Assembly (NCBI GenBank): GCA_040757835.1
Contig: JBFLWJ010000003.1
Span: 146,960 to 210,959 of the forward strand
Direction: 5' to 3'
From: Actinomycetota bacterium
Lineage (GTDB): Bacteria > Actinomycetota > Geothermincolia > Geothermincolales > RBG-13-55-18
DNA: 64,000 nt
Shown: positions 1 to 64,000 of the stretch, piece by piece
Layout of the letters: every line of letters starts with the position of its first letter
How positions within the stretch are numbered: position 1 is the first letter of the stretch
Made by a program: the position numbers and the translations under genes
The notes under the pieces: generated by a model
Database searches by the model: none
What the model was told of the DNA's origin: nothing
Seen by the model: only the letters and a program-made list of their open reading frames with translations

Positions 1-728
1 GATGCCCTTCTGGGAATCGCGCTCGACGTAGATGGCTGCGTCGATGTCCGCGAGGTCGCCCCCCTCCCTCATCTCGATACCCTCCACGACCACGGCGACG
101 CTGTGGGGGACCTCCTCCCGGGTGAGTTGCAGCACCTTCTCGCGGATGAGTTCGGCGACGATGAAGGTAGCGGGCTGGTCCGTGAGGGTATCCTCGGGGT
201 AATATCTCGGACCTTCCGGCAGGGTCTCCACGATGCGCTCGATGACCGCATGCACGTTTTCCCCCGTCTTGGCGGAGATGGGGATGATACCCGCGAAATC
301 ACCCAGCTTCTCCGCCACCGCCACCTGCGCTTCCACCTGGTCGGGGGTGAGGCGGTCCATCTTGTTCAGCACCACCACCACGGGGGTGTCCAGCTCAGCC
401 AGCTCCGAGGCGATGAAGATATCCCCACTGCCGATAGACTTGGTGCCGTCCAGGATGAAGACGATGGTATCCACTTCCGAGAAGGTCTCGCGCACCGCCC
501 GGTTGAGGCGCTCGCCCAGCGCACCCTTGGGCTTGTGAAACCCCGGGGTATCCACGAAGACCACCTGGGCGTCATCCCGCGTCAATATGCAGCGGATCTT
601 GTTCCTGGTGGTCTGGGGTTTTTCGGAGATGATGGCCAGCTTGCGGTGCATGAGGTTGTTCAGCAGTGTGGATTTTCCGACGTTCGGGCGGCCAACGATA
701 CCAACGAACCCGGACCTGTGCTTCGCTT
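1..728 (-). CDS. era: GTPase Era (3' part of gene continues beyond window start)
   Basis: Minus-strand translation reads ...KHRSGFVGIVGRPNVGKSTLLN (P-loop) ... DTPG ... NKxD ... VEGIEMREGGDLADIDAAIYVERDSQKGI. An in-frame TGA lies just upstream, so the start is the TTG near 726-728. Absent from ORF track because the ORF is open at the window edge. Confidence 0.8.
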
Positions 729-894
729 CGGGCTCCAAACTGTCCCCCTTACGCTGTCCTCAACACCCACTCCCGGTGCTCTCCCGGCCCCCGGCCGCCG
801 CGGCGGGAGCCGATAAAAACCCTGTTAAGATTCTAACATCAATGCGGTGCACGGTTCTCCACGGGATTAATTGCTATAATTAACCATTATATGA

Positions 895-2070
895 CTATAT
901 CTGGGAGAAGCGGCGCATGTGTATGTTGGTGAGCAGGCCGATGGCCGCCAGGCTGACGATGAGGCTGTTGCCCCCGAAGCTGATGAACGGCAAGGGGATG
1001 CCGGTTATGGGCATGATCCCCATGGTCATGCCCACGTTCACGACCACCTGGAAGCCGAACATGATCACGATCCCGTAGGCGATCATGGTGCCGTAAAAAT
1101 CCCGCGCGTTGTTGGCTATGCGCACGCCCCGCCACAGCAGCAGGCAGAAGGCCCCGATGAGGATGAGAGCGCCGATGAGGCCCAGTTCCTCGCCGATGAC
1201 CGCGAAGATGAAGTCGGTGTGGTGAGCGGGCAGGAAGTTCAGGTTGGTCTGGGTTCCCTGCATGAGGCCCTTGCCCACCAGCTGCCCGGAACCGATAGCG
1301 ATCTTCGACTGCAGCAGGTGGTATCCGGCCTCCTGGATGTTGGACCCCTGTTTGAGGAAGGCCGTGAAACGCTCGAGCTGGTAGGGCTTGAAGATATGGA
1401 AGACGAACCCCAGGGTGAAGGCGATGGCCCCCGCGGCCACGAAACCGATCCAGTAGCGCATACGGCAACCCACCAGGAATAGCATACCCAGGAGGATGGC
1501 GACGAGCACCAGGGTCGTGCCCAGGTCGGGCTGCAGGAAGATGAGGAGCATGAAGGGCAGAGCCCACAACAGTGGGATCATGAAACTGCGCAGCGAGTCC
1601 GGCTCGGCCTTGTTGTCGGAGAAGAAGTTCGCCAGCACCAGGACGAGCACCAGCTTGCAGTACTCCGACGGCTGGAAATCGATGGGTCCCAACGAGATCC
1701 AGCGCGCGGAGCCCATGACCCGCTCGAAGAAGAGGACGACGATGAGGAAGAAGAGAAAGGCCCCGTAGACGAAGGGCGTGGCCACTTTCAGCCGCCGGTA
1801 GTCGAAACTGAGCATCACCCCCATGAAGATGAGTCCTATTAGCAGGCTGATGGAGGTCCGGAGCACGTAATAAGTGGGGTTGCCGGGGGTATCGTCCCGG
1901 GTGGCGCTGTACTGCATGAGCATGCCGAAGGCGATGAGGAAGAAGGTGATGGCCAGCAGAGTCCAGTCGATGTGCCGCATGGGCAGCCCGCTGAGGCGCC
2001 GGGCGACCTCATCGGTCTGCCTCCTCTCCGTGACCTTGGGTGCCAGCACCCTGCCCAGACGTTCCGGCAT
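895..2070 (-). CDS. rodA: SEDS-family peptidoglycan glycosyltransferase RodA
   Basis: 391-aa polytopic membrane protein with FtsW/RodA-type motifs. Sits immediately downstream of PBP2 in an mreBCD-mrdA operon, hence RodA rather than FtsW. True start may be the internal Met (MRHIDW..., ~1980). Confidence 0.85.
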   Translation of the reverse strand: MPERLGRVLAPKVTERRQTDEVARRLSGLPMRHIDWTLLAITFFLIAFGMLMQYSATRDDTPGNPTYYVLRTSISLLIGLIFMGVMLSFDYRRLKVATPFVYGAFLFFLIVVLFFERVMGSARWISLGPIDFQPSEYCKLVLVLVLANFFSDNKAEPDSLRSFMIPLLWALPFMLLIFLQPDLGTTLVLVAILLGMLFLVGCRMRYWIGFVAAGAIAFTLGFVFHIFKPYQLERFTAFLKQGSNIQEAGYHLLQSKIAIGSGQLVGKGLMQGTQTNLNFLPAHHTDFIFAVIGEELGLIGALILIGAFCLLLWRGVRIANNARDFYGTMIAYGIVIMFGFQVVVNVGMTMGIMPITGIPLPFISFGGNSLIVSLAAIGLLTNIHMRRFSQI

Positions 2071-2079
2071 GTATGCTCC

Positions 2080-4032
2080 TTAGTCTCCGGCGATACCGCT
2101 CTGAACCTGGCCCGGCGGGATGCCGAAGACGTGCTCGAGGATGCGCCGGGCTACCGGAGCGGCCATGGCGCCCCCGAAACCGCCCTCCTCGATCATCACC
2201 ACCACCACGTACTGAGGGTTATTGGCGGGCGCGTAACAGGCGAACCACGCGCAGGGCTGCTTGCCCTGCACCTCCGCCGTCCCCGTCTTGCCCGCCACGG
2301 GGATCTGCGCCAGGGGAAACCCTGAAAAGGCCCCCGCCGCGGTACCGCCGCCCCAGGTGACCCCGGTAAGGGCGGAACGCACGACGTTCAGGTTGGCGGG
2401 GTCCACGGCGATGCCCAAGGGGTTGTCCCTGTTGGTGATGTCGCCGATCTGCTGCGGCTGGATGACCTCAAACGTCTCGCCCTGCCATGTCAGGACCTCC
2501 TTGCCCACGTGGGGGCGGAAGAAGGGGCCGCCGTTGGCGATGGCGGCGTAGGCGTTGGCGAGTTGCAGGGGGGTGACCAGGATGTCGCCCTGCCCCACCG
2601 CCATGTTGACCGTGTCCCCGGGATACCAGCGCTGGTAGTCGGGATTACCCTGGTTGAACTCCCACTTCCACTGCGGCGTCGGCACTCTGCCCTCGAACTC
2701 GTTCGGCAGGTCCACCCCGGTCTGCGACCCCAGACCGGCCAGCACCGAGTAATCCTGCAGGCGGGTCACCCAGCCGTCGCGCTCGCGGTTCTCGTAGAAA
2801 GAGTAGCCTAGATCGTAGAAGGTGACGTCGCACGACTCGATGATCGCGTTGGTAAAATCGATGCTTCCGTGGGTGCCCCAGCAGGTCTTGGGGAAGTCCT
2901 TGAACTCGCCGCGGTTGAAGACGTGGTTGCAGTAGAAGGGGGTGTAGGCGGTCACGCCCAGGTCTTGCAGGGCGGCCATGGCGGTGATCAACTTAAAAGT
3001 GGACCCCGGGGGGTACTGGCCCACGATGGCCCGGTTGTTCAGGGGGGCGTTGTTGGCGGGGTCGTTCAACTGTTCCCACTCCTGCTCGTCGATGCCCCCC
3101 ACGAAGCTCTCCAGATTGAAGGTGGGCTCGCTGGCCATGGCCAGGATCTCCCCGTTGCGCGGGTCGAGCACCACCGCCGCGCCGGCCGGCGCATTGTAGT
3201 TCTTGCCCCTCTCTTTGTCGTAGAAGGTGCGTGCGCGGGCCATCCCGTCCCGCAGCGCCTGCTCCGTCACCTTCTGCAGTTCCTTGTCCAGGGTAAGCAC
3301 CACCGACTTGCCGGGGTTACACTCCTCCTCCCCCAGCATCTGCAGGGGCATCCCCGCCGCGTCCACCTCCCATATCTTCTTGCCGTCCACGCCGCGCAGG
3401 ATGTCCTCGTAGAAGGCCTCCACGCCGGAGGTCCCCACGATGTCCCCCGCCTTGTAGCCCTTCTCCTGCAGGGTTTCCAGCTGTTCTTCCGTGATCTCTC
3501 CCAGGTAACCAAGGACGTGCGCCGCCAGGGTCTCCTCGCCCTCCTTATACTCGCGCACCGGCATCTCGTCCGCCTGCACCCAGGGGAAATGGACTTGCCT
3601 CTCCGAGATGTAGAAATAGACCTGAGGGTCGACGTCTTTCTTGATCAGCACCGGCTCGTGGGGCTGGACGTCCTCTCCCTGCACCTTGTCCATGATCTCC
3701 TGCGGTTCCATGCCCAGCATCTCCGCGAGGCGGGCCACCTCACCCTCCTTGTCCTCCAGTCTCTCGAACTCGGTGGGGAGCACGAAGACAGAGAGCGCCT
3801 GGCGGTTGATGACCATCTCCTGGTTGTTGCGGTCGAGGATGTTGCCGCGGCTCGCCTCGAGGGCCACCTCGCGGATGCGGTTGCCCTCGGCCATGGCGCT
3901 GTAGTTGTCGCCCTGTACCACCTGCAGGAACCACAACCGCACCACCAGCACGGCCACCAGCGCGCCCACGAACAGCACGAAGAGCGTGAAGCGGTGGACC
4001 ATGGCCCCTTTCTGCTGCGGGTTTATGGCCAT
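2080..4032 (-). CDS. mrdA: penicillin-binding protein 2 (class B transpeptidase)
   Basis: 650 aa with N-terminal TM, PBP dimerisation region and transpeptidase motifs (STFK, SxN, KTGT). Operon context mreBCD-pbp2-rodA. Confidence 0.9.
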   Translation of the reverse strand: MAINPQQKGAMVHRFTLFVLFVGALVAVLVVRLWFLQVVQGDNYSAMAEGNRIREVALEASRGNILDRNNQEMVINRQALSVFVLPTEFERLEDKEGEVARLAEMLGMEPQEIMDKVQGEDVQPHEPVLIKKDVDPQVYFYISERQVHFPWVQADEMPVREYKEGEETLAAHVLGYLGEITEEQLETLQEKGYKAGDIVGTSGVEAFYEDILRGVDGKKIWEVDAAGMPLQMLGEEECNPGKSVVLTLDKELQKVTEQALRDGMARARTFYDKERGKNYNAPAGAAVVLDPRNGEILAMASEPTFNLESFVGGIDEQEWEQLNDPANNAPLNNRAIVGQYPPGSTFKLITAMAALQDLGVTAYTPFYCNHVFNRGEFKDFPKTCWGTHGSIDFTNAIIESCDVTFYDLGYSFYENRERDGWVTRLQDYSVLAGLGSQTGVDLPNEFEGRVPTPQWKWEFNQGNPDYQRWYPGDTVNMAVGQGDILVTPLQLANAYAAIANGGPFFRPHVGKEVLTWQGETFEVIQPQQIGDITNRDNPLGIAVDPANLNVVRSALTGVTWGGGTAAGAFSGFPLAQIPVAGKTGTAEVQGKQPCAWFACYAPANNPQYVVVVMIEEGGFGGAMAAPVARRILEHVFGIPPGQVQSGIAGD

Positions 4033-4053
4033 GTCCTTATCACCTCACCGAGA

Positions 4054-4557
4054 TCATGGGAACATCAACGCCCTGTCCTCCTGGCCCGTGAAGTGCCTTA
4101 TCACCGGGTAGATGACCAGGGTGATCAGGGCGTTGTAAAGGGCCAGGCCGGCGATGACGCCGAAACTGAACGGGGGCCGCGGCTCCAGGCCCACCAGGGC
4201 CCAGGTGGCGAACTTCATTAACTCCTGCAGGATGGAGCCGAAGAAGACGATGATCATCGGCCAGATCACCGATTTGGAGATGACCCTCTGGCGCAGTTCC
4301 CCGCTGAAATAGCCGACGATGATCTTGGCGAAGGCCGAGACACCCACCACCGCGGTGGAGAAGATATCCTCCAGCAGGCCCGCACAGAAACCGAAGAGCG
4401 CCCCCTGTCCCGGGCCCTCGAAGAGCGCCCAGCAGATGGTGGCCACCAGCAGGATGTCCGGTTTCACCGCGCCTATGCCTATCTCCGGGGATACCGTGAG
4501 CTGGATGAGCAGGGCCACTACCAGCACCACGAAGAAGGTCAGCCTGCGGTGGACCAT
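4054..4557 (-). CDS. mreD: rod shape-determining protein MreD
   Basis: 167-aa small polytopic membrane protein directly after mreC. Confidence 0.8.
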   Translation of the reverse strand: MVHRRLTFFVVLVVALLIQLTVSPEIGIGAVKPDILLVATICWALFEGPGQGALFGFCAGLLEDIFSTAVVGVSAFAKIIVGYFSGELRQRVISKSVIWPMIIVFFGSILQELMKFATWALVGLEPRPPFSFGVIAGLALYNALITLVIYPVIRHFTGQEDRALMFP

Positions 4558-4558
4558 G

Positions 4559-5422
4559 CTATCCTCCCCCCTCGGCCGCCAGTGGCGTCGTGCTCGGTGG
4601 CGGCGAGACCACCACCATCACCCGGTCAAGGCGGGTCAGGCTCGCCCTGGGATCGATGACGATGCCCACGGAGAGGTCGGCGCGGCGTTCGCTGATCTCG
4701 GTGATGGTCCCGATGGGTATGCCGGAGGGGCAGGTCCCCCCGAGGCCTGATGTGACCACCACGTCCCCCGTCTTTACGTCCGCATCCTGGTTGAGGAGCT
4801 CGAGCCGCACGCCTCCCCTCCCCTCGCCTTTCACCACGCCCATCTCCGCGTTGGCCTGGAGCATGGCGCCCACCGAGCTCTTGTCGTCGGTGATCAGTTG
4901 CACCACCGACGCCTCGGAAGTACAGAGGATTATGCGCCCCACCAGGCTGCCGTCCTCGCTCAGGACCGCCATGTATTCCTGCAGGCCGTCGGAGTAACCG
5001 GCGCCTATCTGGATGGTCTGCTCCCATATGTCCGGGTTGGCCCCGATGACGTCCACCACCAGGAACCCCAGGTCGGACCGGCTCTCCTTCACGGCGATCA
5101 TACTCTTGAGAGTCTCGTTCTCCAGCTTCAGTTCCTCGCCCTCGTCCACTTCCTTCTGCAGCTTCTCGACCTCTTCGGCCAGGCGGTTCCGCTCGCTGTT
5201 TGCGTCTCCCAGGTCGGCCAGGTAGCCAAAGCCGTCTTTGACCGGACTCAGGACCTTGCTCATGCCCTTCTGCAGGGGGGAGACGATGTCCAGGGAGAAA
5301 CGCTGCAGGCGGTGGAAGAGCCCGTCCTTGCTCTCCCGCGAATACACGGTGACCAGGAGCACGCAGATGATTATCAGGGTGATTATCAATACGCGCTGTC
5401 TGCGGTTCTGTCTTTCGACCAT
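4559..5422 (-). CDS. mreC: rod shape-determining protein MreC
   Basis: 287 aa with N-terminal TM, coiled coil (EKLQKEVDEGEELKLENETLK) and C-terminal beta domain; immediately downstream of mreB. Confidence 0.85.
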   Translation of the reverse strand: MVERQNRRQRVLIITLIIICVLLVTVYSRESKDGLFHRLQRFSLDIVSPLQKGMSKVLSPVKDGFGYLADLGDANSERNRLAEEVEKLQKEVDEGEELKLENETLKSMIAVKESRSDLGFLVVDVIGANPDIWEQTIQIGAGYSDGLQEYMAVLSEDGSLVGRIILCTSEASVVQLITDDKSSVGAMLQANAEMGVVKGEGRGGVRLELLNQDADVKTGDVVVTSGLGGTCPSGIPIGTITEISERRADLSVGIVIDPRASLTRLDRVMVVVSPPPSTTPLAAEGGG

Positions 5423-5439
5423 GATATCTCAGCCCCGGT

Positions 5440-6480
5440 TTAATGCCGGGACGAGGAGATCAACACCTTCTTCATGATCTCGAACTCCTCGAGGCACTTC
5501 CCGGACCCGATGGCCACGTCCGAGAGCGGTGAACCGGTGACCTCCACCGGCATGGCCGTCTCATGGCGGAGCCTCTCGTCAAGCCCGGTCAGCAGGGCCC
5601 CTCCTCCCGTCAGCATTATCCCCCGGTCCATGATGTCCGATGCCAGCTCCGGGGGAGTCTTGTCCAGCGTGGTCTTGACCGCGTCGACGATGGCCGAGAT
5701 GGGTTCCTCTATGGCCTCCCGTATCTCCTCTGCCAGGACCACGATGGTCTTGGGGAGGCCGGTTACCAGGTCCCTCCCCCTTATCTCGGCGTTTATCTCG
5801 TCGCCCATGGGGAAGGCCGAACCGATCTGGATCTTGAGCTCCTCTGACGTCCTCTCCCCGATCATCAGGTTGTATTCCCTCTTGATGTAGTTGATGACCG
5901 ATTCGTCCAGTTCATCTCCGCCTATGCGGATGGACTCGCTAGTCACTATGCCTCCCAGAGAGATGACCGCCACTTCGGTGGTGCCTCCCCCGATGTCCAC
6001 GACCATGTTCCCGGTGGGCTCGTGGATGGGAAGGCCCGCTCCGATGGCCGCCGCCATGGGCTCCTCGATGATATAGGCGGCCCTTGCCCCGGCCTGGATG
6101 CAGGCCTCCTCCACCGCCCTCTGCTCCACTCCGGTGGTGCCGGAGGGCACGCAGACTACCACGCGCGGCCGGGCAAAAAGCCTCCTCTTGTGTACCTTCT
6201 GGATGAAATACCGCAACATCTTCTCGGTGACGTCGAAGTCCGCGATGACCCCGTCCCTCAGGGGACGTACGGCCACGATGTGTCCGGGCGTGCGGCCGAT
6301 CATCCTCTTGGCCTCCGCGCCCACCGCCAGGATGGCCCCATTGGAGGTGTTGATGGCCACCACTGAGGGCTCGTTGAGGACAATGCCCTTCCCGCGTACG
6401 TAAACCAGGGTATTGGCTGTCCCCAGGTCTATGGCCATGTCCCTTCCGAGCATCTCCCACGAAGAGAACACGTGGTTCAC
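5440..6480 (-). CDS. mreB: rod shape-determining actin homolog MreB
   Basis: Actin-fold motifs [40 protein letters not shown]. Start may be one of the downstream Mets (MLGRD.../MAIDLGT). Confidence 0.95.
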
Positions 6481-6673
6481 CTTTCCATCATATATTTGAC
6501 GGCCCGAAGGCCGCCTCTGTGCTTCAAATTATTCTATCATACACGGCTGATTACCCTCGTGACCTGCAATGATATTCGACGGCCCGCTCTACTTATCCTT
6601 GTTAGAGTGGCGAACCGCCCGGCCGGCCACAAGGGGATAGACGGGGCCCGCCAGATCGTTGTTCCCCCGGAGA

Positions 6674-7084
6674 TTACAGTTCCGGGAAGAACAGCGCCAC
6701 CTCCCGGGCGGCGCTCTCCGGCCCGTCGGACCCATGTACGATGTTCTCGGTTATCTCGAGCCCGTAGTCTCCTCTTATGGTCCCCGGTGGGGCATCGGCG
6801 GGATCGGTGGGGCCCATGAGTTTCCTGACCACGGCGATGGCCGTTTCGCCCTCCAGCACCATGGCCACCACCTCACCCGAGGTGATGAAGGAGACCAGTT
6901 CGGGATAGAATGGCTTGTCTATATGCTCGGCATAGTGGCGGGAGGCCAGCTCCTCGTCCACCTGCAGCAGCCGCATGGCTACGATCTTCAGGCCGAGGCG
7001 TTCGAAGCGCGAGATCACCTCCCCAGCCAGTCCCCTCCTCACGCCGTCCGGCTTTACCAGCACCAGGGTCCTCTCGCTCGGCAT
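6674..7084 (-). CDS. ndk: nucleoside diphosphate kinase
   Basis: 136 aa; [10 protein letters not shown]...[19 protein letters not shown]...NIVHGSD (active-site His region). Confidence 0.95.
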
Positions 7085-7127
7085 ATAAACCTCCGTTGTC
7101 TATAGCTTCCAGCAATAACTGTTCCGT

Positions 7128-7235
7128 GCGTACCCGTGCCAGGCCCGGCCGATCGGAATCGGCCGGGCGACTGGCACCGCCGCGTCGCCCTCCGGGCGCC
7201 GCTGTCGCCTACGCGCTTACGCGATGCAATCTATC
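7128..7235. repeat. copy D of an unrecognised structured intergenic element family ('S element'), inverted relative to copies A-C
   Basis: GTGCCAGGCC-CGGCCGATCGGAATCGGCCGGG-...GGCACCGCCGCG...CGCCCTCCGGGCG...CTTACGCGATGCAATC. Aligns at >80% (by eye) with the reverse complement of copy C (45592-45684). Lies in the folC-ndk spacer. Confidence 0.7.
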
Positions 7236-7262
7236 GTAACCTATTTTAGTAGTAGTTAGCGT

Positions 7263-8582
7263 TTATTCTGGGCGTAGCCCGAGGGCGCCGCGCGCCTCCC
7301 CCACCGTGTACAGCGAGCCGGTCACGCAGACCATGTCCGACACCGTCGCCATAGTGCGCGCGAACTTCACCGCCTCCGCCACGTCTTCCACCACCACGCA
7401 GTCATGCCCCATCTCCTTCACCAGGGCCGCCAGAGCGTGCGCCGGCATGGCGCGCTCGTCCGCGCTCTGAGTGACCACCGCCGTGGAGGCCAGGGGGAGG
7501 AGAAGCTCCAGCATGTTCCGCGCGTCCTTGTCCTCGAGTATTCCCACCACCAGGATGAGGTCGTCGTAGTCGAGGTCGTTGCTGATAACGTGCGCCAGCC
7601 TGCTCGCGCCGTCAGGGTTATGGGCCCCGTCGAGGAGTACCAGGGGATCGAGGGAGACCACCTCGAGGCGCCCCGGCGACTTCACCCTCTTCATCCCGGC
7701 CTCCACCTCCGTGGAGGACAGGGCCGAGAGCGAGCCCGCGTACGTCTCGCATGCCGCCACGGCACAGGCGGCGTTCATCGCCTGGTGCTCCCCCAGCAGG
7801 GGCACGAATAGTTCAGGATATTCCCGCAACAGGCCCTGGATGCCCACGGCCTGGCCTATTCTGCCCGTCTCCAGGCCGTAGGTCAGGTTATAGAGGAGCT
7901 GGAAGTCCCGGCCGAAGAGCCGGAGGGTGCTCCCCTTTTCATCGCAGGTTCGGGAGATCACCTCCAGGGCTGCCGGGTCGCTAACCGCGGAGATGACGTA
8001 ACTGTCCTCCTTGATGATGCCCGCCTTCTCGCAGGCGATCTTCTCCAGGGTCCCGCCCAGTTCGGCCACGTGGTCAAGGGCCACGCCAGTGATCACCTGC
8101 AGGTGCGAATCGACCAGGGTGGTGGCGTCCCACCTGCCCCCCAGCCCCACCTCGATCACGCCGACATCCACTTTGAGCGCCGCGAAGTGCACGAAGGCCA
8201 TGGCCGTGGTGACCTCGAAATAGCTCAGTGGGTCGCCGGTCTCCGCGTCCGTCTCCTCCACCTGCGGGATGATCCTCTCCAGCAGCGCCGCGAAATCGCG
8301 CTCCGGCACCGGCCTGCCGTTTATGCAGATGCGCTCGGTCACGGACTGCATGTGCGGCGACGTATAGCGAGCCACCTTCTTCCCGCTCACCTCGAGGATG
8401 GAGGAGATCATGCGCGCGGTGGAGGTCTTGCCGTTGGTGCCGGTTATATGGATGGAGGGGAACTCCAGCTGCGGCTCCCCCAGCTTGGAGCAGAGCAGCC
8501 GAATACGGTCCAGGCTGGGCTTGATGCCGTGCCGGGCCGCCTGCCCCAGATACCGCTCCGCCGCCTTGAAATCCACCATCAA
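7263..8582 (-). CDS. folC: bifunctional folylpolyglutamate synthase / dihydrofolate synthase
   Basis: 439 aa; Mur-ligase-family P-loop ITGTNGKTST, ...LLDGAHNPDG. Classic valS-folC adjacency. Confidence 0.9.
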   Translation of the reverse strand: MMVDFKAAERYLGQAARHGIKPSLDRIRLLCSKLGEPQLEFPSIHITGTNGKTSTARMISSILEVSGKKVARYTSPHMQSVTERICINGRPVPERDFAALLERIIPQVEETDAETGDPLSYFEVTTAMAFVHFAALKVDVGVIEVGLGGRWDATTLVDSHLQVITGVALDHVAELGGTLEKIACEKAGIIKEDSYVISAVSDPAALEVISRTCDEKGSTLRLFGRDFQLLYNLTYGLETGRIGQAVGIQGLLREYPELFVPLLGEHQAMNAACAVAACETYAGSLSALSSTEVEAGMKRVKSPGRLEVVSLDPLVLLDGAHNPDGASRLAHVISNDLDYDDLILVVGILEDKDARNMLELLLPLASTAVVTQSADERAMPAHALAALVKEMGHDCVVVEDVAEAVKFARTMATVSDMVCVTGSLYTVGEARGALGLRPE

Positions 8583-8601
8583 CCTCTCTTATGGCGTTTA
8601 T

Positions 8602-8726
8602 GGGGTCGGTTCTTGGATTTTGGATACTCCGGTATGTTTGCGATCAGCACAGAAAAACACCGCTTCCATACAGGCACTTTGCTTTAGATACCATATTATG
8701 GAATCCAAGATCCAAGACCTGACCCC
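8602..8726. repeat. MITE/ERIC-like element R1 with ~30-bp terminal inverted repeats (GGGGTCRGKTCTTGG...CCAAGACCTGACCCC)
   Basis: Left end GGGGTCGGTTCTTGGATTTTGGATACTCCGGTATG; right end ATGGAATCCAAGATCCAAGACCTGACCCC. Fills the valS-folC spacer. Two further copies at 35073-35197 and 39190-39313. Confidence 0.75.
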
Positions 8727-8727
8727 T

Positions 8728-11406
<2,679 letters not shown>

Positions 11407-11530
11407 TTCTCCTCTTCCACCTGCCGATTGGCACGAAACGCGTGTTCCCATGCATGGTATGAAGCAGCCGCCCCTTTGTCAAACCTCACTGCAGTAATTA
11501 TAGTCGGCTGCGAGAGATCGTGGGGGAGAT

Positions 11531-11559
11531 GGGGTCAGACGGGGTCAGCCCCTGACCCC
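11531..11559. repeat. tandem GGGGTCAG motifs forming a perfect hairpin (GGGGTCAG-CCC-CTGACCCC), related to the MITE termini
   Basis: GGGGTCAGAC GGGGTCAGCCCCTGACCCC in the divergent valS / methyltransferase spacer. Confidence 0.6.
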
Positions 11560-11656
11560 ACTCCCTTTGTCACATGTCGGGGGCCGACCCCGTCGTGGTA
11601 GAATAACCTCCAACAGCGAGCGTTATGGAACGAGGCGAGAAGAAGGGTGTGCTGAT

Positions 11657-12493
11657 ATGCCGGCGAATGCCAGGGAGCATTACAACCACGTGACCGACTC
11701 ATGGAAAGAGTTCATGGGGGACAACCTCCACTTCGGTTATTTCGAGACCGAGGACATGGAGCTGGCACGGGCGACGGACCTGCTCATTGAGAAGCTGCTG
11801 GAGTTGAGCGACATCAACGCGGACAGCCACGTCCTGGATGTGGGGTGTGGTATCGGCAACCCGGCCTTTTACATCTACGATAAGTTAGGCTGCAGCATCG
11901 ACGGCATATCCACCAGCGAGCGCGGCGTCCAGCTTGCCAGCACCACAGCCCGCGAGAGGGGCTACGACGGCGTGAATTTCAGGGTAGCCGACGGGGTGGC
12001 CAACGGGTTCCCGGACGGCAGCTTCGACGTGGTATGGATCATGGAGGCCTCGCACCTCTTCAGGGATAAACGGGCGCTCTTCCGGGAATGCCATCGCGTG
12101 CTAAAAGCCGGCGGCACCTTCGCCCTCTGCGACGTCACCCAGGCAAAGCTCCTGCCCATGCATAAGGGGGTCTGGCACTTCCTCAAGCACCTCCCGGAGT
12201 ATTACCAGCTGATGAAGGCCTTCGGGCCGGCGCAGGTGATTACCCTTGGGGACTATTGCAACCTGCTCATCGAGGCTGGTTTCAACGATGTCACCACCGT
12301 CGATATCTCGCGACAGGCCCTTCCCACCATGACCAGGTGGAAGGAGAACGCCATGCGTTACGCGCGCAGCGGCGGCGATGCTTTCGCGAAGAAGGACGTG
12401 GATATCTTCATCCGCGGCTGCGAGATCGACGAGGCCTTCATGCAGCAGGGCATCTACGGCTACGGCATGGTCCGAGCGGTGAAGAGGGGCTGA
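11657..12493 (+). CDS. class I SAM-dependent methyltransferase (Methyltransf_11-like)
   Basis: VLDVGCGIGNP (motif I), DGSFDVVW, ...LKAGGTFAL. Start assigned to Met (MPANAREHYNH), internal to the longer ORF from 11567. Confidence 0.8.
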   Translation: MPANAREHYNHVTDSWKEFMGDNLHFGYFETEDMELARATDLLIEKLLELSDINADSHVLDVGCGIGNPAFYIYDKLGCSIDGISTSERGVQLASTTARERGYDGVNFRVADGVANGFPDGSFDVVWIMEASHLFRDKRALFRECHRVLKAGGTFALCDVTQAKLLPMHKGVWHFLKHLPEYYQLMKAFGPAQVITLGDYCNLLIEAGFNDVTTVDISRQALPTMTRWKENAMRYARSGGDAFAKKDVDIFIRGCEIDEAFMQQGIYGYGMVRAVKRG

Positions 12494-12513
12494 GGGGGCG
12501 GACCTTGGGAACG

Positions 12514-12824
12514 GTGGCGCTTATCGTCTTCCTCGGCTCCCTGGCCATGGGGTTCATCTGCCTGGTGGTGCTGGTCTATTCGGCCCTGCGCATCTACCGC
12601 ACAGCCCGCTATGCCTACAAGGACACGCAGCCATGGGTGAAGCTCTTCCGGGAATACCTCGAGGAGTTGCAGGCCGCGGCCAGGATCATGGAGGGGCGGG
12701 TCCAGGGCATCAACGGGACCAGCCAGGAGATAAGGGAGAACGTGGAAGATATCCGGGATGCCCTTGAAGAATTGAACTCACACCCGCTGCTGCGCACGGC
12801 CCGCTTCGCCGGCCGCTTCCGCCG

Positions 12825-12828
<4 letters not shown>
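12514..12828 (+). CDS. small membrane protein with TM helix followed by coiled-coil (DUF948-like architecture)
   Basis: [25 protein letters not shown] then [37 protein letters not shown]. Start (GTG 12514 or ATG 12547) uncertain. 3' end overlaps clpX convergently. Confidence 0.45.
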
Positions 12829-14087
<1,259 letters not shown>

Positions 14088-14215
14088 TGAGGTCTACCTC
14101 CGTGTTTTGCCTGTCTCTAACAACGTCCCCGCCGGCACACTATTACTTATCGGCCGCCGCGTCCGCTTCATTACATCCTTTTCGCCACCGGTCCCGCCAT
14201 ACCCGTATGAGACGC

Positions 14216-14827
14216 CTACTTGAGCTTCGCCTCTTCCTCCACCTTCTTCTCGATCAGGGCATCGATGACCCCGTATTCCATGGCCTCTTGCGCGGTCATG
14301 ATGAAGTCGCGGTCGGTGTCCGCCCTGATGCGGTCCAGGGGCTGTCCGGTGTGGTCGGAGAGTATCTTGTCCAGGAGGTCGCGCAAGCGCAGTATCTCGC
14401 GGGCATGGATATCGATGTCCACCGCCTGGCCGCTGGTTCCCCCCGCCGGTTGGTGCAGCAGCACCCGCGAGTGGGGGAGCGCGAAACGCTTGCCCGCCGC
14501 CCCGGCGCAGAGCAGCAACGCCGCGCCCGACGCCGCCTGCCCGATGCAGATGGTCGAGACGTCCGAGTTCACGTACTGCATGGTGTCGTAGATGGCAAGG
14601 GTGGAGGTGACCACCCCTCCCGGACTGTTGATATAGATATGTATGTCCTTGCCCGGGTCCTCGGAATCGAGGTGGAGGAGTTGGGCCATGACCACGTTGG
14701 CCACGTGGTCGTCAATCTCCGTACCCAGGAAGATGATGCGGTCCTTGAGCAGGCGAGAATAGATGTCGAAAGACCGCTCGCCGCGGTTCGTCTGTTCGAT
14801 CACGATAGGTATGAGGCTGGTATCCAT
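14216..14827 (-). CDS. clpP: ATP-dependent Clp protease proteolytic subunit ClpP
   Basis: 203 aa; catalytic region [11 protein letters not shown] (Ser), HQP (His); order tig-clpP-clpX. Confidence 0.95.
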
Positions 14828-14907
14828 ATCTCATCACCCTTTTCTTCCGCGAAAACGTCTATTTAAGAAAGATTATACCCGCGCACCGACAACAGCCGCC
14901 TCGATAT

Positions 14908-16350
14908 CTATCCTTCCTGCTCCGGTGCCTGGTCATCCCGTGGCGGGACCGCTTCGGTGGGGTTCTCTTCGTCTGCTTCCGCCTTATTCCCAACGGTTTC
15001 TGACTTCGCCTCGGCGGTTTCGGTTCCGGAGGCCGCTTTGCCTCCTTCACCGGCAAAAACGGCATTGTCCCCTAAAAACTTGAGGGCTTTTCTGCGCCGC
15101 AGGTCCTCGCGCATCTCCTCCAGCGCGCCCCGCTCTTCCAGAACCTTGCGGAAGCTCTCTGCCGGCACCCCGAACATCTCCGCCCGCGCCGCTACCTCTT
15201 CCTCCAATTCCTCGTCACCGACCTCCAGGCTTTCCGCGCGGATCACCGCGTCCAGGATCAGCTCATTGCGGATGAGCTTCCTGGCCTCGGTCTCGAACTC
15301 CTCCTCCATGCGCTCCGGTGTGTAATCGACCGCCTCGAGGTAATTGTCCAGGGTCAAGCCGCTCGAAGAGAGGCGGGCCTCCAGCTCGTGCTGGCGGTGG
15401 TGGGCGTAGTCCTCCACCATCTTCTCGGGTATGTCCACCTCCAGGCCTTCCTCCAGCTTCTTGAGCACCTGCATGCGTACTGACTCCTCGGCCTGTGCCT
15501 TCTTGGCCTCGGCCAGCTTGCCGCGGATGTCCTCCTCCAACTCGGCTATGGTGTCGAATTTGCTGGCCTCCTTCGCGAAATCGTCGTTGGCTTCGGGTAG
15601 CTTCTTTACCTTGACCTCCTTCACTATCACCTTGAACGAGGCGACCTTCCCGGCCAGCTCCTCGTCGGGGAACTGCTCCGGCATCTTCACCTTGATGTCC
15701 AGGATATCCCCCTTGCGCTTTCCCCGCAGCTCCTCGTTGAACTCGGGCCAGATGTTCTCCGTGCCGATCTCCAGCATGAAGTCCTTGGCCGATCCGCCCT
15801 CGAAAGCCACGTCGTTAACCGTGCCGTCGAAGTCGATGAGGGCGAAGTCGCCGTCGGCGAGTACCTTGCCAGAGACCACGTCCAGCTGCGCGAACTTCTC
15901 GCGCATGCTGCCCAAGACCCTCTCCACCTCCTCAGCGGTGACCTCTTCGTCCGGGCGCTCCACCTCAACGCCCACGTAGCCAGCCAGTTCCACCCGGGGT
16001 TTTATCTCCACCGTGGCCTCGAAAGCCAGGGGCTTCCCCTCCGCGATCTCGATCTCGTCGACATCGATATCGGGCTCGTCGATGGGCTCGATGCCCAACT
16101 TGTCCAGGGCTTCCGCGTAGTAGTCCGGCAGGTTGGCTTGCTTGACCTCCTGGTAGATAGCGTCCATACCCAGTCTGGCCTGCAGCACGCGGCGCGGCAC
16201 CTTTCCCTTGCGGAAACCGGGGATGGTCACCTCCCGGGCGATATCGCGAAACGCGCGGTCCACCGCCTTGCCGATGTCCTCCGCGGGGACCTCGACCCTT
16301 ATACGCACCTTGTTCTTGTCTACTTCCTCCATCTCAGCTTTCACGGCCAC
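14908..16350 (-). CDS. tig: trigger factor
   Basis: 480 aa; N-terminal ribosome-binding region and FKBP-type PPIase region (GFRKGKVP), acidic C-terminal domain; upstream of clpP-clpX. Confidence 0.9.
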   Translation of the reverse strand: MAVKAEMEEVDKNKVRIRVEVPAEDIGKAVDRAFRDIAREVTIPGFRKGKVPRRVLQARLGMDAIYQEVKQANLPDYYAEALDKLGIEPIDEPDIDVDEIEIAEGKPLAFEATVEIKPRVELAGYVGVEVERPDEEVTAEEVERVLGSMREKFAQLDVVSGKVLADGDFALIDFDGTVNDVAFEGGSAKDFMLEIGTENIWPEFNEELRGKRKGDILDIKVKMPEQFPDEELAGKVASFKVIVKEVKVKKLPEANDDFAKEASKFDTIAELEEDIRGKLAEAKKAQAEESVRMQVLKKLEEGLEVDIPEKMVEDYAHHRQHELEARLSSSGLTLDNYLEAVDYTPERMEEEFETEARKLIRNELILDAVIRAESLEVGDEELEEEVAARAEMFGVPAESFRKVLEERGALEEMREDLRRRKALKFLGDNAVFAGEGGKAASGTETAEAKSETVGNKAEADEENPTEAVPPRDDQAPEQEG

Positions 16351-16395
16351 CTCACGTGCTCCTTCCAGTCATATCTTCACTCGCTCGGACCGGCG

Positions 16396-16428
16396 TAAAA
16401 AATCCCACCCCCGTGCGGGTGCGGGAGC
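16396..16428 (-). terminator. hairpin + U-tract downstream of tRNA-Leu (minus strand)
   Basis: Minus-strand reading: CCCGCACCCGCACGGGGGTGGG followed by ATTTTTTAC; lies between the tRNA-Leu 3' end and the tig start. Confidence 0.5.
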
Positions 16429-16431
16429 TCC

Positions 16432-16519
16432 TGGTGCGAGAGGGGGGACTCGAACCCCCACGGTCATAAAACCACTGGGTCCTAAGCCCAGCGCGTCTAC
16501 CATTCCGCCACTCTCGCCC
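16432..16519 (-). tRNA. tRNA-Leu (anticodon TAG), long variable arm, encoded CCA
   Basis: rc = GGGCGAGAGTGGCGGAATGGTAGACGCGCTGGGCTTAGGACCCAGTGGTTTTATGACCGTGGGGGTTCGAGTCCCCCCTCTCGCACCA; cloverleaf with anticodon loop CU-UAG-GA. Confidence 0.9.
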
Positions 16520-16613
16520 GATTATCCGGGGTTCAAGAACGATAAATATACTACTACTTGCATAAAGACGAGGCAAACAGCCGCATCAGCGCCGCATCGG
16601 GTCACGACGGCCA

Positions 16614-16790
16614 GCATCGCGTAAGTAAGGTTTTCGCCTAGCGAAAGCCTCATTGCGGGAAGTGGAGCGACGTGGCAACCTCGATTGGGTCTTGCGCTGA
16701 AAAAATGGGGGGCTGGAGCGCGACGGCGCCAGTCGCCTGGACGATTCCGATCGTCCAGGCCTGGCACATATGCTCCGGGATGCAACGACC
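16614..16790. repeat. copy A of unrecognised structured intergenic element family ('S element'), long form
   Basis: ATCGCGTAAG...GGAGCGACGTGGCAACCTCGAT...GGAGCGCGACGGCGCC...CGCCTGGACGATTCCGATCGTCCAGGCCTGGCACATATGCTCCGGG. Between divergent tRNA-Leu and tRNA-Arg. Homologous to 36344-36500, 45592-45684 and inverted 7128-7235. Confidence 0.7.
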
Positions 16791-16808
16791 CATGCAACTG
16801 TTTTCAAG

Positions 16809-16817
16809 TGCTATAAT
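16809..16817 (+). promoter_or_regulatory. extended -10 promoter (TGcTATAAT) for tRNA-Arg/tRNA-His
   Basis: GTGCTATAATCTCCTTGCGGAACGTG; hexamer ends 15 nt before the tRNA-Arg mature 5' end. The same TGCTATAAT motif occurs upstream of tRNA-Pro. Confidence 0.55.
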
Positions 16818-16832
16818 CTCCTTGCGGAACGT

Positions 16833-16908
16833 GCGCCTGTAGCTCAAAGGATAGAGCAGCGGACTTCTAATCCGCAGGTTGGAGGTTCGAGTCCTCCCAG
16901 GCGTGCCA
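16833..16908 (+). tRNA. tRNA-Arg (anticodon TCT), encoded CCA
   Basis: GCGCCTGTAGCTCAAAGGATAGAGCAGCGGACTTCTAATCCGCAGGTTGGAGGTTCGAGTCCTCCCAGGCGTGCCA; anticodon loop CU-TCT-AA. Confidence 0.9.
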
Positions 16909-16918
16909 GAAAGAACGT

Positions 16919-16994
16919 GGTGGGCGTAGCTCAGCCGGAAGAGCACTGGGTTGTGGCCCCAGAGGTCGCGGGTTCAAGTCCCGTCGCTCACCCC
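16919..16994 (+). tRNA. tRNA-His (anticodon GTG) with encoded G-1 and CCA
   Basis: G-GTGGGCGTAGCTCAGCCGGAAGAGCACTGGGTTGTGGCCCCAGAGGTCGCGGGTTCAAGTCCCGTCGCTCACCCCA; the extra 5' G pairs with discriminator C73 (His identity element). Confidence 0.9.
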
Positions 16995-17004
16995 AGCATA
17001 AGGA

Positions 17005-17034
17005 GCAAGGGCTAAAGCCCTTGCTTTCGCTTTC
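17005..17034 (+). terminator. rho-independent terminator after tRNA-His
   Basis: GCAAGGGC-TAAA-GCCCTTGC followed by TTTCGCTTTC. Confidence 0.7.
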
Positions 17035-17187
17035 AGCATACAGACCGGGCGCGTCCAGCCGGTTCCGCCGTCGCAGGCCCGCCGGAGATAATCCGCGTGT
17101 ATGGCGCCACCGGCCTCGCGGGCCGTGCAGGCAGCTTCCCGTCCTCGCGTCCGCCCCCCCGGATCATGGCGGTAGCTCGACCGGCAC

Positions 17188-17988
17188 TTGCATCCGCGGC
17201 GTTCCGGGGTGAGAATTGAGTATGCTCTATACGGCTTTATCCGAGAGGTTCTATTGAAGGCAAATCTGCCCAGGAAGATATGGCTCATGCTGGTGGTCCT
17301 CTACGCCACCTTGCGGATATCCATCCAGAACATCTACAAGGTCTACCTCGGGGGCGGGTATGACCGCGCTTTCGGCGACAGGATATTCCGCTGGTATGCC
17401 AACACCCTGTGCGACTCGGTAAGGATGCGCCGAACCGTCAACGATCCCTATGGCCTGGAGCTGGAGCCGGGCAGGCCATACATGGTGATGTGCAACCACC
17501 GCAGCCTTTACGACATCCCCCTGTCGGTGGCCAGCCTCCCCGGCAGCCTGCGTATGCTCACCAAGCAGGAACTCCGCCGCGTGCCCATCTGGGGAAAGGC
17601 GCTGGATTGTGGGGAGTTCGTCTTCATCGACCGCTCCGACCTGGAGAAGGCCAAGCTCTCGCTGGCCGAGGCCCGCAAGGTGATGCAGAGCGGCGTACTC
17701 TTGTGGGTGGCCGCCGAGGGCACCCGCTCCAGGGACGGTACGCTCGGGGCCTTCAAGAAGGGGGGGTTCATCACCGCCATCGAGGCGGGAGCCACCATCA
17801 TCCCGGTGGGGATACAGGGCACGGAGAAGGTGATGCCCCCGCGGAAATGGGATTTCTACCTCGACCAGGAGGTCACCTTCAGCATCGGCGCGCCCATCGA
17901 CGCTTCCGCCTACACCCTCGAGCAGAGGGACGAGCTCATCGCGGCGGTGAGGGCTTCCATCGCCGAGCTCATCGGCGAGAGCGCTTGA
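17188..17988 (+). CDS. 1-acyl-sn-glycerol-3-phosphate acyltransferase family protein (PlsC-like)
   Basis: NHRSLYDIP (HX4D-type motif) and AAEGTRS motif; start may be a downstream in-frame codon. Confidence 0.8.
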   Translation: MHPRRSGVRIEYALYGFIREVLLKANLPRKIWLMLVVLYATLRISIQNIYKVYLGGGYDRAFGDRIFRWYANTLCDSVRMRRTVNDPYGLELEPGRPYMVMCNHRSLYDIPLSVASLPGSLRMLTKQELRRVPIWGKALDCGEFVFIDRSDLEKAKLSLAEARKVMQSGVLLWVAAEGTRSRDGTLGAFKKGGFITAIEAGATIIPVGIQGTEKVMPPRKWDFYLDQEVTFSIGAPIDASAYTLEQRDELIAAVRASIAELIGESA

Positions 17989-18010
17989 TGGCCAGCAAGG
18001 CGAAGGGCAC

Positions 18011-18856
18011 TCACAGATGGCGGTCTATCAGCCGCAGCGAGGTCCTGAGGCCCGCCACTGCCAGGCGGCGGTTGACGCGCCAGAACAGGTCGAGGAGTTT
18101 GGTCTCGATCCCCGCGTTTACGATGCCCCGGTCGCGCTCCACCGCGCGGACCACCTGCTCGGCGACCCTGGCGGGTGTGCCTATCGATCCACGCAGGAAC
18201 CGGACCGTCCTTGAGCCCTCCATGGCTTTAGGATCCAGGGACATACGCCCGGCCGGCGAGATGAGCCGCATCGAATCGGCGATGTTGGTGTTCATCGCGC
18301 CCGGGCAGACCACGGAGACCCCGATGCCGTAGGCCGCGCCTTCACCGCGCAGGCTCTGAGAGAAAGCGAGGACCGCGGCCTTGAGCGTGCCGTACGCGGA
18401 CATCAGCGGCAGGGGGGCGTGCGCCGCCGCGGAGGATATGTTTACTATATGCCCGCGGCCCCTCTCCTTCATGCGCGGGTAGAAGAAGTGGCAACCGTAG
18501 ATGACGCCCCAGAAGTCAATGCCGGCTATCCACTCCCAGTCGTCTAGGGTCAGCGCCTCGAAGCGGCCGGCGCAGGTCACGCCGGCGTTGTTGACGAGCA
18601 CGTCTACCGCCCCCGAGCGCTCGAGCACGTGCTCGCTCCACGCTCCCACCTGCTCCGCCCGGGACACGTCCACCACCTCCATAGAGACCTCTGCGCCCGC
18701 GCGCTCGAGCTCCCGGCAGATGCCGCACAGCCTGTCCGAATCCACGTCGCACAGCTCGAGGCGCGCTCCCCTCCGCGCGAACGCACGTGCGATCTCGGCG
18801 CCGAGGCCGCTCGCCGCCCCCGTGACCGCCACCACCTTGCCGCGAAAATCATCCAT
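18011..18856 (-). CDS. short-chain dehydrogenase/reductase (SDR) family oxidoreductase
   Basis: TGAASGLGAEIA (Rossmann TGxxxGxG), NNAG, and active-site Tyr-x3-Lys region; start at Met10 (MDDFRGKVVAV). Confidence 0.85.
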   Translation of the reverse strand: MDDFRGKVVAVTGAASGLGAEIARAFARRGARLELCDVDSDRLCGICRELERAGAEVSMEVVDVSRAEQVGAWSEHVLERSGAVDVLVNNAGVTCAGRFEALTLDDWEWIAGIDFWGVIYGCHFFYPRMKERGRGHIVNISSAAAHAPLPLMSAYGTLKAAVLAFSQSLRGEGAAYGIGVSVVCPGAMNTNIADSMRLISPAGRMSLDPKAMEGSRTVRFLRGSIGTPARVAEQVVRAVERDRGIVNAGIETKLLDLFWRVNRRLAVAGLRTSLRLIDRHL

Positions 18857-18923
18857 CCCTCTCCCCTTCTTGTCGCTTCCCACCGCTTTCGCGTCTTTAT
18901 GCGCTCCCGTGCAGAAGGCTCTT

Positions 18924-19151
18924 TCAGGCGGGTGCGCCGCCCTTCTCTCTCTCCGCCATGCGTTCTCTGACCAGGTCCTTCAGGGGGATGCCCATCTCCT
19001 TGAACTTCCTGTATTCGTGTTTCTGGTGCCAGCCCCAGATGATAAGGAAGGAGATTATGGCGCCCCGCCGGAACCAGGCCTTTCTGTCCTTGCCCCAGGA
19101 CTCCGCGATGGAACCACAGCAATGGCCGATGATCAATGCGATGAACAGCAT
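18924..19151 (-). CDS. small hydrophobic protein (possible PLDc_N-like membrane protein)
   Basis: 75 aa; hydrophobic stretches MLFIALIIGHCC... and AIISFLIIWGW then a basic tail. No confident family assignment. Confidence 0.35.
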   Translation of the reverse strand: MLFIALIIGHCCGSIAESWGKDRKAWFRRGAIISFLIIWGWHQKHEYRKFKEMGIPLKDLVRERMAEREKGGAPA

Positions 19152-19253
19152 CGGGCGACCTCCAATCTCCTCCTTTTGTACCGATATTGGTATCGGAAGC
19201 CGCGCAGGTCTCGATAATACCTCGAGCGGGGGCCGGCAGGCTCGGGCGGGGCC

Positions 19254-19880
19254 CTACTCCACGATGTAGTGGAGATAGCTGATGGCCGGTTTGGATACGG
19301 GCCGGTAGTCCCCCAGGTCGTGCTGGTAGCGGCAGTCGGTCAGGGGGCCGCAGTCGGACCCGCCCCAGGTGCAGCGCCCACCGCTGATGAGGAAGACCTT
19401 CTCCATGCGGAAATGGCTCTTGCGCCCCAGCTCGGTGTAGCCGGCCATCTTGGTGTTGGGGTCGGTGCCCATGATGGGCGCGGCCAGCCGGGGGACAAGC
19501 CTGCAGTAGAGGGGATTGCGCGCGACCACGTCGGGGACGAGGCGCAGCATGGGGTTCATCAGCTTGAGCAGGAGGGTCGCCTTGTAGTCCACCTCGATGC
19601 GGAGCCGGCCTCTCTCCCCCGTGTCCAGTTCGATGGTCCAGCGGCCGTCCTGACGGCGCGAGGTGATGTCGGTCACCACCTGCTCGTCGGAGCGGTGGAT
19701 GGTCGAGAGGAGGTCCCTGCCCGCCTCGTTGGAGGCGTAGAGGGTGCGGAAGTCGTCGGGGGTGAAGTGCATGAGGGCGCTGTAGGGCCCCACCGGCGTC
19801 TCGTCCCAGTCCTCGAAGAAGAATACGTCGTCCGGGCCGAACTGCATGGTGATGATGAACCAACCCTTCTCAACGATCAT
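19254..19880 (-). CDS. hypothetical protein (208 aa)
   Basis: Long ORF with G+C like its flanks and a start near the tRNA-Pro terminator-like hairpin. No recognisable motifs. Confidence 0.5.
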   Translation of the reverse strand: MIVEKGWFIITMQFGPDDVFFFEDWDETPVGPYSALMHFTPDDFRTLYASNEAGRDLLSTIHRSDEQVVTDITSRRQDGRWTIELDTGERGRLRIEVDYKATLLLKLMNPMLRLVPDVVARNPLYCRLVPRLAAPIMGTDPNTKMAGYTELGRKSHFRMEKVFLISGGRCTWGGSDCGPLTDCRYQHDLGDYRPVSKPAISYLHYIVE

Positions 19881-19955
19881 CTCTTCCCTCCCGCTCCTCT
19901 CAGGCCGCCGGGCATTGATTTATTGAAGGCCGGGCCCATCCCGGCCTTTGTCCCT

Positions 19956-20032
19956 GGTCGGGGTGGGCGGATTTGAACCGCCGACCTCATGCTCCCAAAG
20001 CATGCGCGCTAACCAAGCTGCGCTACACCCCG
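19956..20032 (-). tRNA. tRNA-Pro (anticodon TGG), encoded CCA
   Basis: rc = CGGGGTGTAGCGCAGCTTGGTTAGCGCGCATGCTTTGGGAGCATGAGGTCGGCGGTTCAAATCCGCCCACCCCGACCA; anticodon loop UU-TGG-GA. Confidence 0.9.
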
Positions 20033-20040
20033 TCGCCATG

Positions 20041-20049
20041 ATTATAGCA
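20041..20049 (-). promoter_or_regulatory. extended -10 promoter (TGcTATAAT) for tRNA-Pro
   Basis: Minus strand reads GATGCTATAATCATGGCGACGG then the tRNA 5' end; hexamer ends 8 nt before the mature 5' end. Identical 9-mer to the tRNA-Arg promoter. Confidence 0.55.
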
Positions 20050-20094
20050 TCGCCTTTGCCGGTGGCGTTCTATGCTAATATATCCTCGTGGCGA

Positions 20095-20170
20095 GCGGGA
20101 GTAGCTCAGATGGAAGAGCGAGAGCCTTCCAAGCTCTAGGTCGCGGGTTCGAGGCCCGTCTCCCGCTCCA
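20095..20170 (+). tRNA. tRNA-Gly (anticodon TCC), encoded CCA; insertion target of a genomic islet
   Basis: GCGGGAGTAGCTCAGATGGAAGAGCGAGAGCCTTCCAAGCTCTAGGTCGCGGGTTCGAGGCCCGTCTCCCGCTCCA; anticodon loop CU-TCC-AA. Confidence 0.9.
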
Positions 20171-20176
20171 TTTTTA

Positions 20177-20590
20177 CTATTTTCTTGTGCTAAAGGAGAC
20201 GTGGGCCTCAGGGCTTCCGTCTATTCTTATTTCCCAACGGTACCTCTTTCCAGGCTCCAGCTTGAGATTGGTGAAATTGAGGGCCTGTTTTACGCTGATT
20301 GGGGAGCCAGGTGGTACATTTGGGGGACGCCCAGCATTGAAATTTCCCTCTACTATTACTGGTGATGAAGGCTCCCCGACCATAACTTTTTCACCATCTT
20401 CAGTTTGCAGCTCGAGTTCAAATCGATGGTCTTGATTCGTCTCTGTCCATCCTACCTTTATATCAACGGCAAGCCCCATATGGTTGATGAGTGCATTACA
20501 TATGTCCCATCCTCCACCAAGGATAAAGAATTTACCTTCCACAACTTCAGCGGCATCACAAAGCATCACCATTATCTCCAATTCAATCAC
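20177..20590 (-). CDS. hypothetical protein, third gene of the islet operon (translationally coupled to antitoxin via ATGA)
   Basis: 137 aa; start overlaps the upstream stop (ATGA at 20587-20590). Beta-rich sequence with no recognisable motif. Confidence 0.5.
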   Translation of the reverse strand: MIELEIMVMLCDAAEVVEGKFFILGGGWDICNALINHMGLAVDIKVGWTETNQDHRFELELQTEDGEKVMVGEPSSPVIVEGNFNAGRPPNVPPGSPISVKQALNFTNLKLEPGKRYRWEIRIDGSPEAHVSFSTRK

Positions 20591-21056
20591 CTCCCCTCCG
20601 TCATGTTGGAGTTGATGCTTATATCCCTAAGCTCTCCTTCGGTACTATCGAAGTTGACTATGGGATCATATTCTGCAGCATTTCCGGAAAAAGCTATGCT
20701 TCTGGTCACAAAGAATCTATACGGCTGGCCATATAGATTCTTGCTAACCAAGTTCTTAAGATCATAGATGCTGCTTTCCTGCTCTTCTATTCTCCTGCAT
20801 AGAATCTCGGCTAGCTTGAACGTTGGTACCTTTTCACTTTTCTTCAATAGCCCCTCTCTTATCATTTCTCTTGCCAAGGTTGACGTTGGCATGTTCATTT
20901 CTCTCGCTTGGTCCACAAGCATCCTCAGCAATTCGGCATCTATTTTCATACTAAACACGGTGGATTTCTCCCTGGCTGGTGCAACCTCCAGCTCGATTCC
21001 TCCAACTTCATCCCAACCTTCTTCAAACATTGTCTCTTCGTCGTCTGCAAACTTCA
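20587..21056 (-). CDS. BrnA-like ribbon-helix-helix antitoxin with ~80-aa C-terminal extension
   Basis: MKFADDEETMFEEGWDEV... then RHH region STVFSMKIDAELLRMLVDQAREMNMPTSTLAREMIREGL. Its ATG overlaps the toxin stop (ATGA 21053-21056). ORF-track start at 21084 is an upstream in-frame TTG. Confidence 0.65.
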
Positions 21057-21319
21057 TTTCTTTACCTCCATTGCGGTGATACAAAACCAGGTACCCTCTT
21101 CCCTGCTATCTGGATTAATGAATATCTTTAGCCTTCTCCCTCCACGAGTCTTCCCAATCACTTTGAAGCGATATCCGTGCTTGTGGCTGAATTCTGGAAT
21201 TATCGTTCTTTCTTCATCCTCAAAAATGACCTGCTCAATCTCTTCGTAATCAATATGGTGTTTCCTCTATAACTTGTCGATAGTGTCAAAAGTCCAGCTC
21301 AACCGTTCTATTCTATAGT
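21053..21319 (-). pseudogene. BrnT-like (DUF497) ribonuclease toxin interrupted by an in-frame amber codon
   Basis: Minus strand: ATG(21319) MVLHYRIERLSWTFDTIDKL-TAG(21257-21259)-RKHHIDYEEIEQVIFEDEERTIIPEFSHKHGYRFKVIGKTRGGRRLKIFINPDSREEGTWFCITAMEVKK-TGA. Matches the BrnT pattern WD..K...N..KHG..FEE...VF.D......R....G......L.V......IRIIS. No start codon downstream of the TAG. Confidence 0.6.
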
Positions 21320-21581
21320 GTAGAACCATCGATTCTCCTATAGTAATACCATAAGTATTACTATTATAGACATGTCTCGGCGCTTCTGCAACTGCTCCAA
21401 GAAAGGAGAAGGAAGTGGGTGAGGCGAGGAAGTCCAATGATGATAGTGAGGTGAACGGGGTGGCTTAGAGATGTGCTATAGACCAGAAGATGTGGTACTC
21501 TCCGGCAAGCTCATGATTATTTACACATCAAATATTAGTGCTACGAAGATGGCCTCCCGCTCCATTTTCTTCTCTCGCTGC

Positions 21582-22049
21582 TTAGTGCGATTCCAGGAGT
21601 TCCTTGAGCTGCCTTACAGCCTTGCGCGAATTCCGCGTGAGCGCCCTGTTGATGAACAGCTTGTCCAGATATTTGAACCAGCCCGGCAGGTAGAAGACCA
21701 TCTCCCGTTCCCAGTGCGTACCGCCGGCCTCCGGCCGCAGGTCGTAGGTGATCTTCACCTTCTGCCCGTGGCGCTCGCTTTTCGCGCGGATGACCCAGCG
21801 GTGCGGCGCCTCGCGCTCCTCCACCTTCCAGGCGAACCTGTCCCGCGCCATGCCGAACCTCACGACCTCGACGATGGTCTCTCCCTCGAGGGCGGGATGA
21901 TCCACGTCACCGGAGACCGAGACCGTCGCCGGGTGCCATTTCACCCAGTTCGCGGCCGTGGTGATGAAGTCGAAAACCTCCTCGATGGAGCGGCCGATGT
22001 GGGTGGATACGGTCGCCGTTGACTTGATCGTGCTCATGTCCTCTCCCAT
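21582..22049 (-). CDS. SRPBCC-family protein (polyketide cyclase/dehydrase-like, Bet v1 fold)
   Basis: 155 aa; typical SRPBCC length with ...WVKWHP... tryptophan motif; high GC (native), starts just outside the islet's right repeat. Confidence 0.6.
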   Translation of the reverse strand: MGEDMSTIKSTATVSTHIGRSIEEVFDFITTAANWVKWHPATVSVSGDVDHPALEGETIVEVVRFGMARDRFAWKVEEREAPHRWVIRAKSERHGQKVKITYDLRPEAGGTHWEREMVFYLPGWFKYLDKLFINRALTRNSRKAVRQLKELLESH

Positions 22050-22100
22050 CTGCTCATCATGGCACGTGGATGGTCGCGGCGGTTTTCATGTCCCTGGCCT

Positions 22101-22727
22101 TTATCCGACAAGGTCGAAGAACCAGGCGGGTTCGCCCCGCTCCAGCAGGGAGCGCAGGCGCCGCAGGGCCTTGCCGCGGTGGCTGACGGCGTTCTTCTCC
22201 TCCATGGACAACTCCGCCATGGTCCTCTCGAGGCCTTCCGCGATGAAAACGGGGTCATACCCGAACCCCCGCTCTCCCCGGGGAACGGTGGTGATATGCC
22301 CCTCGCAGGTGTCCCTGACCTCCACGACCTCGCCCCCGGGCGAGGCCAGGACGAGGACGCAGACGAAGCGCGCACCCCGCGACCCGGTCTGTATTCCCTC
22401 CATCTCCCGCAGCACGCGGGCGATGTTGGCGGCGTCGTCCCCCTGCCTGCCGGCGTAGCGGGCGCTCAACACCCCCGGCCGGCCTCCCAGGGCCTCCACC
22501 TCCAGGCCGGAATCGTCCGCCAGGGCGGGGATGGCCGCCCAGCGCGCCAGGGTCAGGGCCTTGGAGGCGGCGTTCTCCTCGAAGGTATCCCCTTTCTCCT
22601 CCAGGTCGGGCCAGCCCGCGAGGTCGCCCGAGGTCACGACCCCGATGTCCAGCCCGGAGAGGACGGCCCGTATCTCCCCGATCTTGCCGCGGTTGCCCGT
22701 AGCCAGGACCAGGCGCCTCGCGCTCAA
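22101..22727 (-). CDS. rdgB: non-canonical purine NTP pyrophosphatase (RdgB/HAM1 family)
   Basis: [13 protein letters not shown]... FGYDPVF ... SHRG motifs; overlaps rph by 4 nt (conserved rph-rdgB pair). Confidence 0.9.
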
Positions 22728-23476
22728 GCGTCCTCCCCGAGGGACGCGGTGCCGTCCGGGGCGAAAAGGGCCTTGTTCTGCAGCCAGGTCACCTGCTCGA
22801 TGCCGGCGCGGGCCAGCTCGAGCATGGCGTCCAGCTCGTCGCGGCTGAAGGCCCTCCTCTCGCCCGTCCCCTGCACTTCGATGATTTCGCCGCTGCCGGT
22901 CATGACCACGTTCATGTCGACCTCCGCCCCCGAGTCCTCATCGAAGTCCAGGTCCAGGAGGGGAGCGCCGGCCACGATACCCACGCTCATGGCCGCCACG
23001 GACCCGGTGAGCGGCACCTCCGGCAGCCTCTTCTCCTCCACCATGCGGCGGAAGGCGTCGTATAGGGCCACGTATGCGCCGTTGATGGCGGCGGTGCGGG
23101 TGCCCCCGTCGGCCTCAATGACATCGCAGTCCATCCACAGGGTGTATTCCTTGAGCGCCTCCAGGTCGGTCACCGCCCGCAGAGACCTGCCTATGAGCCG
23201 CTGTATCTCCAGTGTCCTGCCCCCCTGCCTGCCGGATACCGACTCGCGGTTCATCCTCTCCCGGGTGGAGCGCGGCAGCATGCCGTATTCGGCGGTCACC
23301 CATCCCCTGCCCGACCCCCGCAGGAACTGCGGCACTTTGAACTCCAGGGTGGCGGTGCAGATCACCCTGGTCCTGCCCATCTCCACGCAGGCCGAACCCT
23401 CGGCATGCAAGATATAATTGCGGGTTATCTTCATGCGGCGCAGCTCGTCCGCTTTCCTGCCGTCACGCCTGGACAT
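22724..23476 (-). CDS. rph: ribonuclease PH
   Basis: 250 aa; [10 protein letters not shown]..., [30 protein letters not shown] (RNase PH signature). Confidence 0.9.
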
Positions 23477-23496
23477 CCGTCACACCTCCCTGCTGT

Positions 23497-24360
23497 TTAC
23501 CCCGCCGCTACCCGCAGGGGCAGCCGCACCCTCTCGACCTTCTCCACCTCGGGCCCCAGGAATATACGGCCCAGGCCGATGGCCTGCTCGATATCGCCGG
23601 AGCACATGAAGCGGTAAGAGGGTGGCACGGGGGAACCGCGCAGGTACCCCCTGCGCACCAGGTTCTCCTCCACTTCCCTGGCCACCTCCTCGTCCGAGCT
23701 GATCAGGCTCACGCCGCCCCCGGCCTCCTCGCCGATCACCCCGCTGATGAGCGGGTAGTGGGTACACCCCAGGATGAGGGTATCCACGCCGCGCCTCAAG
23801 AGGGGGGCGAGGTAGCGGCGCACCTCCTCCCGCACCCCCGGGCCCTCGACCTCGCCCCTCTCCACGAAGTCCACCAGCGAGGGGCAGGCACGCGAGTGCA
23901 CCTTGGCCCCGGCGTCCAGGGCGTGGATTGCCTTGAGGTAGGCGCGGCTGGATATGGTGGCCTGGGTGCCGATGACCCCGATGCGGCGGTTGTGGGTGGC
24001 CTGCACCGCCCCCCGCGCCCCCGGCTCCAGCACCCCCAGCACCGGCACACGGCACCTGCGCTGCACCTCCAGCAGCCCGGCGGAGGTGGCGGAATTGCAG
24101 GCGATGACGATGAGCTTAACCCCCAGGTCCTCCAGGAAGACGGCTATCTCCAGGGCGAATTCGCGGATCTCCCTGAGGTCTCGGGGGCCGTAGGGCCCAC
24201 GAGCGTTGTCCCCGAAATAGCAGATGGACTCGTACGGAAGCCTCCGCATCACGGCCTTCATCACCGTTAGGCCGCCCACGCCGGAGTCGAATATACCGAT
24301 GGGAGCGTCGTTCAAGCCTTCCTTCCTCCTCTTCTCCGCCCGCTCCACGGGGGCGGACAT
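23497..24360 (-). CDS. murI: glutamate racemase
   Basis: IGIFDSGVGGLTV, VIACNSATS, LILGCTHYPL (two catalytic Cys motifs). Confidence 0.9.
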   Translation of the reverse strand: MSAPVERAEKRRKEGLNDAPIGIFDSGVGGLTVMKAVMRRLPYESICYFGDNARGPYGPRDLREIREFALEIAVFLEDLGVKLIVIACNSATSAGLLEVQRRCRVPVLGVLEPGARGAVQATHNRRIGVIGTQATISSRAYLKAIHALDAGAKVHSRACPSLVDFVERGEVEGPGVREEVRRYLAPLLRRGVDTLILGCTHYPLISGVIGEEAGGGVSLISSDEEVAREVEENLVRRGYLRGSPVPPSYRFMCSGDIEQAIGLGRIFLGPEVEKVERVRLPLRVAAG

Positions 24361-24531
24361 ATTGACTTACTCCTCACGACCGAAACATCATTAGATTCTA
24401 GCACACCCCCGCCGGTCTGCTGGCGCGCCCGGTCCGGGGAGAGTGCCGGCATTGACCTTCATACAATATGGGCATAAGATGTTCAATAGCGGTGGACCAC
24501 AAGGGACCGGGGAGAGAAAACGAGGGAGGAC

Positions 24532-24942
24532 GTGATGAGGGACTACCTTATGAACAGGCTGCGGCGCCTCGCGCCCATATTGATCGAGCCGGTGGACGGG
24601 CTTCCCCCCGCCGACCCGGACGACGTGATAGAGTTCAGCCGGGAGTTCCTGCAGGCGGGCACCCCCGCCTTCCGCGCCATCTTCTACACCTTGATGTTCG
24701 TACTGCAGGCCCTCTGTTTCGTAACGCGCCGCAAGTCGATCTACGCGCTACCTCCCGATGAGGCCGACGAGTTCATACAATCCCTCTACTCCCACCGTGT
24801 ATCCGCGCTCAGCGCCATACCCACCGTCCTCGGCACCCCCGTTTACATGGCCCACTACAACCGTGACGATATGCAGGCGCCGCTGGGATTCGACGTCCTT
24901 GCCTTGCGCGAGGAAGCAGCGAAGCGGGGGGTGCAGCGATGA
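24532..24942 (+). CDS. hypothetical protein, translationally coupled (ATGA) to downstream GMC oxidoreductase
   Basis: 136 aa; stop overlaps the start of the next gene at 24939-24942; possible small accessory subunit. Confidence 0.5.
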   Translation: MMRDYLMNRLRRLAPILIEPVDGLPPADPDDVIEFSREFLQAGTPAFRAIFYTLMFVLQALCFVTRRKSIYALPPDEADEFIQSLYSHRVSALSAIPTVLGTPVYMAHYNRDDMQAPLGFDVLALREEAAKRGVQR

Positions 24943-26567
24943 TCATCACACCGGAGGAGCTGACGGGCAACATCAGGCGCGGGGCCGACGTGGTCATCAT
25001 CGGCTCCGGTGCCGGCGGAGGCCCCATCGCCAAGGAGATGGCGGAGGCTGGATACAGCGTCGTGGTGCTGGAGGAAGGCGGCTACTTCACGCGTGAAGAC
25101 TTCGATTTCAGGCCCGGGCAGGCGTTCACGCGCCTTTACCGGGACGCCAGCCAGACCGTCACCCTGGGCCTTCCCGTCATCGTCGTGCCCCAGGGCAAGA
25201 CGGTGGGCGGCACCACCACCATCAACTCCGGGACCTGCCTGCGCGTGCCCCGCCACGTGCTCAAGCGCTGGCACCTCGAATGCGGGCTCAGGGACCTCAC
25301 CGAGGATGAGATGAACCTCCTGTATAGCGCGGTCGAGGAGTACCTCTTCGTCAAGCGCGCCGATCCCGAGGTGGCAGGGAAGAACAACCTCACCTTCCTG
25401 CGCGCCGCCGAGAAGCTCGGCTACTCCGGCGGCTTTCTCCCGCGCAACGCCAAGGACTGCGAGGGCTACGGCGTGTGCGCGTACGGCTGCCCCTCCGGAG
25501 CGAAGCAGAGCGTCAACGTCTCCTACATCCCCGATGCGGTGAAGGCCGGCGCCGACGTGTACACGCGCTGCCGTGCCGAACACATCGTGGTCAGGAACGG
25601 TAAAGCCACCGGGGTACGCGGCCACTTCCTCGACCCGCGCAGCGGCCGCAAGACCTACCGCATGGAAGTGGAGGCACCGGTGGTTGTGCTCGCGGGCGGG
25701 GCCATCCAGACGCCCTCGCTGCTCATGCACAACCGCATCTGCCTTTCGTCTGGCAGGGTCGGCAGGAACCTCTCGATCCACCCCTGCGGCGCCGCCATGG
25801 CCCTCATGGACGAACCGATGGAGAACCCCAAGGGCATACCCCAGAGCACCTACGTGGACGAGTTCGCGGCGGACGGGATCATGCTCGAGGGGGTCAACCT
25901 CCCGCCCGCGGTGACGGCCATCACCCTGCCCTGGGGAGGAAGGCGCCATGCGGAGACCATGAGCAGGTATCCTTACCTGGGCTATTTCGGCTCCATGATC
26001 AGCGAGCACGATTCCGCGGGAAAGGTCGTCGCGGGGCCCTCGGCGCGCCAGCCCTTGATCTTCTACAACATGGGACGCGGGGACATGGAGAGGGTGAAGC
26101 GCTCGGTGCTGCTCATGGCGGAGATCTGGTTCGCGGCGGGGGCCAGGCGCGTCTACACCCCAATCGACGGTTTCAAGGAGCTGTCCGGCCCGCGCGACGT
26201 GAGCAGGCTCGCCCGCACCCACCTCAAGCGGGCCAGCGTCTACGGCCTCACCGCCTATCACCCCATGGGCACCTGCAGCATGGGCGCGGACCCCTATCAC
26301 TCCGTGGTCAGGAGTTCCGGCGAGACCTGGGAGGTCGAGAACCTCTTCATATGCGACGCCAGTGTGCTGCCGACGTCCCTGGGGGTCAATCCGCAACTGA
26401 CCATCATGTCCCTGGCCCTGCGCACCGCCGGCTTCATCGACGACCGCCTGAACGAGGCGTCCGCCCCGAGGGAAAGCGCCGGCCGTCTCGACCGTCTGCG
26501 CAGCCGCCTGCGCCGGGAAAAAGAGACCCGGGCGCGCCACGCCGACCAAGAGGTTGGGTTATTATAA
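24939..26567 (+). CDS. GMC-family FAD-dependent oxidoreductase
   Basis: N-terminal ADVVIIGSGAGGGPIAKEMAEAGYSVVVLEEGG (FAD Rossmann) and C-terminal GMC region (...HPMGTCSMG...). Confidence 0.85.
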   Translation: MIITPEELTGNIRRGADVVIIGSGAGGGPIAKEMAEAGYSVVVLEEGGYFTREDFDFRPGQAFTRLYRDASQTVTLGLPVIVVPQGKTVGGTTTINSGTCLRVPRHVLKRWHLECGLRDLTEDEMNLLYSAVEEYLFVKRADPEVAGKNNLTFLRAAEKLGYSGGFLPRNAKDCEGYGVCAYGCPSGAKQSVNVSYIPDAVKAGADVYTRCRAEHIVVRNGKATGVRGHFLDPRSGRKTYRMEVEAPVVVLAGGAIQTPSLLMHNRICLSSGRVGRNLSIHPCGAAMALMDEPMENPKGIPQSTYVDEFAADGIMLEGVNLPPAVTAITLPWGGRRHAETMSRYPYLGYFGSMISEHDSAGKVVAGPSARQPLIFYNMGRGDMERVKRSVLLMAEIWFAAGARRVYTPIDGFKELSGPRDVSRLARTHLKRASVYGLTAYHPMGTCSMGADPYHSVVRSSGETWEVENLFICDASVLPTSLGVNPQLTIMSLALRTAGFIDDRLNEASAPRESAGRLDRLRSRLRREKETRARHADQEVGLL

Positions 26568-26600
26568 GTCCTACGCCGGTGGCCGGCGATGCGTAGCGCT

Positions 26601-26624
26601 GGGGCCAGCATTTATACTGGCCCC
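26601..26624. terminator. bidirectional hairpin between convergent genes
   Basis: GGGGCCAG-CATTTATA-CTGGCCCC between the GMC oxidoreductase (+) stop and the MBL hydrolase (-) stop. Confidence 0.5.
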
Positions 26625-26707
26625 AGTCGCCGTTACATGTGTATTGCGTTGGACCTATGGATCCCCAAACGGCATAGCAGATCCGAACTTCCAGGGCCGA
26701 GGTTGGA

Positions 26708-27433
26708 TCAAGAAGCGAGGGACGAGTTGAGCGGCCAGATCTTCCCTTCTTCGAGGAGCTTGCGGTAGCGGTCCCCTGCGCCCGATGGGATGACCCTGCC
26801 GTGGCCCGGCAGCAGCACCTCGAAGTCCAGCGAAGACAACCTCCGCAGTGAGCGGCAGGCCGCGGGCTCGTCGGGGGTGTAATGGGGAGGCGGGCCCTCG
26901 AGCACGCCCCGCTCGTTGCGCACCAGGTCGCCGCTGAACAGCAGGCCCTGAGCGGCGCCGTAAAGGCATACGCTGCCGGGGGAATGGCCCGGCGTATGCA
27001 GGACCTCAAGACCCCCCAGAAGATCTATGGTCTCCCCTTCCTCCAGGTAGCGGTCGGTCTGGAAGTGGCGGTAGCGGAAGAGGGGCCAGAGCGCGGTATA
27101 GAAGAGCAGCGTGGCGAAGGGCACCTCGGTGGTCTCCTGGGGTATCCGGCCGCCGGCGTAACCTCCGTCTTCGGGGTGCATGGCGGCTTTCGTCCCGTAC
27201 CTGCGGCGCATGCCCGCCACGGTGCCCGTGTGGTCGCCGTGATAGTGGGTGGCGATGACCAGGTCGATATCCTTCGGCGTTGCCTTCAGCGCCTTCAGGC
27301 CCAGGTGGATGACCGGCAGGTCCATGGGGAAACCGCCGTCCACAAGGACCATCCCGCCGTCGGTTATCACGTAAATATTGGAACCGAAGGACCCCCTGAT
27401 GCGGTAGAGGTCCCGCTTTATCTTCGCCAGCAT
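26708..27433 (-). CDS. MBL-fold metallo-hydrolase
   Basis: ATHYHGDHTG (HxHxDH motif); additional His/Asp ligands; 241 aa. Confidence 0.85.
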   Translation of the reverse strand: MLAKIKRDLYRIRGSFGSNIYVITDGGMVLVDGGFPMDLPVIHLGLKALKATPKDIDLVIATHYHGDHTGTVAGMRRRYGTKAAMHPEDGGYAGGRIPQETTEVPFATLLFYTALWPLFRYRHFQTDRYLEEGETIDLLGGLEVLHTPGHSPGSVCLYGAAQGLLFSGDLVRNERGVLEGPPPHYTPDEPAACRSLRRLSSLDFEVLLPGHGRVIPSGAGDRYRKLLEEGKIWPLNSSLAS

Positions 27434-27495
27434 ATGGATTCTCCCGTGTCGCGGATCCGCCTGTTCCTACGGCGTATAGCATAGCACTCCGGGCA

Positions 27496-27527
27496 AGAAA
27501 AAAGGGGGCGCGGCGATCCGCGCCCCC
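27496..27527 (-). terminator. rho-independent terminator of the HAMP-domain membrane protein gene
   Basis: Minus strand: GGGGGCGCGGATCGCCGCGCCCCC followed by TTTTTTCTTG. Confidence 0.7.
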
Positions 27528-27542
27528 GTGAGAAGAGCGGTG

Positions 27543-28397
27543 TTAGTCGTCGCCCTGGGCTTCCTCCATCTTCTCCATTAATACCTTGCCGCTCTGCAGC
27601 AGCCTCTGGATGTCCGCGTAGTCGCTCTCCTCCACCACTTCCACCTGGCCTCGGAATGTCCCTTCCATGATGGAATGGGCGTCGGTGGAGAGCTTCTCGA
27701 TGGGGGCGGTGATATAGCGGCGGGTGAGGAAATAGACCCCCAGGGTCGTAAGGAGCGCCGCGACCGCCACGGCCACTATCCCTATGATGATCTGGCGCGT
27801 TATAAGGTCGGACTTTTCGTCGGCGTAGAAGTCCCGCATGGCCTCGAACTGCTTTGTGCGGTCCACGGCGAGGCTGACGAACTCGTCCTCCGCGAGGGGG
27901 CTGAGATCGGTTGGCTGGAAGACCACGACGAAAGTCCCCTGCCTGCCGCCAAGTTCCTCGAGCACTTCGAATTCATCCGCGGGCATCTCGGTAGGGAATT
28001 CCGTGATCTCAACTCCTTCTTTCGTGCTGGAGGAGAGGACCATCCCACCAGATACATAAGCGAGATAGTCCGCGGCGAACTGGGCCCGCTGTACCTCGGT
28101 CAGGAACTGCAATAGCTTGAGTTGATCGCTTATATCCCTGCTGTAGAGAAGCTCCGGGTTGAGTATGCCCTCCATCAGCTCAGGATTGGAGCCCGTCGCC
28201 GCGGTTTCGCTGAGCGACTCTTTCATGTAGTCGACCAGCTGAAGTGTGACCCTTTCCTCCTCTTTCTCCATCTCCCTGTTTATGCGCGAGATGGAATCCA
28301 GGGAAGTGAATACGATCACTATGACGATGAGCAAGACCACCAGGGCCGAGATGGCTATGAGGAATTTCCGCATCTCGTGACCACGCTGCGCTGACAT
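27543..28397 (-). CDS. two-TM membrane protein with extracytoplasmic domain and C-terminal HAMP-like domain, no output domain
   Basis: TM1 KFLIAISALVVLLIVIVIVF; ~170-aa acidic loop; TM2 IIIGIVAVAVAALLTTLGVYFL followed by RRYITAPIEKLSTDAHSIMEGTFRGQVEVVEESDYADIQRLLQSGKVLMEKM (HAMP-like). Start may be Met9. Confidence 0.6.
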   Translation of the reverse strand: MSAQRGHEMRKFLIAISALVVLLIVIVIVFTSLDSISRINREMEKEEERVTLQLVDYMKESLSETAATGSNPELMEGILNPELLYSRDISDQLKLLQFLTEVQRAQFAADYLAYVSGGMVLSSSTKEGVEITEFPTEMPADEFEVLEELGGRQGTFVVVFQPTDLSPLAEDEFVSLAVDRTKQFEAMRDFYADEKSDLITRQIIIGIVAVAVAALLTTLGVYFLTRRYITAPIEKLSTDAHSIMEGTFRGQVEVVEESDYADIQRLLQSGKVLMEKMEEAQGDD

Positions 28398-28688
28398 CGC
28401 CCCACCTCCAGGCGTTTATCCGATCTCTGTTACTGGCTTCTGCCTGACATCAGCGGGCGGACCCAACCGTCGGTGCAGGTTGCGTCAGCTCGCTAACTTT
28501 ATTATCGGTGCATGTTTCAAAGTGCACCAGACAATCCGCGCGGTTTCTGTTTTTCCCGGTCCGCAGGCGCCATGGCATGGCACACAGCCTGCATGGACAC
28601 GTTTGGGGAGACGTCTCCCGGGGCTACCGGGCGCGTTTTATGCGCTGTTGCGGCTTGAGGTATGATAATGCTGCCGGAGGAGGAGATC

Positions 28689-29162
28689 ATGGGCAGAGTG
28701 AAGACCCTGGCTGAGAACCGCAAGGCCAGGCACGACTACCACATAGAAGAGAAGTTCGAGGCGGGCCTGGCCCTTCTGGGTTCCGAGGTCAAGTCCATCC
28801 GCGAGGGCAGGGCCAACCTTCGCGACAGCTTCGCCCGGCTGCGGGGAGGCGAGCTGTTCATCGAGAACATGCACATCGCCCCCTACAGCCACGGCGGCGC
28901 CTTCAACCACGAACCCCTGCGCGAGAAGAAGGTCCTCCTGCACAGACAGGAGATACAACGGCTTACCGGAAAGGTCGCCGAGAAGGGCTATACCCTGGTC
29001 CCGCTCAGCCTCTACCTGAACGAGAGGGGCAAGATAAAGGTCGAGCTGGGCCTGGCCCGCGGCAAGGCCCAGGCCGACCGGCGCCGCGACATCATGGAGA
29101 GGGAGGCCCGCCGCGACATGGAGAGGATGATGAAATCCAGCGGCAGAAGGCGCGAAGAGTGA
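28689..29162 (+). CDS. smpB: SsrA-binding protein SmpB
   Basis: MGRVKTLAENRKARHDYHIEEKFEAGLALLGSEVKSIR...; GGAGGAGG SD before this ATG (ORF-track start 28662 is upstream in-frame). Confidence 0.9.
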   Translation: MGRVKTLAENRKARHDYHIEEKFEAGLALLGSEVKSIREGRANLRDSFARLRGGELFIENMHIAPYSHGGAFNHEPLREKKVLLHRQEIQRLTGKVAEKGYTLVPLSLYLNERGKIKVELGLARGKAQADRRRDIMEREARRDMERMMKSSGRRREE

Positions 29163-29205
29163 TAGAATCTAGTTGGGACTTCATTCCCACGCACTTTGAA
29201 AATCT

Positions 29206-29550
29206 GGGGGCGAAACGGCTTCGACAGGGATCGGCGGACAGCGCGGGAGCGAGCCGGGGGCCCGAGCCTCGTCAGCAATCGGGAAAACAAAATAAACGCT
29301 GACAGCGAGTTAGCACTGGCTGCGTAAGCGGCCCGTCCCTCTCCGGGGGGCCCGCGACCGGGGAAGGGGCGTCATGCAGCGGGATCACCGAGGCCCCACT
29401 CCCGTTAAGGCCGAGGGACAGCTTTCCGGGATAGCCGACGGCAGGCCTTTCGCCGGGCGCGCCGGCGGTGAAAAATAAGCGGCGAATACGCTCGTAGAGC
29501 CCACCTGGCCGGGTTTCTGGACGGGGGTTCGACTCCCCCCGCCTCCACCA
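29206..29550 (+). ncRNA. ssrA: tmRNA (ssrA)
   Basis: 5' GGGGGCGAAACGGCTTCGACAGGG pairs with 3' ...GGACGGGGGTTCGACTCCCCCCGCCTCCACCA (tRNA-like domain, T-arm GGTTCGACTCC). Internal tag ORF ...GCT GAC AGC GAG TTA GCA CTG GCT GCG TAA (...ADSELALAA*). Confidence 0.9.
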
Positions 29551-29586
29551 TTTTGATAAGACCGACAGATCCGTTCACCGTAGGTT

Positions 29587-29610
29587 GGGGTCAGGATTTT
29601 TCCTGACCCC
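29587..29610 (+). terminator. hairpin downstream of tmRNA built from the GGGGTCAGG motif
   Basis: GGGGTCAGG-ATTTTT-CCTGACCCC; weak downstream U-tract. Confidence 0.5.
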
Positions 29611-29691
29611 ACTTGCCATTACCAAAGGCCAGCGTAAGCACGCAGCTGTCGTTTCGTTATCCGTTCAGCATTGATGACGTCAGGAGGCCCT

Positions 29692-29880
29692 ATGCTGAAG
29701 TTCATCGAGGTCGTCGGGAGTTCGCCACTGGGCTATTCGGAGGCGGTCAGGGAAGCCGTGGAAGCCCTCATCGCCAGGGGCGAGGTAGTGCATTTCTTTC
29801 AGGTCGTGGAGGAGAGGGGCTCGGTCAGAGACGGCGAGATCAAGGAGTTCCAGGTCGTCCTCAAAGTGGCCGTCGAGTAG
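29692..29880 (+). CDS. dodecin family flavin-binding protein
   Basis: ~62 aa from Met (MLKFIEVVGSSPLGYSEAVREAVE...HFFQVVEERGSV...EFQVVLKVAVE), typical dodecin length and pattern. Confidence 0.7.
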   Translation: MLKFIEVVGSSPLGYSEAVREAVEALIARGEVVHFFQVVEERGSVRDGEIKEFQVVLKVAVE

Positions 29881-30129
29881 CGAGCCGACCGCGCATCGCA
29901 ATGCCGAAACCTCACAGCCGCCCGTCCGGGTGCCGTCTATATAAAACCATCCGACCCTGGAGCTCGCGCGTTCAGGCAACTCCTTCAGTAAAATCCCTGG
30001 CCCGAGATCCGGGGGTCGGTCTGAAGCGATTTTCGCGAGCAGTATATACGGACGAGGGCTCAGATCAGGATATGTGGACTGCGAGTGTTTCGCGAAGACC
30101 GTTACCCCCGGGCTTAGGCCGGTAAAGAA

Positions 30130-31434
30130 CTAAAGGCCGGCCTGGGCGAGCTCCAGGGCCTTCTCCAACTGCAGGTCCTCATCGCCCATGACCGGGTTCT
30201 TCACCAGCTCGTCAGGGGTTATGCCCTCGTCGTCGATGCTGGCACCGCTGGGCGTGTAGTAGCGGGCGATGGTCAGCCTGAGGCCGCTGCCGTCGGGCTG
30301 CCGGAATATCTTCTGGATGGACCCCTTGCCGAAGGTGGTCTCCCCCACCAGGATGCAGCGCCCGTTCTCACGCAACGCCGCGGCGAATATCTCCGACGAG
30401 CTGGCGCTGCCGCGGTCCACCAGGATGATCACCGGCAGGTCCCACTCCACCTCGCCGTCGGCCGTGTACTCTTTGGTGGCGCCGGCGATGCGCCCCCGGG
30501 ACGATACGATTATCCCGTCGCGCAGGAACATGTCGGCGGCCTTGATGGCGGGCTCCATGTACCCTCCGGGATTGGACCTTAGGTCGATGATGAGGGAATC
30601 GGCGCCCTGGCTTTTCAGCTGCGCCAGGGCCTCGGATATCCGGACGTCCACGTCCTCCGTCCAGTCGGTCAGCTGAAGGTATCCCACTCCCCCCTCCTTC
30701 ATCTCCATCTCGACCACGGGTATCTCTATCTCCCGCCGCACGATGTCGTAGTAGATGAGGTCCGAGGAGGGCGGCCTGACCAGTCCCAGCCTCACCGTGG
30801 TGCCCTCCGGGCCCCTGATCATCGAGACCACCTCATCGAGCTGCATGCCGGTTATGTCCTGGCCGTCCACCTCTTTGACGATGTCCCCCTCCTGCAGCCC
30901 TACCTCCTGGGCCGGCGTGCCCTCCAGCACCCTCACCACCCGGACCTCGTTCTTCACCATATCCATCGCCACCCCGATGCCGGAAAGGCGGCCGGAGAGC
31001 TGGGTATCGAGTATGGTCAGCTCCTCCTCGCTCATGAAGGAGGAGTGGGGATCGTCCAGGAAGTCGATCATCGCAGTTATGCCCCGGTCCACCAGGACAT
31101 CATCGTCCTCCCCCTCGTCAGCCATGCGCTCGATGCCGCGTGCACCGGCGTACAGCAGGTCGTTTCCGTCCACCTCGTCGACGTAGTTCGTCTCCACGAT
31201 GTCCTGCGCATCGCTGAAGGAGGAGTTGTTCTCGAGGAACTCCTCGAGTTCCCGCGTTTCTCCGTCCGGCTGCGCGGAAGGCGCTGACCCGTTATCGTCC
31301 GAGGAGGAGGAATCGTTCGTAAGGAGGTAGGGGACGGCGAAACAGGCGCCTACCAGGAGCAGGGAGAGCACGACCGCAACGATGATGATGGTGCGGTCCC
31401 GCCGGGCCCTGGGGTCTTGCGTTGGGTATGCCAT
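30130..31434 (-). CDS. ctpA: S41-family C-terminal processing peptidase with PDZ domain
   Basis: 434 aa; N-terminal TM, PDZ (GLQEGDIVKEVDGQDI), S41 core (GGVGYLQL... / ...SASSSEIFAAAL). Downstream of ftsEX. Confidence 0.85.
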   Translation of the reverse strand: MAYPTQDPRARRDRTIIIVAVVLSLLLVGACFAVPYLLTNDSSSSDDNGSAPSAQPDGETRELEEFLENNSSFSDAQDIVETNYVDEVDGNDLLYAGARGIERMADEGEDDDVLVDRGITAMIDFLDDPHSSFMSEEELTILDTQLSGRLSGIGVAMDMVKNEVRVVRVLEGTPAQEVGLQEGDIVKEVDGQDITGMQLDEVVSMIRGPEGTTVRLGLVRPPSSDLIYYDIVRREIEIPVVEMEMKEGGVGYLQLTDWTEDVDVRISEALAQLKSQGADSLIIDLRSNPGGYMEPAIKAADMFLRDGIIVSSRGRIAGATKEYTADGEVEWDLPVIILVDRGSASSSEIFAAALRENGRCILVGETTFGKGSIQKIFRQPDGSGLRLTIARYYTPSGASIDDEGITPDELVKNPVMGDEDLQLEKALELAQAGL

Positions 31435-31467
31435 TTCCTGACCGCCCCGGCGCGCGCGCCCCGCGGG

Positions 31468-32367
31468 CTACACCTCCAGGAAGCGCCCGAGGGCATAGGC
31501 GCTGCCCAGGGCGCCGATGATCACGCCCATGACGATCATGACTGGGATGAGCACCCACAGCAGTCCGGGGGAAAGCGAGAGACGCAGGAACTCCAGGTTC
31601 TCGATGAGCTTGTCCAGTATCCAGACCTTGACGGACAGCACCACCAGGATGGCGACCAGCGCGCCCACCAGGCCCTCGAACACGCCCTCCATGATGAAAG
31701 GCCAGCGGATGAACCAGTTGGTGGCCCCCACCAGCTTCATGATTCCTATCTCCCTGCGCCGCGCGAAGATGGCGACCTGGATGGTCACCGAGACCAACAA
31801 CACGGCGATGATGGCCATGGCGATGACCCCGATGATGCCGATCTGGCGGAACTTGTCGAAGATGTTCTCCAGCTTCTCAATGGCCGAGCTGGCCGACTTG
31901 ATGTCCTCGATACGTTCGGGGTAAGGGGCGTTGTTCTGTATCTCCCCCACCACCTTGCCCACGTCCTTGGGGTCCTTGGTCATGACCTCAAACGAGTTTG
32001 GCAGCGGGTTCTCGGTGATGTATTCCCACAGCTCCGGCTGGTCCTTGAACCTCTCCTTGAACTCCTGCAGGGCCGTCTCCTTGTCCTTGAAGACCACCCT
32101 GTTCGGGTCCACCTCCGGGATGCTCACCAGGAACGCATATATGGCGTCGATCTCCTCCTGCAAGGCGAGGTCGGAGAGGTAGACGTCGACCTCCCCCACC
32201 TTGCGCTCGGCGTTCTTGATCATGTTGCTGAACATGTCCCAGCCCATGACCACCAGCCCCAGGATGCCCAGGGATACCGCCACCACGGCTATAGCCGCCA
32301 CGGCCAGGATGAGGTTCTTGCGCAGGGACCCCCAGGTCTCGGAGGCGAAGTAGGTTATCTTATTCAT
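31468..32367 (-). CDS. ftsX: cell division ABC transporter permease FtsX
   Basis: 299 aa; N-terminal TM, large extracytoplasmic loop, three C-terminal TMs; follows ftsE with 8-nt overlap. Confidence 0.85.
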   Translation of the reverse strand: MNKITYFASETWGSLRKNLILAVAAIAVVAVSLGILGLVVMGWDMFSNMIKNAERKVGEVDVYLSDLALQEEIDAIYAFLVSIPEVDPNRVVFKDKETALQEFKERFKDQPELWEYITENPLPNSFEVMTKDPKDVGKVVGEIQNNAPYPERIEDIKSASSAIEKLENIFDKFRQIGIIGVIAMAIIAVLLVSVTIQVAIFARRREIGIMKLVGATNWFIRWPFIMEGVFEGLVGALVAILVVLSVKVWILDKLIENLEFLRLSLSPGLLWVLIPVMIVMGVIIGALGSAYALGRFLEV

Positions 32368-33043
32368 ACCCGTACACGCCTCTGTCCTGGTCGCGGATGA
32401 TGCGCCCGTTCTCCATGGCGATGACCCGCTTACGGAAGGTGTCCACTATCCCTTTGTCGTGGGTGGCCATTATCACCGTGGTCCCGCTGTCGTTGATCTT
32501 TTCGAGCAGGCGCACGATGCCATCAGCCAGCGAGGGGTCCACGTTTCCCGTCGGCTCGTCGGCGAGGAGGATGGGGGGGCGGTTGATGAAGGCCCGCGCG
32601 ATGGCTACGCGCTGCTGCTCGCCGCCGGAGAGCTCGTCGGGGAAGGAGTCGAGCTTGTGGCCCAGGCCTACCAGCTTGAGCACTTCCGGCACCTGCTGCT
32701 CCGCCAAGCGGTGGGACTTGCCGGTAACCTCCATGGCGTAGGCGACGTTCTGGTATACGGTCTTATGGGGCAGGAGCTTGAAGTCCTGGAACACGCACCC
32801 GATCTTGCGGCGCAGGTAGGGCACCTTCCACTTGCGCAGCTGGTTGATGTTGGTGTCGGCGATGTAGATCTGCCCCCCGGTGGGCTCCTCTTCCTTGATC
32901 AACAGCTTGATGAAGGTGCTCTTCCCGGAGCCCGACGGCCCCACCAGGAAGGCGAACTCACCGCGCTCGATATCCACGGTGACGTCCTCGAGGGCGTAGA
33001 CGTTGCCCTTATATACCTTGGTGACCCTCCTCATCCGGATCAA
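32360..33043 (-). CDS. ftsE: cell division ATP-binding protein FtsE
   Basis: Walker A GPSGSGKST, ABC signature LSGGEQQRVAIARA, Walker B ILLADEPTGNVD. Confidence 0.9.
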   Translation of the reverse strand: MIRMRRVTKVYKGNVYALEDVTVDIERGEFAFLVGPSGSGKSTFIKLLIKEEEPTGGQIYIADTNINQLRKWKVPYLRRKIGCVFQDFKLLPHKTVYQNVAYAMEVTGKSHRLAEQQVPEVLKLVGLGHKLDSFPDELSGGEQQRVAIARAFINRPPILLADEPTGNVDPSLADGIVRLLEKINDSGTTVIMATHDKGIVDTFRKRVIAMENGRIIRDQDRGVYGYE

Positions 33044-33094
33044 ACCGTATCATCTCCTCCGCCGCGCTTCCCGGACGCCAACCGCATCATTTTA

Positions 33095-34036
33095 CTACCC
33101 GCAGAGGGCGCGTACCACTTCGGCGATGTGACGGGACCCTAGCTTGAAATGTTCCACAAGCTCGTCCGCCGTGCCCGAAGTACCGAAGGTGTCCCTGATG
33201 CCCACCCTGCGCATGGGCAGGGGCATCTCCTCTCCCAAGAGTTCGGCGACCGCGCCTCCCATCCCTCCCATGACCGAATGTTCCTCGCAGGTCACCACGC
33301 GCCCCGTGCGCGCGGCCGAAGCCAGGATACCCTCCGCGTCCAGGGGTTTTATGGTGTGCACGTCGATGACCTCGGCCTCTGTGCCCTCCGCCGCCAGCTC
33401 TTCCGCCGCCTCCAGCGCCTTGTGCACCATGAAACCACAGGCGAGTACGGTGACGTCCCGTCCCGGGCGCAGCACCAGGGCCTTGCCGAACTCGAAGCGG
33501 TAATCCTCGCCGAAGATCACCGGCACTTTGGGGCGGCCGATGCGCACGTAGACCGGTCCCTCGATGGCGGCCGCCGCCTTCACGGCCTCGCGGGTCTCGT
33601 AAAAGTCGGCGGGGACGATGACTTTCATGCGCGGCACCGCCCGCATCAACGCGATGTCCTCGAGCGCCTGGTGGGACGAGCCGTCCTCGCCTACGGTGAT
33701 GCCGCCGTGGCTGGCGCAGATCTTCACGTTCAGGTCGGAGTAGGCGATGGTATTGCGCACCTGGTCGTAGGCGCGCCCGGTGGCGAAGATGGCGAAGGTG
33801 GAGGCGAAGGCGATCTTGCCCACGGCGGCCAGGCCGGCCGCGGTGGCCATGAGGTTCTGCTCCGCAACGCCGCAGTCCACGAAACGGTCCGGGAAGCTCT
33901 TCTTGAACTTCTCCGTCTGGGTGGACTTGGCCAGGTCGGCGTCGAGCACCACGACGCGCTGGTCCCTCTCCCCCAGTTCCAGCAGGGCGGCGGCATAGCC
34001 GTCCCGCGTGTTCTTCATCTCCGTCGACGCCTTCAT
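33095..34036 (-). CDS. transketolase, C-terminal (pyrimidine-binding) subunit
   Basis: Starts at Met107 of the longer ORF ([22 protein letters not shown]...); ATGA overlap with the N-terminal subunit stop at 34033-34036. Confidence 0.85.
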
Positions 34037-34935
34037 GAGCCCTCGATCTCCCTCAGCGCCTCCTCCATCTCCTCGGGCGTGGGCGCCTTGCCGTGGAAGT
34101 CCACCTTGTTCTCCATGAAAGAGACCCCCTTGCCCTTGATGGTGTGGGCCACGATCATCGCCGGACGGTCCACGGCCGTGGCGCGGTCCAGTGCCCCGCA
34201 GACCTCCATGATGTCGTGGCCGTCCACCTCCTCCACCTCCCAGCCGAAGGAACGCCACCTGGCCGCGATATCCCCGAGGTCGATTATCTCGCAGCAGTCG
34301 CCATCTATCTGCAGGCCGTTGTTGTCCAGCACGGCGACGAGGTTGTCGAGGCACTGGTGATTCGCCAGCATGGCGGCCTCCCAGATGCTCCCCTCCTGGC
34401 TCTCACCGTCGCCCACCAGCGCGTAGACCCGCGCAGGGTTGCCGTCCATGCGCAGGCCCAGGGCCATGCCGCACGCCGCCGCCAGCCCCTGTCCCAGTGA
34501 ACCGGTGGAGATCTCCACCCCCGGGGTCTTGAGGCGGTCGGGGTGTCCCTGCAGGATGGAGCCCAGGCGGCGGAGGTGCCACAGCTCCTCGCGGTCGAAG
34601 TAGCCGCACCTCGCCAGCACCGCGTAGAGGGCGGGGGCGGCATGTCCCTTGGAGAGCACGAAGCGGTCGCGGTCGGCCCAGTCCGGGTTCAGCGGGTCGT
34701 GGTTCATGGCATGGAAATACAGGCAGACCAGTATGTCCGCGCAGGAGAGAGAACCCCCCGGGTGGCCGCTCTGGGCCAGCCCGATCATGCGCACGATGTC
34801 CCAGCGTACGTCCCTGGCAATACCTTCCAGACGTTCCCGGAGCTTGTCGTCCGCCTTCTGCAAAACGACCCCTTTCGATCCTTGCGCGGGGCGTCCACGC
34901 TCCCGTCCCGGCCTCTCCGGCGGCCTGTCCCTCAA
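34033..34935 (-). CDS. transketolase, N-terminal (TPP-binding) subunit
   Basis: ...SGHPGGSLS... GDGE..EGS..EA (TPP-binding motif [13 protein letters not shown]). Exact start uncertain (GTG ~34870 possible). Confidence 0.85.
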
Positions 34936-35072
34936 CCGTTGCCCAGACCTTTGTCCCGTGACGCGAGTAAACCCTCCAGGCTCTCGAGGGAGTAGTTTAT
35001 CACGCTCAGAGGAGCCACGTCAGTTCCCGTGATATTTCGACCGCGCGAAAAGATTCTCCTGCAAAATCCAAG

Positions 35073-35197
35073 GGGTCAGGTCTTGTCTCTTGGATACTCC
35101 GGTATGTATTCCATTAAATACCATATTTCACCTCGTTAACCAGCGCTTTTGTAAGCAGCATTCCGATGTGCGCATCATAAAAACAAGACCTTACCCC
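35073..35197. repeat. MITE/ERIC-like element R2
   Basis: GGGGTCAGGTCTTGTCTCTTGGATACTCCGGTATG...CATAAAAACAAGACCTTACCCC; fills the tkt-prfB spacer, abutting the prfB stop. Confidence 0.7.
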
Positions 35198-36299
35198 TTA
35201 ACGCGCGGCTTTCCAGCGCAGGTAGGCGTCTATGAGTTCGTCGAGGTCGCCGTCGAGCACCGCGTCCACGTTGCCTATCTCCAGGTCGGTGCGGTGGTCC
35301 TTGGCCATGCGGTAGGGGTGCAGCACGTAGGAGCGTATCTGGCTCCCGAAACCGATGCCCATCTTCTCCCCCCGCAGCTTCTCGATCTCCTTCTCGCGCT
35401 CGCGGCGGGCGAGGTCGGCGAGGCGGGCCTCGAGGATACGCATGGCCGTGGCGCGGTTGGATATCTGCGAGCGCTCGTTCTGGCACGACACCACCACTCC
35501 CGTGGGCAGGTGGGTGATGCGCACGGCGGAGTCGGTGACGTTGACGTGCTGCCCTCCAGCACCGCTCGAACGGTAGGTCTCGACCCGCAAGTCCTTGGGG
35601 TCGATCTCGATGCTCTCCTCCTTGTCCAGCATGGGGATCACGTCCAGGGACGCGAAGGAGGTGTGACGGCGGCTCGAGGCGTCGTAGGGGGATATGCGCA
35701 CCAGGCGGTGCACGCCTTTCTCGGAGAGGAAGAGCCCGTAAGCGAAGCGGCCGTGTACGGTGAAGGTGGCGCTCTTGATGCCGCCGCCCTCGCCCGGCTG
35801 CAGGTCGTTGAGATCGGCCTTGAAGCCGCGCGCGTCGGCCCAGCGCAAGTACATTCGCAGCAGCATCTCCGCCCAGTCCTGCGACTCCAGACCCCCGGCC
35901 CCGGGGTGGATGCTGACGATGGCGTCGTGGGAGTCGAACTCGCCCGAGAGCAGGCTCTCCTCCTCGAGGCGGTCCACCTCCCGCTGCAGCCTGGCTACAC
36001 CCTTCCCGATATCGGTGGTCAGGCTGGCATCGTTCTCGTCTTGCGCCAGTTGAGCGAGCTCCTCGAGTTCCCTCCGCTCCGACGCCAGCCTCTCCCAGGT
36101 CTCCACGGTGTCCTTTAAAGCCGAGAGCCGCCCCAGGACGCGGCGTGCGTTGTCCTGGTCGTCCCAGAGGTCCGGGCGGGCGGACTCTTTCTCCAACTCC
36201 TCCGCCTCCGCCCGCTTTCCCTCTATGTCAAAGATACTCCTTTATCTTGACCAGCCTTCCCGCGATCTCCTCCAGCTCGCTGCGGTAATCACTCAGCAC
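35198..36299 (-). CDS. prfB: peptide chain release factor 2, requires programmed +1 ribosomal frameshift
   Basis: Frame 0: GTG(36299) LSDYRSELEEIAGRLVKIKEYL then CTT-TGA-C. +1 frame continues DIEGKRAEAEELEKESARPDLWDD... through SPYD and GGQHVNVTDSAVRITHLPTGV (GGQ motif). ORF-track lists only the 332-aa downstream frame. Confidence 0.9.
36224..36245 (-). promoter_or_regulatory. RF2 autoregulatory +1 frameshift site: internal SD (AGGAG) + CUU UGA C
   Basis: Minus strand: AAAGGAGTATCTTTGACATAG; SD-like AGGAG 3 nt upstream of CUU, in-frame UGA followed by C. This is the canonical RF2 frameshift signature. Confidence 0.85.
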
Positions 36300-36343
36300 A
36301 TCTCTCTCCTTATCCCTATGTCTTTGCGCCTACTTGTCGCTTG

Positions 36344-36500
36344 TATCGCGTAAGCCAGCCCTTTCGCGAAGCGGAAGGCATATTGCGAGGAGGCGAAGCC
36401 GTCGTGGCAAGCTCGATAGACCGGCACGCCTCAACATGATGCCTCCTCGCGGCGGTGTCCAGCGCCAGTCCCGGCGCTTCCAGGCCTGACCTGGCACGTG
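36344..36500. repeat. copy B of 'S element' (long form), in the secA-prfB spacer
   Basis: TATCGCGTAAGCCAGCCCTTTCGCG...GCGAGGAGGC...GCCTCCTCGC...GGCGGTGTCCAGCGCCAGTCCCGGCGCTTCCAGGCCTGACCTGGCACGTGTACG. 3' end runs into the secA stop codon; 5' end is ~45 nt from the prfB GTG. Confidence 0.7.
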
Positions 36501-36507
36501 TACGTCC

Positions 36508-39123
36508 TCAGGATCCGCAACAATTCTTGTACTTCTTCCCGCTCCCGCAGGGGCAGGGGGCGTTTCGGCCCACCTTCTGGGAACGGGCGGCGGCCTTCTT
36601 CCCGCCGCCTTCCCTGCCCCCCTCCTCGACCACGCGCAGGGCTGGCCTCTCGTCGGCCCTCACCACCTTGACGTGGAACATGTAGCGCAGAAACTCCTCC
36701 TGGATGCCGGCGATGAGCTCCTGGAAGGTCGCGAAGGCCTCGTTCTGGTATTCCACCAGGGGATCGCGGCCCGCGAAGGAACGCAATCCCACGCTGTCGC
36801 GCAGGTGGTCCATGTCGTAAAGGTGGTCGCGCCATCGATTGTCGATGACCCGCAGCATGACCAGGCGTTCCAGCTCTCGCATATCGCGCCCCGACTCCGC
36901 GAACTCCGCCTCCCTCGCACCGTAGGCCTCGAGGGCATCCTCCACCAGGGCGGCCTCCAGTGCCCCGTAGGACACCGCCTCGAGGTCGATACTCCCGGGG
37001 TCGAAGCTCACCGGGTACAGAGCCTGCAGGCTGTGGAAGAGGCTCTCCATGTCCCAATCCGTAGGGTGATCACTGGGGTCGATGTGCCTCTCCAGGATGG
37101 CCGCGACGGCCTCGGGGATCATCTCCTCGGCGCGCGCATGCAGGTCCTCTCCCTGGAGCAGGCGCTCGCGCTCGGCATAGATAACCTCCCTCTGGGTGTT
37201 CATCACGTCGTCGTACTTGAGGAGGTTCTTGCGCACCTCGAAGTTGTTGGCCTCCACGTTCTTCTGGGCCGTCTCGATGGCCTTGGTGACCATCTTGTTG
37301 TCGATGGGCATGTCGTCCGGCAAACGCAGCCTGTCCATGAGCGAGGCTACCGTCGAGGAAGCGAAGATGCGCATGAGGTCGTCCTCCAGGGAGAGGTAGA
37401 AACGGGACAGTCCGGGGTCGCCCTGGCGCCCGGAGCGCCCGCGCAACTGGTTGTCAATGCGCCGCGCCTCGTGGCGTTCCGTCCCCAGCACATAGAGGCC
37501 TCCCGCCTCGACGACCTTCTTCTTCTCCTCCTCACACTCACGCCGCGTCTCCTCGAGGACCTCCGCGTATTCCTCCTCACTCACTTCCTCCCTCCCCGCC
37601 AGCTTCTGCCGGGCGAGCATTTCCGGGTTCCCACCCAGCATGATGTCGGTGCCGCGGCCGGCCATGTTGGTAGCTATGGTCACCGCCCCCAGGCGCCCCG
37701 CCTGGGCCACGATCTCCGCCTCGCGCGCGTGGTGCTTGGCGTTGAGGACCTGGTGGGGTATGCCCCTCTTCTTGAGCATTCCCGAGAGGCGCTCGGACTT
37801 CTCGATGGAGATGGTGCCCACCAGGACCGGCTGTCCTTTCTCATAGCAAGCGGCTATGTCCTCGACCACGGCTCTGAACTTGGCCTCCTCCCCCTTGTAG
37901 ATGAGGTCGTTCACGTCGTCGCGGACCATGGGCAGGTTGGTGGGTATCTCCACCACCTCCAGCCCGTATATCTCCTCGAACTCGCCGGCCTCGGTGGCCG
38001 CGGTCCCGGTCATGCCCGCCAGCTTGTCGTACATGCGGAAAAAGTTCTGAAGGGTGATGGTGGCCAGGGTCTGGTTCTCCTGCCGCACCTTGAGACCTTC
38101 CTTGGCCTCCACAGCCTGGTGCAGGCCGTCGCTCCAGCGGCGCCCGGGCATGAGGCGGCCGGTGAACTCGTCCACGATGACCACCTGCCCCTCCGTGACC
38201 ACGTAGTCCACGTCGCGGCGGTAATGTTCCTTTGCCTTGAGGGCGTTCTGCATGTGGTGGACCAGGGGGGTGTTGAGGTGGTCGTAGAGGTTCTCCAGCC
38301 CCAGTATCGTCTCCACCTTGTGGATGCCCTCCTCGGTGATGGAGACGGTGCGCGTCTTCTCCTCGATCTCGTAGTCCTCCCCCAGCTTCAGCCGCGGCGC
38401 CACCTGCGCGAACTGGCGGTAGAGGCGCGCCGACTCCTCGGCCGCCCCGGAGATGATCAGGGGGGTGCGCGCCTCGTCGATGAGGATGGAGTCGACCTCG
38501 TCCACTATGGCGTAATTGTGGCCCCGCTGCACCATGCGGTCCGGCCTTATCTCCAGGTTGTCCCGCAGGTAATCGAAGCCGAACTCGTTGTTGGTGCCAT
38601 AGGTGAGGTCCGCGCCGTAGGCCACCATGCGCTCTTCCTTGGGCATCTGGGCCTGGATGAGCCCCACGTCGAGGCCCAGGAACGAGTAGATGGCGCCCAT
38701 CCACTCGCTGTCGCGGCGGGCCAGGTAGTCGTTGACCGTAACCACGTGGACCCCCTTGCCCTCCAGGGCGTTGAGGTAGACGGCCAGGGTGGCCACCAGG
38801 GTCTTGCCCTCGCCCGTCTTCATCTCGGCGATCTTGCCCTGGTGGAGGACGATGCCCCCCATGATCTGCACGTCGAAATGGCGCTGTCCAAGGGTGCGCA
38901 CCGCCGCCTCCCTCACCGCGGCAAAGGCCTCCGGGAGCAGCTCGTCCAGGGTGGCCCCGTCCCGGATCCTCTCGCGGAACCGCTCCGTGCCGGCGCGCAG
39001 TTCGGCGTCGCTCATCCGCTGCACCTCGGGCTCCAGCGCGTTCACCGCCTGCACGACCTCGGCGAGCTGTTCCAGGCGCTTGCGCTCTCCCATGCGCAGT
39101 ACTTTTCCGAAGGCCTTGAGCAA
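36508..39123 (-). CDS. secA: preprotein translocase ATPase SecA
   Basis: 871 aa; DEAD-like motor motifs ([36 protein letters not shown]), C-terminal zinc-binding tail [15 protein letters not shown]. Confidence 0.95.
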
Positions 39124-39189
39124 GAGACGTCACTCCTCTTCAGCTATGAATGTAATTGTATTCATGTCTCCAAATATAGCGGACTCCCA

Positions 39190-39313
39190 GGGGTCAGGTC
39201 CTGTCTTTTACCTATTACGCCGTGAAGGCGTACACATAAGTGCTGGTCACAAGCGGGCATATGCCCAAAGCCCCTTGAGATACCCGAGTATCCAAGAAAC
39301 AAGACCTGACCCC
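39190..39313. repeat. MITE/ERIC-like element R3
   Basis: GGGGTCAGGTCCTGTCTTTTACC...GAGATACCCGAGTATCCAAGAAACAAGACCTGACCCC; in the spacer between the HD-protein gene and secA. Confidence 0.7.
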
Positions 39314-39324
39314 TTAGACGGGGG

Positions 39325-40710
39325 TTAGTCCTCGTCCCTGAATATCTCCTCGAAACTCTCCTTCAGCTCTTCCTCCTCCAGCACCCTGGCCCTCTGCGTG
39401 ATCTCCCTCTCCGGCCGCCGGCGTGCCTTCGTCTGGGACTCCACCACCTGCGAGAGGGTACGCAGCACGATGGAATCGTAGAGCTTGCCCCGCTCCATGC
39501 TCATCTCCTCCAGGGCCTCCTGGGGAGCGAGCGCCTTCTTCGGCTGGCTGGTCAGCACGTCGTAATCGCTGACCACACCGATTATCTTCGACCCCGTGGG
39601 GATGTGTGCGGTTCCCGCCTCCAGGTCGGAGGCCGGGTGGCAATGCCGGACGATGTGAGCGATGGGCCGCAGGCGCGCCACCTGCTCCAGCACCTCGGCC
39701 CCCTTCTCGGCATGGCCGGGGGCTTCCACGTCACCCTCGTACTCTATGCGCCCGATATCGTGCAGGGCGGCCGCATACCGGATGTTGCGCGTCTCCTCCG
39801 CCGACACGCCCATCTCCCGCGCCACCTCCGCCGCAAGGTTGCTCACGCGGCCGGAATGCCCCGGCAGGCCACGGGAGATGTCGAAGGCATCGCCGACCAC
39901 GCGCATGGTCTGGAAATACCTCTCGTCGAGCTCCTTGTCCCGGTTCGATTCCAGGCGCACCAGCAGCAGGGGGATGAAGAAGATGAGGAAGTTCAACCAG
40001 GGCACGCGCGGAAAGTACAGGGCCATGAGGGCCCCCGCGCCGGTGATGGCCAGGTAGATGGGAAGGGTCTGCCGCATGTGCTGGGGCAGCACGATACGCC
40101 AGTTGCCGCCCAGCTGCATAGAGGTCTCGATGGACGAGGTGAGCATCTCACCCAGGTAGAAGACGAGGGCCATGACCAGAAAGGCGATGGGGAACACCAG
40201 GGCCCTCTGCAGTACAACCGGATTGTAATAGGTGTGGAACTCCAGGACCCCGTTGGTCACCGTGGCGGGACCGGGGCCGTAGAGGGTGGCGGGGTAAGGA
40301 TTCCATATCGCCTCCCATCCGAGGTTGGCGATGAACTGATAGATGACCCCGGCCAGAGCCACTATGTAGGTGCGCTGCACGATGTGGAAAAAATCGCCTT
40401 CGCCCGAGCGTTGGATACGCGCGAAAGCCCGGCCCAGCAGGCTTCCCACCAGGAAGATGAAGACCACTTCCGGCACCGGCCGGATGGCGATGATGCACAG
40501 GACGGCGGCCATGCCCAGGCGCAGGGGCCTCCCCCAGGGGAACTGCACCCTCCATGCCTCGCAGAAGGCGAGTACCGCCACCAAGCCGAAGGTGCGCGCG
40601 GGGTCCATGTCCCCCAGCTTTGAGAAGAAGAAGGGGGCACACACCCCCAGGGTCACCAGGAAGATGGCGACGGAGACGTACTGCAGCGCCTTCATGCGCT
40701 TGTCGTTCAT
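39325..40710 (-). CDS. membrane-anchored HD-domain protein (7TM-receptor-with-HD-hydrolase architecture; HD-GYP signature degenerate)
   Basis: ~250-aa polytopic N-terminal domain, then HD domain (...ALHDIGRI...). The HHExxDGxGYP motif is not conserved (RHCHPASDLEAGTAH). Confidence 0.7.
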   Translation of the reverse strand: MNDKRMKALQYVSVAIFLVTLGVCAPFFFSKLGDMDPARTFGLVAVLAFCEAWRVQFPWGRPLRLGMAAVLCIIAIRPVPEVVFIFLVGSLLGRAFARIQRSGEGDFFHIVQRTYIVALAGVIYQFIANLGWEAIWNPYPATLYGPGPATVTNGVLEFHTYYNPVVLQRALVFPIAFLVMALVFYLGEMLTSSIETSMQLGGNWRIVLPQHMRQTLPIYLAITGAGALMALYFPRVPWLNFLIFFIPLLLVRLESNRDKELDERYFQTMRVVGDAFDISRGLPGHSGRVSNLAAEVAREMGVSAEETRNIRYAAALHDIGRIEYEGDVEAPGHAEKGAEVLEQVARLRPIAHIVRHCHPASDLEAGTAHIPTGSKIIGVVSDYDVLTSQPKKALAPQEALEEMSMERGKLYDSIVLRTLSQVVESQTKARRRPEREITQRARVLEEEELKESFEEIFRDED

Positions 40711-42323
40711 GGCGCCTCACCTCCTCCGCCCTCGTTCCCGGCCACGGGACCGGACTCTTCCGCCGGTCCGGCTGCCGGCGTTCCTCCGGGGAAGGGAAGC
40801 TCGGAACCTCCCGCTCCCTCCATCTCTCTCAGGGCCTCTCTCTCCAGCCGTTCCCGCGCCTCGCGCCGCTCTCGCAACAGCTCCTCTCGCCTGCCCTTCC
40901 TGCGGCCGGCTCTCCGCGCTTTCTCCCCACGCGGCTCCGGCGCAGCGGCCTCGGCCGTCTCCGCCACCGTGGCGGAGGCCGCCTCCGTCTGCCTGCCCGC
41001 CTCCAGAGCGGCGATGAAGCTCTCCACCACCTCGGGGTCGAACTGCCTGCCGCTGTTCTCCCGTAGTTCGGCCAGGGCGCGTTCGTGCCCCTTCGCATCC
41101 CTCCAGGGCCTGCGGTGGCACATGGAATCATAGGCGTCGGCCACGGCGATGATGCGGGCGGTCAGGGGGATGGTATCGCCGGAGAGATGGTCTATGTATC
41201 CCCCGCCGTCGTAGTATTCATGATGGTGGCGCACGGCCTCGGCCATGTCCGCGAGGTACTCGACCTCCTCCAGGCGCGAGGCGCCCTCCAGCGGGTGCAG
41301 TTTTATCTTCTCGAACTCTTCCTCGCTCAGGGCCGCTGGCTGCAGCAGCACATCACGGGGGATGGCGGGACTGCCCAGGTCGTGCAGGAGGGCGGCATGG
41401 CGCAGGCGGTTGGTCTCGTAGAGCGGGAACCGCATCTGCCTGGCGATGAGGGCGGCGTTCTGCGCCACCCGCACCGCGTGCCCGTCGAGGTAGGGCTCGC
41501 GCTTCTCCAGGAAGGTAACCAGGACCTCCAGGCTGCGGTCGTATGCCTCCAGCAGTTCGATGTTCTTGCCGCTGAAGTACCAGGCCACGCCGAGCACCGC
41601 GGTGAGCGAGAGCACGGCGAATATCCCGCGCAACGACTCCGCCACCGAGCCCACGACGATGGGGTTGCCGAGGGCGTCCACGGCCCCGTGGAACGCGTTC
41701 TGGGCATAGATCACGCCCATGAACAGGCCCACGAACGAGTAGATCACCTGGTTCGGAAGGAGCCTCAGGGCGTCGCCCTTGAAGAAGGCGGCGGGATCGA
41801 CACCCCGGGCCCAGCGCAGGGCCGCCGCCACCAGGCCGGCGTTCAAAGCCCAAAACACGGCCGCCGCCGCCAGCGTGGGCGCCAGCGAACCCGCGAAGTC
41901 CGAGGCGGTGAAGGCCCGCGTGGCTCCGCCCAGGACGTGATAGACGGCTGCCGCCGCCCAGGTGCACATGGCGTAGATGGCAGCGCTCACGGCCAGCTCC
42001 CAGGGGTTGTCACGGCGCCTTGCCAGCCTCAGGTGGAAGGCGGCGGCCAGGGCCACGATCATGGCCGAAGGGGTGTTGAGGGCGGTAATGGCCGCGAAGA
42101 GGATGATGATGCCGTAGGTGGACCTGCCTCCGGATGCCATCTTCTCGCCCAGGGTCTCGCAGATGACCGCCATGGCCCCCAGCAGCAGCACCGAGAACCA
42201 GAAGACCGGCTGATCGCCGGCCAGGGTCAGAAAGAGTATGACCCCCAACGATCCAACCAGTCCCGCACAGGCCAGGGCCTTGACCTTTATATCCATGACC
42301 ATCCTTCCTCGCGGGCGCCCCAT
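40707..42323 (-). CDS. membrane-anchored HD-GYP domain protein (c-di-GMP phosphodiesterase-like) with Arg/Glu-rich C-terminal tail
   Basis: Polytopic N-terminal domain; HD domain LLHDLG... and HHHEYYDGGGYIDHL (HHExxDGxGY-type). 4-nt overlap with the downstream paralog. Confidence 0.75.
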   Translation of the reverse strand: MGRPRGRMVMDIKVKALACAGLVGSLGVILFLTLAGDQPVFWFSVLLLGAMAVICETLGEKMASGGRSTYGIIILFAAITALNTPSAMIVALAAAFHLRLARRRDNPWELAVSAAIYAMCTWAAAAVYHVLGGATRAFTASDFAGSLAPTLAAAAVFWALNAGLVAAALRWARGVDPAAFFKGDALRLLPNQVIYSFVGLFMGVIYAQNAFHGAVDALGNPIVVGSVAESLRGIFAVLSLTAVLGVAWYFSGKNIELLEAYDRSLEVLVTFLEKREPYLDGHAVRVAQNAALIARQMRFPLYETNRLRHAALLHDLGSPAIPRDVLLQPAALSEEEFEKIKLHPLEGASRLEEVEYLADMAEAVRHHHEYYDGGGYIDHLSGDTIPLTARIIAVADAYDSMCHRRPWRDAKGHERALAELRENSGRQFDPEVVESFIAALEAGRQTEAASATVAETAEAAAPEPRGEKARRAGRRKGRREELLRERREARERLEREALREMEGAGGSELPFPGGTPAAGPAEESGPVAGNEGGGGEAP

Positions 42324-42398
42324 CAGAGGCGCATGGAAGCCCCCCGCCTCACGACGTAATCCAGGACCTGGCGTATCATATCCATGAACTTGCGCATC

Positions 42399-42941
42399 TC
42401 ATCCTCCCGGTTCTATCAAACCGAAGTTCCCATCTCTTCTTCTATATACCACGTTGGTCTCCTCCGTCTCGGCGTTTATAAACACGTAGAAATCGTGGCC
42501 GAGGAGTTCCATCTGCAGGCAGGCCTCCTCGGGGATCATGGGCTTCAGCGGGAAACTCTTGGTCTTGACGATGGCCGCCTCGGTTTCCTCCTCTGACGCC
42601 GCGGCCGCCGATTCCTTGAAGGGGTTTTTAGCGTGGTGCGAACGGTCGATCATCTTCTGTTTTACCTTGCGCGCCTGGCGCTCCAGCTTGTTCGACACCA
42701 GGTCGATGGCCTGGTACATATCCACCGCCGACTCCCTGGCCCGGATGATGGGGCCGCTGGAGAAGACGGTCACCTCGACCACCTGGTTGTCCTGTATCTT
42801 GGGGTTCCTTTCGACGCTCATCTCGATCTCCGTCTTCAGGATGCGGTCGAGGTACTTCTCGACCCTGCTCACTTTCTCCAGGGCATATCCTCGCAACGCC
42901 TCGGTCACCTCTATGTTCTTGCCCTTGACGATGATCTGCAT
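42399..42941 (-). CDS. hpf: ribosome hibernation promoting factor (long HPF)
   Basis: Starts at Met13 of the ORF (MQIIVKGKNIEVTEALRGYALEKV...), S30AE/YfiA domain plus C-terminal dimerisation domain (...ACLQMELLGHDFYVFIN...). Confidence 0.9.
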   Translation of the reverse strand: MQIIVKGKNIEVTEALRGYALEKVSRVEKYLDRILKTEIEMSVERNPKIQDNQVVEVTVFSSGPIIRARESAVDMYQAIDLVSNKLERQARKVKQKMIDRSHHAKNPFKESAAAASEEETEAAIVKTKSFPLKPMIPEEACLQMELLGHDFYVFINAETEETNVVYRRRDGNFGLIEPGG

Positions 42942-43428
42942 CCCCCGCACTCCCTTCTCCTCCGATAAAAAACCCATACCAGGTTCAAGGGCGGTATGGG
43001 CCTTCTTCAGGACCTATTCGAAAAGCAAATCCCGGCCCCGGGCCTTAACCCGGCGCTTACGTATTCGACTCGCATAAGCCTAGCATACGTCCAACCCTCT
43101 GCCAACAAATGGCCCGAAAAGTGAAGGCCTCGAAACCCGGCTGACCTGGTCTTTGACCCCACACTCGCCTGCCGAGCGTCTCGCAGCGGAAGGGATCCCG
43201 CGCGGGCTTTGCCCGACCGCCACTAATGCGCTTCTCCGGTTTGTTCCGGGCAGGTCTTACCCCTAAGCCGCACCATGCTCACCAACCAAGAGTTGGCTTA
43301 CGTGGGTCGTTTCGCCTGCGGCTGGCATCGACTTTCAACCACAGACCCGGGCCGAAGCCTTCCCATACATTATAAGGTGAGCGCCTGTGATATGCACATG
43401 AACCGGCCTGTGCGTCCGAGTCACGGAG

Positions 43429-45510
43429 CTATGGCATGGAGGCCGGCAGCGGCGGGTACGAGGGGTTCTCGGCCTGCCACCGCTTGTATGCGGACCAGGA
43501 GGCGTGGGGAGTGCCGTCGTAGCTGAAGAGGCCGAAATAACTCTTGTCCCAAGACCTGCCCGGTTTCTCGTCCATGTCCTTGTAGACCCAGATCTTGCGG
43601 CATCCCGCCCGCCTCAGGAGGCCGATGCCCCAGTCCCCGATGGCGTCGGCCTGCCCCTGCCCGCTGAACATATCCGGCTGGTCGTCCTTGTGGTGGAGCC
43701 AGCCTATCTCCGTGGCGGCGACCTCCTTCTCCACCCCGATGGAGCGCATCGCCTGGACCAGGTTGGCATAGAAGGGCCCCCAGTTGCCGGGGCTGCGGTA
43801 GGGGTGGACCCCTACCATATCGCAGTGCTCGTTGAAGCCCAGCATGTCCCCGGCCGCCACCTCGACCCCGGCGAGTGCTTGCAGGAGCACTTCCTTGTGC
43901 AGCGCCTCTCCCCTGCCCATGGCGAAATCGAGGCCGGCCCGCACCGGCCGCTCTCCCCCGTTCCACAGGCTGATGACGTCGCGCATGGAGAACTGGTTGT
44001 AGCCAGCCGGGAAATCCCACCGGGTGCGGGGCTCGCCCGCGCCCCGCGAAGTATACTCACCGCTGCATGAATCGCCGCAGTAGAAACGGGGCGATAACTC
44101 CGCCACCAGGGGTGCGCTGCCGCGGACTTCGATGGACGCTCCGCCCGCGCAGGATGCCCCGGTGACTCCCGGAGCCACGGACACCCTCCCGCACGACTGC
44201 GCCGCCACCTCCACGTGCCTGTTCTCGCTTGAGCCGTCCGGGAAGCGGTATACGATCTCCGCCTCGACCGCCTGCGACCCGGTGTTCAGAAGGCTCAGGA
44301 ACTCCTTTACGGTGTAGTCCCCGGAGCCGTCCTCGCAGGCCCACTCCCGGCGCGGCGAATAGGCGTCTGGCTCGCCGTTCCGCTCCTTCACGGTGCCCCC
44401 CTGGCGGTAGTAGAGCGAGCGCTCCGCTATGATGGGCCGGTCCGACGAGACCGCGATGGACACCTCGCCCAGCTTGGAGTCGTGCCTACCCACACCCAGC
44501 CCCTCGTCGAAGACGGGAAAGACCAGGCTCGACCTCGCCGGCACCCTGATATTCCGGCTCTCACTGGTGCCGTTACCGCGGAAGTATGTGATGGCCACCG
44601 CGGCTTCCTGCCGCTCCCGGTTATCAAGGGAGAGCCACATGTCGCAGCCGGACCTGGTGCAGCCCTCCGCGAAGAACCACCGGGTCCTCCCCGGGTCGAT
44701 GCCCATGAGGCCGTCCGCAAGCAGTCCGTCCCGGGAACAGACGAGGCGGAGCGTGCGTGCGGCCACGATGTCGCCGTCCGCCCTCACCGTGAGCGCGGCC
44801 TCCTGGCGGGGGCGCGAGGCATCGTCGAAGAGGCGGGTGTAGAGGCCGGTGCCCGTGTCCGGGTCGTCCGCCAGCGTGTCGAGCAGGGAGCCGCAGATGA
44901 CGATTCCCGAGGGGTCCTTTTCCTTGATGGCGGTATACGCCAGTTGCAGGAGGGGCAGGTAGTCCGTCTCCACCTGGCCCCCGAAATGATAGGTCCCGAG
45001 CAGACGGTAGGCTTCTCCATCGCTGTCCCAGCCCGGCTCGTTCCATACCTCGTAGAAGTCCACTACCGGACCGTAGCGTTCGGCGGCCGCCGCGCAGAAG
45101 TCGCGCCAGCGCCCCAGGTCCGCGGGCGGGGCCTTGTCTGCGAACTCTCCATAAGCCGCGTCCCTGGCCCATGCGGGGATGGGCCCGCCCAGGACCAGCA
45201 TTATGGACTGGCTTCCGTCCGCGAGGACCGCGCCTATCAGCTCGTCGTAGCGGCTCCAGTCAAAGGGCCCCGCCTGGGGCTGCACGTTCCTCCACCTCAC
45301 CTCGATCTTGTGGTGGCGGATCCAGCGCCTCTCCTCGAGGGGTACCTTGGCAAGGGTCCTGCTGTTGTACCCCGGCACGTCCAGGCCGAGGATGGTCCAG
45401 TCGGCTACGTCTTTCCTGCCGCCCGCACCATCGCCACCGTAGATGGGTGTTCCAGGAACGAGCAGGGCGGCGAAAAAGATGAGCACGAGCACGATGAACC
45501 GGACTCTCAT
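43429..45510 (-). CDS. secreted glycoside hydrolase, clan GH-A (GH5/GH39-like) catalytic residues with three internal ~100-aa repeats
   Basis: Signal peptide MRVRFIVLVLIFFAALLVPG; acid/base motif FYEVWNEPGW; nucleophile motif VAATEIGW ~440 residues later. The intervening region has three similar modules (RWFFAEG...LSLDN..., EWACEDG...LSLLN..., RWDFPAG...ISLWN...). Start at Met56 of ORF with GGGAGGAG SD. Confidence 0.7.
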   Translation of the reverse strand: MRVRFIVLVLIFFAALLVPGTPIYGGDGAGGRKDVADWTILGLDVPGYNSRTLAKVPLEERRWIRHHKIEVRWRNVQPQAGPFDWSRYDELIGAVLADGSQSIMLVLGGPIPAWARDAAYGEFADKAPPADLGRWRDFCAAAAERYGPVVDFYEVWNEPGWDSDGEAYRLLGTYHFGGQVETDYLPLLQLAYTAIKEKDPSGIVICGSLLDTLADDPDTGTGLYTRLFDDASRPRQEAALTVRADGDIVAARTLRLVCSRDGLLADGLMGIDPGRTRWFFAEGCTRSGCDMWLSLDNRERQEAAVAITYFRGNGTSESRNIRVPARSSLVFPVFDEGLGVGRHDSKLGEVSIAVSSDRPIIAERSLYYRQGGTVKERNGEPDAYSPRREWACEDGSGDYTVKEFLSLLNTGSQAVEAEIVYRFPDGSSENRHVEVAAQSCGRVSVAPGVTGASCAGGASIEVRGSAPLVAELSPRFYCGDSCSGEYTSRGAGEPRTRWDFPAGYNQFSMRDVISLWNGGERPVRAGLDFAMGRGEALHKEVLLQALAGVEVAAGDMLGFNEHCDMVGVHPYRSPGNWGPFYANLVQAMRSIGVEKEVAATEIGWLHHKDDQPDMFSGQGQADAIGDWGIGLLRRAGCRKIWVYKDMDEKPGRSWDKSYFGLFSYDGTPHASWSAYKRWQAENPSYPPLPASMP

Positions 45511-45591
45511 CGCAAACGCCCCACGCCCTTTTCTCCTCCCGGTTTTTGTCCTGCCGTGATTATAAGGTATATCGTCTGCCTCCGCTGATTG

Positions 45592-45684
45592 CATCGCGTA
45601 AGCGACAGCGACGCCCTGAGGGCGGCGCGGCGGTGTCCCAGCGCCTGGACATTTCCGAATGTCCAGGCCTGGCACGTGTACGTA
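45592..45684. repeat. copy C of 'S element' (short form), in the long 5' leader of the GH gene
   Basis: CATCGCGTAAGCGACAGCGACGCCCTGAGGGCGGCGCGGCGGTGTCCCAGCGCCTGGACATTTCCGAATGTCCAGGCCTGGCACGTGTACG. Confidence 0.7.
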
Positions 45685-45970
45685 CGGTGATAGTGGCCCG
45701 GGAAACTACCAGGTCGGCCGAAACTGTGCATAGAGATGGTTCATGGATAGCGATCCCGCCCGGGTGTCGCCCATACAAACCCCCCGGCAAGCACGGCTGC
45801 TTGCGGGAAAGGTCGGCAAGCCCGGTTCGTCAAGGCGTTCGGGCGACCTCGTCTGTGCTGCCCCTTGCCCGGCGAGCAAGGTGCTCGGAGGAGCCTGCGA
45901 CGACGACCAGCCTTGTCGCCGGGCCGCTAAAACGGTATTGGAGTGAGCCCGAACGCCTCTCCGTCCCGGA

Positions 45971-46507
45971 TTACCCCGTCCCGTCGAGGTAGCCGTGCGC
46001 ACCCAACCAATCCATGAGCTTGCCCACGCTCTCGGAGGTCTCCTCGGCGCACGTGTCCAGGACCAGTTCCGGGTCTTCGGGGTCCTCGTAGGGGTCATCG
46101 ACTCCCGTGAAGTCCTTGATCTCGCCGGCCAGTGCCTTGGCCCAGAGTCCCTTGGGGTCGCGCTTCGCGCACTCTTCGGCCGGGCAGCGCACGAAGACCT
46201 CGATGAAGTCCTCGATGTCCTCCCTGATCGCCTGGCGGAAGGAGCGGTAGGGAGATATCAGTGCCACGATCACCGCCACGCCGTTGCGCGAGAGCAACTT
46301 GCTCACGTAGGCGACGCGCATGGCGTGGATCTCGCGGTCCTCCTTGCTGAAACCGAGGTCACGGCTGAGGCCTTTCCTGACCTCGTCGCCGTCCATCACC
46401 TCGACCCGCTTCCCCATGTCGCGGAGCTTTCGCTCCAGGTCGACGGCCACGGTGGTCTTGCCCGAGCCAGGAAGACCGGTCAGCCATACCACAAATCCCT
46501 TGTCCAT
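45971..46507 (-). CDS. cysC: adenylyl-sulfate kinase
   Basis: VVWLTGLPGSGKTT (P-loop), ...VIVALISPYR... typical APS kinase; 178 aa. Confidence 0.9.
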   Translation of the reverse strand: MDKGFVVWLTGLPGSGKTTVAVDLERKLRDMGKRVEVMDGDEVRKGLSRDLGFSKEDREIHAMRVAYVSKLLSRNGVAVIVALISPYRSFRQAIREDIEDFIEVFVRCPAEECAKRDPKGLWAKALAGEIKDFTGVDDPYEDPEDPELVLDTCAEETSESVGKLMDWLGAHGYLDGTG

Positions 46508-46525
46508 ACTTTTGAACCTCCCGTA

Positions 46526-47881
46526 TCAATCGCCTATCCCCAGCAGCTCCACGAAGATACCGTAGAGGTCCTGTATGGGGATGAAATCCCTGTCTATTCT
46601 CTTTCCCATATCCACCTCGGGGTGGTAGATGATGCCCACTCCCCTCCAGTCGTGCACCGCGTCGTCCGGGCCGGTGTCGTTCTCCTCCAGGTACATGGAG
46701 GGATGCCCCATGGTCCCCGCGGCCCGCCAGGAGAGGTCGTCGAAGAAGACCATGAGGTCGGGCACGTCGCCCTCGGTATGCGAGTAGACCTCGCGGGGGG
46801 TCACCGCGCGCGTGTCCCAGACCTCGCCCTGAGGCCCCCTGATCTTCCTGATCTCCTCGGCCAGCGCCTCCACCTCCGCCTCGAAGCGCTCGGGGCGGAT
46901 CACCCCCTCGGGCTCCCTGCCCTCGACGTTGAGGAAGACGCGCGCGTAATAGCCGCCCCAGCCCCAGGCCTTCGTGCGCGGCCAGTCCACCGGGGCGTCC
47001 TCGAGGCGGGTGCCCGGCTTCACCTCGCCCTGCAGGGCGAGGTAGCCCTTCTCCGCCAGCCACTGGTTGACGCAGAAGGCCCCCTTCATCCCCTTGGCCC
47101 CGTGGTCGGAGACCACCGCAACGGCGGTATCGGGCCCGGCGGCCTCAAGCAGCTCCCCGATGCCCTGGTCGAGCAGGCGGTAGTAGTCCCTGAGGGCGTC
47201 GTCGAAGGGCGTACCGGACTCGTAGAGGTGATGGGCCGGGTCCTGGTACCTCCAGAAGGCGTGCTGCACCCGGTCCAGCCCGATCTCCACCATGACGAAG
47301 AGGTCCCAGGGGTGCTCCTCAGCCAGGTAGCACGCGATCTCGAAATGCCCGGCGGTCATCTCCCGCAGGCTGGCCAGGATCTCCGCCTTGTTCTCCTTGC
47401 GGAAGGCGACGTCGGGCACGTAGGCCAGCTCCTGCTCCTCCAGCTCCACCGCCAGACCGCGGGGGTAAGTGTAGGGGCGGTCGGTGCCGGGGGTGAGGAA
47501 ACAGGAGATCATGTCGCCGTTGACCTCGTAGGGCGGGTAGGATGGCGGCACGCCGATGAGACAGCTGCGCAGGCCGGCGCCGGCTGCCCGCGCCCACAGC
47601 GGGGGCACTTGCAGGGAAGTCGAGTCGGCCACCCTGGTGTCGTTGTAGGTGCCCGGTATGCGGTTGCGGAAACCGTACATGCCCAGCTCGCCCGGTTCCT
47701 TCCCGGTGAACATGACCATCCATGCGGGGACGGTTATGGGGGGCACGCACGATTCGACCTCCCCCCACCAGCCCCCGGCGCGCAACCTCTCCAGGTTGGG
47801 GAGGAGCCCTGAATACTCGTGGAAGAGCAGGCGCGGCGAAGCGCAGTCCAGCCCGATGACCAGCAGCCGGTTCCTGGCCAT
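46526..47881 (-). CDS. alkaline-phosphatase-superfamily enzyme, NPP-type phosphodiesterase/nucleotide pyrophosphatase family (paralog 1), embedded between sat and cysC
   Basis: LLVIGLDCASPRLL (metal-site Asp), PPITVPAWMVMFTGKEPGELG (Thr-nucleophile T-x-x-P...TG motif of NPP/PF01663-like enzymes), VVSDHG (DHG metal ligand). Paralogs at 56772-58271 and 62196-63809. Confidence 0.7.
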   Translation of the reverse strand: MARNRLLVIGLDCASPRLLFHEYSGLLPNLERLRAGGWWGEVESCVPPITVPAWMVMFTGKEPGELGMYGFRNRIPGTYNDTRVADSTSLQVPPLWARAAGAGLRSCLIGVPPSYPPYEVNGDMISCFLTPGTDRPYTYPRGLAVELEEQELAYVPDVAFRKENKAEILASLREMTAGHFEIACYLAEEHPWDLFVMVEIGLDRVQHAFWRYQDPAHHLYESGTPFDDALRDYYRLLDQGIGELLEAAGPDTAVAVVSDHGAKGMKGAFCVNQWLAEKGYLALQGEVKPGTRLEDAPVDWPRTKAWGWGGYYARVFLNVEGREPEGVIRPERFEAEVEALAEEIRKIRGPQGEVWDTRAVTPREVYSHTEGDVPDLMVFFDDLSWRAAGTMGHPSMYLEENDTGPDDAVHDWRGVGIIYHPEVDMGKRIDRDFIPIQDLYGIFVELLGIGD

Positions 47882-47885
47882 GCCC

Positions 47886-49028
47886 TCACTCCACGAAGGG
47901 GTCGCCGATTTCCAGGAGCACCTCGGCCACCTCGGGGCGGAGCATCTCCGGCGGGGGCACTTTGCCCTCCACGATGAGTTCGCGCATGCGGGTACCCGAG
48001 AAGCCCACCTGGTCCTCCTTGCCGTGGGGGCAGGTCTTCTCGTTCACCACCCCGCCGCAGCGCAGGCAGTAGGAGAAGGTGTTGAAGAACACCGGCACGA
48101 TGCCCAGGTCCGGGAAGTCCTGGAAGATCTCCTGGGCGGCGAAGGGGTCGTAGAAATCGCCGACCCCGGCATGGTCCCTGCCCACGATGAAATGGGTGCA
48201 GCCGAAGTTCTTGCGCATGATCGCATGGTGGATCGCCTCGCGCGGCCCCGCGTAACGCATCTCGTACTGCAGGATGGCCATGACCGAGCGCTCCTTGAGA
48301 TAGTAGTTGTCGATTAGGGTCTGGTAGGTGGCCAGGATGGCCTCGTCGGTGAAGTCTCCTTTCTTCTTCTTGCCGATGACCGGGTTGATGAAGAGCCCGT
48401 CGGCAAAGGTGAGGGCCGTCTTCTGCACGTACTCGTGGCCGAGATGGGGAACGTTGCGCGTCTGGAACCCCACCACCTGCCTCCAGCCGAGTTCGCTGAA
48501 GAGTACCCGGGTCTCGCGCGGGCTGAGGCGGTAGCGCTCGAAAGGGCTGGACGAGAGACGGAGCAGGGTCACCGGCCCCCCAGCCAGGAGATCGCCCATG
48601 CCGCCCGTCTTGGCCACACCGGGGTGGGAAGCGTCCCGCGTGCCGTAGATGAGCTGGTCGTGGCGGTCGCGGTCCAGGGGATAGATCTCCTCCACCTCCA
48701 TCACCGCGAGCGGCCCTTCGTCCGTCTCCCACAGGGCTACCCGGTCTCCTTCCTCTATCCCGCTGTCGGGGGGAAGGTCCAGGACTATGGGCAGCGCCCA
48801 TGGGGTGTCCCCGGGCAGGCGGGCATGCTCCAGCACGCTCGCGTATTCCTCCGCGCGCAGGAAACCCTCGATGGGGCTGTATATCCCCTGGGCTATGTTC
48901 TCAACCTCGCGGGCCTGCTCCGTGTCCAGCCGCAGGCTCTTGAGGCCTCGCGCCTCCGCGCCGGCTTCACCGGCGGCATCGTCGGGAATCGTGCGGTCGA
49001 TCAAGCGACCGCCGTGGGGCAACGGCAT
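47886..49028 (-). CDS. sat: sulfate adenylyltransferase (ATP sulfurylase)
   Basis: 380 aa; FQTRNVPHLGHEY (QTRN / HxGH motifs), ...GRDHAGVG... ; PUA-like N-terminal domain. Confidence 0.9.
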   Translation of the reverse strand: MPLPHGGRLIDRTIPDDAAGEAGAEARGLKSLRLDTEQAREVENIAQGIYSPIEGFLRAEEYASVLEHARLPGDTPWALPIVLDLPPDSGIEEGDRVALWETDEGPLAVMEVEEIYPLDRDRHDQLIYGTRDASHPGVAKTGGMGDLLAGGPVTLLRLSSSPFERYRLSPRETRVLFSELGWRQVVGFQTRNVPHLGHEYVQKTALTFADGLFINPVIGKKKKGDFTDEAILATYQTLIDNYYLKERSVMAILQYEMRYAGPREAIHHAIMRKNFGCTHFIVGRDHAGVGDFYDPFAAQEIFQDFPDLGIVPVFFNTFSYCLRCGGVVNEKTCPHGKEDQVGFSGTRMRELIVEGKVPPPEMLRPEVAEVLLEIGDPFVE

Positions 49029-49038
49029 GGTCTCCTCC

Positions 49039-49272
49039 TCAATCCAGGTAGCCCAGGGAACGCAGGCGTTCCTTCACCCTCTCCTCGTCCTCGCGGGAAA
49101 AGGCCTCTTTCTCGTCTACCGCGTCCTCCGCCAGCACTTCCCTCAGCACGTACACGACGTAGCTGGATACGGAGGTGAACCCTGTCCCCTCTATGCGCTT
49201 CTTGATCTTCTCGAAGAGCGGGGTGGGGATGGAGACCGAGGTGAACTTGCTCTCCTGTTCCTTTTTCTTCAT
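49039..49272 (-). CDS. ribbon-helix-helix (CopG-like) DNA-binding protein, first gene of the sat operon
   Basis: 77 aa; KFTSVSIPTPLFEKIKKRIEGTGFTSVSSYVVYVLREVL (beta-strand/helix-helix pattern). Preceded by an AT-rich divergent promoter region. Confidence 0.6.
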   Translation of the reverse strand: MKKKEQESKFTSVSIPTPLFEKIKKRIEGTGFTSVSSYVVYVLREVLAEDAVDEKEAFSREDEERVKERLRSLGYLD

Positions 49273-49473
49273 CTTTCTCTTACACCCGACCTTTCCTTTC
49301 GCGATGTTTAACTATATATTATTATATCTAATTATTTTCAATAGCCTGTTCAGCCTGCAGCTCCTTACAAGATACGGGGGCTGCCTTTCGATTTCAACAA
49401 TTATAAGGCAAGGCCGGAGAGGAAGCTTACAGCCTCCTCGCGGCGCCGGCGAGCTGGGAGGAGTTGGGGACGG

Positions 49474-50430
49474 GTGCAGACGGCTCTCTTGATAATCCTG
49501 GTCTCCTTCTTCGCCATGAACATGGGGGCCAGCGGGTTTGCCCCCTCCATGGCCGCGGCCTATGGCGCCGGCTTCCTGGACCGCCTGTGGACGGTGCTCT
49601 TCTTCTCCCTCTTCGTGCTGCTGGGAGCGGTGGTCGCCGGGGGCAGGGTGGCGGAGACCATCTCCCACGACATCGTCCCCTCGGGTTACATGGACACCAC
49701 GGTAGCCCTCATCGTCATCACCGCGGCGACCATCTCCCTCTTCCTGGCCAACCTGCTCAAGGTGCCCCAGTCCACCAGCCAGGTGACGGTGGGGTCCCTG
49801 GTGGGCGTGGGCATCCACCTCGGGCACCTCAACGGCGCGCCCTTCAAACTCATGATCCCCCTCTGGTTCATCCTGCCCTTCGCCGCATACTCCATAACCC
49901 TTATCCTCGGCAAGTGGGCCTATCCGCGCCTGCGCAAATACGTGCTGGCTCAGAACCTCATGCGCCGCTACCGGCTGCTTCAGGCCTTCGTCATCGCCTC
50001 CTCATGTTACGCGGCCTTTTCCATCGGCTCCAACAACGTGGCCAACGCCGCCGGTCCCCTGGTTGGCGCCAATATCATAAGCGCCATGGCGGCCACGCTC
50101 TTCGTGGCCCCGTTCTTCGGCATGGGGGGTGCCGCCCTCGGGTTCGGCAACCTGGAGACGGCGGGGAAAGAGCTGACCCCCCTGGGCGTCCTCAGCGCGA
50201 CCCTGGTGAGTTTCGTGGGAGCCTCCCTGCTGCTGGTGGCCAGCGGGCTGGGCATGCCCGCCTCGGAAGTCCAGATAAAACTGGGGGCCATCTTCGCCAT
50301 TGGCGTGGTCAAGAACGGGCACGTCTTCATGTTCCGCAATCCGGCCGCACGCAGATCGGCCGTGGTCTGGGTGGTCGCGCCGGTCCTGTCGGTCGCCATC
50401 GCCTGGGGCCTGGCGCGCGTGTTCATCTGA
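49474..50430 (+). CDS. cysP: PiT-family (PHO4) anion permease, probable sulfate permease CysP
   Basis: 318-aa polytopic protein with duplicated PiT signature (NMGASGFAPSMA... and GSNNVANAAGP). Divergent from the RHH-sat operon, as in Bacillus cysP-sat-cysC. Confidence 0.7.
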   Translation: MQTALLIILVSFFAMNMGASGFAPSMAAAYGAGFLDRLWTVLFFSLFVLLGAVVAGGRVAETISHDIVPSGYMDTTVALIVITAATISLFLANLLKVPQSTSQVTVGSLVGVGIHLGHLNGAPFKLMIPLWFILPFAAYSITLILGKWAYPRLRKYVLAQNLMRRYRLLQAFVIASSCYAAFSIGSNNVANAAGPLVGANIISAMAATLFVAPFFGMGGAALGFGNLETAGKELTPLGVLSATLVSFVGASLLLVASGLGMPASEVQIKLGAIFAIGVVKNGHVFMFRNPAARRSAVVWVVAPVLSVAIAWGLARVFI

Positions 50431-50469
50431 CCAGGACGGCGGGCGGCCGGTTTAACCGGCCTGGAAGAG

Positions 50470-51360
50470 GTGATAAGATTCTCGCATCTGGCCGGGTATG
50501 CGACGCGTGAGGTGGGCTTGAACGGAACGGGAGATGATCTGCACGGCATCGCCTTGAGCATGGACGTCGAGCCGTGGTGGGCCGGTGACCTCGTGCGCGA
50601 GGGCCGCGGCGGCGGTCAGGACATCGTGGCGCCGGCCGTCGACGCCCTCCTCGGCCTCCTGGAGGGAAAGGGGGTGCGCGCCACCTTCTTCGTCCTCGGT
50701 ACGGTGGCGGAGGAAGACCCCGGCCTGGTGGAGAGGATCGCCGCCGGGGGACACGAGATAGGCTCCCACGCTTACGAACACATCAACCTCACGGAGACCA
50801 CGCGCTCCGCGTTCCTGGCGAGCGAGAAGAGGACCGTGGATATCCTGACCTCGATCTGCGGGGAGAGGCCCCTCGGGTTCCGGGCCCCCAGTTGTTCGGT
50901 GGGTCCCGGCACGCCCTGGTTCCACGAGACCCTGGAGAAAGACCTCGGCTACCGCTACAGCTCCAGCGTCTTCCCCATGCGCACTCCGCTCTACGGATAT
51001 CCCGGCACCCCCCTCGGCCCATATATCCCCGCCGGAGAGCCCGGCGGTGGACACCTGCTGGAGTTCCCCCCCACCGTCTACCGCGGGCCTCTGCTGCGCA
51101 TGCCCGTATGTGGGGGCGTGTACCTAAGGTTCCAGCCACTGTGGCTGGTCGTCCGCCTGCTGAGAAAAGTACTGCAGGAGAGACCGGCGGTGCTCTACAT
51201 CCATCCCCGCGATATCTACCCGCTGCGGGAGAAACCGCCCGGTATCGGCCTGCTCTCGCGCCTCGCGCTCTTCCACGGGGCCGGCAAGACCCTGGAAAAG
51301 ATCGCGGGGCTCCTGGACACCTTCGATTTCAAGCCCGTGAGGGAAGTGCTGTCCCTGTAG
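50470..51360 (+). CDS. polysaccharide deacetylase family protein (CE4 NodB-homology, DUF3473-type C-terminus)
   Basis: ...ATFFVLGTVAEEDPGLVERIAAGGHEIGSHAYEH (NodB His motif)...LYIHPRD...; 296 aa. Confidence 0.75.
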   Translation: MIRFSHLAGYATREVGLNGTGDDLHGIALSMDVEPWWAGDLVREGRGGGQDIVAPAVDALLGLLEGKGVRATFFVLGTVAEEDPGLVERIAAGGHEIGSHAYEHINLTETTRSAFLASEKRTVDILTSICGERPLGFRAPSCSVGPGTPWFHETLEKDLGYRYSSSVFPMRTPLYGYPGTPLGPYIPAGEPGGGHLLEFPPTVYRGPLLRMPVCGGVYLRFQPLWLVVRLLRKVLQERPAVLYIHPRDIYPLREKPPGIGLLSRLALFHGAGKTLEKIAGLLDTFDFKPVREVLSL

Positions 51361-51398
51361 CGGGGAGCACTGCCGATTTGCGCAAGGATGGTCGCCGG

Positions 51399-52370
51399 AT
51401 GAGGACGGAAGTGGCAGGACCCGCGGACATACCCGCCATCGTCGACCTCTTTAACCTGGTCTTCGGCCAGGGACGCGACGTCGACGACTGGAGGAGACTT
51501 TACTCCGGCACCCCGGCCGGCCCTCCCGTCTCCTGCGTGATCCGGGAAAGCGGGGACATCGTGGGCCACCTGGGGGCGATACCCGCATGGTATGGCAGGG
51601 GTGCTGACCGTCTGAGGGGGGCGCTCCTCGTGGACATCATGGTCCACCCGGACCGGACCCGCCGCGGCCTGGCGACACGTCTCTCCCTGGCCATGCACGA
51701 GGTCCTGGGCGAGAGCTTCGACCTGTCCTTCGGTTTCGCCAACCGGCAGGCTGTCCCCACCCATTTGAAGACGGGCATGAGCAACCTGGGAAGGGCGCCG
51801 GTATACGTCAGGTATCCGAGGCTCTCGGCGCGGCGGGAGCCGCGCGGCGGCGGGGACCTGCGCCTCAGGCCGGTCTCGCTGCACGGCCCGGAACTGGAGC
51901 TGCGGCTGGGGGAAGAGGCCTTGCCCCTGTGGCACCGCTCCCGTGACCTCGCCACCCTGAGGTGGAGATATTCCGACAGGCCGCAGGGGCGGTACGACTT
52001 TTACCTCTATGATGGTGCCGTTGCCGGCTCCGGATACATGGTCCTCGCCCGCAGAAAGATCAGGGGCCTCGATGCCGGCCTCATCATGGATATCTGGGCC
52101 GGGGAGAACGACTGGGAGGCCTGCCGCTTCATGCTCTCGCGGGCCGTGGACCTGTTGAGCGGGCAGGGCGTGCGGGTCATCGCCGCTCTTGACGTTGGCA
52201 ACCGGGCGGTGCTGTCCGCCCTGCGCAGGCTGGGCTTCTTGCGCCTGCCCCAGAGCGTCTTTCCCTCCCAGTTGAACTTCGTCTTCAAGGCCTATGGCGG
52301 CGCCGGTGTGGACATGCCCCTGCGGCGCAAGGACTGGTACCTGACCTGGGGCGATACCGACCTGGTGTAG
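51399..52370 (+). CDS. GNAT-family acetyltransferase-like protein
   Basis: Start at internal Met (MRTEVAGPADIPAIVDLFNLVFGQ...) of the longer ORF; ...HPDRTRRGLATRL... acyl-CoA-binding-like segment; ~323 aa. Confidence 0.55.
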   Translation: MRTEVAGPADIPAIVDLFNLVFGQGRDVDDWRRLYSGTPAGPPVSCVIRESGDIVGHLGAIPAWYGRGADRLRGALLVDIMVHPDRTRRGLATRLSLAMHEVLGESFDLSFGFANRQAVPTHLKTGMSNLGRAPVYVRYPRLSARREPRGGGDLRLRPVSLHGPELELRLGEEALPLWHRSRDLATLRWRYSDRPQGRYDFYLYDGAVAGSGYMVLARRKIRGLDAGLIMDIWAGENDWEACRFMLSRAVDLLSGQGVRVIAALDVGNRAVLSALRRLGFLRLPQSVFPSQLNFVFKAYGGAGVDMPLRRKDWYLTWGDTDLV

Positions 52371-52378
52371 CTACGGCC

Positions 52379-54502
52379 TCACGGCTTCTCGGATATGTCC
52401 AGCCTGCCCACCTCCACCTGCCCGGCGGACCTGTAACAGGGCAGTACGCCTATCTTCACGTACCTCGTATGCTCGCTGAGGACGATGTCGGTCTTCTCCT
52501 CGCCCCCGTGCCAGACGATGAAGTTCCTGCGTGTCCACTCGCCCGTATCCCGGTGTATCTTCATCTCCACCCTGGAGATGAGCGCCTGCGGAGAGGGCGC
52601 CGCGTACTGGTAGAAGACCAGGTATACCTGGGGCTCGCCTTCGGCGACGCGGGTGTTCATGGCTATGCGGTACCGCCGGGCAGGGTCGACCTCGATGTAG
52701 CCGCGGTTGATGAAGACCAGCGCCCCCGCGTCGTCCCGCGCCGTCACCCTCAACCTGGTGCTCGTGATATCGTCCCCATCATCCACGTGCACCGACTCGA
52801 CCTCCATGGGTTCACGGCCCTCCCACTGGAACCAGGCCCAGCCGCCGAACCGGGTGAAGCCGTTCACCACCTCGCTGTCCTCGAGCTTGGGGTCGGGGGT
52901 GGATGCGAGTACCGCGGTGTCCAGTCCTTCCGGGTCCACCGCGTAAAGGTCGAAGGCCGCGTTCCTCTCCTCCAGCACCCCGTTCAGCAACAGCGCGGCG
53001 TCGAGCGAGGACTTGTCGCGGGCCACCAGGGTGTCGGTTATGCGGAACTCCCCGAGTAGTTCCCCCCACCCGTCGGGCGCGGGGGAGGCGTAGGCCTGCT
53101 CCAGCCGTTCGTTTCTGGCGGTGATGATCTCGGGAGACGCATGCCCCTGCGTGATCGAGTAGATGTTGTAGCCGGAGATGCCCATGAGCATGTATCCCTG
53201 CACGGGATGGGCGAGCAGGTTGCGGCCCTCGCCTCCCGTCTCCATGAAGGCCTCGACCGGCGCGTAGCCGTCCTTGCCCATGATGTCCTGATAGCGCCGT
53301 GCCGTGACCACCAGCGAGGCGACGAAGAACACCCCGACCACGGCCAGGATCACCGGAATGGCCACCGCCCTCCACCTCTGCAGCCTCCATATGTCCACCC
53401 CCAGCCCCAGGGCCAGTCCGATGACCAGGGGGATACGCATCACGTACGCGAACCTCCAGTAGAACGCGATGCTCACCGGGAGCAGGAAGGAGAGGGCGAT
53501 GACCGTGAAGGCCAGGGCCCACGCCAGCAGGAAGACCCTCTCGCGTTCCTTCCGGAGCAGGAAGGGCAGGCCGATGAAGAAGAACACGGTTGCCTGGAAG
53601 AAATACCCGAATGATGAGTACCTCTCCACGGGCTCCCCGAGGGCCGAGTTCGCTCCCTGGATCGAGCCCCCGAATATGTCCCACCAGTGATAGAGCGGCC
53701 ACAGGGAGAGCAGGGCCAGGGCGGCGGGGATGAGCGAGAGCAGCAGCAGGTGCCGGCGCGTGAGCCGCTTCTCCCATGCGGCGTACACCACCACCAGGAG
53801 GACCAGGACGAGCAGGTATCCTATGCCCGTGAGCAGGTGGATGTTGAGCACCAGTACCGCCAGCAGCAACTGCAGCAGGTAGCTCTTCCAGTCCCCCTCC
53901 TTCAGGTACCTGATGTTGCGGGCCAGAGCCAGCATCATCAGGCCCATGGCCACGACCGACGCGTAGTGGGCGCAGGCGAGCAGCTCTACGAAGGAGAAGG
54001 AGTTTCCCCTGACCACCACCTCGGCGCTGCAGAGGACCAGCGAGAACATCGCCGCCAGGAAAGCGGCGCGGGAAGACCCGGAGAGGGCGCGGGTGAGGAA
54101 ATAGATGCCCGACAGAAAAAGGGATATCCCGAGGAGCCCGAATACGTAGAGGGCGGTGAAGTCGGAAGCACCGGGAACGGAGGCGATGAGCGCCATGGCC
54201 ACGTAGTTGATGCCGCTGCGTTCGTTGCCGCTGTACAGCCCCGGGAACAGGTCGGCGTCGAGGTCGTCGCCCAGACCTATACGGTCCTCGACGGTGCGCA
54301 GCATGCCCAGGTGGCCGTAGGTATCGGCCCCCGATTCACGGAAGGGCAGCCTCTCCTGGTAGAAGTAGAAGGTGTACAGGGCGGCCATGGCCAGGATGAG
54401 CGCCAGCAGCGCCAGGATATAGGGGTCGCGGCCCGCGCCGCGTCCGGCCACCACGCTCTCGTCCGCCGGCGGACCTTCCCCGTTCTCAGCCGTCCCGCGC
54501 AT
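52379..54502 (-). CDS. large polytopic membrane protein with C-terminal extracytoplasmic domain (GT-C-like glycosyltransferase / polymerase candidate)
   Basis: ~12 predicted TM segments over the first ~430 aa, then a ~280-aa soluble domain. Start uncertain (Met28 at 54502, or GTG ~54454 which avoids overlap with DUF2304 gene). Confidence 0.55.
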   Translation of the reverse strand: MRGTAENGEGPPADESVVAGRGAGRDPYILALLALILAMAALYTFYFYQERLPFRESGADTYGHLGMLRTVEDRIGLGDDLDADLFPGLYSGNERSGINYVAMALIASVPGASDFTALYVFGLLGISLFLSGIYFLTRALSGSSRAAFLAAMFSLVLCSAEVVVRGNSFSFVELLACAHYASVVAMGLMMLALARNIRYLKEGDWKSYLLQLLLAVLVLNIHLLTGIGYLLVLVLLVVVYAAWEKRLTRRHLLLLSLIPAALALLSLWPLYHWWDIFGGSIQGANSALGEPVERYSSFGYFFQATVFFFIGLPFLLRKERERVFLLAWALAFTVIALSFLLPVSIAFYWRFAYVMRIPLVIGLALGLGVDIWRLQRWRAVAIPVILAVVGVFFVASLVVTARRYQDIMGKDGYAPVEAFMETGGEGRNLLAHPVQGYMLMGISGYNIYSITQGHASPEIITARNERLEQAYASPAPDGWGELLGEFRITDTLVARDKSSLDAALLLNGVLEERNAAFDLYAVDPEGLDTAVLASTPDPKLEDSEVVNGFTRFGGWAWFQWEGREPMEVESVHVDDGDDITSTRLRVTARDDAGALVFINRGYIEVDPARRYRIAMNTRVAEGEPQVYLVFYQYAAPSPQALISRVEMKIHRDTGEWTRRNFIVWHGGEEKTDIVLSEHTRYVKIGVLPCYRSAGQVEVGRLDISEKP

Positions 54503-54890
54503 CCGCGTCGTCCCCCTCCCCGCCGTCTTCCCCCTCCGCTTCCTCCCCCACGAGGCGAAGCAGCTTCTCCTCCAGCACCGCAAGCCTCTGGACCATCCTG
54601 TTGTACCCCTTGCTCTGCCTGCTGAGCACCGCCGAGAAATGGATCATGATCCCGAAGATGAAGAGGAAGGCGAGGCCGAAGATGATGGAGGGCGGATAGT
54701 AGATCCTCAACACATCGGCCAGCTTCTGCAGGAGCGCCGGCCAGGCGCTGAGGACGATGATGGATATGCCGAGGAGGATCCAGAGTATCGCATAGCGCTC
54801 GCCCAGTGACCCCCTCCGCACCAGCTCGACGATGAGGGCGATCATCAGCAGACCGGCGACGATGCCCGTGACCGCGATATTCCAGTTCAA
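54486..54890 (-). CDS. DUF2304-family small membrane protein (GT2-associated)
   Basis: 134 aa; two-to-three TM helices, LVRRGSLGERYAILWILLGISIIVLSAWP... pattern and C-terminal coiled/acidic tail; immediately downstream of a GT2 gene. Confidence 0.7.
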   Translation of the reverse strand: MNWNIAVTGIVAGLLMIALIVELVRRGSLGERYAILWILLGISIIVLSAWPALLQKLADVLRIYYPPSIIFGLAFLFIFGIMIHFSAVLSRQSKGYNRMVQRLAVLEEKLLRLVGEEAEGEDGGEGDDADARDG

Positions 54891-54903
54891 GATGGTATAT
54901 CCT

Positions 54904-55614
54904 TCACCCGATCTTCCCCCTGCCTCTTCTCCCCCGCAACGCGCAGATCGCGACGGCGAGGGTCACCTTGCTCATATAATACACGGCGACGCCCGTGTTT
55001 ATCACCGATTTGCCGCTCTCCCTCCGCAGGGAGTCTATGGGGACCTCCTCCACCGTGAACCCCTCGAGGTTCGACATCATCAGCGCCTCTACCTCGGGGA
55101 AGTCGTCCGGATAGTCGCGGGCGAAGGCCTCCAAGGCCCGGCGGCCGTATCCCCGGAAGCCGCAGGTGGCGTCCGTGATGTGGTAGGAGGTAAGCCGGTT
55201 GACCAGCCAGGACAGGAACCTGTTGCCGACGAGCCTCGCGCTCCAACCCCCGCCATTGCGGCCGTTAAAGTAACGGCTCCCGATGACCAGGTCCGCCTGC
55301 TTCTCCCGCAGGGACTCGAGGAGCAGGGGGATGTCGGCGGGATCGTGCTGGCCGTCTCCATCCATCCTGATGACGAAGTCGTATCCCTCCTCGGCGGCCA
55401 CCTGGAGACCGGCCTGCTCCGCCACCCCTATGCCCGCGTTGAAGGCTAGGGACAGGCACCTCGCCCCGGCCCGCACCGCCCTTTCCCGCGTGCCGTCCTC
55501 GCTGCCGTCATCCACGACCAGCACTTCGGCGTCCAGCTCGCGCCGGACCTCGGAGACGACCCTCTCGATGCTGTCCTCCTCGTTATGGGCGAGGATCACG
55601 ACCAGCGTGTTCAA
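54904..55614 (-). CDS. GT2-family glycosyltransferase (polyprenyl-phosphate sugar synthase-like)
   Basis: LVVILAHNEEDSIE...VLVVDDGSEDGT...DGDGQHDP (DxD/DGD motifs). Start assigned to TTG after GGAGGCGGAAGGG SD. Confidence 0.8.
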   Translation of the reverse strand: MNTLVVILAHNEEDSIERVVSEVRRELDAEVLVVDDGSEDGTRERAVRAGARCLSLAFNAGIGVAEQAGLQVAAEEGYDFVIRMDGDGQHDPADIPLLLESLREKQADLVIGSRYFNGRNGGGWSARLVGNRFLSWLVNRLTSYHITDATCGFRGYGRRALEAFARDYPDDFPEVEALMMSNLEGFTVEEVPIDSLRRESGKSVINTGVAVYYMSKVTLAVAICALRGRRGRGKIG

Positions 55615-56609
55615 CCCTTCCGCCTCTCCTTCATACCCTGACCCGGTGCGCCCCGCCTTGCGAGCAGGCTTATGAAGGATGCCCGGGCTACCCTCGCGGC
55701 GTAGGCGCACCTGGCGCCGGTGGCGTCGTCCCCGCGCCTCGAGATGAACAGGGCCCCCAGCACCGCGGCAGCCGCCGCCGAGCCGGCGCAGATGAGGGCG
55801 CGGATGATATACGAATGCACCGGGCTGAAGTACTTCCTCTGAAAGTAGTCGATCCCGTCCACGTAAATCCTGGCCCGGGTATAGCCTTTCTGCTCGCCGA
55901 AGACCTGGATGCCGGACCGGTTCCCGTAGTGCGTTATCTCCACCCCGGGCAGATACACCGTCTTCCAGCCCGCCCTCTTGACGCGGTAGCACAGGTCCAT
56001 ATCCTCCCCGTACAGGAAGAGGCCTTCGTCAAGGAGGCCCACCTCCTCCAGCGCTCTGGCGCGCACCAGGGCGCAGGCGGTATAGACCCAGTCCACCTCG
56101 ATGGGACAACGGCCGTCGCCGGCCGGGTCGGTGGACATCCCGAACATGCTGGATCCCAGGCCGCCCAGGAGGACCAGCAGGTAGAGCAGGGCGTGCCTTG
56201 CGTCCAGCAGGGTGAAATGGAAGCAGCTCTGCTGATAATCCCCGTCCTCGCCCACCATCCTGGGACCGACGATGGCGGCATCTGCATGTGACTCCATGTA
56301 CTCGTACATGCCGCGCAGGGCCCCGGCCCCGACCACCGTATCCGGGTTGAGCAGCAATATGTAAGGGGCGGAGGACATCCTGATCCCGCGGTTGGTGCCG
56401 CGGGAATACCCCACGTTCTCCTCGTTTACGGCCAGCGCCACCTGCGGGAACTTCTCCCTGACCATCTCCGCCGATCCGTCCCCGGAGGCGTTGTCCACCA
56501 CGATGACCTCCAGGTCAAGGCCGTCCGCATGGGCGAGCAGGGAGCGCAGGCAGTCATGCAGCAGATCCCTGGTCTTGTAGTTGAGCGCCACTACGCTGAT
56601 GTCGGGCAT
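55611..56609 (-). CDS. GT2-family glycosyltransferase with C-terminal TM segment
   Basis: Start at Met39 (MPDISVVALNYKTRDLL...), VIVVDNASGDGS, ...LYGEDMDLCYR... (GT2 motifs). Confidence 0.8.
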   Translation of the reverse strand: MPDISVVALNYKTRDLLHDCLRSLLAHADGLDLEVIVVDNASGDGSAEMVREKFPQVALAVNEENVGYSRGTNRGIRMSSAPYILLLNPDTVVGAGALRGMYEYMESHADAAIVGPRMVGEDGDYQQSCFHFTLLDARHALLYLLVLLGGLGSSMFGMSTDPAGDGRCPIEVDWVYTACALVRARALEEVGLLDEGLFLYGEDMDLCYRVKRAGWKTVYLPGVEITHYGNRSGIQVFGEQKGYTRARIYVDGIDYFQRKYFSPVHSYIIRALICAGSAAAAAVLGALFISRRGDDATGARCAYAARVARASFISLLARRGAPGQGMKERRKG

Positions 56610-56771
56610 CGTCCCCCTGCTCTCTCCGCCATAGGGTCCGTCCGGCTGCTGCGGATGGTTATACGCGGTTCGACGGTCCTCTGAGCACATACCAATTCTA
56701 CGCACGCGCGGTGCATCGGGCAATCGCGCCGCCGCCGGCCGCGGCTCGCGCCCGCACGGTCAACCGGGCCA

Positions 56772-58271
56772 TCAGAGAAGGGACTTCCCGTCCATCGCCG
56801 GTGGTCCCTCAACCCCCATGAAATCGAGGACGGTGGGAGCGATGTCCTCGATGCTGCCGTCCCCCGCGCCCGCATCGATGCCGGGGCCCCGCAATACGAT
56901 CATCCCCTCCCGGCGGTGGTCTGCACGGGTGAGCGGGAGCACGAGCCGTCCCTCGTCACCTATCACCCCCTGGGTGGTCCACCCCTCCACCATCTCCACC
57001 ATGAGGTCGGGGGCCCAGTCCACTTTGGGTCCCGAGTAGATCTCCTCCCTGCTCCGGACCGCGCTCACCGGCCTCTCTCCCGACGCAACGTCCACATAGC
57101 CCTCGAGACCCCGTCGCAGTTCCTTGATGAGGGATTCCCTCTCCCCGCCCACGCCCACGCTCCCCCGGGGGCGGTCGGAGGTGTTCAGGTAGATGCCATG
57201 GTTGGGCAGGGCGATGGCCCGGGTCGCGGCCCAATCGACCCGGTCCGCCTGGATGTAATCGACCACCGAGGCGTGTGAGCCCGAGCCCCTGCCCTCCGGC
57301 ACCATCCTCCTCAGGGAGCGGGGGGCGTAACGGGAGGCGGCCGCGAGCAGCCCGACCCGATCCAGGGCGGCGGCTATCCTCTTCTGGTTGATACCCATGC
57401 CGGAGAGCCCGCCCAGGGATCTTACCTTGAGGTAACCCTCCCCGATGAGCCAGTTATTGAGGAGGAAGCCCGACTTGCACGGCGCGAAACCGTGGTCCGA
57501 GAGGACCATGAGCAGGTCGCTCGCTCCCACGTACCGCTCCACCAGCGCACCGATATGGCCGTCCAGCTTCTCGAAGAAGGCGGCGGTCAAGGCGTGCAGG
57601 CCGCCCCTCTCCGGTTCCAGGGGCAGGCCGGTGTGGTTGAGGAGGTTGTGGCTCACGCGGTCCGCGAGGTGGAAGACGCCGAGGAAGAAATCACAGGGGT
57701 GCCCGGAGAGCAGGGCCTCGAAGACGCGGTGGCGCTTGTCCATCGCCGCCTCGCATTCCCTGATGGTCTTCTCGGGCCCCATGACCGAAAACCCCTTCGG
57801 CTCGATGACGTAGCCCCCGGCGGCGGCGTCTATGGCGGCGCGCATGGATGCGGGCCAGGTGTGGAGGTCGCGCTCGTCGGCGAGGAAACCCGGGATCATG
57901 TAGCCGTTGATCCGCCTGGGCTCGCGCACCACGGGGATGTTGAAAGCCCCGCAGGAGAGCCCGCGCTCGCCGAGGATGTCCCATATCTCCGGCAAGGCGG
58001 GGTCGCGGTGATAGTCGTAGTAGCTCAGGGCGTACGAGGCCGGCGCGAGGTTGAGGAAGCCGAAGGCCCCGATCCAGCCCGGGTTCCTCCCACTGGCCAG
58101 GGTGTTCCAGGCGGGACAGGTGATATAAGGGATAGTGCTCGCCAGGACGCCGTGGCGCCCCTCGGAGGCCAATGCCCTCAAGGCCGGCATACGCCCGGCC
58201 TCCATGAGCGGGGACATCACTTTCCAGGTCCCGCCGTCGATCCCGATGATGAATACCCTTCCCTTGGCCAT
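56772..58271 (-). CDS. alkaline-phosphatase-superfamily NPP-type enzyme (paralog 2)
   Basis: VFIIGIDGGTW, IPYITCPAWNTLASGRNPG (Thr-nucleophile motif), VLSDHGF. Confidence 0.7.
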   Translation of the reverse strand: MAKGRVFIIGIDGGTWKVMSPLMEAGRMPALRALASEGRHGVLASTIPYITCPAWNTLASGRNPGWIGAFGFLNLAPASYALSYYDYHRDPALPEIWDILGERGLSCGAFNIPVVREPRRINGYMIPGFLADERDLHTWPASMRAAIDAAAGGYVIEPKGFSVMGPEKTIRECEAAMDKRHRVFEALLSGHPCDFFLGVFHLADRVSHNLLNHTGLPLEPERGGLHALTAAFFEKLDGHIGALVERYVGASDLLMVLSDHGFAPCKSGFLLNNWLIGEGYLKVRSLGGLSGMGINQKRIAAALDRVGLLAAASRYAPRSLRRMVPEGRGSGSHASVVDYIQADRVDWAATRAIALPNHGIYLNTSDRPRGSVGVGGERESLIKELRRGLEGYVDVASGERPVSAVRSREEIYSGPKVDWAPDLMVEMVEGWTTQGVIGDEGRLVLPLTRADHRREGMIVLRGPGIDAGAGDGSIEDIAPTVLDFMGVEGPPAMDGKSLL

Positions 58272-58428
58272 GTGTTTTCTCATCTCCCGCGCTCCCGCGC
58301 CGCCGGCGGAGGTTGTTAGTGATTATACGCCACTCCCCGGCCGTGGACCTCCAGGCCGGATGATACCATGGATACGCGGGACCCGTTATAACGCCGTGTC
58401 TTTTGGGTTATAGTATCGACACGGGTCC

Positions 58429-59496
58429 ATGACCGCGCGGCCGGCCACCCGTAGCCGGCCGGCAGGAAAGAGACGCTCGATAGGACGGTACCTGTTGGAG
58501 AACCGCTGCCCCCTTTGCGCATCGACGCGGACCGCACCGTTCTCGCCCCTCGGGGAAGGGGACGGCCGCTCCGGCGAGGGCTACCGTGTATACGGGTGCG
58601 GCGACTGCGGCGTCGCCTTCACCTGGCCCAGGCTCGACACGGCCGAGACCTCGGACCTCTACGGGGACGACTATTACTCCTTCCGCTCCACCAGCCTGGA
58701 GAGCCTGCCGTTGTGGGGATCCGCGGCCACGGCGCTGGACCGGGCCCTGCGCCTCCTGCGCGGGAGGAGATCGCGTCTCGCGGACCTCCTGGAGAGGCTG
58801 CTGTTCTGGCCGGCGAGGAACGTCCCCCAGGCGGTCCCGCTCTTCTATCCCGGGAGGGATGTGCTGGACCTGGGCTGCGGCGCCGGGGACCAGATGGCCT
58901 TGTGGCGGCGGGTCGGGCGCAACGTGCGGGGGGTCGATATATCGCCCCGCGCCGCGGCGGAGGGGGGCAAGCGGGGCCTGGATATATTCACGGGGGAGAT
59001 ATGGGAGGCGGGCTTCGCGGCCGGTTCCTTCGATATCGTCTACGCGAACCAGGTCATAGAGCACACCGGCGACACCCACGCCACCCTGCGGGAGATATGG
59101 CGGGTGTTGCGGCCGGGGGGGGTGCTCATCGTGGGGGTCCCCAATACCGCCAACCGCTTCCTGGCCGTCTTCAAGTCCGGCTGGGCCTTTCTCCAGATAC
59201 CCTTTCACTTCCTTCACTTCGATCCCGCCAGTCTCTGCGCGGCCCTCGCCCGGGACGGTTTCTTTATCCGTAAGGTCTACACCATCACCCCCGCGGCCGG
59301 GCTCCTCGAGAGCCTGGCCAGGATGTTCCCGGGCTTCGGGCGCGTCTATGCCGACTGCCACCTGAAGGCCCCGTGTATCGCCGCGTATGTCCTGCTGTCA
59401 CTGCTCCTGTTGCCCTGCAACCTGGGGCTCCGGGGCGACCTGCTGTACGTCATCGCCGTGAAGGGAGGCCAGTCGCCATGTCCGGGCCCGCGGTAG
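58429..59496 (+). CDS. class I SAM-dependent methyltransferase with N-terminal Cys4 zinc-ribbon
   Basis: CPLC...CGDCG zinc ribbon; VLDLGCGAGDQ (motif I), FDIVYANQVIEH, LRPGGVLIV. Confidence 0.75.
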   Translation: MTARPATRSRPAGKRRSIGRYLLENRCPLCASTRTAPFSPLGEGDGRSGEGYRVYGCGDCGVAFTWPRLDTAETSDLYGDDYYSFRSTSLESLPLWGSAATALDRALRLLRGRRSRLADLLERLLFWPARNVPQAVPLFYPGRDVLDLGCGAGDQMALWRRVGRNVRGVDISPRAAAEGGKRGLDIFTGEIWEAGFAAGSFDIVYANQVIEHTGDTHATLREIWRVLRPGGVLIVGVPNTANRFLAVFKSGWAFLQIPFHFLHFDPASLCAALARDGFFIRKVYTITPAAGLLESLARMFPGFGRVYADCHLKAPCIAAYVLLSLLLLPCNLGLRGDLLYVIAVKGGQSPCPGPR

Positions 59497-60587
59497 CTTT
59501 CATCGACTGCCTGCACGGCAGCGGCAAGGAGGGCGGCGCGGACATCGCCGCCCGGGACCTGGCGGAACGCCTGCGCGGGGCCGGCGCCAGGACCCGCATC
59601 CTGTCCTTCCGTGATGGCATACCCCTGGCGCTTCCGGACCTCCTGAAGACCAAGCCGCTGCTACGGGAACTCACGGCCTTTCCCCTGGGCGGCCGCAAGG
59701 GGATGCGGGAGGCTGAGGGTGGGTACGACGTCATCCACCTCAACTCCCTGGCCCTGGCCCCCCTCTACAGGCCCCGCCTCCCCGTCGTCATCACCCTGCA
59801 CAACATCCAGTGCCAGAAGTTCACCAGGTACATGGGGGCCGGACGCCTTCCCCTGCTCTTCAACCGCCTCACCCGCTTCCCTTTCCGGCTGTCCGAGAGG
59901 CGGGCGGCCGGGAACATCGACCGCTTCATCTGCGTGCACCGGGGCATCGCCGACTTCCTGCGGGACGGGATGGGGATAGCGGAGGACCGTATCGCGGTGA
60001 TCCCCAACGGCGTGGACACCGAGCTGTTCAGGCCCGGAGGAGACAAGGTCAGGCGCGTCGTCTTCGTGGGGAGGGCCACCACCACCAAGGGGTTCGACGT
60101 GCTGGCGGAGGCGGCGCCCATGATCGACGCCCCGATCATGGCCGTGACCAACAAGATGCGGCCGGCCATGGCGGCGAGGGCCGCGGCGGCGGGCATGGAG
60201 GTCAGGTGGGACCTGAGCCACCGGGAACTGGCCCCTCTGATATCATCGTCGAGCCTCCTGGTCCTGCCCTCCTGGGACGAGGAGCAGCCGCTGGTGGTCA
60301 TCGAGGCCATGTCCTGCGGCCTGCCCGTGGTGACCACCCCCGCGGGGGCGTCCGACCTCATCCGCGACGGCCAGGGCGGCCTGGTGGTCCCGCCCCACGA
60401 CCCGCGGGCCCTGGCACGGGCCGTCAACCACATCCTGGGCGACGAGCGCATGATAGAGTCCATGGGCGCGGCCAACCGGCATATCGCCGAGGCCAGCCAT
60501 GCCTGGCCCGTGGTGGTCGCGCGGGTGATGGATGTCTACGGCGATGTCCTCGACAGCGCCCGCCGGGGCGGGGGGCCGCCCTATTGA
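59478..60587 (+). CDS. GT4-family glycosyltransferase
   Basis: Start at Met (MSGPAVAFID...); C-terminal EEQPLVVIEAMSCGLPVVTT (GT4 E-x7-E region). Confidence 0.8.
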   Translation: MSGPAVAFIDCLHGSGKEGGADIAARDLAERLRGAGARTRILSFRDGIPLALPDLLKTKPLLRELTAFPLGGRKGMREAEGGYDVIHLNSLALAPLYRPRLPVVITLHNIQCQKFTRYMGAGRLPLLFNRLTRFPFRLSERRAAGNIDRFICVHRGIADFLRDGMGIAEDRIAVIPNGVDTELFRPGGDKVRRVVFVGRATTTKGFDVLAEAAPMIDAPIMAVTNKMRPAMAARAAAAGMEVRWDLSHRELAPLISSSSLLVLPSWDEEQPLVVIEAMSCGLPVVTTPAGASDLIRDGQGGLVVPPHDPRALARAVNHILGDERMIESMGAANRHIAEASHAWPVVVARVMDVYGDVLDSARRGGGPPY

Positions 60588-62143
60588 GCTCCGGCCACGA
60601 AACGGTTGAGGAAGTCCCTCACGCGGTCGGGCCTGATCTTCATGCGCATGAGCACGAAGCAGATGATGGTAACGTCCTCCGCCTCCAGGCACCTCGAGAG
60701 CAGGAGCATCAGCATGCCCATGGCCAGGTAGGCGAAGTAGAGGGGCACCAGGCACCAGTCGCGCCCGGCGAGCGCCCAGGAGAAGAGGGGGTAGGTGACC
60801 ACGGCCCCCAGCACCGACAGCAGCAGTGGCTTGAGGTACTGGGGGGTAAAGGGGTGGATCCGCTCCAGGTAGTATATCTGCGCCGACTTGAGCACGTTGA
60901 TGACCACGTATGATGATAGGGTGGCGATAGCCGCTCCGGTCATCCCGTAACGAGGTATGAGGATCCAGCAGAGGGCGACGTTGGTGATCACGCCCGCCGT
61001 GCCGTCCGCGAGGACCAGGCGGGGCTTCCCCAGGGCCACCAGGGTCATCCCATTGGGCCCCGCGAATACGTTGAAGGACATCCCGAGGGACAGGATGACG
61101 AGGGCCGTGGACGCTTCGGCGTACCGGGCGCCCGCGAAGAAAGTGATCACCTGTTCGGAGAAGAGGACGTAGATGAAGAGCAGGGGCATGGTCAGGGTCA
61201 TGGCCCACTTGGTGGAGCTGCGGTAGATGCCGTTGATCTGCTCCTTCTTGCCTTCGGAGAGCAGCTTCGTCGTCACTGGGAGGAAGATATAGATGAGGGA
61301 GAGCATGAACATGAACAGCAGGTTCACGAAGGGGACCGCGGTGTTGTAGGCCCCGACCGTCTCCGTGGTCTTGAAGATGCCCAGCATGAAGGTGTCCGCC
61401 CAGGTCATCACCATGTTGAGCACCCCCTCCACGGCGAGGGGTATGGAGAAAAGGATAAGCGCCTTGCCCATCTTCACCGGCTTCACCGGCGCGAGCAGGC
61501 GCGGCAGATTGCGCACGGCATACACCACCGTCAGGGAACAGGTGATCACGGCGGCGGAGGCGAGGGCCGCGGCCGCCCAGGTGAGCCCGGAGTCCGTCAC
61601 CAGCGCCACGAACATCAGGGCCGCGATGAGCCCCCACATCATGGTGTCCTCGAACACCGCCTTCACGCCCACGCGGTCGAACCCCCTGAAGATGCTGCTG
61701 AGGAGGATGATGAAGACCATGAAGGGCAGGCCGATGGCGAAGATGCGGGTGATGGAGGTCAGCTGCGGTGCGTCGAATATCCCGGCCAGCGGGCCGGAGG
61801 CCGCGAAGAAAGCGACGGCAAAGGCACAGGAGGATATCAATCCTATCTTCAGGGTCGCGTAGACCGCTCCCTTGATCCTCTCCTCGTCTTTTTTGCCACG
61901 GTAATAGGAGATGAAGCGGGGCGAGCCGGAGCGCATGCCGAGTTCCGCCATGATCACCGTGAACTCCAGGATGGCGGCGCCCAGCATGATCACGCCGTAA
62001 TCGCTCTTGGAGAGGCCGCGGAAGAGGACCATCCGCTCCAGGAAGTGGAAGACGGAGGAGGCGACGAACCCCAGGAAGACGACGAACATCCCTCCCGCTA
62101 TCTTGCCCAGCGATTCCTGGAACTCCTGCTGAAGATCGGACAT
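60581..62143 (-). CDS. wzx: MOP-superfamily polysaccharide flippase (Wzx-like)
   Basis: 520 aa, ~14 TM helices, typical Wzx/polysaccharide-biosynthesis-protein hydropathy. Confidence 0.7.
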   Translation of the reverse strand: MSDLQQEFQESLGKIAGGMFVVFLGFVASSVFHFLERMVLFRGLSKSDYGVIMLGAAILEFTVIMAELGMRSGSPRFISYYRGKKDEERIKGAVYATLKIGLISSCAFAVAFFAASGPLAGIFDAPQLTSITRIFAIGLPFMVFIILLSSIFRGFDRVGVKAVFEDTMMWGLIAALMFVALVTDSGLTWAAAALASAAVITCSLTVVYAVRNLPRLLAPVKPVKMGKALILFSIPLAVEGVLNMVMTWADTFMLGIFKTTETVGAYNTAVPFVNLLFMFMLSLIYIFLPVTTKLLSEGKKEQINGIYRSSTKWAMTLTMPLLFIYVLFSEQVITFFAGARYAEASTALVILSLGMSFNVFAGPNGMTLVALGKPRLVLADGTAGVITNVALCWILIPRYGMTGAAIATLSSYVVINVLKSAQIYYLERIHPFTPQYLKPLLLSVLGAVVTYPLFSWALAGRDWCLVPLYFAYLAMGMLMLLLSRCLEAEDVTIICFVLMRMKIRPDRVRDFLNRFVAGAQ

Positions 62144-62195
62144 GCTTCCTCGATCCGTGAGATAGAGAACCGTGGCTATGGTGCCGTCAGGGGTC

Positions 62196-63809
62196 TCAGA
62201 CGGTGTCGCTTTGCCGCAGCGCCGCGATCCTGCGCCTTATCCTCTCCTTCTCCGCCCCCGTGGCATCCGGCCCGGCGGGAACGCCTCCCTCCCGCGGGGG
62301 GGTATCGGGACCGAAGATGTCCGGCCTTACACGGCCGTCCATCTCCACCGGGACCGGCAGGCCGTAGAGGCGGAGGATGAGCGGCGCCAGGTCCTCGATG
62401 CCCAGGGGATCGGCGATCTCTCCGGCCTTCGCCCATGGGTGGTGCAGCAGGAAGATGCCCTCCATGGAATGGCCCGCGCGCTCGTTGCGGGTGAAGACCT
62501 CTCCGCTTCTGGTCAGGCTGGACCTCAGTTGCCAGCCCCCGCTCTCCCTCATCATCTGGTCGGGCGGATCGACGGGCACCTCGGTCCCGTATGCCGTGCC
62601 GGTATCGAGCAGCTCGATCCCTCCGCGCTCCCCTCCGGGGTCGGTCAGCGCCCTAAGGCCCTCCTCTATCTGCCGCTTGACCTCCTCCGCATCGCGGCCG
62701 GAGAGGATGCCCCGCGGGCGGTCCTGCGTGTTCAGGTAACAGCTGTACCCCATGGCCAGGGCCCGGGTGCCGCTCCAGTCCACCCTTCCCCGCTCCAGCA
62801 GGTTGTGGATGAAATACTCGCCCTGGTTGGTCTCGCCGGCGGGCACCATCTCCCTCAGTCTGCCGGGAGCCATGCGGTAGGCCAGGTCCATAAGGCCCAC
62901 CTTCTTCAGGAGCCTGCCGATGCCGCGCTGGGTCAGCCCTATCTTCTCCAGGCCGCCGACCACCTTGACCTTGAGCAGGCCCTCGTCCACCAGCCACTGG
63001 TTGACATGGACGTTCCAGGGCCTGGCCTCGAAGCCGTGGTCGGACATGACGATAATGCAATCGTCCCCGGAAGCCATCTCCACGATCCTGCCTACCCCCT
63101 CGTCCACCAGGCTGAAGACCCGCTCCAGGGCCTCCCAGCCCCTCTCACTCTCCTCGCCGCTGCGCAGGAAAGCCTGGTTCATGAAGCAGTGGCAGATGCG
63201 GTCGGTGGCGGTGAAGACCCCCAGGAAAAAGTCGCTGGGGTGTTCGCGCAGCAGGTAGGTAATGGCCTTGATGCGTTTGTCCAGGACCCTCATACAGTCC
63301 CTGAGCAGGGTCTCGTCGTCGACGATGGTCATGGCCTGCTGGTCCACCTCGTATCCCCCGGCCACGCGGTCGAGCTCGGCCATGAGCCCCGCCGGGAAGC
63401 TGCCGAACTCCTCCTGGGGGGTGATGAATCCCGGGACGATGTATCCACGGTGCGGCTTGCGGGGATAGACCAGGGGGTCGTTGATGATGCCGCAGGTGTA
63501 CCCCTCCTCCATGAGCAGGTCCCAGAACTCGGGCTGCCTTATCTCCTTGTAGGTATGCATGCGGATGCGGTCCGATCCCCGGCTTATGCCCCGGAAATCG
63601 TAGATCCCCAGCCGCGAAGGCCGCTGGCCGGTGGAGAAGGTGAACCAGGCCGGACAGGTCACCGGGGGAAGGGTGCTCATGAGTCTGCCCCACGCCCCCT
63701 CCTCCCGCAGCCTTCCCAGGTTGGGCATCTTGCCCCTCGCGATGAGGGGGTCGATGACGTTCCAGGACCCACCGTCCAGGCCGATCACGAAAACGCGGCT
63801 CTTAGCCAT
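62196..63809 (-). CDS. alkaline-phosphatase-superfamily NPP-type enzyme (paralog 3)
   Basis: VFVIGLDGGSW, PPVTCPAWFTFSTGQRPSRLG (Thr-nucleophile motif), VMSDHGF. Confidence 0.7.
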   Translation of the reverse strand: MAKSRVFVIGLDGGSWNVIDPLIARGKMPNLGRLREEGAWGRLMSTLPPVTCPAWFTFSTGQRPSRLGIYDFRGISRGSDRIRMHTYKEIRQPEFWDLLMEEGYTCGIINDPLVYPRKPHRGYIVPGFITPQEEFGSFPAGLMAELDRVAGGYEVDQQAMTIVDDETLLRDCMRVLDKRIKAITYLLREHPSDFFLGVFTATDRICHCFMNQAFLRSGEESERGWEALERVFSLVDEGVGRIVEMASGDDCIIVMSDHGFEARPWNVHVNQWLVDEGLLKVKVVGGLEKIGLTQRGIGRLLKKVGLMDLAYRMAPGRLREMVPAGETNQGEYFIHNLLERGRVDWSGTRALAMGYSCYLNTQDRPRGILSGRDAEEVKRQIEEGLRALTDPGGERGGIELLDTGTAYGTEVPVDPPDQMMRESGGWQLRSSLTRSGEVFTRNERAGHSMEGIFLLHHPWAKAGEIADPLGIEDLAPLILRLYGLPVPVEMDGRVRPDIFGPDTPPREGGVPAGPDATGAEKERIRRRIAALRQSDTV

Positions 63810-64000
63810 ATGCCGGTGCCTCCGTCCATAGCGCGGTTCAATTCGGGATGAATGATATCACAAGGGGTTCTCAGCCTGGAAGTGCGGGGAGATGACACGG
63901 CGGGGCGTATATGGGAACATAGTCTGTGATCCGACCAGGCCCGGGGTCCGAGGGGGATACGTTGAACAGACTGGCCCGAGAAGCCACCTATCTCTACGCC

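Follow-up and report, generated by a model that had tools for sequence, protein, structure and literature searches.

The spacer between secA and prfB was found to be taken up mostly by one copy (copy B) of the S elements, which are a real family of interspersed intergenic repeats that fold strand-specifically. Judged from the comparison of orthologous spacers, copy B is a lineage-specific insertion and not a conserved regulator of secA or prfB. It is probably a co-transcribed structured spacer of the REP/ERIC/BOX kind, which was inserted antisense into a short ancestral spacer. Three further copies were located by nhmmer and two covariance models in the window, i.e., the whole 64-kb stretch of DNA that was analyzed, giving a total of four.

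The secA gene (36508..39123, minus strand, 871 aa), taken from the list of open reading frames, ends with a TGA stop codon at 36510-36508, and its product was 100% identical to the SecA of an NCBI MAG (P0001). The prfB gene for RF2 (35198..36299, minus strand) starts with GTG at 36299-36297 and possesses the classical +1 frameshift site CUU UGA C (CTT TGA C in the DNA) at 36233-36227. Its N-terminal coding sequence aligned with the orthologues in L046, L048, and L050. The intercistronic spacer between the two genes (36300..36507, minus strand) was 208 nt from the sequence. An earlier note had described this spacer as filled by an S element. The repeat was confirmed, but its share of the spacer was about 90%, and the only part outside it was the Shine-Dalgarno segment of prfB of about 17 nt (GGGAUAAGGAGAGAGAU, 36301..36317, minus strand), which was homologous to the Shine-Dalgarno segment of L048. 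In a fold of 271 nt of the mRNA, this Shine-Dalgarno sequence and the start codon were predicted to be unpaired.

Copy B is a long-form copy on the plus strand (36318..36507, ends approximate; nhmmer E=1e-46, covariance model 37.9-39.1 bits), and the span matched by nhmmer and the two covariance models was 36341-36508 on that strand. The folding (sense) strand is thus antisense to secA-prfB, an orientation that the earlier note did not give. The copy begins with a degenerate 5' box, TATGTCTTTGCGCCTACTTGTCGCTTGT (36318..36344, plus strand), recognized by comparison with the CGTCTGAGCAA...TGC box and the orthologue in L062; the intact CGTCTGAGCAA...TGC box stood 29 nt before ATCGCG in about 12 family copies. 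The conserved motif ATCGCGTAAG (36345..36354, plus strand) was invariant in alignments A1 and A3, and in the short forms it makes up the P1 hairpin with a GNAA loop. The end of the element had been placed about 45 nt before prfB, which holds for ATCGCGTAAG, beginning at 36345 and 46 nt from the start codon, but the degenerate 5' box reaches to about 36318. The long-form-specific domain (36356..36448, plus strand), which is common to c16, L011, L053, L054, and L056, contains a hairpin at 36360-36378 and the conserved block ATTGCGAGGAGGCGAAGCCGTCGTGGCAAGCTCGATAG at 36382-36419. The long-form stem pairs 36385-36394 with 36441-36450, an inverted repeat of 10 nt with 100% complementarity. The long hairpin P3, GCGGCGGTG...CCTGGCACGTGTACG (36449..36504, plus strand), contains two C-A mismatches when folded on the sense strand; in the mRNA these become G-U pairs. 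The conserved core terminates with GTACG (36500-36504). Therefore, the supposed overlap with the secA stop codon did not hold; the core stops 3 nt short, and the element abuts the codon. Moreover, the stop is not supplied by the element, because the C-terminus CCGS and the stop were also present in relatives without it.

The other copies in the window were c7 (short form, 7125-7229, minus strand, 83.7 bits), in sense orientation between folC and ndk; c16 (long form, 16612-16778, plus strand), between divergent tRNA genes; and c45 (short form, 45589-45686, plus strand), which had the top score of 110.7 bits and lay antisense between two minus-strand genes. Beyond the window, more than 40 copies were found in at least seven related MAGs, all of them intergenic and in both orientations. 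The density in MAGs related to Ca. Solincola/Geothermincolales was about one copy per 10-16 kb, with three copies within 22.6 kb of L046; Ca. Solincola tengchongensis is an example of a genome free of the element. The flanking genes were diverse and of housekeeping kind, such as ndk, tRNA genes, purA, and fatty-acid genes. S elements have been miscalled as small ORFs, one example being a 47-aa 'gene' in L046. The core of about 98 nt consists of three hairpins, and the long form reaches about 170 nt; a 5' box that only some copies have, together with partial tandem duplications, adds further variation. The three-hairpin model left 93% of the cells paired, compared with 28-45% when the partners were slid. 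Changes on both sides were seen in 10 pairs (55 cells), while the shuffles gave 18 compensatory cells and none of the 500 reached as high a number. On the sense strand, 68 G-U pairs and only 7 A-C mismatches were counted across the family, which fixes the folding strand. The sense strand had the more stable fold in 26 of the 36 copies.

The history of the locus was examined in related genomes. The closest relative with DNA, L062 (SecA 92% identical), had a short-form copy orthologous to B (L062:2509-2606), whose junction with the secA stop codon, TGA|GGACG, was identical; the gene downstream of it was a TetR gene and not prfB. For the P0002 contig (SecA 92% identical), the gene coordinates point to a spacer of about 100 nt, which would fit a short-form copy. 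Conversely, the spacers in L046 (SecA 89%), L050 (88%), and L048 (85%) were 38, 13, and 70 nt long and without the S element, and a relative at 80% SecA identity showed no S-element match in its spacer of about 325 nt. In total, the window and L062 had the element at this site, whereas L046, L048, L049, and L050 did not. From its presence in L062 and absence at 80-89% SecA identity, it follows that copy B is specific to this lineage. L046 and L050 possess S elements elsewhere despite their empty secA-prfB spacers; both have one in the prfB-PHP spacer, where the window has none. The 38-nt spacer of L046 also contains a TCAGACGG motif resembling the reverse complement of the 5' box; it may be what is left of a deleted copy, or it may have arisen by chance. 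A candidate SecA from L007 proved to be ClpB by BLASTP and was discarded.

Database searches did not assign the S element to a known family. At the gathering threshold, Rfam 15 detected only raiA, tmRNA, and five tRNAs in the whole window, with the S element absent, and permissive Rfam scans of B and c45 gave matches at chance level only (17.5 bits or less). Readings by eye as a 5S-rRNA-like, SRP-like, riboswitch, or ribozyme structure were rejected, having no Rfam support and flanking genes that were mutually unrelated. No S-element similarity was detected in plasmids, phages, or 5,426 E. coli genomes. A match to a viral contig (L052) was spurious at 13 bits, and the long-form pattern gave nine matches in metagenomes, of which six proved to be chance matches. 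The literature on Geothermincolia and Solincola yielded nothing on repeats or RNAs, and the exact-protein look-up of Ndk returned no record.

A structured element in the spacer, as the earlier note had proposed, was borne out, and strongly so: a fold of 186 nt of copy B in the mRNA orientation came to -80.7 kcal/mol (z = -2.3). In a comparison of 36 copies, the margin of the mRNA strand over the sense strand was largest for B (+2.9 kcal/mol). In copies that lie antisense between co-directional genes, A-C mismatches (equivalent to G-U pairs in the mRNA) occurred in 6 of 172 cells, compared with 5 of 1102 in the others (Fisher p=0.0014), an enrichment made up of six events in six copies; the other kinds of mismatch were equally frequent in the two classes (4.1% vs. 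4.0%). This suggests that such embedded copies are transcribed and kept folded within host mRNAs. The copies L027, L034, and L041 follow intrinsic terminators, so that transcription from the gene upstream would not reach them. B retained two family-conserved G-U pairs at the base of P3, which are A-C mismatches in the mRNA orientation; thus, B is no more than partly adapted to the mRNA strand.

On these grounds, copy B probably became inserted, antisense, into what was then a short secA-prfB spacer, in an ancestor shared by this genome and its closest sampled relative. RNA polymerase would read through it within the secA-prfB mRNA, and its reverse complement would form a very stable block of several hairpins right after the secA stop. 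The two cistrons would then lie about 190 nt apart, so that any stop-start translational coupling between them would be lost, while the Shine-Dalgarno sequence of prfB is predicted to stay free alongside the hairpins. The element is very probably contained in the secA-prfB transcript and so may have a role in processing or stability. The likeliest effect, if any, would be a change in how stable the adjoining parts of the mRNA are or in how they are processed, by analogy with elements of the REP/ERIC/BOX/Correia type. A dedicated function of copy B as attenuator, terminator, or promoter is improbable.

Other explanations were weighed against this one. First, S elements might be a new functional class of structured nucleic acid, either an RNA module that has a protein partner of its own or a mobile element without terminal inverted repeats that is recognized by its hairpins, with copies re-tuned to the transcribed strand by selection at the level of the host transcript and B domesticated. 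The features behind the RNA-module idea were the invariant bulged base of P3, the GNAA loop of P1, and the invariant single-stranded 11 nt of the long form (GACGUGGCAA). We regard this proposal as tentative and unlikely; if it were true, B would uncouple the expression of secA and prfB.

Second, the elements might be purely selfish or structural repeats at the DNA level, mobilized for instance as single-stranded DNA in the IS200/IS605 or REP/RAYT manner, with hairpins that serve as recombinase sites and have no role in RNA. The presence/absence polymorphism among related genomes fits such a repeat, as do the partial tandem duplications, the hairpins, which are specific to one strand and combine a variable apex with a stem base whose bulges are conserved, and the exchange of long and short forms at orthologous sites (B and L062; L035 and L030/L044). 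Terminal inverted repeats were also lacking, since the inverted-repeat search of c45 and B returned internal hairpins only, and the ends of the element, TGCATCGCG and GTACG, were not complementary. TA-rich sequence often stood before the 5' box, and TA often followed GTACG. No target-site duplication was found, the empty-site relatives (89% SecA identity or less) being too diverged for exact ends. However, in the 64-kb window and the 8-22-kb fragments of relatives, none of the copies adjoined a gene for a transposase or a RAYT-like protein, and the orientation was not uniform with respect to replication: the GC skew was negative across the whole window, yet c7 lay on the minus strand and the other three copies on the plus strand. 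Furthermore, one orthologous site kept the element in four or five species with compensatory changes, and the asymmetry between A-C and G-U follows the direction of transcription. A purely DNA-level repeat was therefore considered rather improbable.

Third, the S elements might be genes for small RNAs, or RNA modules that each carry a promoter, and B would then be a plus-strand antisense RNA modulating the 3' end of secA and the 5' UTR of prfB. The strand-specific family fold described above agrees with this, as do the occurrence of all four GNAA variants in the P1 loop and the 35 columns invariant across species. Most copies had an nAnnnT hexamer 2 nt before ATCGCG, and the 5' box at its fixed distance in about 12 copies followed A/T-rich sequence containing TA. 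In addition, some copies were preceded by terminators or stood in divergent regions, which makes read-through from a neighbor unlikely. Nevertheless, B has TCGCTT instead of the nAnnnT hexamer and only a degenerate 5' box, and in the regions upstream of B, c45, L042, and L043 the scan showed no promoter of the sigma-70 type. The mismatches in B and its L062 orthologue harm the sense fold and not that of the mRNA strand, no terminators followed the S elements, and the density is that of a repeat rather than of small RNA genes. We consider this explanation quite improbable.

The weakest explanation was a cis-regulatory attenuator, terminator, or internal promoter setting the RF2:SecA ratio, as the earlier note had suggested; the very stable structure in the mRNA orientation accords with it, but we consider it very improbable. 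No hairpin with a U tract was found on either strand of 35900-36900, so the terminator/attenuator was not upheld. The proposed internal promoter TTGCCA-N17-CGCAAT on the minus strand, whose block is also conserved in other long forms, did not pass the consensus scan, which required a -35 element paired with a -10 hexamer whose second base is A and whose sixth is T; CGCAAT has G instead of the conserved A at position 2. This sequence lies in a block conserved for the element's own fold on the opposite strand. No sigma-70-like promoter passed the scan in 35900-36900; actinobacterial promoters often do not have a -35 element, so a simple scan could miss one. A sigma-54 promoter at a TGGCACG motif was rejected as well, there being no TTGC at the right spacing. 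In three of the four long forms whose context could be read, the corresponding strand is directed toward a gene a short way downstream (prfB; a tRNA gene; a 434-aa gene of L011), but the long form in L035 faces into the 3' end of a gene. The orthologous spacers at 80-89% SecA identity do without the element, the L062 copy was kept with secA although the gene downstream is not prfB, and the family adjoins unrelated genes; a role in setting RF2:SecA stoichiometry is thus unsupported.

In practical terms, the outcome at this locus was negative, since the element is not to be taken for a conserved regulator of secA-prfB. However, the S-element family was previously undescribed, and it is unannotated and abundant in a poorly known uncultured actinobacterial lineage. 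Its copies appear to drift toward folding on the strand transcribed by the host, a hint of RNA-level selection on intergenic repeats. A covariance model of the S element would improve the annotation of these MAGs and could mark strains for typing.

Several known systems resemble the S elements in part. The IS200/IS605-derived PATE elements have a uniform orientation with respect to replication, whereas S-element copies occur on both strands. The MIRUs of Mycobacterium tuberculosis are likewise actinobacterial and sit in intercistronic spacers of operons, tight against stop and start codons, but they are direct tandem repeats of 40-100 bp with small ORFs and a single orientation, while S elements are hairpins, mostly single, in both orientations. 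The Correia (CREE/NEMIS) and RUP MITEs are similar in length (100-155 bp), in their location near gene starts and ends, and in co-transcription, which is probable for the S elements; they differ by terminal inverted repeats and TA duplications, S elements having internal hairpins only. Correia elements of Neisseria can create promoters or RNase III sites. A separate MITE-like family with terminal inverted repeats, distinct from the S elements, was also observed in the window (39190-39311, 35070-35195, and 8600-8730). The REP/BIME elements share the high copy number, the extragenic location, and the formation of hairpins. However, REP units are 20-40 nt long with a 5' GTAG and go with RAYT transposases, whereas the S elements are 98-170 nt long with three hairpins, the GTAG signature was absent from them, and no RAYT gene was near any copy. 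In E. coli, REP elements stabilize upstream mRNA segments. The BOX elements of Streptococcus pneumoniae (boxA-boxB(n)-boxC) are also modular, abundant, and intergenic, with a predicted stable RNA structure, and the S elements have comparable modules: a 5' box that may be missing, alternative middle modules by which short and long forms differ, and tandem-repeated 3' modules. Sequence and host are unrelated, and the boundaries and numbers of the modules differ. The ERIC/IRU elements of the Enterobacteriaceae are transcribed intergenic imperfect palindromes of about 127 bp, and they resemble the S elements in size (100-170 nt), in their position within or beside operons in both orientations, in a transcribed form that folds as a long imperfect hairpin, and in the retention of some orthologous copies across species. 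They differ in sequence (no match in the E. coli genomes searched) and host lineage, and an ERIC is one long palindrome, whereas the S element folds strand-specifically into three hairpins in a row. Taken as a class, the ERIC/BOX/REP-like repeats have the same general properties as those found for the S elements, namely dispersed intergenic copies, covarying structure, and presence/absence polymorphism.

The secA gene (36508-39123, minus strand) encodes an 871-aa SecA that was 100% identical to the SecA of an NCBI 'Actinomycetota bacterium' MAG, and the nearest named relatives were Candidatus Solincola and Geothermincolales. prfB lies downstream on the same strand (GTG start 36299-36297, ORF2 to 35198). 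Its N-terminal reading frame was MLSDYRSELEEIAGRLVKIKEYL, ending at the RF2 +1 frameshift site CUU UGA C (36233-36227), and the GTG start was confirmed by alignment with orthologous prfB 5' ends. The spacer between the genes (36300-36507) is 208 nt long, in a high-GC contig (window G+C about 64%). Copies of the S element, a dispersed hairpin-forming repeat, were searched by BLASTN of the spacer against the window and then with an nhmmer profile. The profile gave copy B in the spacer (36338-36511, plus), c16 (16604-16769, plus), c7 (7238-7123, minus) and c45 (45581-45688, plus). The repeat is real, because a covariance model run over the whole window with filters off recovered exactly these four copies. 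The conserved core of copy B ran from ATCGCGTAAG (36345) to GTACG (36500-36504), and a degenerate version of an optional 5' box lengthened the copy to about 36318. Thus the spacer is filled by the element, as the earlier note had stated, with only a 17-nt Shine-Dalgarno segment left over. The overlap with the secA stop codon described there was not found. The stop sits 3 nt past the core, and the same CCGS-stop ending occurs in relatives without the element, so the stop is ancestral and copy B abuts it. In copy c7 (7125-7229, minus), between folC and ndk, the 5' motif was duplicated internally (GCATCGCGTAAGCGCGTAGGCGACAGCG).

The 26 aligned short-form copies shared 35 invariant columns, and their consensus of 98 nt had the order 5'-UGCAU-P1-ACA-P2-G-P3-GUACG. 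P1 is UCGC-GNAA-GCGA, with all four GNAA loop variants present, and P2 is GCG-N-(5-bp stem, 3-nt loop)-N-CGC or alternatively GCGCCG-UCUU-CGGCGC. P3, a hairpin of about 25 bp, has an invariant, bulged base, GCGGUG(U)CC(C)AG / CCUGGCAC-G-YGU, and a variable apex. On this three-hairpin structure 93% of the cells were paired, compared with 28-45% when the 3' partners were slid by 1-3 columns. Furthermore, both-side changes affected 10 pairs and 55 cells against 18 cells in shuffles, and none of 500 shuffles reached 55. The sense strand, on which the element itself folds, had 68 G-U pairs versus 7 A-C mismatches, and 26 of 36 copies were more stable on it. Accordingly, the fold belongs to one strand (ATCGCG...GTACG).

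The family was modular. In the long form (about 170 nt; copies B and c16 and those on the related-genome fragments L011, L053, L054 and L056), a domain of about 95 nt replaces P2 and includes, besides a covarying hairpin, the conserved block AUUGCGAGGAG-(GCGAAGC)-CGACGUGGCAASCUCGAUUG. The optional 5' box CGTCTGAGCAA was fixed 29 nt ahead of ATCGCG in about 12 copies. In addition, 3' modules were partially duplicated in tandem in L003, L007, L017, L043 and L045.

Orthologous loci were retrieved via SecA homologues. In L062 (SecA 92%), the gene downstream of secA was TetR, not prfB, and a short-form S element (82 bits) followed the secA stop directly, antisense, as copy B is antisense to secA-prfB. 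The junction TGA|GGACG was identical in L062 and the window, and the P3 apex was orthologous between L062 (CCAGCGCCAGTCCTGGCGCAGCCAGGCCTGGCCTGGCAC) and copy B (CCAGCGCCAGTCCCGGCGCTTCCAGGCCTGACCTGGCAC). The insertion is therefore older than the split of the two genomes. The next-closest genomes lacked it: L046 (SecA 89%) and L050 (88%) had spacers of 38 and 13 nt and carried a copy after prfB instead, and L048 (85%) had an element-free spacer of 70 nt. In L049 (Ca. Solincola tengchongensis, 80%), the spacer was about 325 nt long and included a terminator after secA; the model gave no match there. At the secA site the middle module was swapped, L062 having the short one and the window the long one, and a similar exchange was found at a second orthologous site (L035 versus L030/L044). 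On the compared sequences, this history is that expected of a dynamic dispersed repeat, unlike that of a conserved operon regulator, and it leaves unsupported the secA-prfB-specific device proposed in the earlier note to set RF2:SecA stoichiometry. The copy after prfB in L046 (13782-13925) was annotated as a 47-aa ORF, probably a gene-calling artefact. The 38-nt spacer of L046 (12626-12663) held TCAGACGG, the reverse complement of the 5' box core, where the 5' box of B sits; it may have been left behind by a deleted copy or have arisen by chance.

The mRNA (minus) strand of the element had a predicted folding energy of -80.7 kcal/mol over 186 nt (z = -2.3), and in a 271-nt mRNA fold the prfB Shine-Dalgarno sequence and GUG start were predicted unpaired. 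Among 36 copies, B had the largest mRNA-over-sense folding margin (+2.9 kcal/mol). Compared with L062, two P3 transitions in B gave C-A mismatches on the sense strand and G-U pairs in the mRNA; L062 had an analogous P2 change. Across 41 aligned copies, a small sample, A-C mismatches occupied 6 of 172 cells in the six antisense-embedded copies between co-directional genes versus 5 of 1102 in the others (Fisher p=0.0014), while other mismatches were equally common (4.1% and 4.0%). The asymmetry fits selection for hairpin integrity on the host-transcribed strand, small as the sample is, and together with the folding margin suggests that copy B is preserved as a component of the mRNA. Copy B is thus probably a co-transcribed structured spacer. 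By analogy with REP, ERIC, BOX and Correia elements, copy B may change how stable mRNA segments are or how they are processed. It would also abolish any coupling of the secA stop and prfB start possible with a 13-nt spacer of the ancestral type.

A mobile or structural repeat acting purely at the DNA level is an unlikely reading of this family. Orientation was not uniform relative to GC skew. It showed a mild, non-significant bias between co-directional genes (about 11 independent sense sites versus 4 antisense). An independent antisense small RNA would come from the plus strand, on which copy B has its own family fold; it is quite improbable, and a consensus scan found no sigma-70-like promoter on either strand. 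The attenuator, terminator or promoter of the earlier note is very improbable, since the scan found no hairpin with a U tract on either strand, and TTGCCA-N17-CGCAAT, although present (36410-36382, minus), has a -10 without A at position 2 and lies inside a block that the long form conserves for its own fold. The co-transcribed spacer remains the favoured reading.

When 185,579 species-representative genomes were scanned for an exact pattern, the 3' module turned up in seven MAGs of uncultured Actinomycetota, including SURF_21, SRP141376_co1_17, binchicken_co7_176 and Zod_Metabat.1188, several with multiple copies per 8-kb fragment. Matches in Streptomyces were single-copy and within a coding gene, and were rejected as coincidence. 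No similarity was found in plasmids, phages or E. coli genomes. Element-bearing genomes had about one copy per 10-16 kb (4 in the 64-kb window, 3 in 22.6 kb of L046), and none was found in 22.7 kb of Ca. Solincola tengchongensis. The neighbours were ordinary housekeeping genes (ndk, tRNAs, tmRNA, purA, thiolase, enoyl-CoA hydratase, acyl-CoA dehydrogenase and others), with no transposase among them. Between enoyl-CoA hydratase and nitronate monooxygenase genes, four or five species have kept the element and show compensatory changes in it. In L002 (3443-5959), one operon (thiolase, unknown gene, nitroreductase, AMP-binding enzyme) carried it in three consecutive intercistronic spacers, all sense. 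A related MAG fragment, L023, had a copy about 45 nt past the tmRNA 3' end; the window tmRNA gene (29206-29550, plus) had none at that position.

A second, unrelated family of about 122-130 bp occurred in the window (39190-39311, 35070-35195, 8600-8730) and in L032 and L054, with clear terminal inverted repeats (GGGGTCAGGTCTTG...CAAGACCTGACCCC), and is MITE-like. Its copies include one just ahead of secA and one directly past the prfB stop, so MITE-like elements bracket the operon, which the S element splits. A further non-coding repeat module adjoined S-element copies (window 45690-45975; L062 2610-2790; L039 3837-3894 and 3966-4023). The 270-nt non-coding stretch beside c45 had a block of about 60 nt in common with the region beside the L062 element, and a 58-nt block (91% identical) present twice near the L039 copy. 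It appears that these intergenic regions are mosaics in which several repeat modules are combined. The window also contained a full-length raiA RNA motif (43132-43355, minus; 167 bits versus a Rfam gathering score of 101).

No S-element copy matched an Rfam 15 family, even with hits up to E = 10 considered, and the family is not described there. It has no terminal inverted repeats, no REP-sized GTAG palindrome, and no RAYT gene was seen beside any copy. The family merits a covariance model of its own and a survey across whole genomes. Without sequence similarity to ERIC, BOX or REP-type repeats, the S element is a member of none of them, but in behaviour it is similar to these interspersed structured repeats.

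Follow-up and report, generated by a model that had tools for sequence, protein, structure and literature searches.

A predicted exported, PslG-like clan GH-A glycosidase of uncultured Actinomycetota with a barrel interrupted by ASRAH/DUF5719 β-sandwich units

Interrupted barrels in clan GH-A glycosidases and enzymes of the PslG type are both already established, and nothing reported below overturns what is known of either. In the case of the GH10 Xyn10C-like xylanases of Prevotella and Bacteroides (Pm25; PMC7848910), tandem β-sandwich modules, one to three among homologues, interrupt the barrel; they are CBM4 modules located between β3 and α3, before the acid/base residue, and their genes are part of loci for xylan utilisation with a susC/susD context. 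In the case of GH148 EngU (PMC5725463), a complete β-sandwich module, namely one CBM4 between β4 and α4 on the catalytic face, separates the two catalytic glutamates and splits the barrel; the binding of this CBM4 was proven experimentally. The gene context of EngU is degradative, and its family is without a known insert-less member. A carbohydrate-binding β-sandwich within the catalytic module of a glycosidase is likewise found in SusG, as cited in PMC7848910, although this is a GH13 α-amylase of clan GH-H with a single CBM58 in the existing loop domain B. A paper on a ‘disruptive CBM’ in GH128 (PMC10956234) was also considered for comparison and set aside, as it is about curdlan disruption and involves no inserted module.

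Two further systems are needed to describe the present locus. PslG of Pseudomonas aeruginosa (CAZy GH39; PDB 4zn2, 5bx9, 9g17) is a retaining endo-β-glucosidase encoded in an exopolysaccharide operon, with Glu165 as acid/base and Glu276 as nucleophile (PMC11912335), 111 residues apart and without insertion. ASRT and TM1070 (PMC2739507; PDB 2ii7, 1nc7) are stand-alone cytoplasmic tetramers, whereas in DUF5719 actinobacterial lipoproteins and amidase fusions the units follow one another in series. ASRAH domains are predicted sugar binders; the text of the 2009 paper describing them (PMC2739507) mentions neither glycosyl or glycoside hydrolases nor the terms ‘inserted’ or ‘TIM barrel’.

Here we describe a gene in which these elements appear to be combined, located in the window, i.e. 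the whole stretch of 64,000 nt of DNA that was analysed (Table 1). The reading frame has a GC3 of 0.85, and its product of 693 residues is identical to the NCBI MAG protein P0001, with the same length and the same start. A 748-aa reading from an upstream GTG at 45675 was rejected, since the N-termini of homologues and the NCBI call begin at the MRVRF methionine; directly upstream of this methionine there is a 1-nt indel between the window and the closest orthologous locus, L006. The hydrophobic N-terminus (Kyte-Doolittle maximum of 3.15; helix 2-16 in the AF2 model) has an equivalent in 51 of 56 homologues, some of which show a lipobox-like Cys. Judged from sequence, this suggests that the glycosidase is exported, and the secretion signal proposed in the first-pass annotation would be a real family feature. 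A paralogue from the same genome, P0008, is absent from the window, and exact-sequence look-ups of P0008 and P0015 found no record.

Table 1. Location of the gene, its predicted domains and catalytic motifs, and the flanking regions within the window
Feature	Position	Strand	Basis
Complete CDS, interrupted PslG-like clan GH-A glycosidase	43429..45510	-	693 aa + stop
Predicted N-terminal signal peptide or signal anchor, residues 1-25, MRVRFIVLVLIFFAALLVPGTPIYG	45436..45510	-	Hydropathy
Barrel segment N-terminal of the insert	44815..45408	-	AF2 strands 40-44, 66-72, 102-108, 152-155, 203-206; helix 222-228
N157-E158-P159, predicted general acid/base, end of β4	45034..45042	-	Conservation, PslG alignment
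Leading C-terminal fragment of ASRAH unit, residues 234-260	44731..44811	-	Weak HMM match 234-254
ASRAH/DUF5719 unit 1, full β-sandwich, residues 278-368	44407..44679	-	Unit HMM E 2.5e-36
ASRAH/DUF5719 unit 2, full but degenerate, residues 390-476	44083..44343	-	Unit HMM 394-472, E 4.5e-11
Trailing N-terminal fragment, residues 498-552, first five strands only	43855..44019	-	Unit HMM positions 1-54, E 8e-4 (498-551)
C-terminal barrel part, β6-α8, residues 560-693	43432..43833	-	AF2 strands 565-568, 596-602, 639-642
H569-P570-Y571 on β6, His/Tyr pair typical of clan GH-A	43798..43806	-	36/38 homologues
T600-E601-I602-G603, predicted catalytic nucleophile, end of β7	43702..43713	-	Conservation, PslG alignment
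Upstream intergenic region (earlier ‘leader’)	45511..45970	-	Probably promoter region
Glycan-biosynthesis and sulfate-activation cluster	45971..63809	.	Pfam scans; coding frames checked by GC3

In the translated reading frame, WNEPGW occupies residues 156-161, HPY 569-571 and ATEIGW 599-604. From E158 to E601 there are 443 residues, in agreement with the gap of ~440 first proposed; the spacing then given as normal, ~100-150 residues, can be corrected to ~111-113 for this lineage (PslG and the insert-less relative P0219). The full-length AF2 model reached a pLDDT of 81.9, with the barrel segments mostly above 90, as are the strands of the C-terminal part. E158 directly follows strand 152-155 and E601 lies within strand 596-602. 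About 200 barrel residues precede the insert; the C-terminal part, closed by a conserved tail YPxLPxS(L/W)P, is the second of two collinear BLASTP segments against P0219. Foldseek returned PslG entries as top matches, with an alignment of 657 columns that runs across the insert; normalised to PslG, the TM-score was 0.61. Among PDB sequences, PslG was also the best match of the family profile (E 2.5e-5), with WNEP on WNEP and TEvGW on TEWGW, and phmmer matched the GH39 entry 4ekj at E 4e-6. The TEIG region is aligned to TEWGW of PslG and TEFG of P0219, HPY to HPY of both, and the two catalytic glutamates of PslG lie inside the aligned motifs.

Thus the AF2 barrel, the insert-spanning match to PslG and the profile alignment place both motifs in a single predicted (β/α)8 barrel of clan GH-A, which is interrupted between NEP and TEIG as the first-pass annotation had supposed; location in separate barrels, named there as the refuting outcome of a structure prediction, is contradicted by the model. 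As in other members of the clan, the predicted TIM-barrel carries a candidate acid/base Glu at the end of β4 and a candidate nucleophile Glu at the end of β7. Across 38 aligned homologues with 35-69% identity overall, N157 and E158 are invariant, and E601, H569, Y571 and W641 are each found in 36. In the proposed mechanism, E158 would act as acid/base and E601 as nucleophile, and we infer that the enzyme is retaining.

Regarding the family, the earlier label ‘GH5/GH39-like’ holds in so far as PslG, a GH39 endoglycosidase encoded in the Psl operon of Pseudomonas, is the nearest characterised relative by profile and fold. Pfam and NCBIfam scans of the query gave no glycosidase above threshold and a sub-threshold GH42 match only. 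Identity to PslG is only ~22%, and the Pfam cutoff for GH39 is missed, the model giving 15.7 bits on one homologue against a cutoff of 26. PF00150 (GH5 Cellulase) gave no match on the query, a match of 25.1 on the homologue P0041 (cutoff 23.5; N-terminal half only), and is carried by the insert-less relatives P0217-P0219. The GH39 enzymes XynB and PslG have a C-terminal β-sandwich accessory domain packed on the barrel. Such a domain is absent from the AF2 model of the present protein, in which helix α8 (670-681) is followed by the end of the chain at 693, 12 residues later, and the sole β-sandwiches are the inserted ASRAH units.

The insert comprises ~330 residues (~233-560) and is located in the short loop after helix α5 and before strand β6. 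This site was derived by comparing the minimal member P0053 to P0219, an insert-less Mycobacterium protein of the ‘cellulase family’, which gave two collinear BLASTP segments with 128 and 24 residues between them, respectively. The hhalign probability is 98.5. Within the insert, motifs of the W-x-F-x-x-G type start at 278 (WFFAEG), 390 (WACEDG) and 498 (WDFPAG), and are followed by LSLDN at 293, LSLLN at 405 and ISLWN at 513. Neither self-BLAST of the protein nor TRF on the gene found a repeat, and units 1 and 2 share only 30% identity; the repeats became visible only by profile, using a unit HMM built from the units of the homologues. The three tandem repeats of ~100 residues described at first are real by this HMM, but it detects two full units with weak or truncated ends, so that the array is better called a fragment, two full units and a fragment. 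The leading fragment corresponds to the two final strands of a canonical unit (‘DVSIKV...AERPMYF’), is clear in homologues, and in the full-length model forms a strand at 238-260, where the pLDDT is as high as 88; at the other end, AF2 shows five strands between 495 and 552.

The units show an ASRT-type β-sandwich fold: the family profile matches TM1070 at E 7e-5, and unit 2 lies within the region that the profile matches to TM1070 and ASRT. PF18986 and PF07100 gave no match on the query at E<=1, and PF18986 is passed by homologues, e.g. by P0008 with 88 bits. We conclude that the insert is an array of ASRT-fold (DUF5719/ASRAH) β-sandwiches. In an AF2 model of a truncated construct (residues 232-392), unit 1 had a pLDDT of 83-96 and the leading fragment went down to 46-64. 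This model speaks, at the level of pLDDT only, against a permuted register, with each sandwich made of the end of one repeat and the start of the next. Most likely, as far as the models indicate, the two flanking fragments come together at the barrel to form a single sandwich, discontinuous and circularly permuted, and the full units would be nested inside it. The array would be placed on the barrel face opposite the catalytic cleft; this position and the pairing of the fragments were deduced from pLDDT and DSSP together with the general topology of TIM barrels.

Sugar binding by these units may be expected from what is predicted for ASRAH domains. The family consensus is, on the other hand, much eroded in unit 2 and in both fragments (WACEDG, AELSP, AARTL), which agrees better with a spacer than with a binding module. 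Probably the repeats serve for binding or as spacers, on the barrel face away from the catalytic cleft.

The relatives are all from MAGs of uncultured Geothermincolia-type Actinomycetota and form a copy-number series. In 49 of the 56 homologues, the spacing between the catalytic glutamates falls into one of four classes, 218-224, 325-336, 437-450 and 545-566 residues, equivalent to 0, 1, 2 and 3 full units; the other seven lie outside these classes or are without a usable spacing. Even the shortest members, with a spacing of ~220, retain one inserted unit, a situation alike to that of the EngU family. When the N-terminal half was used in a word-index search, only seven proteins were returned, three of which are distant insert-less relatives. 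An exhaustive search of representative proteins with a short-form profile returned 12,580 proteins, mostly via the ASRAH repeat.

Compared to the Xyn10C-like and GH148 enzymes, whole modules are inserted here as well and the barrel is complete, but the site and the type of module are different. Predicted sugar-binding ASRAH units in 0-3 extra copies are located between α5 and β6 of another barrel family than that of EngU, and they lie between both catalytic residues, not before the acid/base as in the Xyn10C-like xylanases. Unlike the serial units of the DUF5719 lipoproteins and amidase fusions, they are nested in another domain, where the two parts of a split, permuted unit would enclose them.

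The region upstream of the gene had been described as a long structured leader, for which we found no support: the fold z was -2.37, no Rfam family was assigned (a permissive threshold gave a chance-level miRNA match only), and only blocks are common to the window and L006, including TTATAAT and GGAGGAG near the start codon (TATAAT at 45559-45564, GGAGGAG at 45533-45539). A scan of the region for promoters and terminators gave no consensus promoter and no terminator. What lies there is probably a promoter region instead.

Further upstream lies a cluster with cysC, three PF01663 genes, sat, a PiT-type transporter, a CE4 deacetylase and a GNAT gene, then a 734-aa unknown, DUF2304, two GT2, a methyltransferase, a GT4 and a Wzx-like flippase; genes of PAPS synthesis are among them. 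The 460 nt between this cluster and the glycosidase gene, and the raiA RNA and hpf that come after the latter, are caveats on co-regulation. In the orthologous locus L008, a sulfotransferase, a GT2 and a GT4 are found directly upstream, and GT2 and/or GT4 homologues occur within 6 kb (<=6 kb) in 24 of 26 loci from species-representative genomes. Across loci, the neighbours include glycosyltransferases, a flippase, UDP-glucose dehydrogenase and sulfate-activation genes; genes for sugar uptake or catabolism were not found beside the glycosidase gene in any locus examined. The common context may partly be synteny by descent within one class.

Altogether, the explanation that we consider fairly probable is that of an exported, retaining PslG-like β-glycosidase with an insert-split barrel, acting on a secreted or envelope glycan of the cell itself. 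By analogy with PslG and from the gene context, the enzyme would cleave or trim its own secreted or envelope polysaccharide, possibly sulfated at the window locus, and the ASRAH units, for which sugar binding is predicted, would hold the catalytic domain to the polymer or the envelope, or set its distance from them. It seems unlikely, though worth considering, that the protein is instead a nutritional glycanase for exogenous polysaccharides such as β-glucan, xylan or mannan, in which the repeats would direct it to the substrate like the classical CBMs of GH10 Xyn10C and GH148 EngU. Biosynthesis and sulfate-activation genes stand where sugar-uptake and catabolic neighbours would be expected, the closest solved relative by profile and fold is an enzyme of a biosynthesis operon, and the modelled insert lies in an α-β loop off the cleft, in contrast to the CBM4 insertions in β-α loops.

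Retaining GH-A enzymes are able to transglycosylate. A hydrolase or transglycosylase that remodels a cell-wall glycopolymer or S-layer glycan, anchored to peptidoglycan or wall polymers by its ASRAH units, would agree with the fusion of ASRAH/DUF5719 repeats to N-acetylmuramoyl-L-alanine amidases and other wall enzymes (P0059-P0063; PMC2739507) and with the lipobox-like Cys of some homologues. This idea, which we regard as improbable, differs from a PslG-like enzyme acting on an own glycan in the target polymer alone, and the Wzx-type flippase, GT2 and GT4 are compatible with both. Very little speaks for a non-enzymatic surface protein, in which the barrel would be a lectin-like or structural binding scaffold and the repeats would build a surface layer: the protein is repeat-rich and exported, and its hosts are rich in DUF5719 proteins, but the GH-A set (N-E on β4, H-x-Y on β6, E on β7, W on β8) is kept in 36-38 of the 38 homologues despite their divergence. 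That NEP and TEIG are coincidental motifs in separate domains, as the missing above-threshold glycosidase domain might suggest, is contradicted by the one-barrel results and hardly credible.

Going beyond the PslG-like glycosidase favoured above, we put forward a wider proposal only tentatively, as it is possible but rather doubtful as a whole. The proteins would form either a family of clan GH-A that has so far not been classified or a deep subfamily of GH39, dedicated to an own, here possibly sulfated, exopolysaccharide. ASRAH/DUF5719 would be a new CBM family inserted as a nested permuted sandwich, with 0-3 further units gained, lost and homogenised by recombination, and the copy number would tune reach or avidity from the non-catalytic face.

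The DUF5719/ASRAH repeat is widespread, and the present protein offers a first handle on it: the repeat is here part of a defined enzyme, and its binding can be checked with whatever the adjoining gene cluster produces. The insertion geometry suggested by the models, in an α-β loop, on the non-catalytic face and via a split and permuted unit, would be different from those described before. The natural series of 0, 1, 2 and 3 units is a ready-made experiment on the tolerance of TIM-barrels to insertions, with use for protein engineering. For the organisms themselves, a deep actinobacterial class that is uncultivated, the gene is a lead to PslG-like matrix-processing (biofilm) enzymes and perhaps also to exopolysaccharides that carry sulfate.

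The minus-strand open reading frame at 43429-45510 encodes 693 amino acids and is identical to an NCBI protein of an ‘Actinomycetota bacterium’ MAG (P0001), whose start is annotated at the same position. The candidate catalytic glutamates E158 and E601 lie about 443 residues apart, with W-x-F-x-x-G and LSL(D/L)N-type motifs between them, at positions that agree with the first-pass annotation (~440 residues). A strongly hydrophobic N-terminal segment is common to 51 of the 56 homologues, in line with the secretion proposed earlier, and a lipobox-like Cys is present in some of them; the glycosidase is thus predicted to be exported. All homologues end in the same proline-rich stretch, Y-P-x-L-P-x-S-(L/W)-P; this conserved tail could have a putative role in barrel packing or as a sorting or processing signal.

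The protein was left unclassified by Pfam and NCBIfam scans. A phmmer search of PDB sequences matched the GH39 xylosidase 4ekj (E 4e-6) at the NEP region and at the extreme C-terminus. In the case of a family profile built from 38 members, the best solved relative was PslG (E 2.5e-5), and the alignment laid WNEP on the PslG WNEP and TEvGW on the PslG TEWGW, the motifs that hold its acid/base Glu165 and nucleophile Glu276 (PMC11912335). AlphaFold2 (AF2) with the family alignment gave a model of mean pLDDT 81.9 and pTM 0.67, in which an all-beta block (residues 238-552) is set between two groups of barrel strands, at 40-44, 66-72, 102-108, 152-155 and 203-206 before it and at 565-568, 596-602 and 639-642 after it. 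Because the N-terminal side of the insert has only ~200 residues, 286 aligned residues need both barrel halves. Foldseek is in agreement, with PslG as top match (E 6e-9, alignment spanning 657 columns). The GH5/GH39-like clan GH-A barrel first read from the motifs is therefore borne out. The contrary reading, that NEP and TEIG are coincidental motifs, was ruled out, since the PslG and GH39 alignments, the AF2 strands and the Foldseek match all span both halves. Among 38 aligned homologues, which share 34-69% identity with the query, all have N157 and E158, while E601, H569, Y571 and W641 are each found in 36. One predicted barrel thus carries the full clan GH-A catalytic set, whose conservation argues for an active enzyme. 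The overall architecture of an interrupted glycosidase is, in our judgement, highly probable.

Neither self-BLAST of the protein nor a DNA-level Tandem Repeats Finder run detected the repeats, which are highly diverged in the query. An HMM made from 36 distinct canonical units of homologues resolved the array as a C-terminal fragment, two full units and an N-terminal fragment. The repeat array is consequently real, but it does not consist of the three equal ~100-aa repeats initially described. In this region the homologues carry Pfam DUF5719 (PF18986) and match ASRT (PF07100), and the family profile matches ASRT (E 0.06) and its homologue TM1070 (E 7e-5). The TM1070 domain begins at the W-x-F motif and ends at A-E. 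The units are ASRAH domains sensu de Souza, Iyer and Aravind, predicted sugar binders that occur in actinobacterial surface lipoproteins and amidase fusions (PMC2739507). A full-text literature search for ‘DUF5719’ found no paper.

Throughout the family, the insert starts from a unit's final two strands (‘DVSIKV...PIVAERPMYF’) and ends on the initial five (‘W.FAEG...TLDIN’). Members with no full unit have exactly these two pieces with the usual inter-unit linker between them, which amounts to one putative circularly permuted sandwich. In a second AF2 run, limited to residues 232-392 (leading fragment and unit 1), unit 1 folded at pLDDT 83-96, its own last two strands included, whereas the leading fragment fell to 46-64 and lost its strands, compared with up to 88 in the full-length model. 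At the level of the AF2 confidence profile, this favours a model in which canonical units would be autonomous domains and the two flanking fragments would pair together beside the barrel, so that the excursion is closed there and encloses the full units.

Among the relatives found that lack an insert, the nearest are short proteins named ‘cellulase family’ or ‘PslG’ (as P0218 is by JGI). One of these, the 344-aa P0219 of Mycobacterium, carries PF00150, PF01229 and PF02449 and aligned with the family in hhalign at a probability of 98.5%. BLASTP of P0053, a family member of the shortest type, against P0219 gave two collinear segments, 82-223 on 65-192 (NEP included) and 352-418 on 217-291 (HPY and TE.G included), with 128 residues between them in P0053 versus 24 in P0219. 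In P0219 the helix ‘TYLERLYGNG’ is followed almost at once by beta6 ‘ADAVAVHPY’; in the window protein the counterpart of that helix, ‘GLYTRLFDD’ (model residues 222-228), leads into the insert, and beta6 ‘CDMVGVHPY’ runs from 565. Therefore the ASRT-fold insert is placed at the alpha5/beta6 connection. TIM barrels generally have this loop and the catalytic beta-alpha loops on opposite faces, and by this topology the insert would sit on the non-catalytic face.

Spacing from acid/base to nucleophile, compared over 56 homologues, describes a series of 0-3 full units: 218-224 residues with none, 325-336 with one, 437-450 with two (including the query, counted here as 444) and 545-566 with three. 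These classes accommodate 49 homologues; in the other seven a usable spacing is absent or outside the classes (e.g. P0056, 632 residues). Different forms can coexist in one genome: the 3-unit paralogue P0008 and P0001 are each listed on a 327,239-bp contig, and P0007 (three units) and P0044 (none) share one 63-kb contig. Full units are 75-97% identical inside most homologues (e.g. P0030, P0041, P0018, P0008), whereas identity between whole proteins is only ~35-45%, and the P0030 gene contains a 321-bp tandem repeat in its DNA (92% matches). Both observations indicate recent duplication or homogenisation, and suggest that the units may evolve in concert or have been duplicated recently and repeatedly. 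The exception is the window protein with its orthologues P0002 and P0003, where inter-unit identity is 29-34% (30% between the full units of the window protein) and consensus residues are lost in unit 2 and both fragments.

Barrels of clan GH-A that are interrupted by an insert have been documented before. In GH148 EngU a CBM4 between beta4 and alpha4 parts the catalytic glutamates, and an insert-less family member is not known (PMC5725463). Two CBM4 modules separate beta3 from alpha3 in GH10 Xyn10C/Pm25, and its homologues have one to three copies (PMC7848910); SusG, as cited there, carries CBM58 inside GH13 domain B. Compared with these, the barrel lineage here is PslG-like, below the Pfam GH39 and GH5 family thresholds; the module is ASRAH/DUF5719, not an established CBM; the modules enter at an alpha-beta loop; in the model, one unit is split and permuted to flank the other units, which are nested within it; units are homogenised within each protein; and the gene context is biosynthetic.

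Coordinates of features in the glycosidase, in the window and at loci of homologues (L)
Feature	Position	Strand	Remarks
WNEPGW	residues 156-161		acid/base candidate E158
Leading piece	residues 234-254		weak match, last ~20 profile positions only
Unit 1, full	residues 278-368		unit HMM E 2.5e-36
Unit 2, full	residues 394-472		unit HMM E 4.5e-11
Trailing piece, truncated	residues 498-551		profile positions 1-54 of 91 only, E 8e-4
WFFAEG, WACEDG, WDFPAG	residues 278, 390, 498		
LSLDN, LSLLN, ISLWN	residues 293, 405, 513		
HPY	residues 569-571		
ATEIGW	residues 599-604		nucleophile candidate E601
Proline-rich tail	43432-43470	-	residues ~681-693
GGAGGAG	45533-45539	-	conserved with L006 (~6040-6090)
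TTATAAT	45559-45564	-	conserved with L006 (~6040-6090)
cysC	45971-46507	-	upstream of glycosidase
PF01663 gene	46526-47881	-	between sat and cysC
sat	47886-49028	-	upstream of glycosidase
734-aa ORF	52379-54583	-	GC3 0.89
PF01663 paralogues	56772-58283, 62196-63809	-	in glycan cluster
raiA motif RNA, full-length	43132-43355	-	Rfam RF03072, 167 bits vs gathering score 101
hpf/raiA	42399-42977	-	
Two HD-domain genes	39325-42323	-	HD_5 / HD-GYP-type
tmRNA gene	29206-29550	+	Rfam 159.5 bits
Low-GC island	~20200-21500		GC 0.40-0.50 vs ~0.64 elsewhere in window
Small ORFs in island	20177-20590, 20587-21084	-	
tRNA genes beside island	19958-20032 (-), 20095-20167 (+)		
Further tRNA genes	16435-16992		
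719-aa gene	L008 1369-3528		Pfam-less
Propeller/DUF5719 genes	L001 593-3376, L002 986-3433, L005 178-2979	-	
321-bp DNA repeat	L001 8778-9574		gene of P0030

A pattern scan of 185,579 species, one genome each, found 26 loci, all in uncultured Actinomycetota MAGs (Candidatus Solincola, a member of class Ca. Geothermincolia, Ca. Geothermincola, Geothermincolales and Anoxymicrobiaceae); as the patterns are family-specific, this bounds the close family only. The gene context is that of glycan-biosynthesis clusters. Beyond the sulfate-activation genes upstream, the window cluster contains a PiT-type transporter, a CE4 deacetylase, a GNAT, the Pfam-less 734-aa protein, DUF2304, two GT2, a second PF01663, a methyltransferase, a GT4, a Wzx-like flippase and a third PF01663. 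Gene order around P0002, an orthologue of 69% identity, matches the window; the 62% identical orthologue P0003 has directly upstream cysC, a PF00685 sulfotransferase, GT2, PF01663 and GT4; more distant members are placed among GT2, GT4 and UDP-glucose dehydrogenase genes. GT2 and/or GT4 homologues lie within 6 kb in 24 of the 26 species-representative loci, a strong association, though one that is confined to a single class and may in part be inherited synteny. No sugar-uptake or catabolic neighbours were found at any examined locus.

Directly after the glycosidase stop codon lies a raiA RNA, upstream of hpf, and this gene order is repeated in L006, L007 and L008. Two adjacent HD-GYP-type genes, conserved in the same three loci, and secA follow hpf in the window; the 538-aa HD-domain protein has a long N-terminal region predicted to span the membrane. 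The PF01663 gene (type I phosphodiesterase / nucleotide pyrophosphatase family) that separates ATP sulfurylase from APS kinase keeps this place in L006 and L007. The 734-aa ORF has a strong coding signal, and the 719-aa gene of L008 occupies a similar place. The glycosyltransferase clusters of distant members also encode an 815-933-aa protein with beta-propeller/FG-GAP repeats and DUF5719 units, a second exported ASRAH protein of the same cluster. Elsewhere in the window, the low-GC island adjoining two tRNA genes could be a small insertion gained by horizontal transfer.

Regarding the long structured leader reported in the first-pass annotation, we found little support: the 460-nt upstream region has a folding score just modestly better than that of shuffled sequences (z = -2.37) and matches no Rfam family, and only blocks of it align with the corresponding region of L006, locus of the 69% orthologue, among them TTATAAT and GGAGGAG close before the start codon. 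It is more simply read as a promoter followed by a short 5' UTR. A consensus promoter scan of the region found nothing, and GGAGGAG stands 22 nt from the ATG, an unusually long distance.

PslG is encoded in the psl operon (PMC11912335). The window enzyme would be a retaining beta-glycanase which, by likeness to PslG, would cleave polysaccharide made by the cell itself, either nascent or in the matrix, a physiological role to which we give slightly better than even chances. The ASRAH units would then bind the polymer or the envelope, or serve as spacers, from the non-catalytic face.

What the first reader, a model, noticed from the sequence alone, without database searches (positions are those of the whole stretch)
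45971..49272. NPP-type alkaline-phosphatase-superfamily enzyme embedded inside a PAPS-synthesis operon (RHH-sat-AlkP-cysC), adjacent to divergent PiT-type cysP
Operon on the minus strand: RHH regulator (49272) > ATP sulfurylase > AlkP/NPP-family paralog 1 (5-nt gaps) > APS kinase. No cysH/sir (assimilatory reduction) genes are in the window. An NPP-like phosphodiesterase between sat and cysC has no role in classical sulfate assimilation. It points to a PAPS/APS-consuming or -editing step, such as transfer of sulfate or phosphodiester to a glycan or lipid acceptor, or PAP/APS hydrolysis. A glycan-biosynthesis cluster follows immediately downstream with two more paralogs.
Basis: inference. Interest (0 to 1): 0.8.

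Follow-up and report, generated by a model that had tools for sequence, protein, structure and literature searches.

The report
Sulfate-activation operon with NPP-like enzyme
This is a bacterial copy of a widespread gene cassette, already described in heat-loving archaea, that makes the activated sulfate donor PAPS; the one assayed archaeal counterpart of its odd alkaline-phosphatase-like member is a pyrophosphate-removing helper, not a sulfate-transferring enzyme, and the cassette sits beside a sugar-polymer gene cluster that probably uses the PAPS.

Summary
On the minus strand lie a 77-aa RHH-like gene, sat, a cytoplasmic PF01663 (NPP-type) gene and cysC, separated by 10, 4 and 18 nt. A PiT/CysP-like permease is divergent. 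Two 26-31% identical paralogs sit in the adjoining glycan cluster. No cysH, sir or canonical sulfotransferase is in the window.

The cassette is not new. The window NPP is 49% identical over its full length to Pyrococcus yayanosii PYCH_17550, in the published copG-sat-DHH(pApase)-NPP-APS kinase-TauE cluster. The Thermococcus onnurineus counterpart TON_1705 was reported as an inorganic pyrophosphatase (kcat 2.1 s-1, Km 18.8 uM).

I found the same cassette in most of 80 species-level genomes from about 22 bacterial and archaeal groups. Some carry NPP::CysC fusions. Neighbours are mainly nucleotide-sugar and glycan genes.

Best reading (about 0.5): a self-contained PAPS-supply module for glycan sulfation, in which the NPP removes PPi to pull ATP sulfurylase.

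The divergent paralogs are the better sulfotransferase candidates.

Verdict: new bacterial member of a known kind, with moderate interest.

The parts
49039..49272 (-). 77-aa CopG/RHH-like first gene of the operon, with an invariant C-terminal tail ...EDEERVKERLRSLGYLD
   Evidence: ORF. No Pfam hit; weak match to the NikR RHH region, E 3e-4. A homologue sits directly upstream of the cassette in 54 of 59 loci with room. The tail is conserved in 59 of 59 homologues. Called 'putative copG transcription factor' in P. yayanosii. The single-sequence AF2 model is low confidence (pLDDT 68): helices 17-27, 35-50 and 60-73.
47886..49028 (-). sat, ATP sulfurylase (380 aa)
   Evidence: PF14306 + PF01747, E 9e-90. 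NCBIfam NF003166, 481 bits, above the 387-bit cut-off.
46526..47881 (-). NPP1: cytoplasmic NPP-type alkaline-phosphatase-superfamily enzyme (451 aa), ortholog of PYCH_17550 and, by gene position, of TON_1705
   Evidence: PF01663, E 1.5e-46. AF2 pLDDT 94.2. Foldseek best matches are ENPP1/3/5, Xac NPP and PhnA, TM 0.55-0.65. Invariant D12, T50, D203, H207, D259, H260, H410. 49% identical to P. yayanosii P0203, E 3e-157.
45971..46507 (-). cysC, APS kinase (178 aa)
   Evidence: PF01583, E 1e-61. TIGR00455, 223 bits, above the 139-bit cut-off.
49309..49336 (.). AT-rich block TAACTATATATTATTATATCTAATTATT in the 201-nt divergent intergenic region (49273-49473); candidate promoter or operator
   Evidence: The block is conserved with the nearest relative L005, while the rest of the spacer has diverged. 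It is partly conserved in L006. It contains overlapping imperfect palindromes. Function not tested.
49474..50430 (+). Divergent PiT-family permease, CysP-like (318 aa), probable sulfate importer
   Evidence: PF01384, E 4e-35. NF053884 SulfPermCysPBac at 260 bits, below the 400-bit cut-off. Conserved only in the closest relative L005. Other lineages carry a TauE permease instead.
50470..51360 (+). Polysaccharide deacetylase + DUF3473
   Evidence: PF01522 and PF11959. Also next to the cassette in L005 (member 1).
52379..54583 (-). 734-aa protein of unknown family (hydrophobic sequence, apparently multi-pass membrane) in the glycan cluster
   Evidence: ORF with GC3 0.89. No Pfam or NCBIfam hit. 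The membrane character is my reading of the sequence.
54904..56723 (-). Two GT2 glycosyltransferases (54904-55992 and 55611-56723; the first ORF's true start is probably internal). A DUF2304 gene lies just below at 54486-54890.
   Evidence: PF00535, E 2e-24 and 2e-21; PF10066.
56772..58283 (-). NPP3: cytoplasmic COG3379/PF01663 paralog (503 aa) in the glycan cluster; candidate glycan-modifying transferase
   Evidence: PF01663, E 5e-25. Keeps D, T, D, H, D, H, H. 100% identical to an Actinomycetota MAG protein, P0121.
58429..59496 (+). SAM-dependent methyltransferase (355 aa)
   Evidence: GC3 0.88, against 0.64 for the overlapping 317-aa minus-strand ORF. PF08241, E 2e-20.
59373..60587 (+). GT4 glycosyltransferase
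   Evidence: PF13692, PF00534 and PF13439.
60581..62143 (-). Wzx/MOP-type oligosaccharide flippase
   Evidence: PF01943, PF13440 and PF01554.
62196..63809 (-). NPP2: cytoplasmic COG3379/PF01663 paralog (537 aa) next to the flippase; candidate glycan-modifying transferase
   Evidence: PF01663, E 6e-28. Catalytic residues kept. 27% identical over its full length (E 5e-51) to the 545-aa paralog that also sits beside the flippase and cassette in P. yayanosii.

Best explanation
The region is a self-contained sulfate-activation (PAPS-supply) module placed next to a cell-envelope glycan cluster.

Proposed steps:
1. Sulfate enters through the divergent PiT/CysP-like permease (inferred).
2. Sat makes APS + PPi.
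3. CysC phosphorylates APS to PAPS.
4. The NPP-type enzyme between them hydrolyses PPi through its Thr50/two-metal site. Together with CysC it removes both products of the thermodynamically unfavourable Sat reaction. PPi hydrolysis is assayed only in an archaeal ortholog and is inferred here.
5. The small RHH/CopG-like first gene autoregulates the operon from the AT-rich divergent spacer (inferred).
6. The PAPS is not reduced. It is used to sulfate the glycan built by the neighbouring GT2/GT4/flippase/deacetylase/methyltransferase genes.
7. In that cluster the two divergent cytoplasmic COG3379 paralogs (NPP2, NPP3) are the only candidates for the sulfate-transfer step. This is inferred by analogy with the alkaline-phosphatase-superfamily sulfotransferases Agl30/Agl31 of Halobacterium.

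The cassette is an ancient unit shared across Bacteria and Archaea, probably by horizontal transfer. It was first described in Thermococcales.
For: Orthology and synteny with the published cluster:
- The window NPP1 is 49% identical over its full length to P. yayanosii P0203.
- Locus L087 reads 73-aa gene, sat, DHH, NPP, cysC, TauE, flippase, 545-aa PF01663 paralog, GT2.
- Jin et al. describe pych_17520-17560 in exactly these terms.

Assayed function:
- T. onnurineus TON_1704-1707 are given as APS kinase, pyrophosphatase, PAP phosphatase and ATP sulfurylase.
- TON_1705 PPase kinetics are quoted as kcat 2.1 s-1, Km 18.8 uM, kcat/Km 1.1e5.
- Jespersen et al. found PPi removal rate-limiting for ATP sulfurylase in vitro.

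Conservation:
- Among 80 species-level loci, cysC lies downstream in 61 of 76 with room, sat upstream in 50 of 67, and the RHH gene upstream in 54 of 59. These cover about 22 taxon groups.
- NPP1 is about as conserved as sat and cysC (48-60% identity between domains). That fits an invariant small substrate.

Variants are compatible with a 'pull' role:
- sat-NPP without cysC occurs in Bathyarchaeota, and NPP-cysC without sat elsewhere.
- NPP::CysC fusions exist: P0088, P0107, P0110, P0118.

Not the PAP phosphatase:
- The DHH gene of the archaeal cassettes matches the M. thermolithotrophicus PAP phosphatase 8A8K, E 1e-38.

Non-assimilatory, glycan-linked:
- Of 147 nearest neighbours in 33 diverse loci: SDR sugar epimerases/dehydratases 15, UDP-sugar dehydrogenases 8, TauE 7, GT2 7, sugar nucleotidyltransferases 6.
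- No PAPS reductase, sulfite reductase or sulfotransferase family reached 3 or more members.
- None of these is in the window either.

Precedent for the paralogs:
- Agl30/Agl31 are alkaline-phosphatase-superfamily proteins shown genetically and by heterologous expression to sulfate N-glycans.
- COG3379 paralogs recur beside the cassette and in haloarchaeal glycan clusters.
Against: - I could not read the primary paper (Lee et al. 2009). I have not seen the TON_1705 sequence. Its equivalence to NPP1 rests on gene order and on Jin et al. treating the clusters as the same.
- The quoted PPase activity is weak. kcat is 2.1 s-1, against 3.0e4 s-1 for the family-I PPase Ton1914 of the same organism. 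PPi hydrolysis could therefore be a promiscuous activity of an alkaline-phosphatase-superfamily enzyme.
- Jin et al. themselves only 'speculate' that PYCH_17550 degrades PPi.
- The fusions are with CysC, never seen with Sat. RHH-NPP pairs occur with neither sat nor cysC nearby.
- The Asn that contacts the transferred group in Xac NPP and PhnA is replaced by Phe71, next to an invariant Arg72. The active site is therefore not a standard NPP site.
- No sulfated glycan has been shown for any organism carrying the cassette.
- The sulfotransferase role of NPP2/NPP3 is pure inference.
Confidence: 0.5

Rival explanations
1. One reading: NPP1 itself consumes PAPS. It would be a sulfotransferase with an NPP fold, in which Thr50 attacks the sulfur of PAPS, PAP leaves, and the sulfuryl group passes to a conserved acceptor such as a nucleotide sugar or a lipid-linked sugar. 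The PPase activity seen in vitro would then be promiscuous.
For: - The archaeal cassettes encode PAPS synthesis plus a PAP phosphatase. That implies a PAP-producing consumer, and NPP1 is the only other enzyme always present.
- NPP::CysC fusions link it to the PAPS-forming step.
- An SDR nucleotide-sugar epimerase follows cysC in 37 loci from 8 taxon groups.
- No sulfotransferase or PAPS reductase was identified in P. yayanosii by Jin et al..
- The PPase kcat is about 14,000-fold below that of the housekeeping enzyme of the same cell.
- Alkaline-phosphatase-superfamily sulfotransferases now have genetic support.
- The active site departs from NPP at the Asn position, with the FRxR motif.
Against: - No assay shows it.
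- The only reported activity of an ortholog is PPi hydrolysis, with a low Km.
- About 50% identity between Actinomycetota, Aminicenantes, Thermococci and Asgard archaea would require one acceptor common to very different envelopes.
- sat-NPP pairs without cysC exist.
- More divergent, cluster-specific paralogs and other candidates fit the acceptor-specific role better. Examples are a sulfatase-like protein in L004 and a faint Sulfotransfer_3 match in L088.
Confidence: 0.2
2. NPP1 hydrolyses a nucleotide of the pathway (PAP, PAPS or APS), either as a detoxifying or homeostatic valve or as a proofreading step.
For: - NPP enzymes cleave nucleotide phosphoanhydrides (fold matches).
- Bacterial cassettes carry no DHH gene, so a PAP-removing function would otherwise be missing locally.
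- Distant PF01663 proteins are fused to canonical sulfotransferase domains (P0182, P0186). There, a by-product-removing role would make sense.
Against: - Archaeal cassettes carry a bona fide PAP phosphatase homologue next to NPP1.
- Hydrolysing APS or PAPS from inside the operon that makes them would be a futile cycle.
Confidence: 0.08
3. The operon serves ordinary assimilatory sulfate reduction, with cysH and sir encoded elsewhere in the genome. Its position next to a glycan cluster is coincidental.
For: - Jin et al. and Lee et al. label the archaeal cluster 'assimilatory sulfate reduction'.
- Candidate PAPS and sulfite reductases exist elsewhere in T. onnurineus.
- B. subtilis CysP-type permeases belong to assimilatory operons (own knowledge).
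- Only 64 kb of this genome was seen.
Against: - No reductase family recurs among 147 neighbours of the cassette, and none is in the window.
- The T. onnurineus candidates were not detected in its proteome.
- Glycan and nucleotide-sugar genes recur next to the cassette in unrelated phyla.
- Many hosts are anaerobes of sulfidic habitats, with little need to reduce sulfate (inference).
Confidence: 0.07
4. NPP1 acts on nucleotide sugars or their PPi by-product, for glycan synthesis in general rather than for sulfate activation.
For: RHH-NPP pairs are followed directly by an SDR epimerase and a UDP-sugar dehydrogenase, without sat or cysC, in several loci: L049, L062, L065, L066, L069, L083. ENPP3 binds UDP-GlcNAc (entry 6f30).
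Against: Sat and/or CysC are adjacent in 57 of 65 loci with room on both sides. Fusions are with CysC only.
Confidence: 0.05

Closest known systems
Thermococcales sulfate-activation cluster: P. yayanosii pych_17520-17570 and T. onnurineus TON_1704-1707 (Lee et al. 2009 J Bacteriol 191:3415; Jin et al. 2021, PMC8268124)
   Same: Same genes in the same order: small CopG/RHH gene, sat, NPP-type gene, APS kinase. NPP1 is 49% identical to PYCH_17550. A flippase, GT2 and a second, longer PF01663 paralog adjoin the cassette in both.
   Different: The window is bacterial (Actinomycetota MAG). It lacks the DHH PAP phosphatase between sat and NPP. It uses a divergent PiT/CysP-like permease instead of TauE. 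It carries two extra paralogs rather than one.
TON_1705, the 'inorganic pyrophosphatase' of T. onnurineus NA1
   Same: Same position in the cassette. By inference the same PF01663 family. A PPi-removing role explains its association with sat.
   Different: The activity was not measured for this protein. The reported kcat (2.1 s-1) is far below that of family I PPases, so the physiological substrate remains open.
Nucleotide pyrophosphatase/phosphodiesterases (Xac NPP 2GSN, ENPP1/3/5, autotaxin) and phosphonoacetate hydrolase PhnA
   Same: Same fold (Foldseek E 1e-14 to 1e-17, TM 0.55-0.65). Thr nucleophile and the six metal-ligand positions are conserved.
   Different: Only 13-17% identity. Cytoplasmic, with no signal peptide. 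The Asn next to the transferred group is replaced by Phe71 in an invariant G-F-R-x-R motif. There are family-specific invariant blocks, WGWGGYYAR and ENDTGPDDAVH.
Agl30 (VNG1056C) and Agl31 (VNG1057C), N-glycan sulfotransferases of Halobacterium salinarum (Zaretsky et al. 2025, PMC11980604)
   Same: Alkaline-phosphatase-superfamily proteins encoded in a glycan cluster with no canonical sulfotransferase. Agl31 is soluble and cytoplasmic, like NPP2/NPP3. This is a precedent for sulfate transfer by this superfamily.
   Different: Agl30/31 resemble sulfatases (best structural matches 5G2U and 6HHM). NPP2/NPP3 are of the PF01663 branch, with a Thr nucleophile and no C/S-x-P-x-R sulfatase signature. 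The donor and mechanism of Agl30/31 are unknown.
M. thermolithotrophicus assimilatory pathway: ATPS, APSK, DHH-type PAP phosphatase, PAPS reductase, Fsr (Jespersen et al. 2023, PMC10322725)
   Same: Same sat, cysC and (in the archaeal cassettes) PAP phosphatase; the cassette DHH gene of locus L003 matches 8A8K at E 1e-38. The need for fast PPi removal was shown.
   Different: That pathway continues to sulfite and sulfide through a PAPS reductase. No reductase accompanies the cassette here. No NPP-type gene is discussed there.
Fused PAPS synthases carrying a pyrophosphatase domain in some eukaryotes (APS kinase-ATP sulfurylase-PPase; Patron et al. 2008, listed as reference 4 of PMC8268124; content from my own knowledge)
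   Same: A PPase physically coupled to sulfate-activating enzymes; compare the NPP::CysC fusions.
   Different: Those use a family I PPase domain, not an alkaline-phosphatase-superfamily fold.

Membership tests
NPP branch of the alkaline phosphatase superfamily (Pfam PF01663) | Significant full-length match to the family profile | tested here: met
   NPP1 160 bits, NPP2 99 bits and NPP3 89 bits, against a cut-off of 23.
NPP branch of the alkaline phosphatase superfamily (Pfam PF01663) | NPP/AlkP core fold | tested here: met
   AF2 model pLDDT 94.2. Best PDB matches are ENPP1/3/5, Xac NPP, autotaxin and PhnA, probability 1.00.
NPP branch of the alkaline phosphatase superfamily (Pfam PF01663) | Thr nucleophile plus Asp/His ligands for two metal ions | tested here: met
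   D12, T50, D203, H207, D259, H260 and H410 are invariant in 55 family members and in all three window paralogs. T50 and D259-H260 align with the Xac NPP and PhnA motifs.
NPP branch of the alkaline phosphatase superfamily (Pfam PF01663) | Conserved Asn after the nucleophile that contacts the transferred phosphoryl group (N111 of Xac NPP; numbering from my own knowledge) | tested here: not met
   The profile alignment puts 'GIVHN' of Xac NPP and 'GICGN' of PhnA against 'GLYGF' of the family. The position is the invariant Phe71, followed by the invariant Arg72.
Thermococcales-type sulfate-activation cassette (copG-sat-[DHH]-NPP-cysC) | Orthology of the NPP gene to PYCH_17550 | tested here: met
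   49% identity over 452 aligned positions, E 3e-157. P0203 is the P. yayanosii protein AEH25414.1.
Thermococcales-type sulfate-activation cassette (copG-sat-[DHH]-NPP-cysC) | Gene order and co-orientation | tested here: met
   Same order in the window, L087, L088 and most of 80 genomes. The DHH gene is absent from the window and from the bacterial versions.
Thermococcales-type sulfate-activation cassette (copG-sat-[DHH]-NPP-cysC) | PPi hydrolase activity of the NPP member | not testable with these tools
   Known only from secondary citations of Lee et al. 2009 for TON_1705.
Canonical PAPS-dependent sulfotransferases (Pfam Sulfotransfer_1/2/3/4; 5'-PSB and 3'-PB motifs) | Match to a sulfotransferase profile in NPP1-3 or any other window gene | tested here: not met
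   No such family at E <= 0.01 (or <= 0.001 in two of the scans) for any scanned window protein.
Sulfatase branch of the superfamily (PF00884), which includes the sulfatase-like Agl30/Agl31 | Profile match and the C/S-x-P-x-R formylglycine signature | tested here: not met
   Only NPP2 gives a sub-threshold PF00884 hit (16 bits against a cut-off of 25). The nucleophile region reads PP(I/V)T(V/C)PAW, with no C/S-x-P-x-R.
Haloarchaeal AlkP-superfamily glycan sulfotransferases (Agl30/Agl31; possibly Agl7) | Sequence relatedness to Agl30, Agl31 or Agl7, and loss of glycan sulfation on deletion | not tested
   No sequence of VNG1056C, VNG1057C or HVO_2046 was obtainable. The papers do not state the family of Agl7. 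Only the analogy is available.
Assimilatory sulfate-reduction operon | PAPS/APS reductase and sulfite reductase genes linked to sat and cysC | tested here: not met
   Absent from the window. Absent from the families found in 3 or more of 147 cassette neighbours. The rest of the genome was not seen.
CysP-type PiT sulfate permease (B. subtilis CysP) | PiT (PHO4) fold and an equivalog-level match to CysP | tested here: inconclusive
   PF01384 is met (122 bits). NF053884 is the best NCBIfam hit, but 260 bits is below its 400-bit cut-off.
Ribbon-helix-helix (CopG/NikR/Arc-MetJ) DNA-binding proteins | Profile match or a beta-alpha-alpha fold | tested here: inconclusive
   No Pfam hit and no PDB sequence hit. 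Weak NikR N-terminal match, E 3e-4. The low-confidence AF2 monomer shows two helices after an extended segment, plus a third C-terminal helix.
   All three paralogs begin 5-10 residues before the first catalytic Asp, with no hydrophobic leader. This was judged by eye; no dedicated predictor was available.

The most novel reading that the evidence does not exclude
COG3379/PF01663 proteins of this system form an unrecognised class of PAPS-dependent sulfotransferases with an NPP fold. Sulfate would pass through a covalent sulfo-threonine at a two-metal site. At least one of the three window paralogs would transfer sulfate to the glycan or to a nucleotide-sugar precursor. NPP2/NPP3 are the most likely, and NPP1 possibly, in which case its reported PPase activity would be a side reaction. 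The RHH protein would dock on NPP1 through the C-terminal ERLxxLGY(L/I)(D/E) tail, which the long paralogs carry in cis. That would couple enzyme state to transcription of the operon.
Probability: 0.3. Interest if true: 0.8.

Novelty: new member of a known kind. Interest (0 to 1): 0.4.

Why it matters
Many metagenomic surveys report sat and cysC without cysH in Bathyarchaeota, Aminicenantes, Asgard archaea and others, and leave the purpose of PAPS open. This window shows that the Thermococcales cassette is a conserved module shared between Bacteria and Archaea. The module usually sits beside glycan genes, which points to envelope sulfation as its use.

It also isolates a defined open question. 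The only assayed activity of the NPP member is a weak PPase. No canonical sulfotransferase accompanies the cassette. Divergent paralogs of the same family sit in the glycan clusters. If those paralogs, or the NPP itself, transfer sulfate, that would extend the recent haloarchaeal finding of alkaline-phosphatase-superfamily sulfotransferases to a second branch of the superfamily and to many phyla.

If the PPase reading holds, the finding is an ordinary accessory enzyme in a known cluster.

Tried and rejected
- **NPP1 as PAP phosphatase:** rejected. The archaeal cassettes hold a separate DHH gene that matches the characterised M. thermolithotrophicus PAP phosphatase.
- **Secreted phosphatase:** rejected. 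No signal peptides.
- **Purely assimilatory operon:** not supported by neighbours or by the window.
- **Agl7 of Haloferax as a direct family precedent:** could not be checked. Its family is not stated in the papers I could read, the supplement is not held, and no sequence was obtainable.
- **Primary paper of Lee et al. 2009:** not held under its PMC id, PubMed id or DOI.
- **Source contig beyond the window end:** neither NPP1 nor the 100%-identical NPP3 protein is indexed. The search for a sulfotransferase past 64 kb therefore failed.
- **AFDB fold search:** the library was unavailable.
- **Early literature searches:** terms combining alkaline phosphatase superfamily, sulfotransferase and PAPS, and also COG3379, found nothing relevant. 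The decisive paper surfaced only with 'type I phosphodiesterase' + 'phosphoadenosine'.
- **RHH fold:** the single-sequence AF2 model is too uncertain for a fold search. A PDB sequence search found nothing.
- **Promoter and terminator consensus scans of the operon:** nothing above chance.
- **The 317-aa minus-strand ORF at 58408-59361:** rejected as spurious, on codon-position GC.

Full report
**1. Observation**

| Coordinates | Length | Assignment | Evidence |
|---|---|---|---|
| 49039-49272 | 77 aa | RHH-like | No Pfam hit; residues 10-57 weakly match the ribbon-helix-helix part of NikR, E 3e-4 |
| 47886-49028 | 380 aa | ATP sulfurylase | PUA_2 + ATP-sulfurylase, E 9e-90; NF003166 above cut-off |
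| 46526-47881 | 451 aa | NPP1 | PF01663 over its whole length, E 1.5e-46 |
| 45971-46507 | 178 aa | APS kinase | PF01583, E 1e-61 |

- The gaps are 10, 4 and 18 nt.
- Third-position GC is 0.83-0.91 in all four genes, like the other genuine genes of this 64% G+C window.
- The divergent gene at 49474-50430 is a PiT-family permease. Its best NCBIfam match is the B. subtilis-type CysP sulfate permease, but below that model's cut-off.
- tblastn with the NPP protein finds two paralogs: 62196-63809 (537 aa) and 56772-58283 (503 aa), 26-31% identical.
- The paralogs lie in a glycan cluster. It holds a polysaccharide deacetylase/DUF3473, a GNAT, a 734-aa membrane protein without family, DUF2304, two GT2, a SAM methyltransferase (58429-59496 on the plus strand, not the overlapping minus-strand ORF), a GT4 and a Wzx-type flippase.
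- The rest of the window is housekeeping chromosome: RodA, PBP2, MreCB, ValRS, ClpXP, trigger factor, RNase PH, FtsEX, SecA, RF2 and HPF.
- The window holds no PAPS reductase, no sulfite reductase and no canonical sulfotransferase.

**2. What the NPP-like protein is**

- An alignment of 55 relatives has invariant D12, T50 (in PPIT(I/V)PAW), D203, H207, D259-H260 and H410. These are the Thr nucleophile and the metal ligands of NPP-type enzymes.
- All three window paralogs keep these residues.
- All three start a few residues before the first catalytic Asp, so they are cytoplasmic.
- The AlphaFold model is confident (pLDDT 94.2).
- Its best solved neighbours are ENPP1/3/5, Xanthomonas NPP, autotaxin and phosphonoacetate hydrolase. 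TM scores are only 0.55-0.65 and identity 13-17%.
- No close relative has been solved.
- One departure stands out. The Asn that follows the nucleophile in Xac NPP and PhnA aligns with an invariant Phe71 inside an invariant G-F-R-x-R motif.

**3. Distribution and synteny**

- The family is very large: 7831 database proteins at E <= 1e-10 among the 8000 candidates scored.
- It is unusually conserved. Identity is about 50% between this Actinomycetota protein and those of Aminicenantes, Bathyarchaeota, Asgard archaea, Thermofilaceae, Archaeoglobi, Thermococci and methanococci.

Counts in the best 80 loci:

| Arrangement relative to the NPP gene | Count |
|---|---|
| APS kinase directly downstream, same strand | 61 of 76 with room |
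| ATP sulfurylase upstream | 50 of 67 |
| Small RHH gene upstream | 54 of 59 |
| Both sat and cysC | 43 of 65 |
| cysC only | 9 of 65 |
| sat only (Bathyarchaeota) | 5 of 65 |
| Neither | 8 of 65 |

- Fourteen mostly archaeal loci insert a DHH gene between sat and the NPP gene.
- Four of the top 120 relatives are NPP::APS-kinase fusions, including one from Desulfotomaculum copahuensis.
- The AlkP gene is therefore not an accident of this genome.

**4. Neighbours**

I clustered all predicted proteins of the loci. I also ran Pfam on the 147 nearest neighbours from 33 taxonomically spread loci.

| Family among the 147 neighbours | Members |
|---|---|
| SDR nucleotide-sugar epimerases/dehydratases | 15 |
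| UDP-glucose/GDP-mannose dehydrogenases | 8 |
| TauE permeases | 7 |
| GT2 | 7 |
| Sugar-phosphate nucleotidyltransferases | 6 |
| Hexapeptide acyltransferases | 4 |
| GT4/GT1 | 3-4 |

- One SDR epimerase cluster follows cysC directly in 37 loci of 8 taxon groups.
- No PAPS reductase, sulfite reductase or sulfotransferase family reached three members.
- Further PF01663 paralogs of the NPP2/NPP3 type lie within 10 kb in at least 8 of the 80 loci.
- The context is glycan biosynthesis, not reduction to sulfide.

**5. The DHH gene**

- The DHH protein of an Asgard cassette (L003) matches the structurally and enzymatically characterised PAP phosphatase of Methanothermococcus thermolithotrophicus (8A8K) over its whole length, E 1e-38.
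- PAP removal is thus already provided in those cassettes.
- This argues against the NPP gene being the PAP phosphatase.

**6. Prior literature**

- Most literature searches found nothing.
- 'Type I phosphodiesterase' plus 'phosphoadenosine' retrieved Jin et al. 2021 (PMC8268124). They describe in P. yayanosii a five-gene cluster:
  - a putative copG regulator;
  - ATP sulfurylase;
  - a DHH pApase, which they characterise;
  - PYCH_17550, annotated 'type I phosphodiesterase/nucleotide pyrophosphatase' and 'speculated' to degrade PPi;
  - APS kinase, with a TauE gene next to it.
- They note the same cluster in T. onnurineus, Ferroglobus, Aciduliprofundum and Aeropyrum.
- They found no sulfotransferase and no sulfite-reducing enzyme identified for P. 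yayanosii.
- I recovered that protein (P0203 = AEH25414.1). It is 49% identical to the window NPP over the full length, E 3e-157.
- Its locus reads: 73-aa gene, sat, DHH, NPP, cysC, TauE, flippase, a 545-aa PF01663 paralog, GT2, aminotransferase, hexapeptide transferase. This mirrors the window.
- The window's NPP2 is 27% identical to that paralog end to end.
- For T. onnurineus, TON_1704-1707 are cited as APS kinase, pyrophosphatase, PAP phosphatase and ATP sulfurylase, from Lee et al. 2009.
- A later paper tabulates the TON_1705 kinetics: pH optimum 9.5, kcat 2.1 s-1, Km 18.8 uM, kcat/Km 1.1e5 M-1 s-1.
- I could not open Lee et al. 2009 itself and never saw the TON_1705 sequence. Its identity with this family is an inference from gene order.

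**7. Best explanation**

- The cassette is a PAPS-supply module.
- Sat's equilibrium lies far towards ATP + sulfate. Jespersen et al. found PPi removal rate-limiting in their coupled assay.
- An enzyme that removes PPi and a kinase that removes APS pull the reaction from both sides.
- This accounts for the following:
  - the NPP gene's place between sat and cysC;
  - sat-NPP and NPP-cysC sub-cassettes;
  - NPP::CysC fusions;
  - a degree of conservation matching that of sat and cysC, as expected for an invariant small substrate.
- The PAPS is most likely spent on sulfation of the adjacent glycan.
- No canonical sulfotransferase is present there. The divergent paralogs NPP2 and NPP3 are the only candidates.
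- A precedent exists. Agl30 and Agl31 of Halobacterium salinarum are alkaline-phosphatase-superfamily proteins of the sulfatase-like branch. They sulfate N-glycan sugars in deletion and heterologous-expression experiments.
- All 64 plasmid records with relatives of this family are haloarchaeal. Where I looked, the gene sits in a glycan cluster.
- Which steps are shown and which inferred:
  - Shown here: gene content, orthology, synteny, fold and catalytic residues.
  - Shown by others: PPase activity of one archaeal member, and PAP phosphatase activity of the DHH enzymes.
  - Inferred: PPase as the physiological role here, regulation by the RHH protein, sulfate import by the PiT protein, glycan sulfation, and the role of NPP2/NPP3.

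**8.

- The quoted kcat of TON_1705 is about four orders of magnitude below that of the family I PPase of the same archaeon (Ton1914: 3.0e4 s-1, Km 1.1 mM).
- Alkaline-phosphatase-superfamily enzymes are notoriously promiscuous (own knowledge).
- The archaeal cassettes encode PAPS synthesis and PAP disposal but no other candidate consumer.
- Fusions are to CysC, not to Sat.
- The active site is altered at the Asn position.
- I therefore keep 'NPP1 is itself a sulfotransferase' at about 0.2.
- The broader reading, that some COG3379 protein of this system is a sulfotransferase, I put at about 0.3.

**9. A side observation that may bear on mechanism**

- The RHH protein ends in an acidic run followed by (I/V)KERL(R/K)xLGY(L/I)(D/E/G), in all 59 homologues.
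- The same tail terminates about half of the long (about 550 aa) COG3379 paralogs retrieved with NPP3 (19 of 36).
- A similar ending occurs on some cassette APS kinases (6 of 53).
- It occurs on only one of the roughly 1,100 other proteins of the loci.
- NPP1 lacks it.
- The RHH-NPP pair is the most constant adjacency of the system.
- A possible reading is that the tail is a docking peptide, supplied in cis in the paralogs and in trans by the RHH protein. This is untested.

**10. Verdict**

A PAPS-consuming role for this NPP does not.
- The system is a new, bacterial member of a cassette known from Thermococcales since 2009.
- Its breadth across phyla, the fusions, the shared tail and the unresolved identity of the sulfotransferase give it moderate residual interest.

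Noticed in passing
window 49039-49086 (C-terminus of the RHH protein); proteins P0138-P0159; loci L012, L050, L063, L072, L076, L079 (cysC C-termini): The RHH protein's C-terminal tail is an acidic run followed by (I/V)KERL(R/K)xLGY(L/I)(D/E). About half of the long COG3379/PF01663 paralogs end in the same tail, and some cassette APS kinases end similarly. It is almost absent from the other ~1,100 proteins of the loci. It may be a shared docking peptide.
   Followed up: partly
proteins P0088, P0107, P0110, P0118; locus L004/L022 8001-10334: Natural fusions of the NPP1-type domain (N-terminal) with APS kinase (C-terminal), for example in Desulfotomaculum copahuensis. There the fusion sits in a glycan cluster with two flippases and a sulfatase-like protein, with no sat nearby.
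   Followed up: partly
proteins P0182 and P0186 (distant hits of NPP3): Multidomain proteins that combine TPR repeats and a PF01663 domain with canonical sulfotransferase domains: PF13469 in both, plus PF00685 in P0186. This is another link between this superfamily branch and sulfation.
   Followed up: no
plasmid collection; loci L085, L086: All 64 plasmid records with relatives of the NPP protein are haloarchaeal, often with several copies per replicon. In Natronorubrum aibiense the 530-aa copy lies in a glycan cluster. In Natrinema thermotolerans the closest copy lies next to an inorganic diphosphatase gene.
   Followed up: partly
window 43132-43355 (-): raiA RNA motif (Rfam RF03072, 167 bits) immediately upstream of the hibernation-promoting-factor gene at 42399-42977.
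   Followed up: no
window 29206-29550 (+): tmRNA gene (RF00023, 160 bits).
   Followed up: no
window 20001-22000: A stretch with only about 50% G+C in a 61-68% G+C window. It has no ORF over about 180 aa and begins right after two tRNA genes (19958-20032 and 20095-20167). It may be a remnant of an integrated element or a non-coding region.
   Followed up: no
window 43429-45675 (-): 748-aa protein with an N-terminal hydrophobic segment and no Pfam or NCBIfam match, about 300 nt downstream of cysC. It contains a WNEPGW motif reminiscent of clan GH-A glycoside hydrolases (my reading). It may belong with the glycan system.
   Followed up: no
window 58408-59361 (-) versus 58429-59496 (+): The long minus-strand ORF is spurious (GC3 0.64). 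The real gene is the plus-strand SAM methyltransferase (GC3 0.88).
   Followed up: yes
loci L030, L053, L057, L058, L060 (Bathyarchaeota); L049, L062, L065, L066, L069, L083: Reduced versions of the cassette: sat-NPP without cysC, and RHH-NPP followed directly by a sugar epimerase and a UDP-sugar dehydrogenase with neither sat nor cysC.
   Followed up: partly
loci L042, L056, L067: The RHH protein is fused to an extra N-terminal domain of about 140 aa of unknown function.
   Followed up: no
locus L088 8450-8905 (Thermococcus sp. MV11): A DUF4258/DUF2283 gene pair (toxin-antitoxin-like) is inserted between the NPP gene and cysC, and an AF2212-like gene between sat and DHH. A 321-aa protein with a faint Sulfotransfer_3 match follows the flippase.
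   Followed up: no
window 39325-42323 (-): Two adjacent multi-pass membrane proteins with HD/HD_5 (HD-GYP-like) domains, just upstream of the HPF gene.
   Followed up: no
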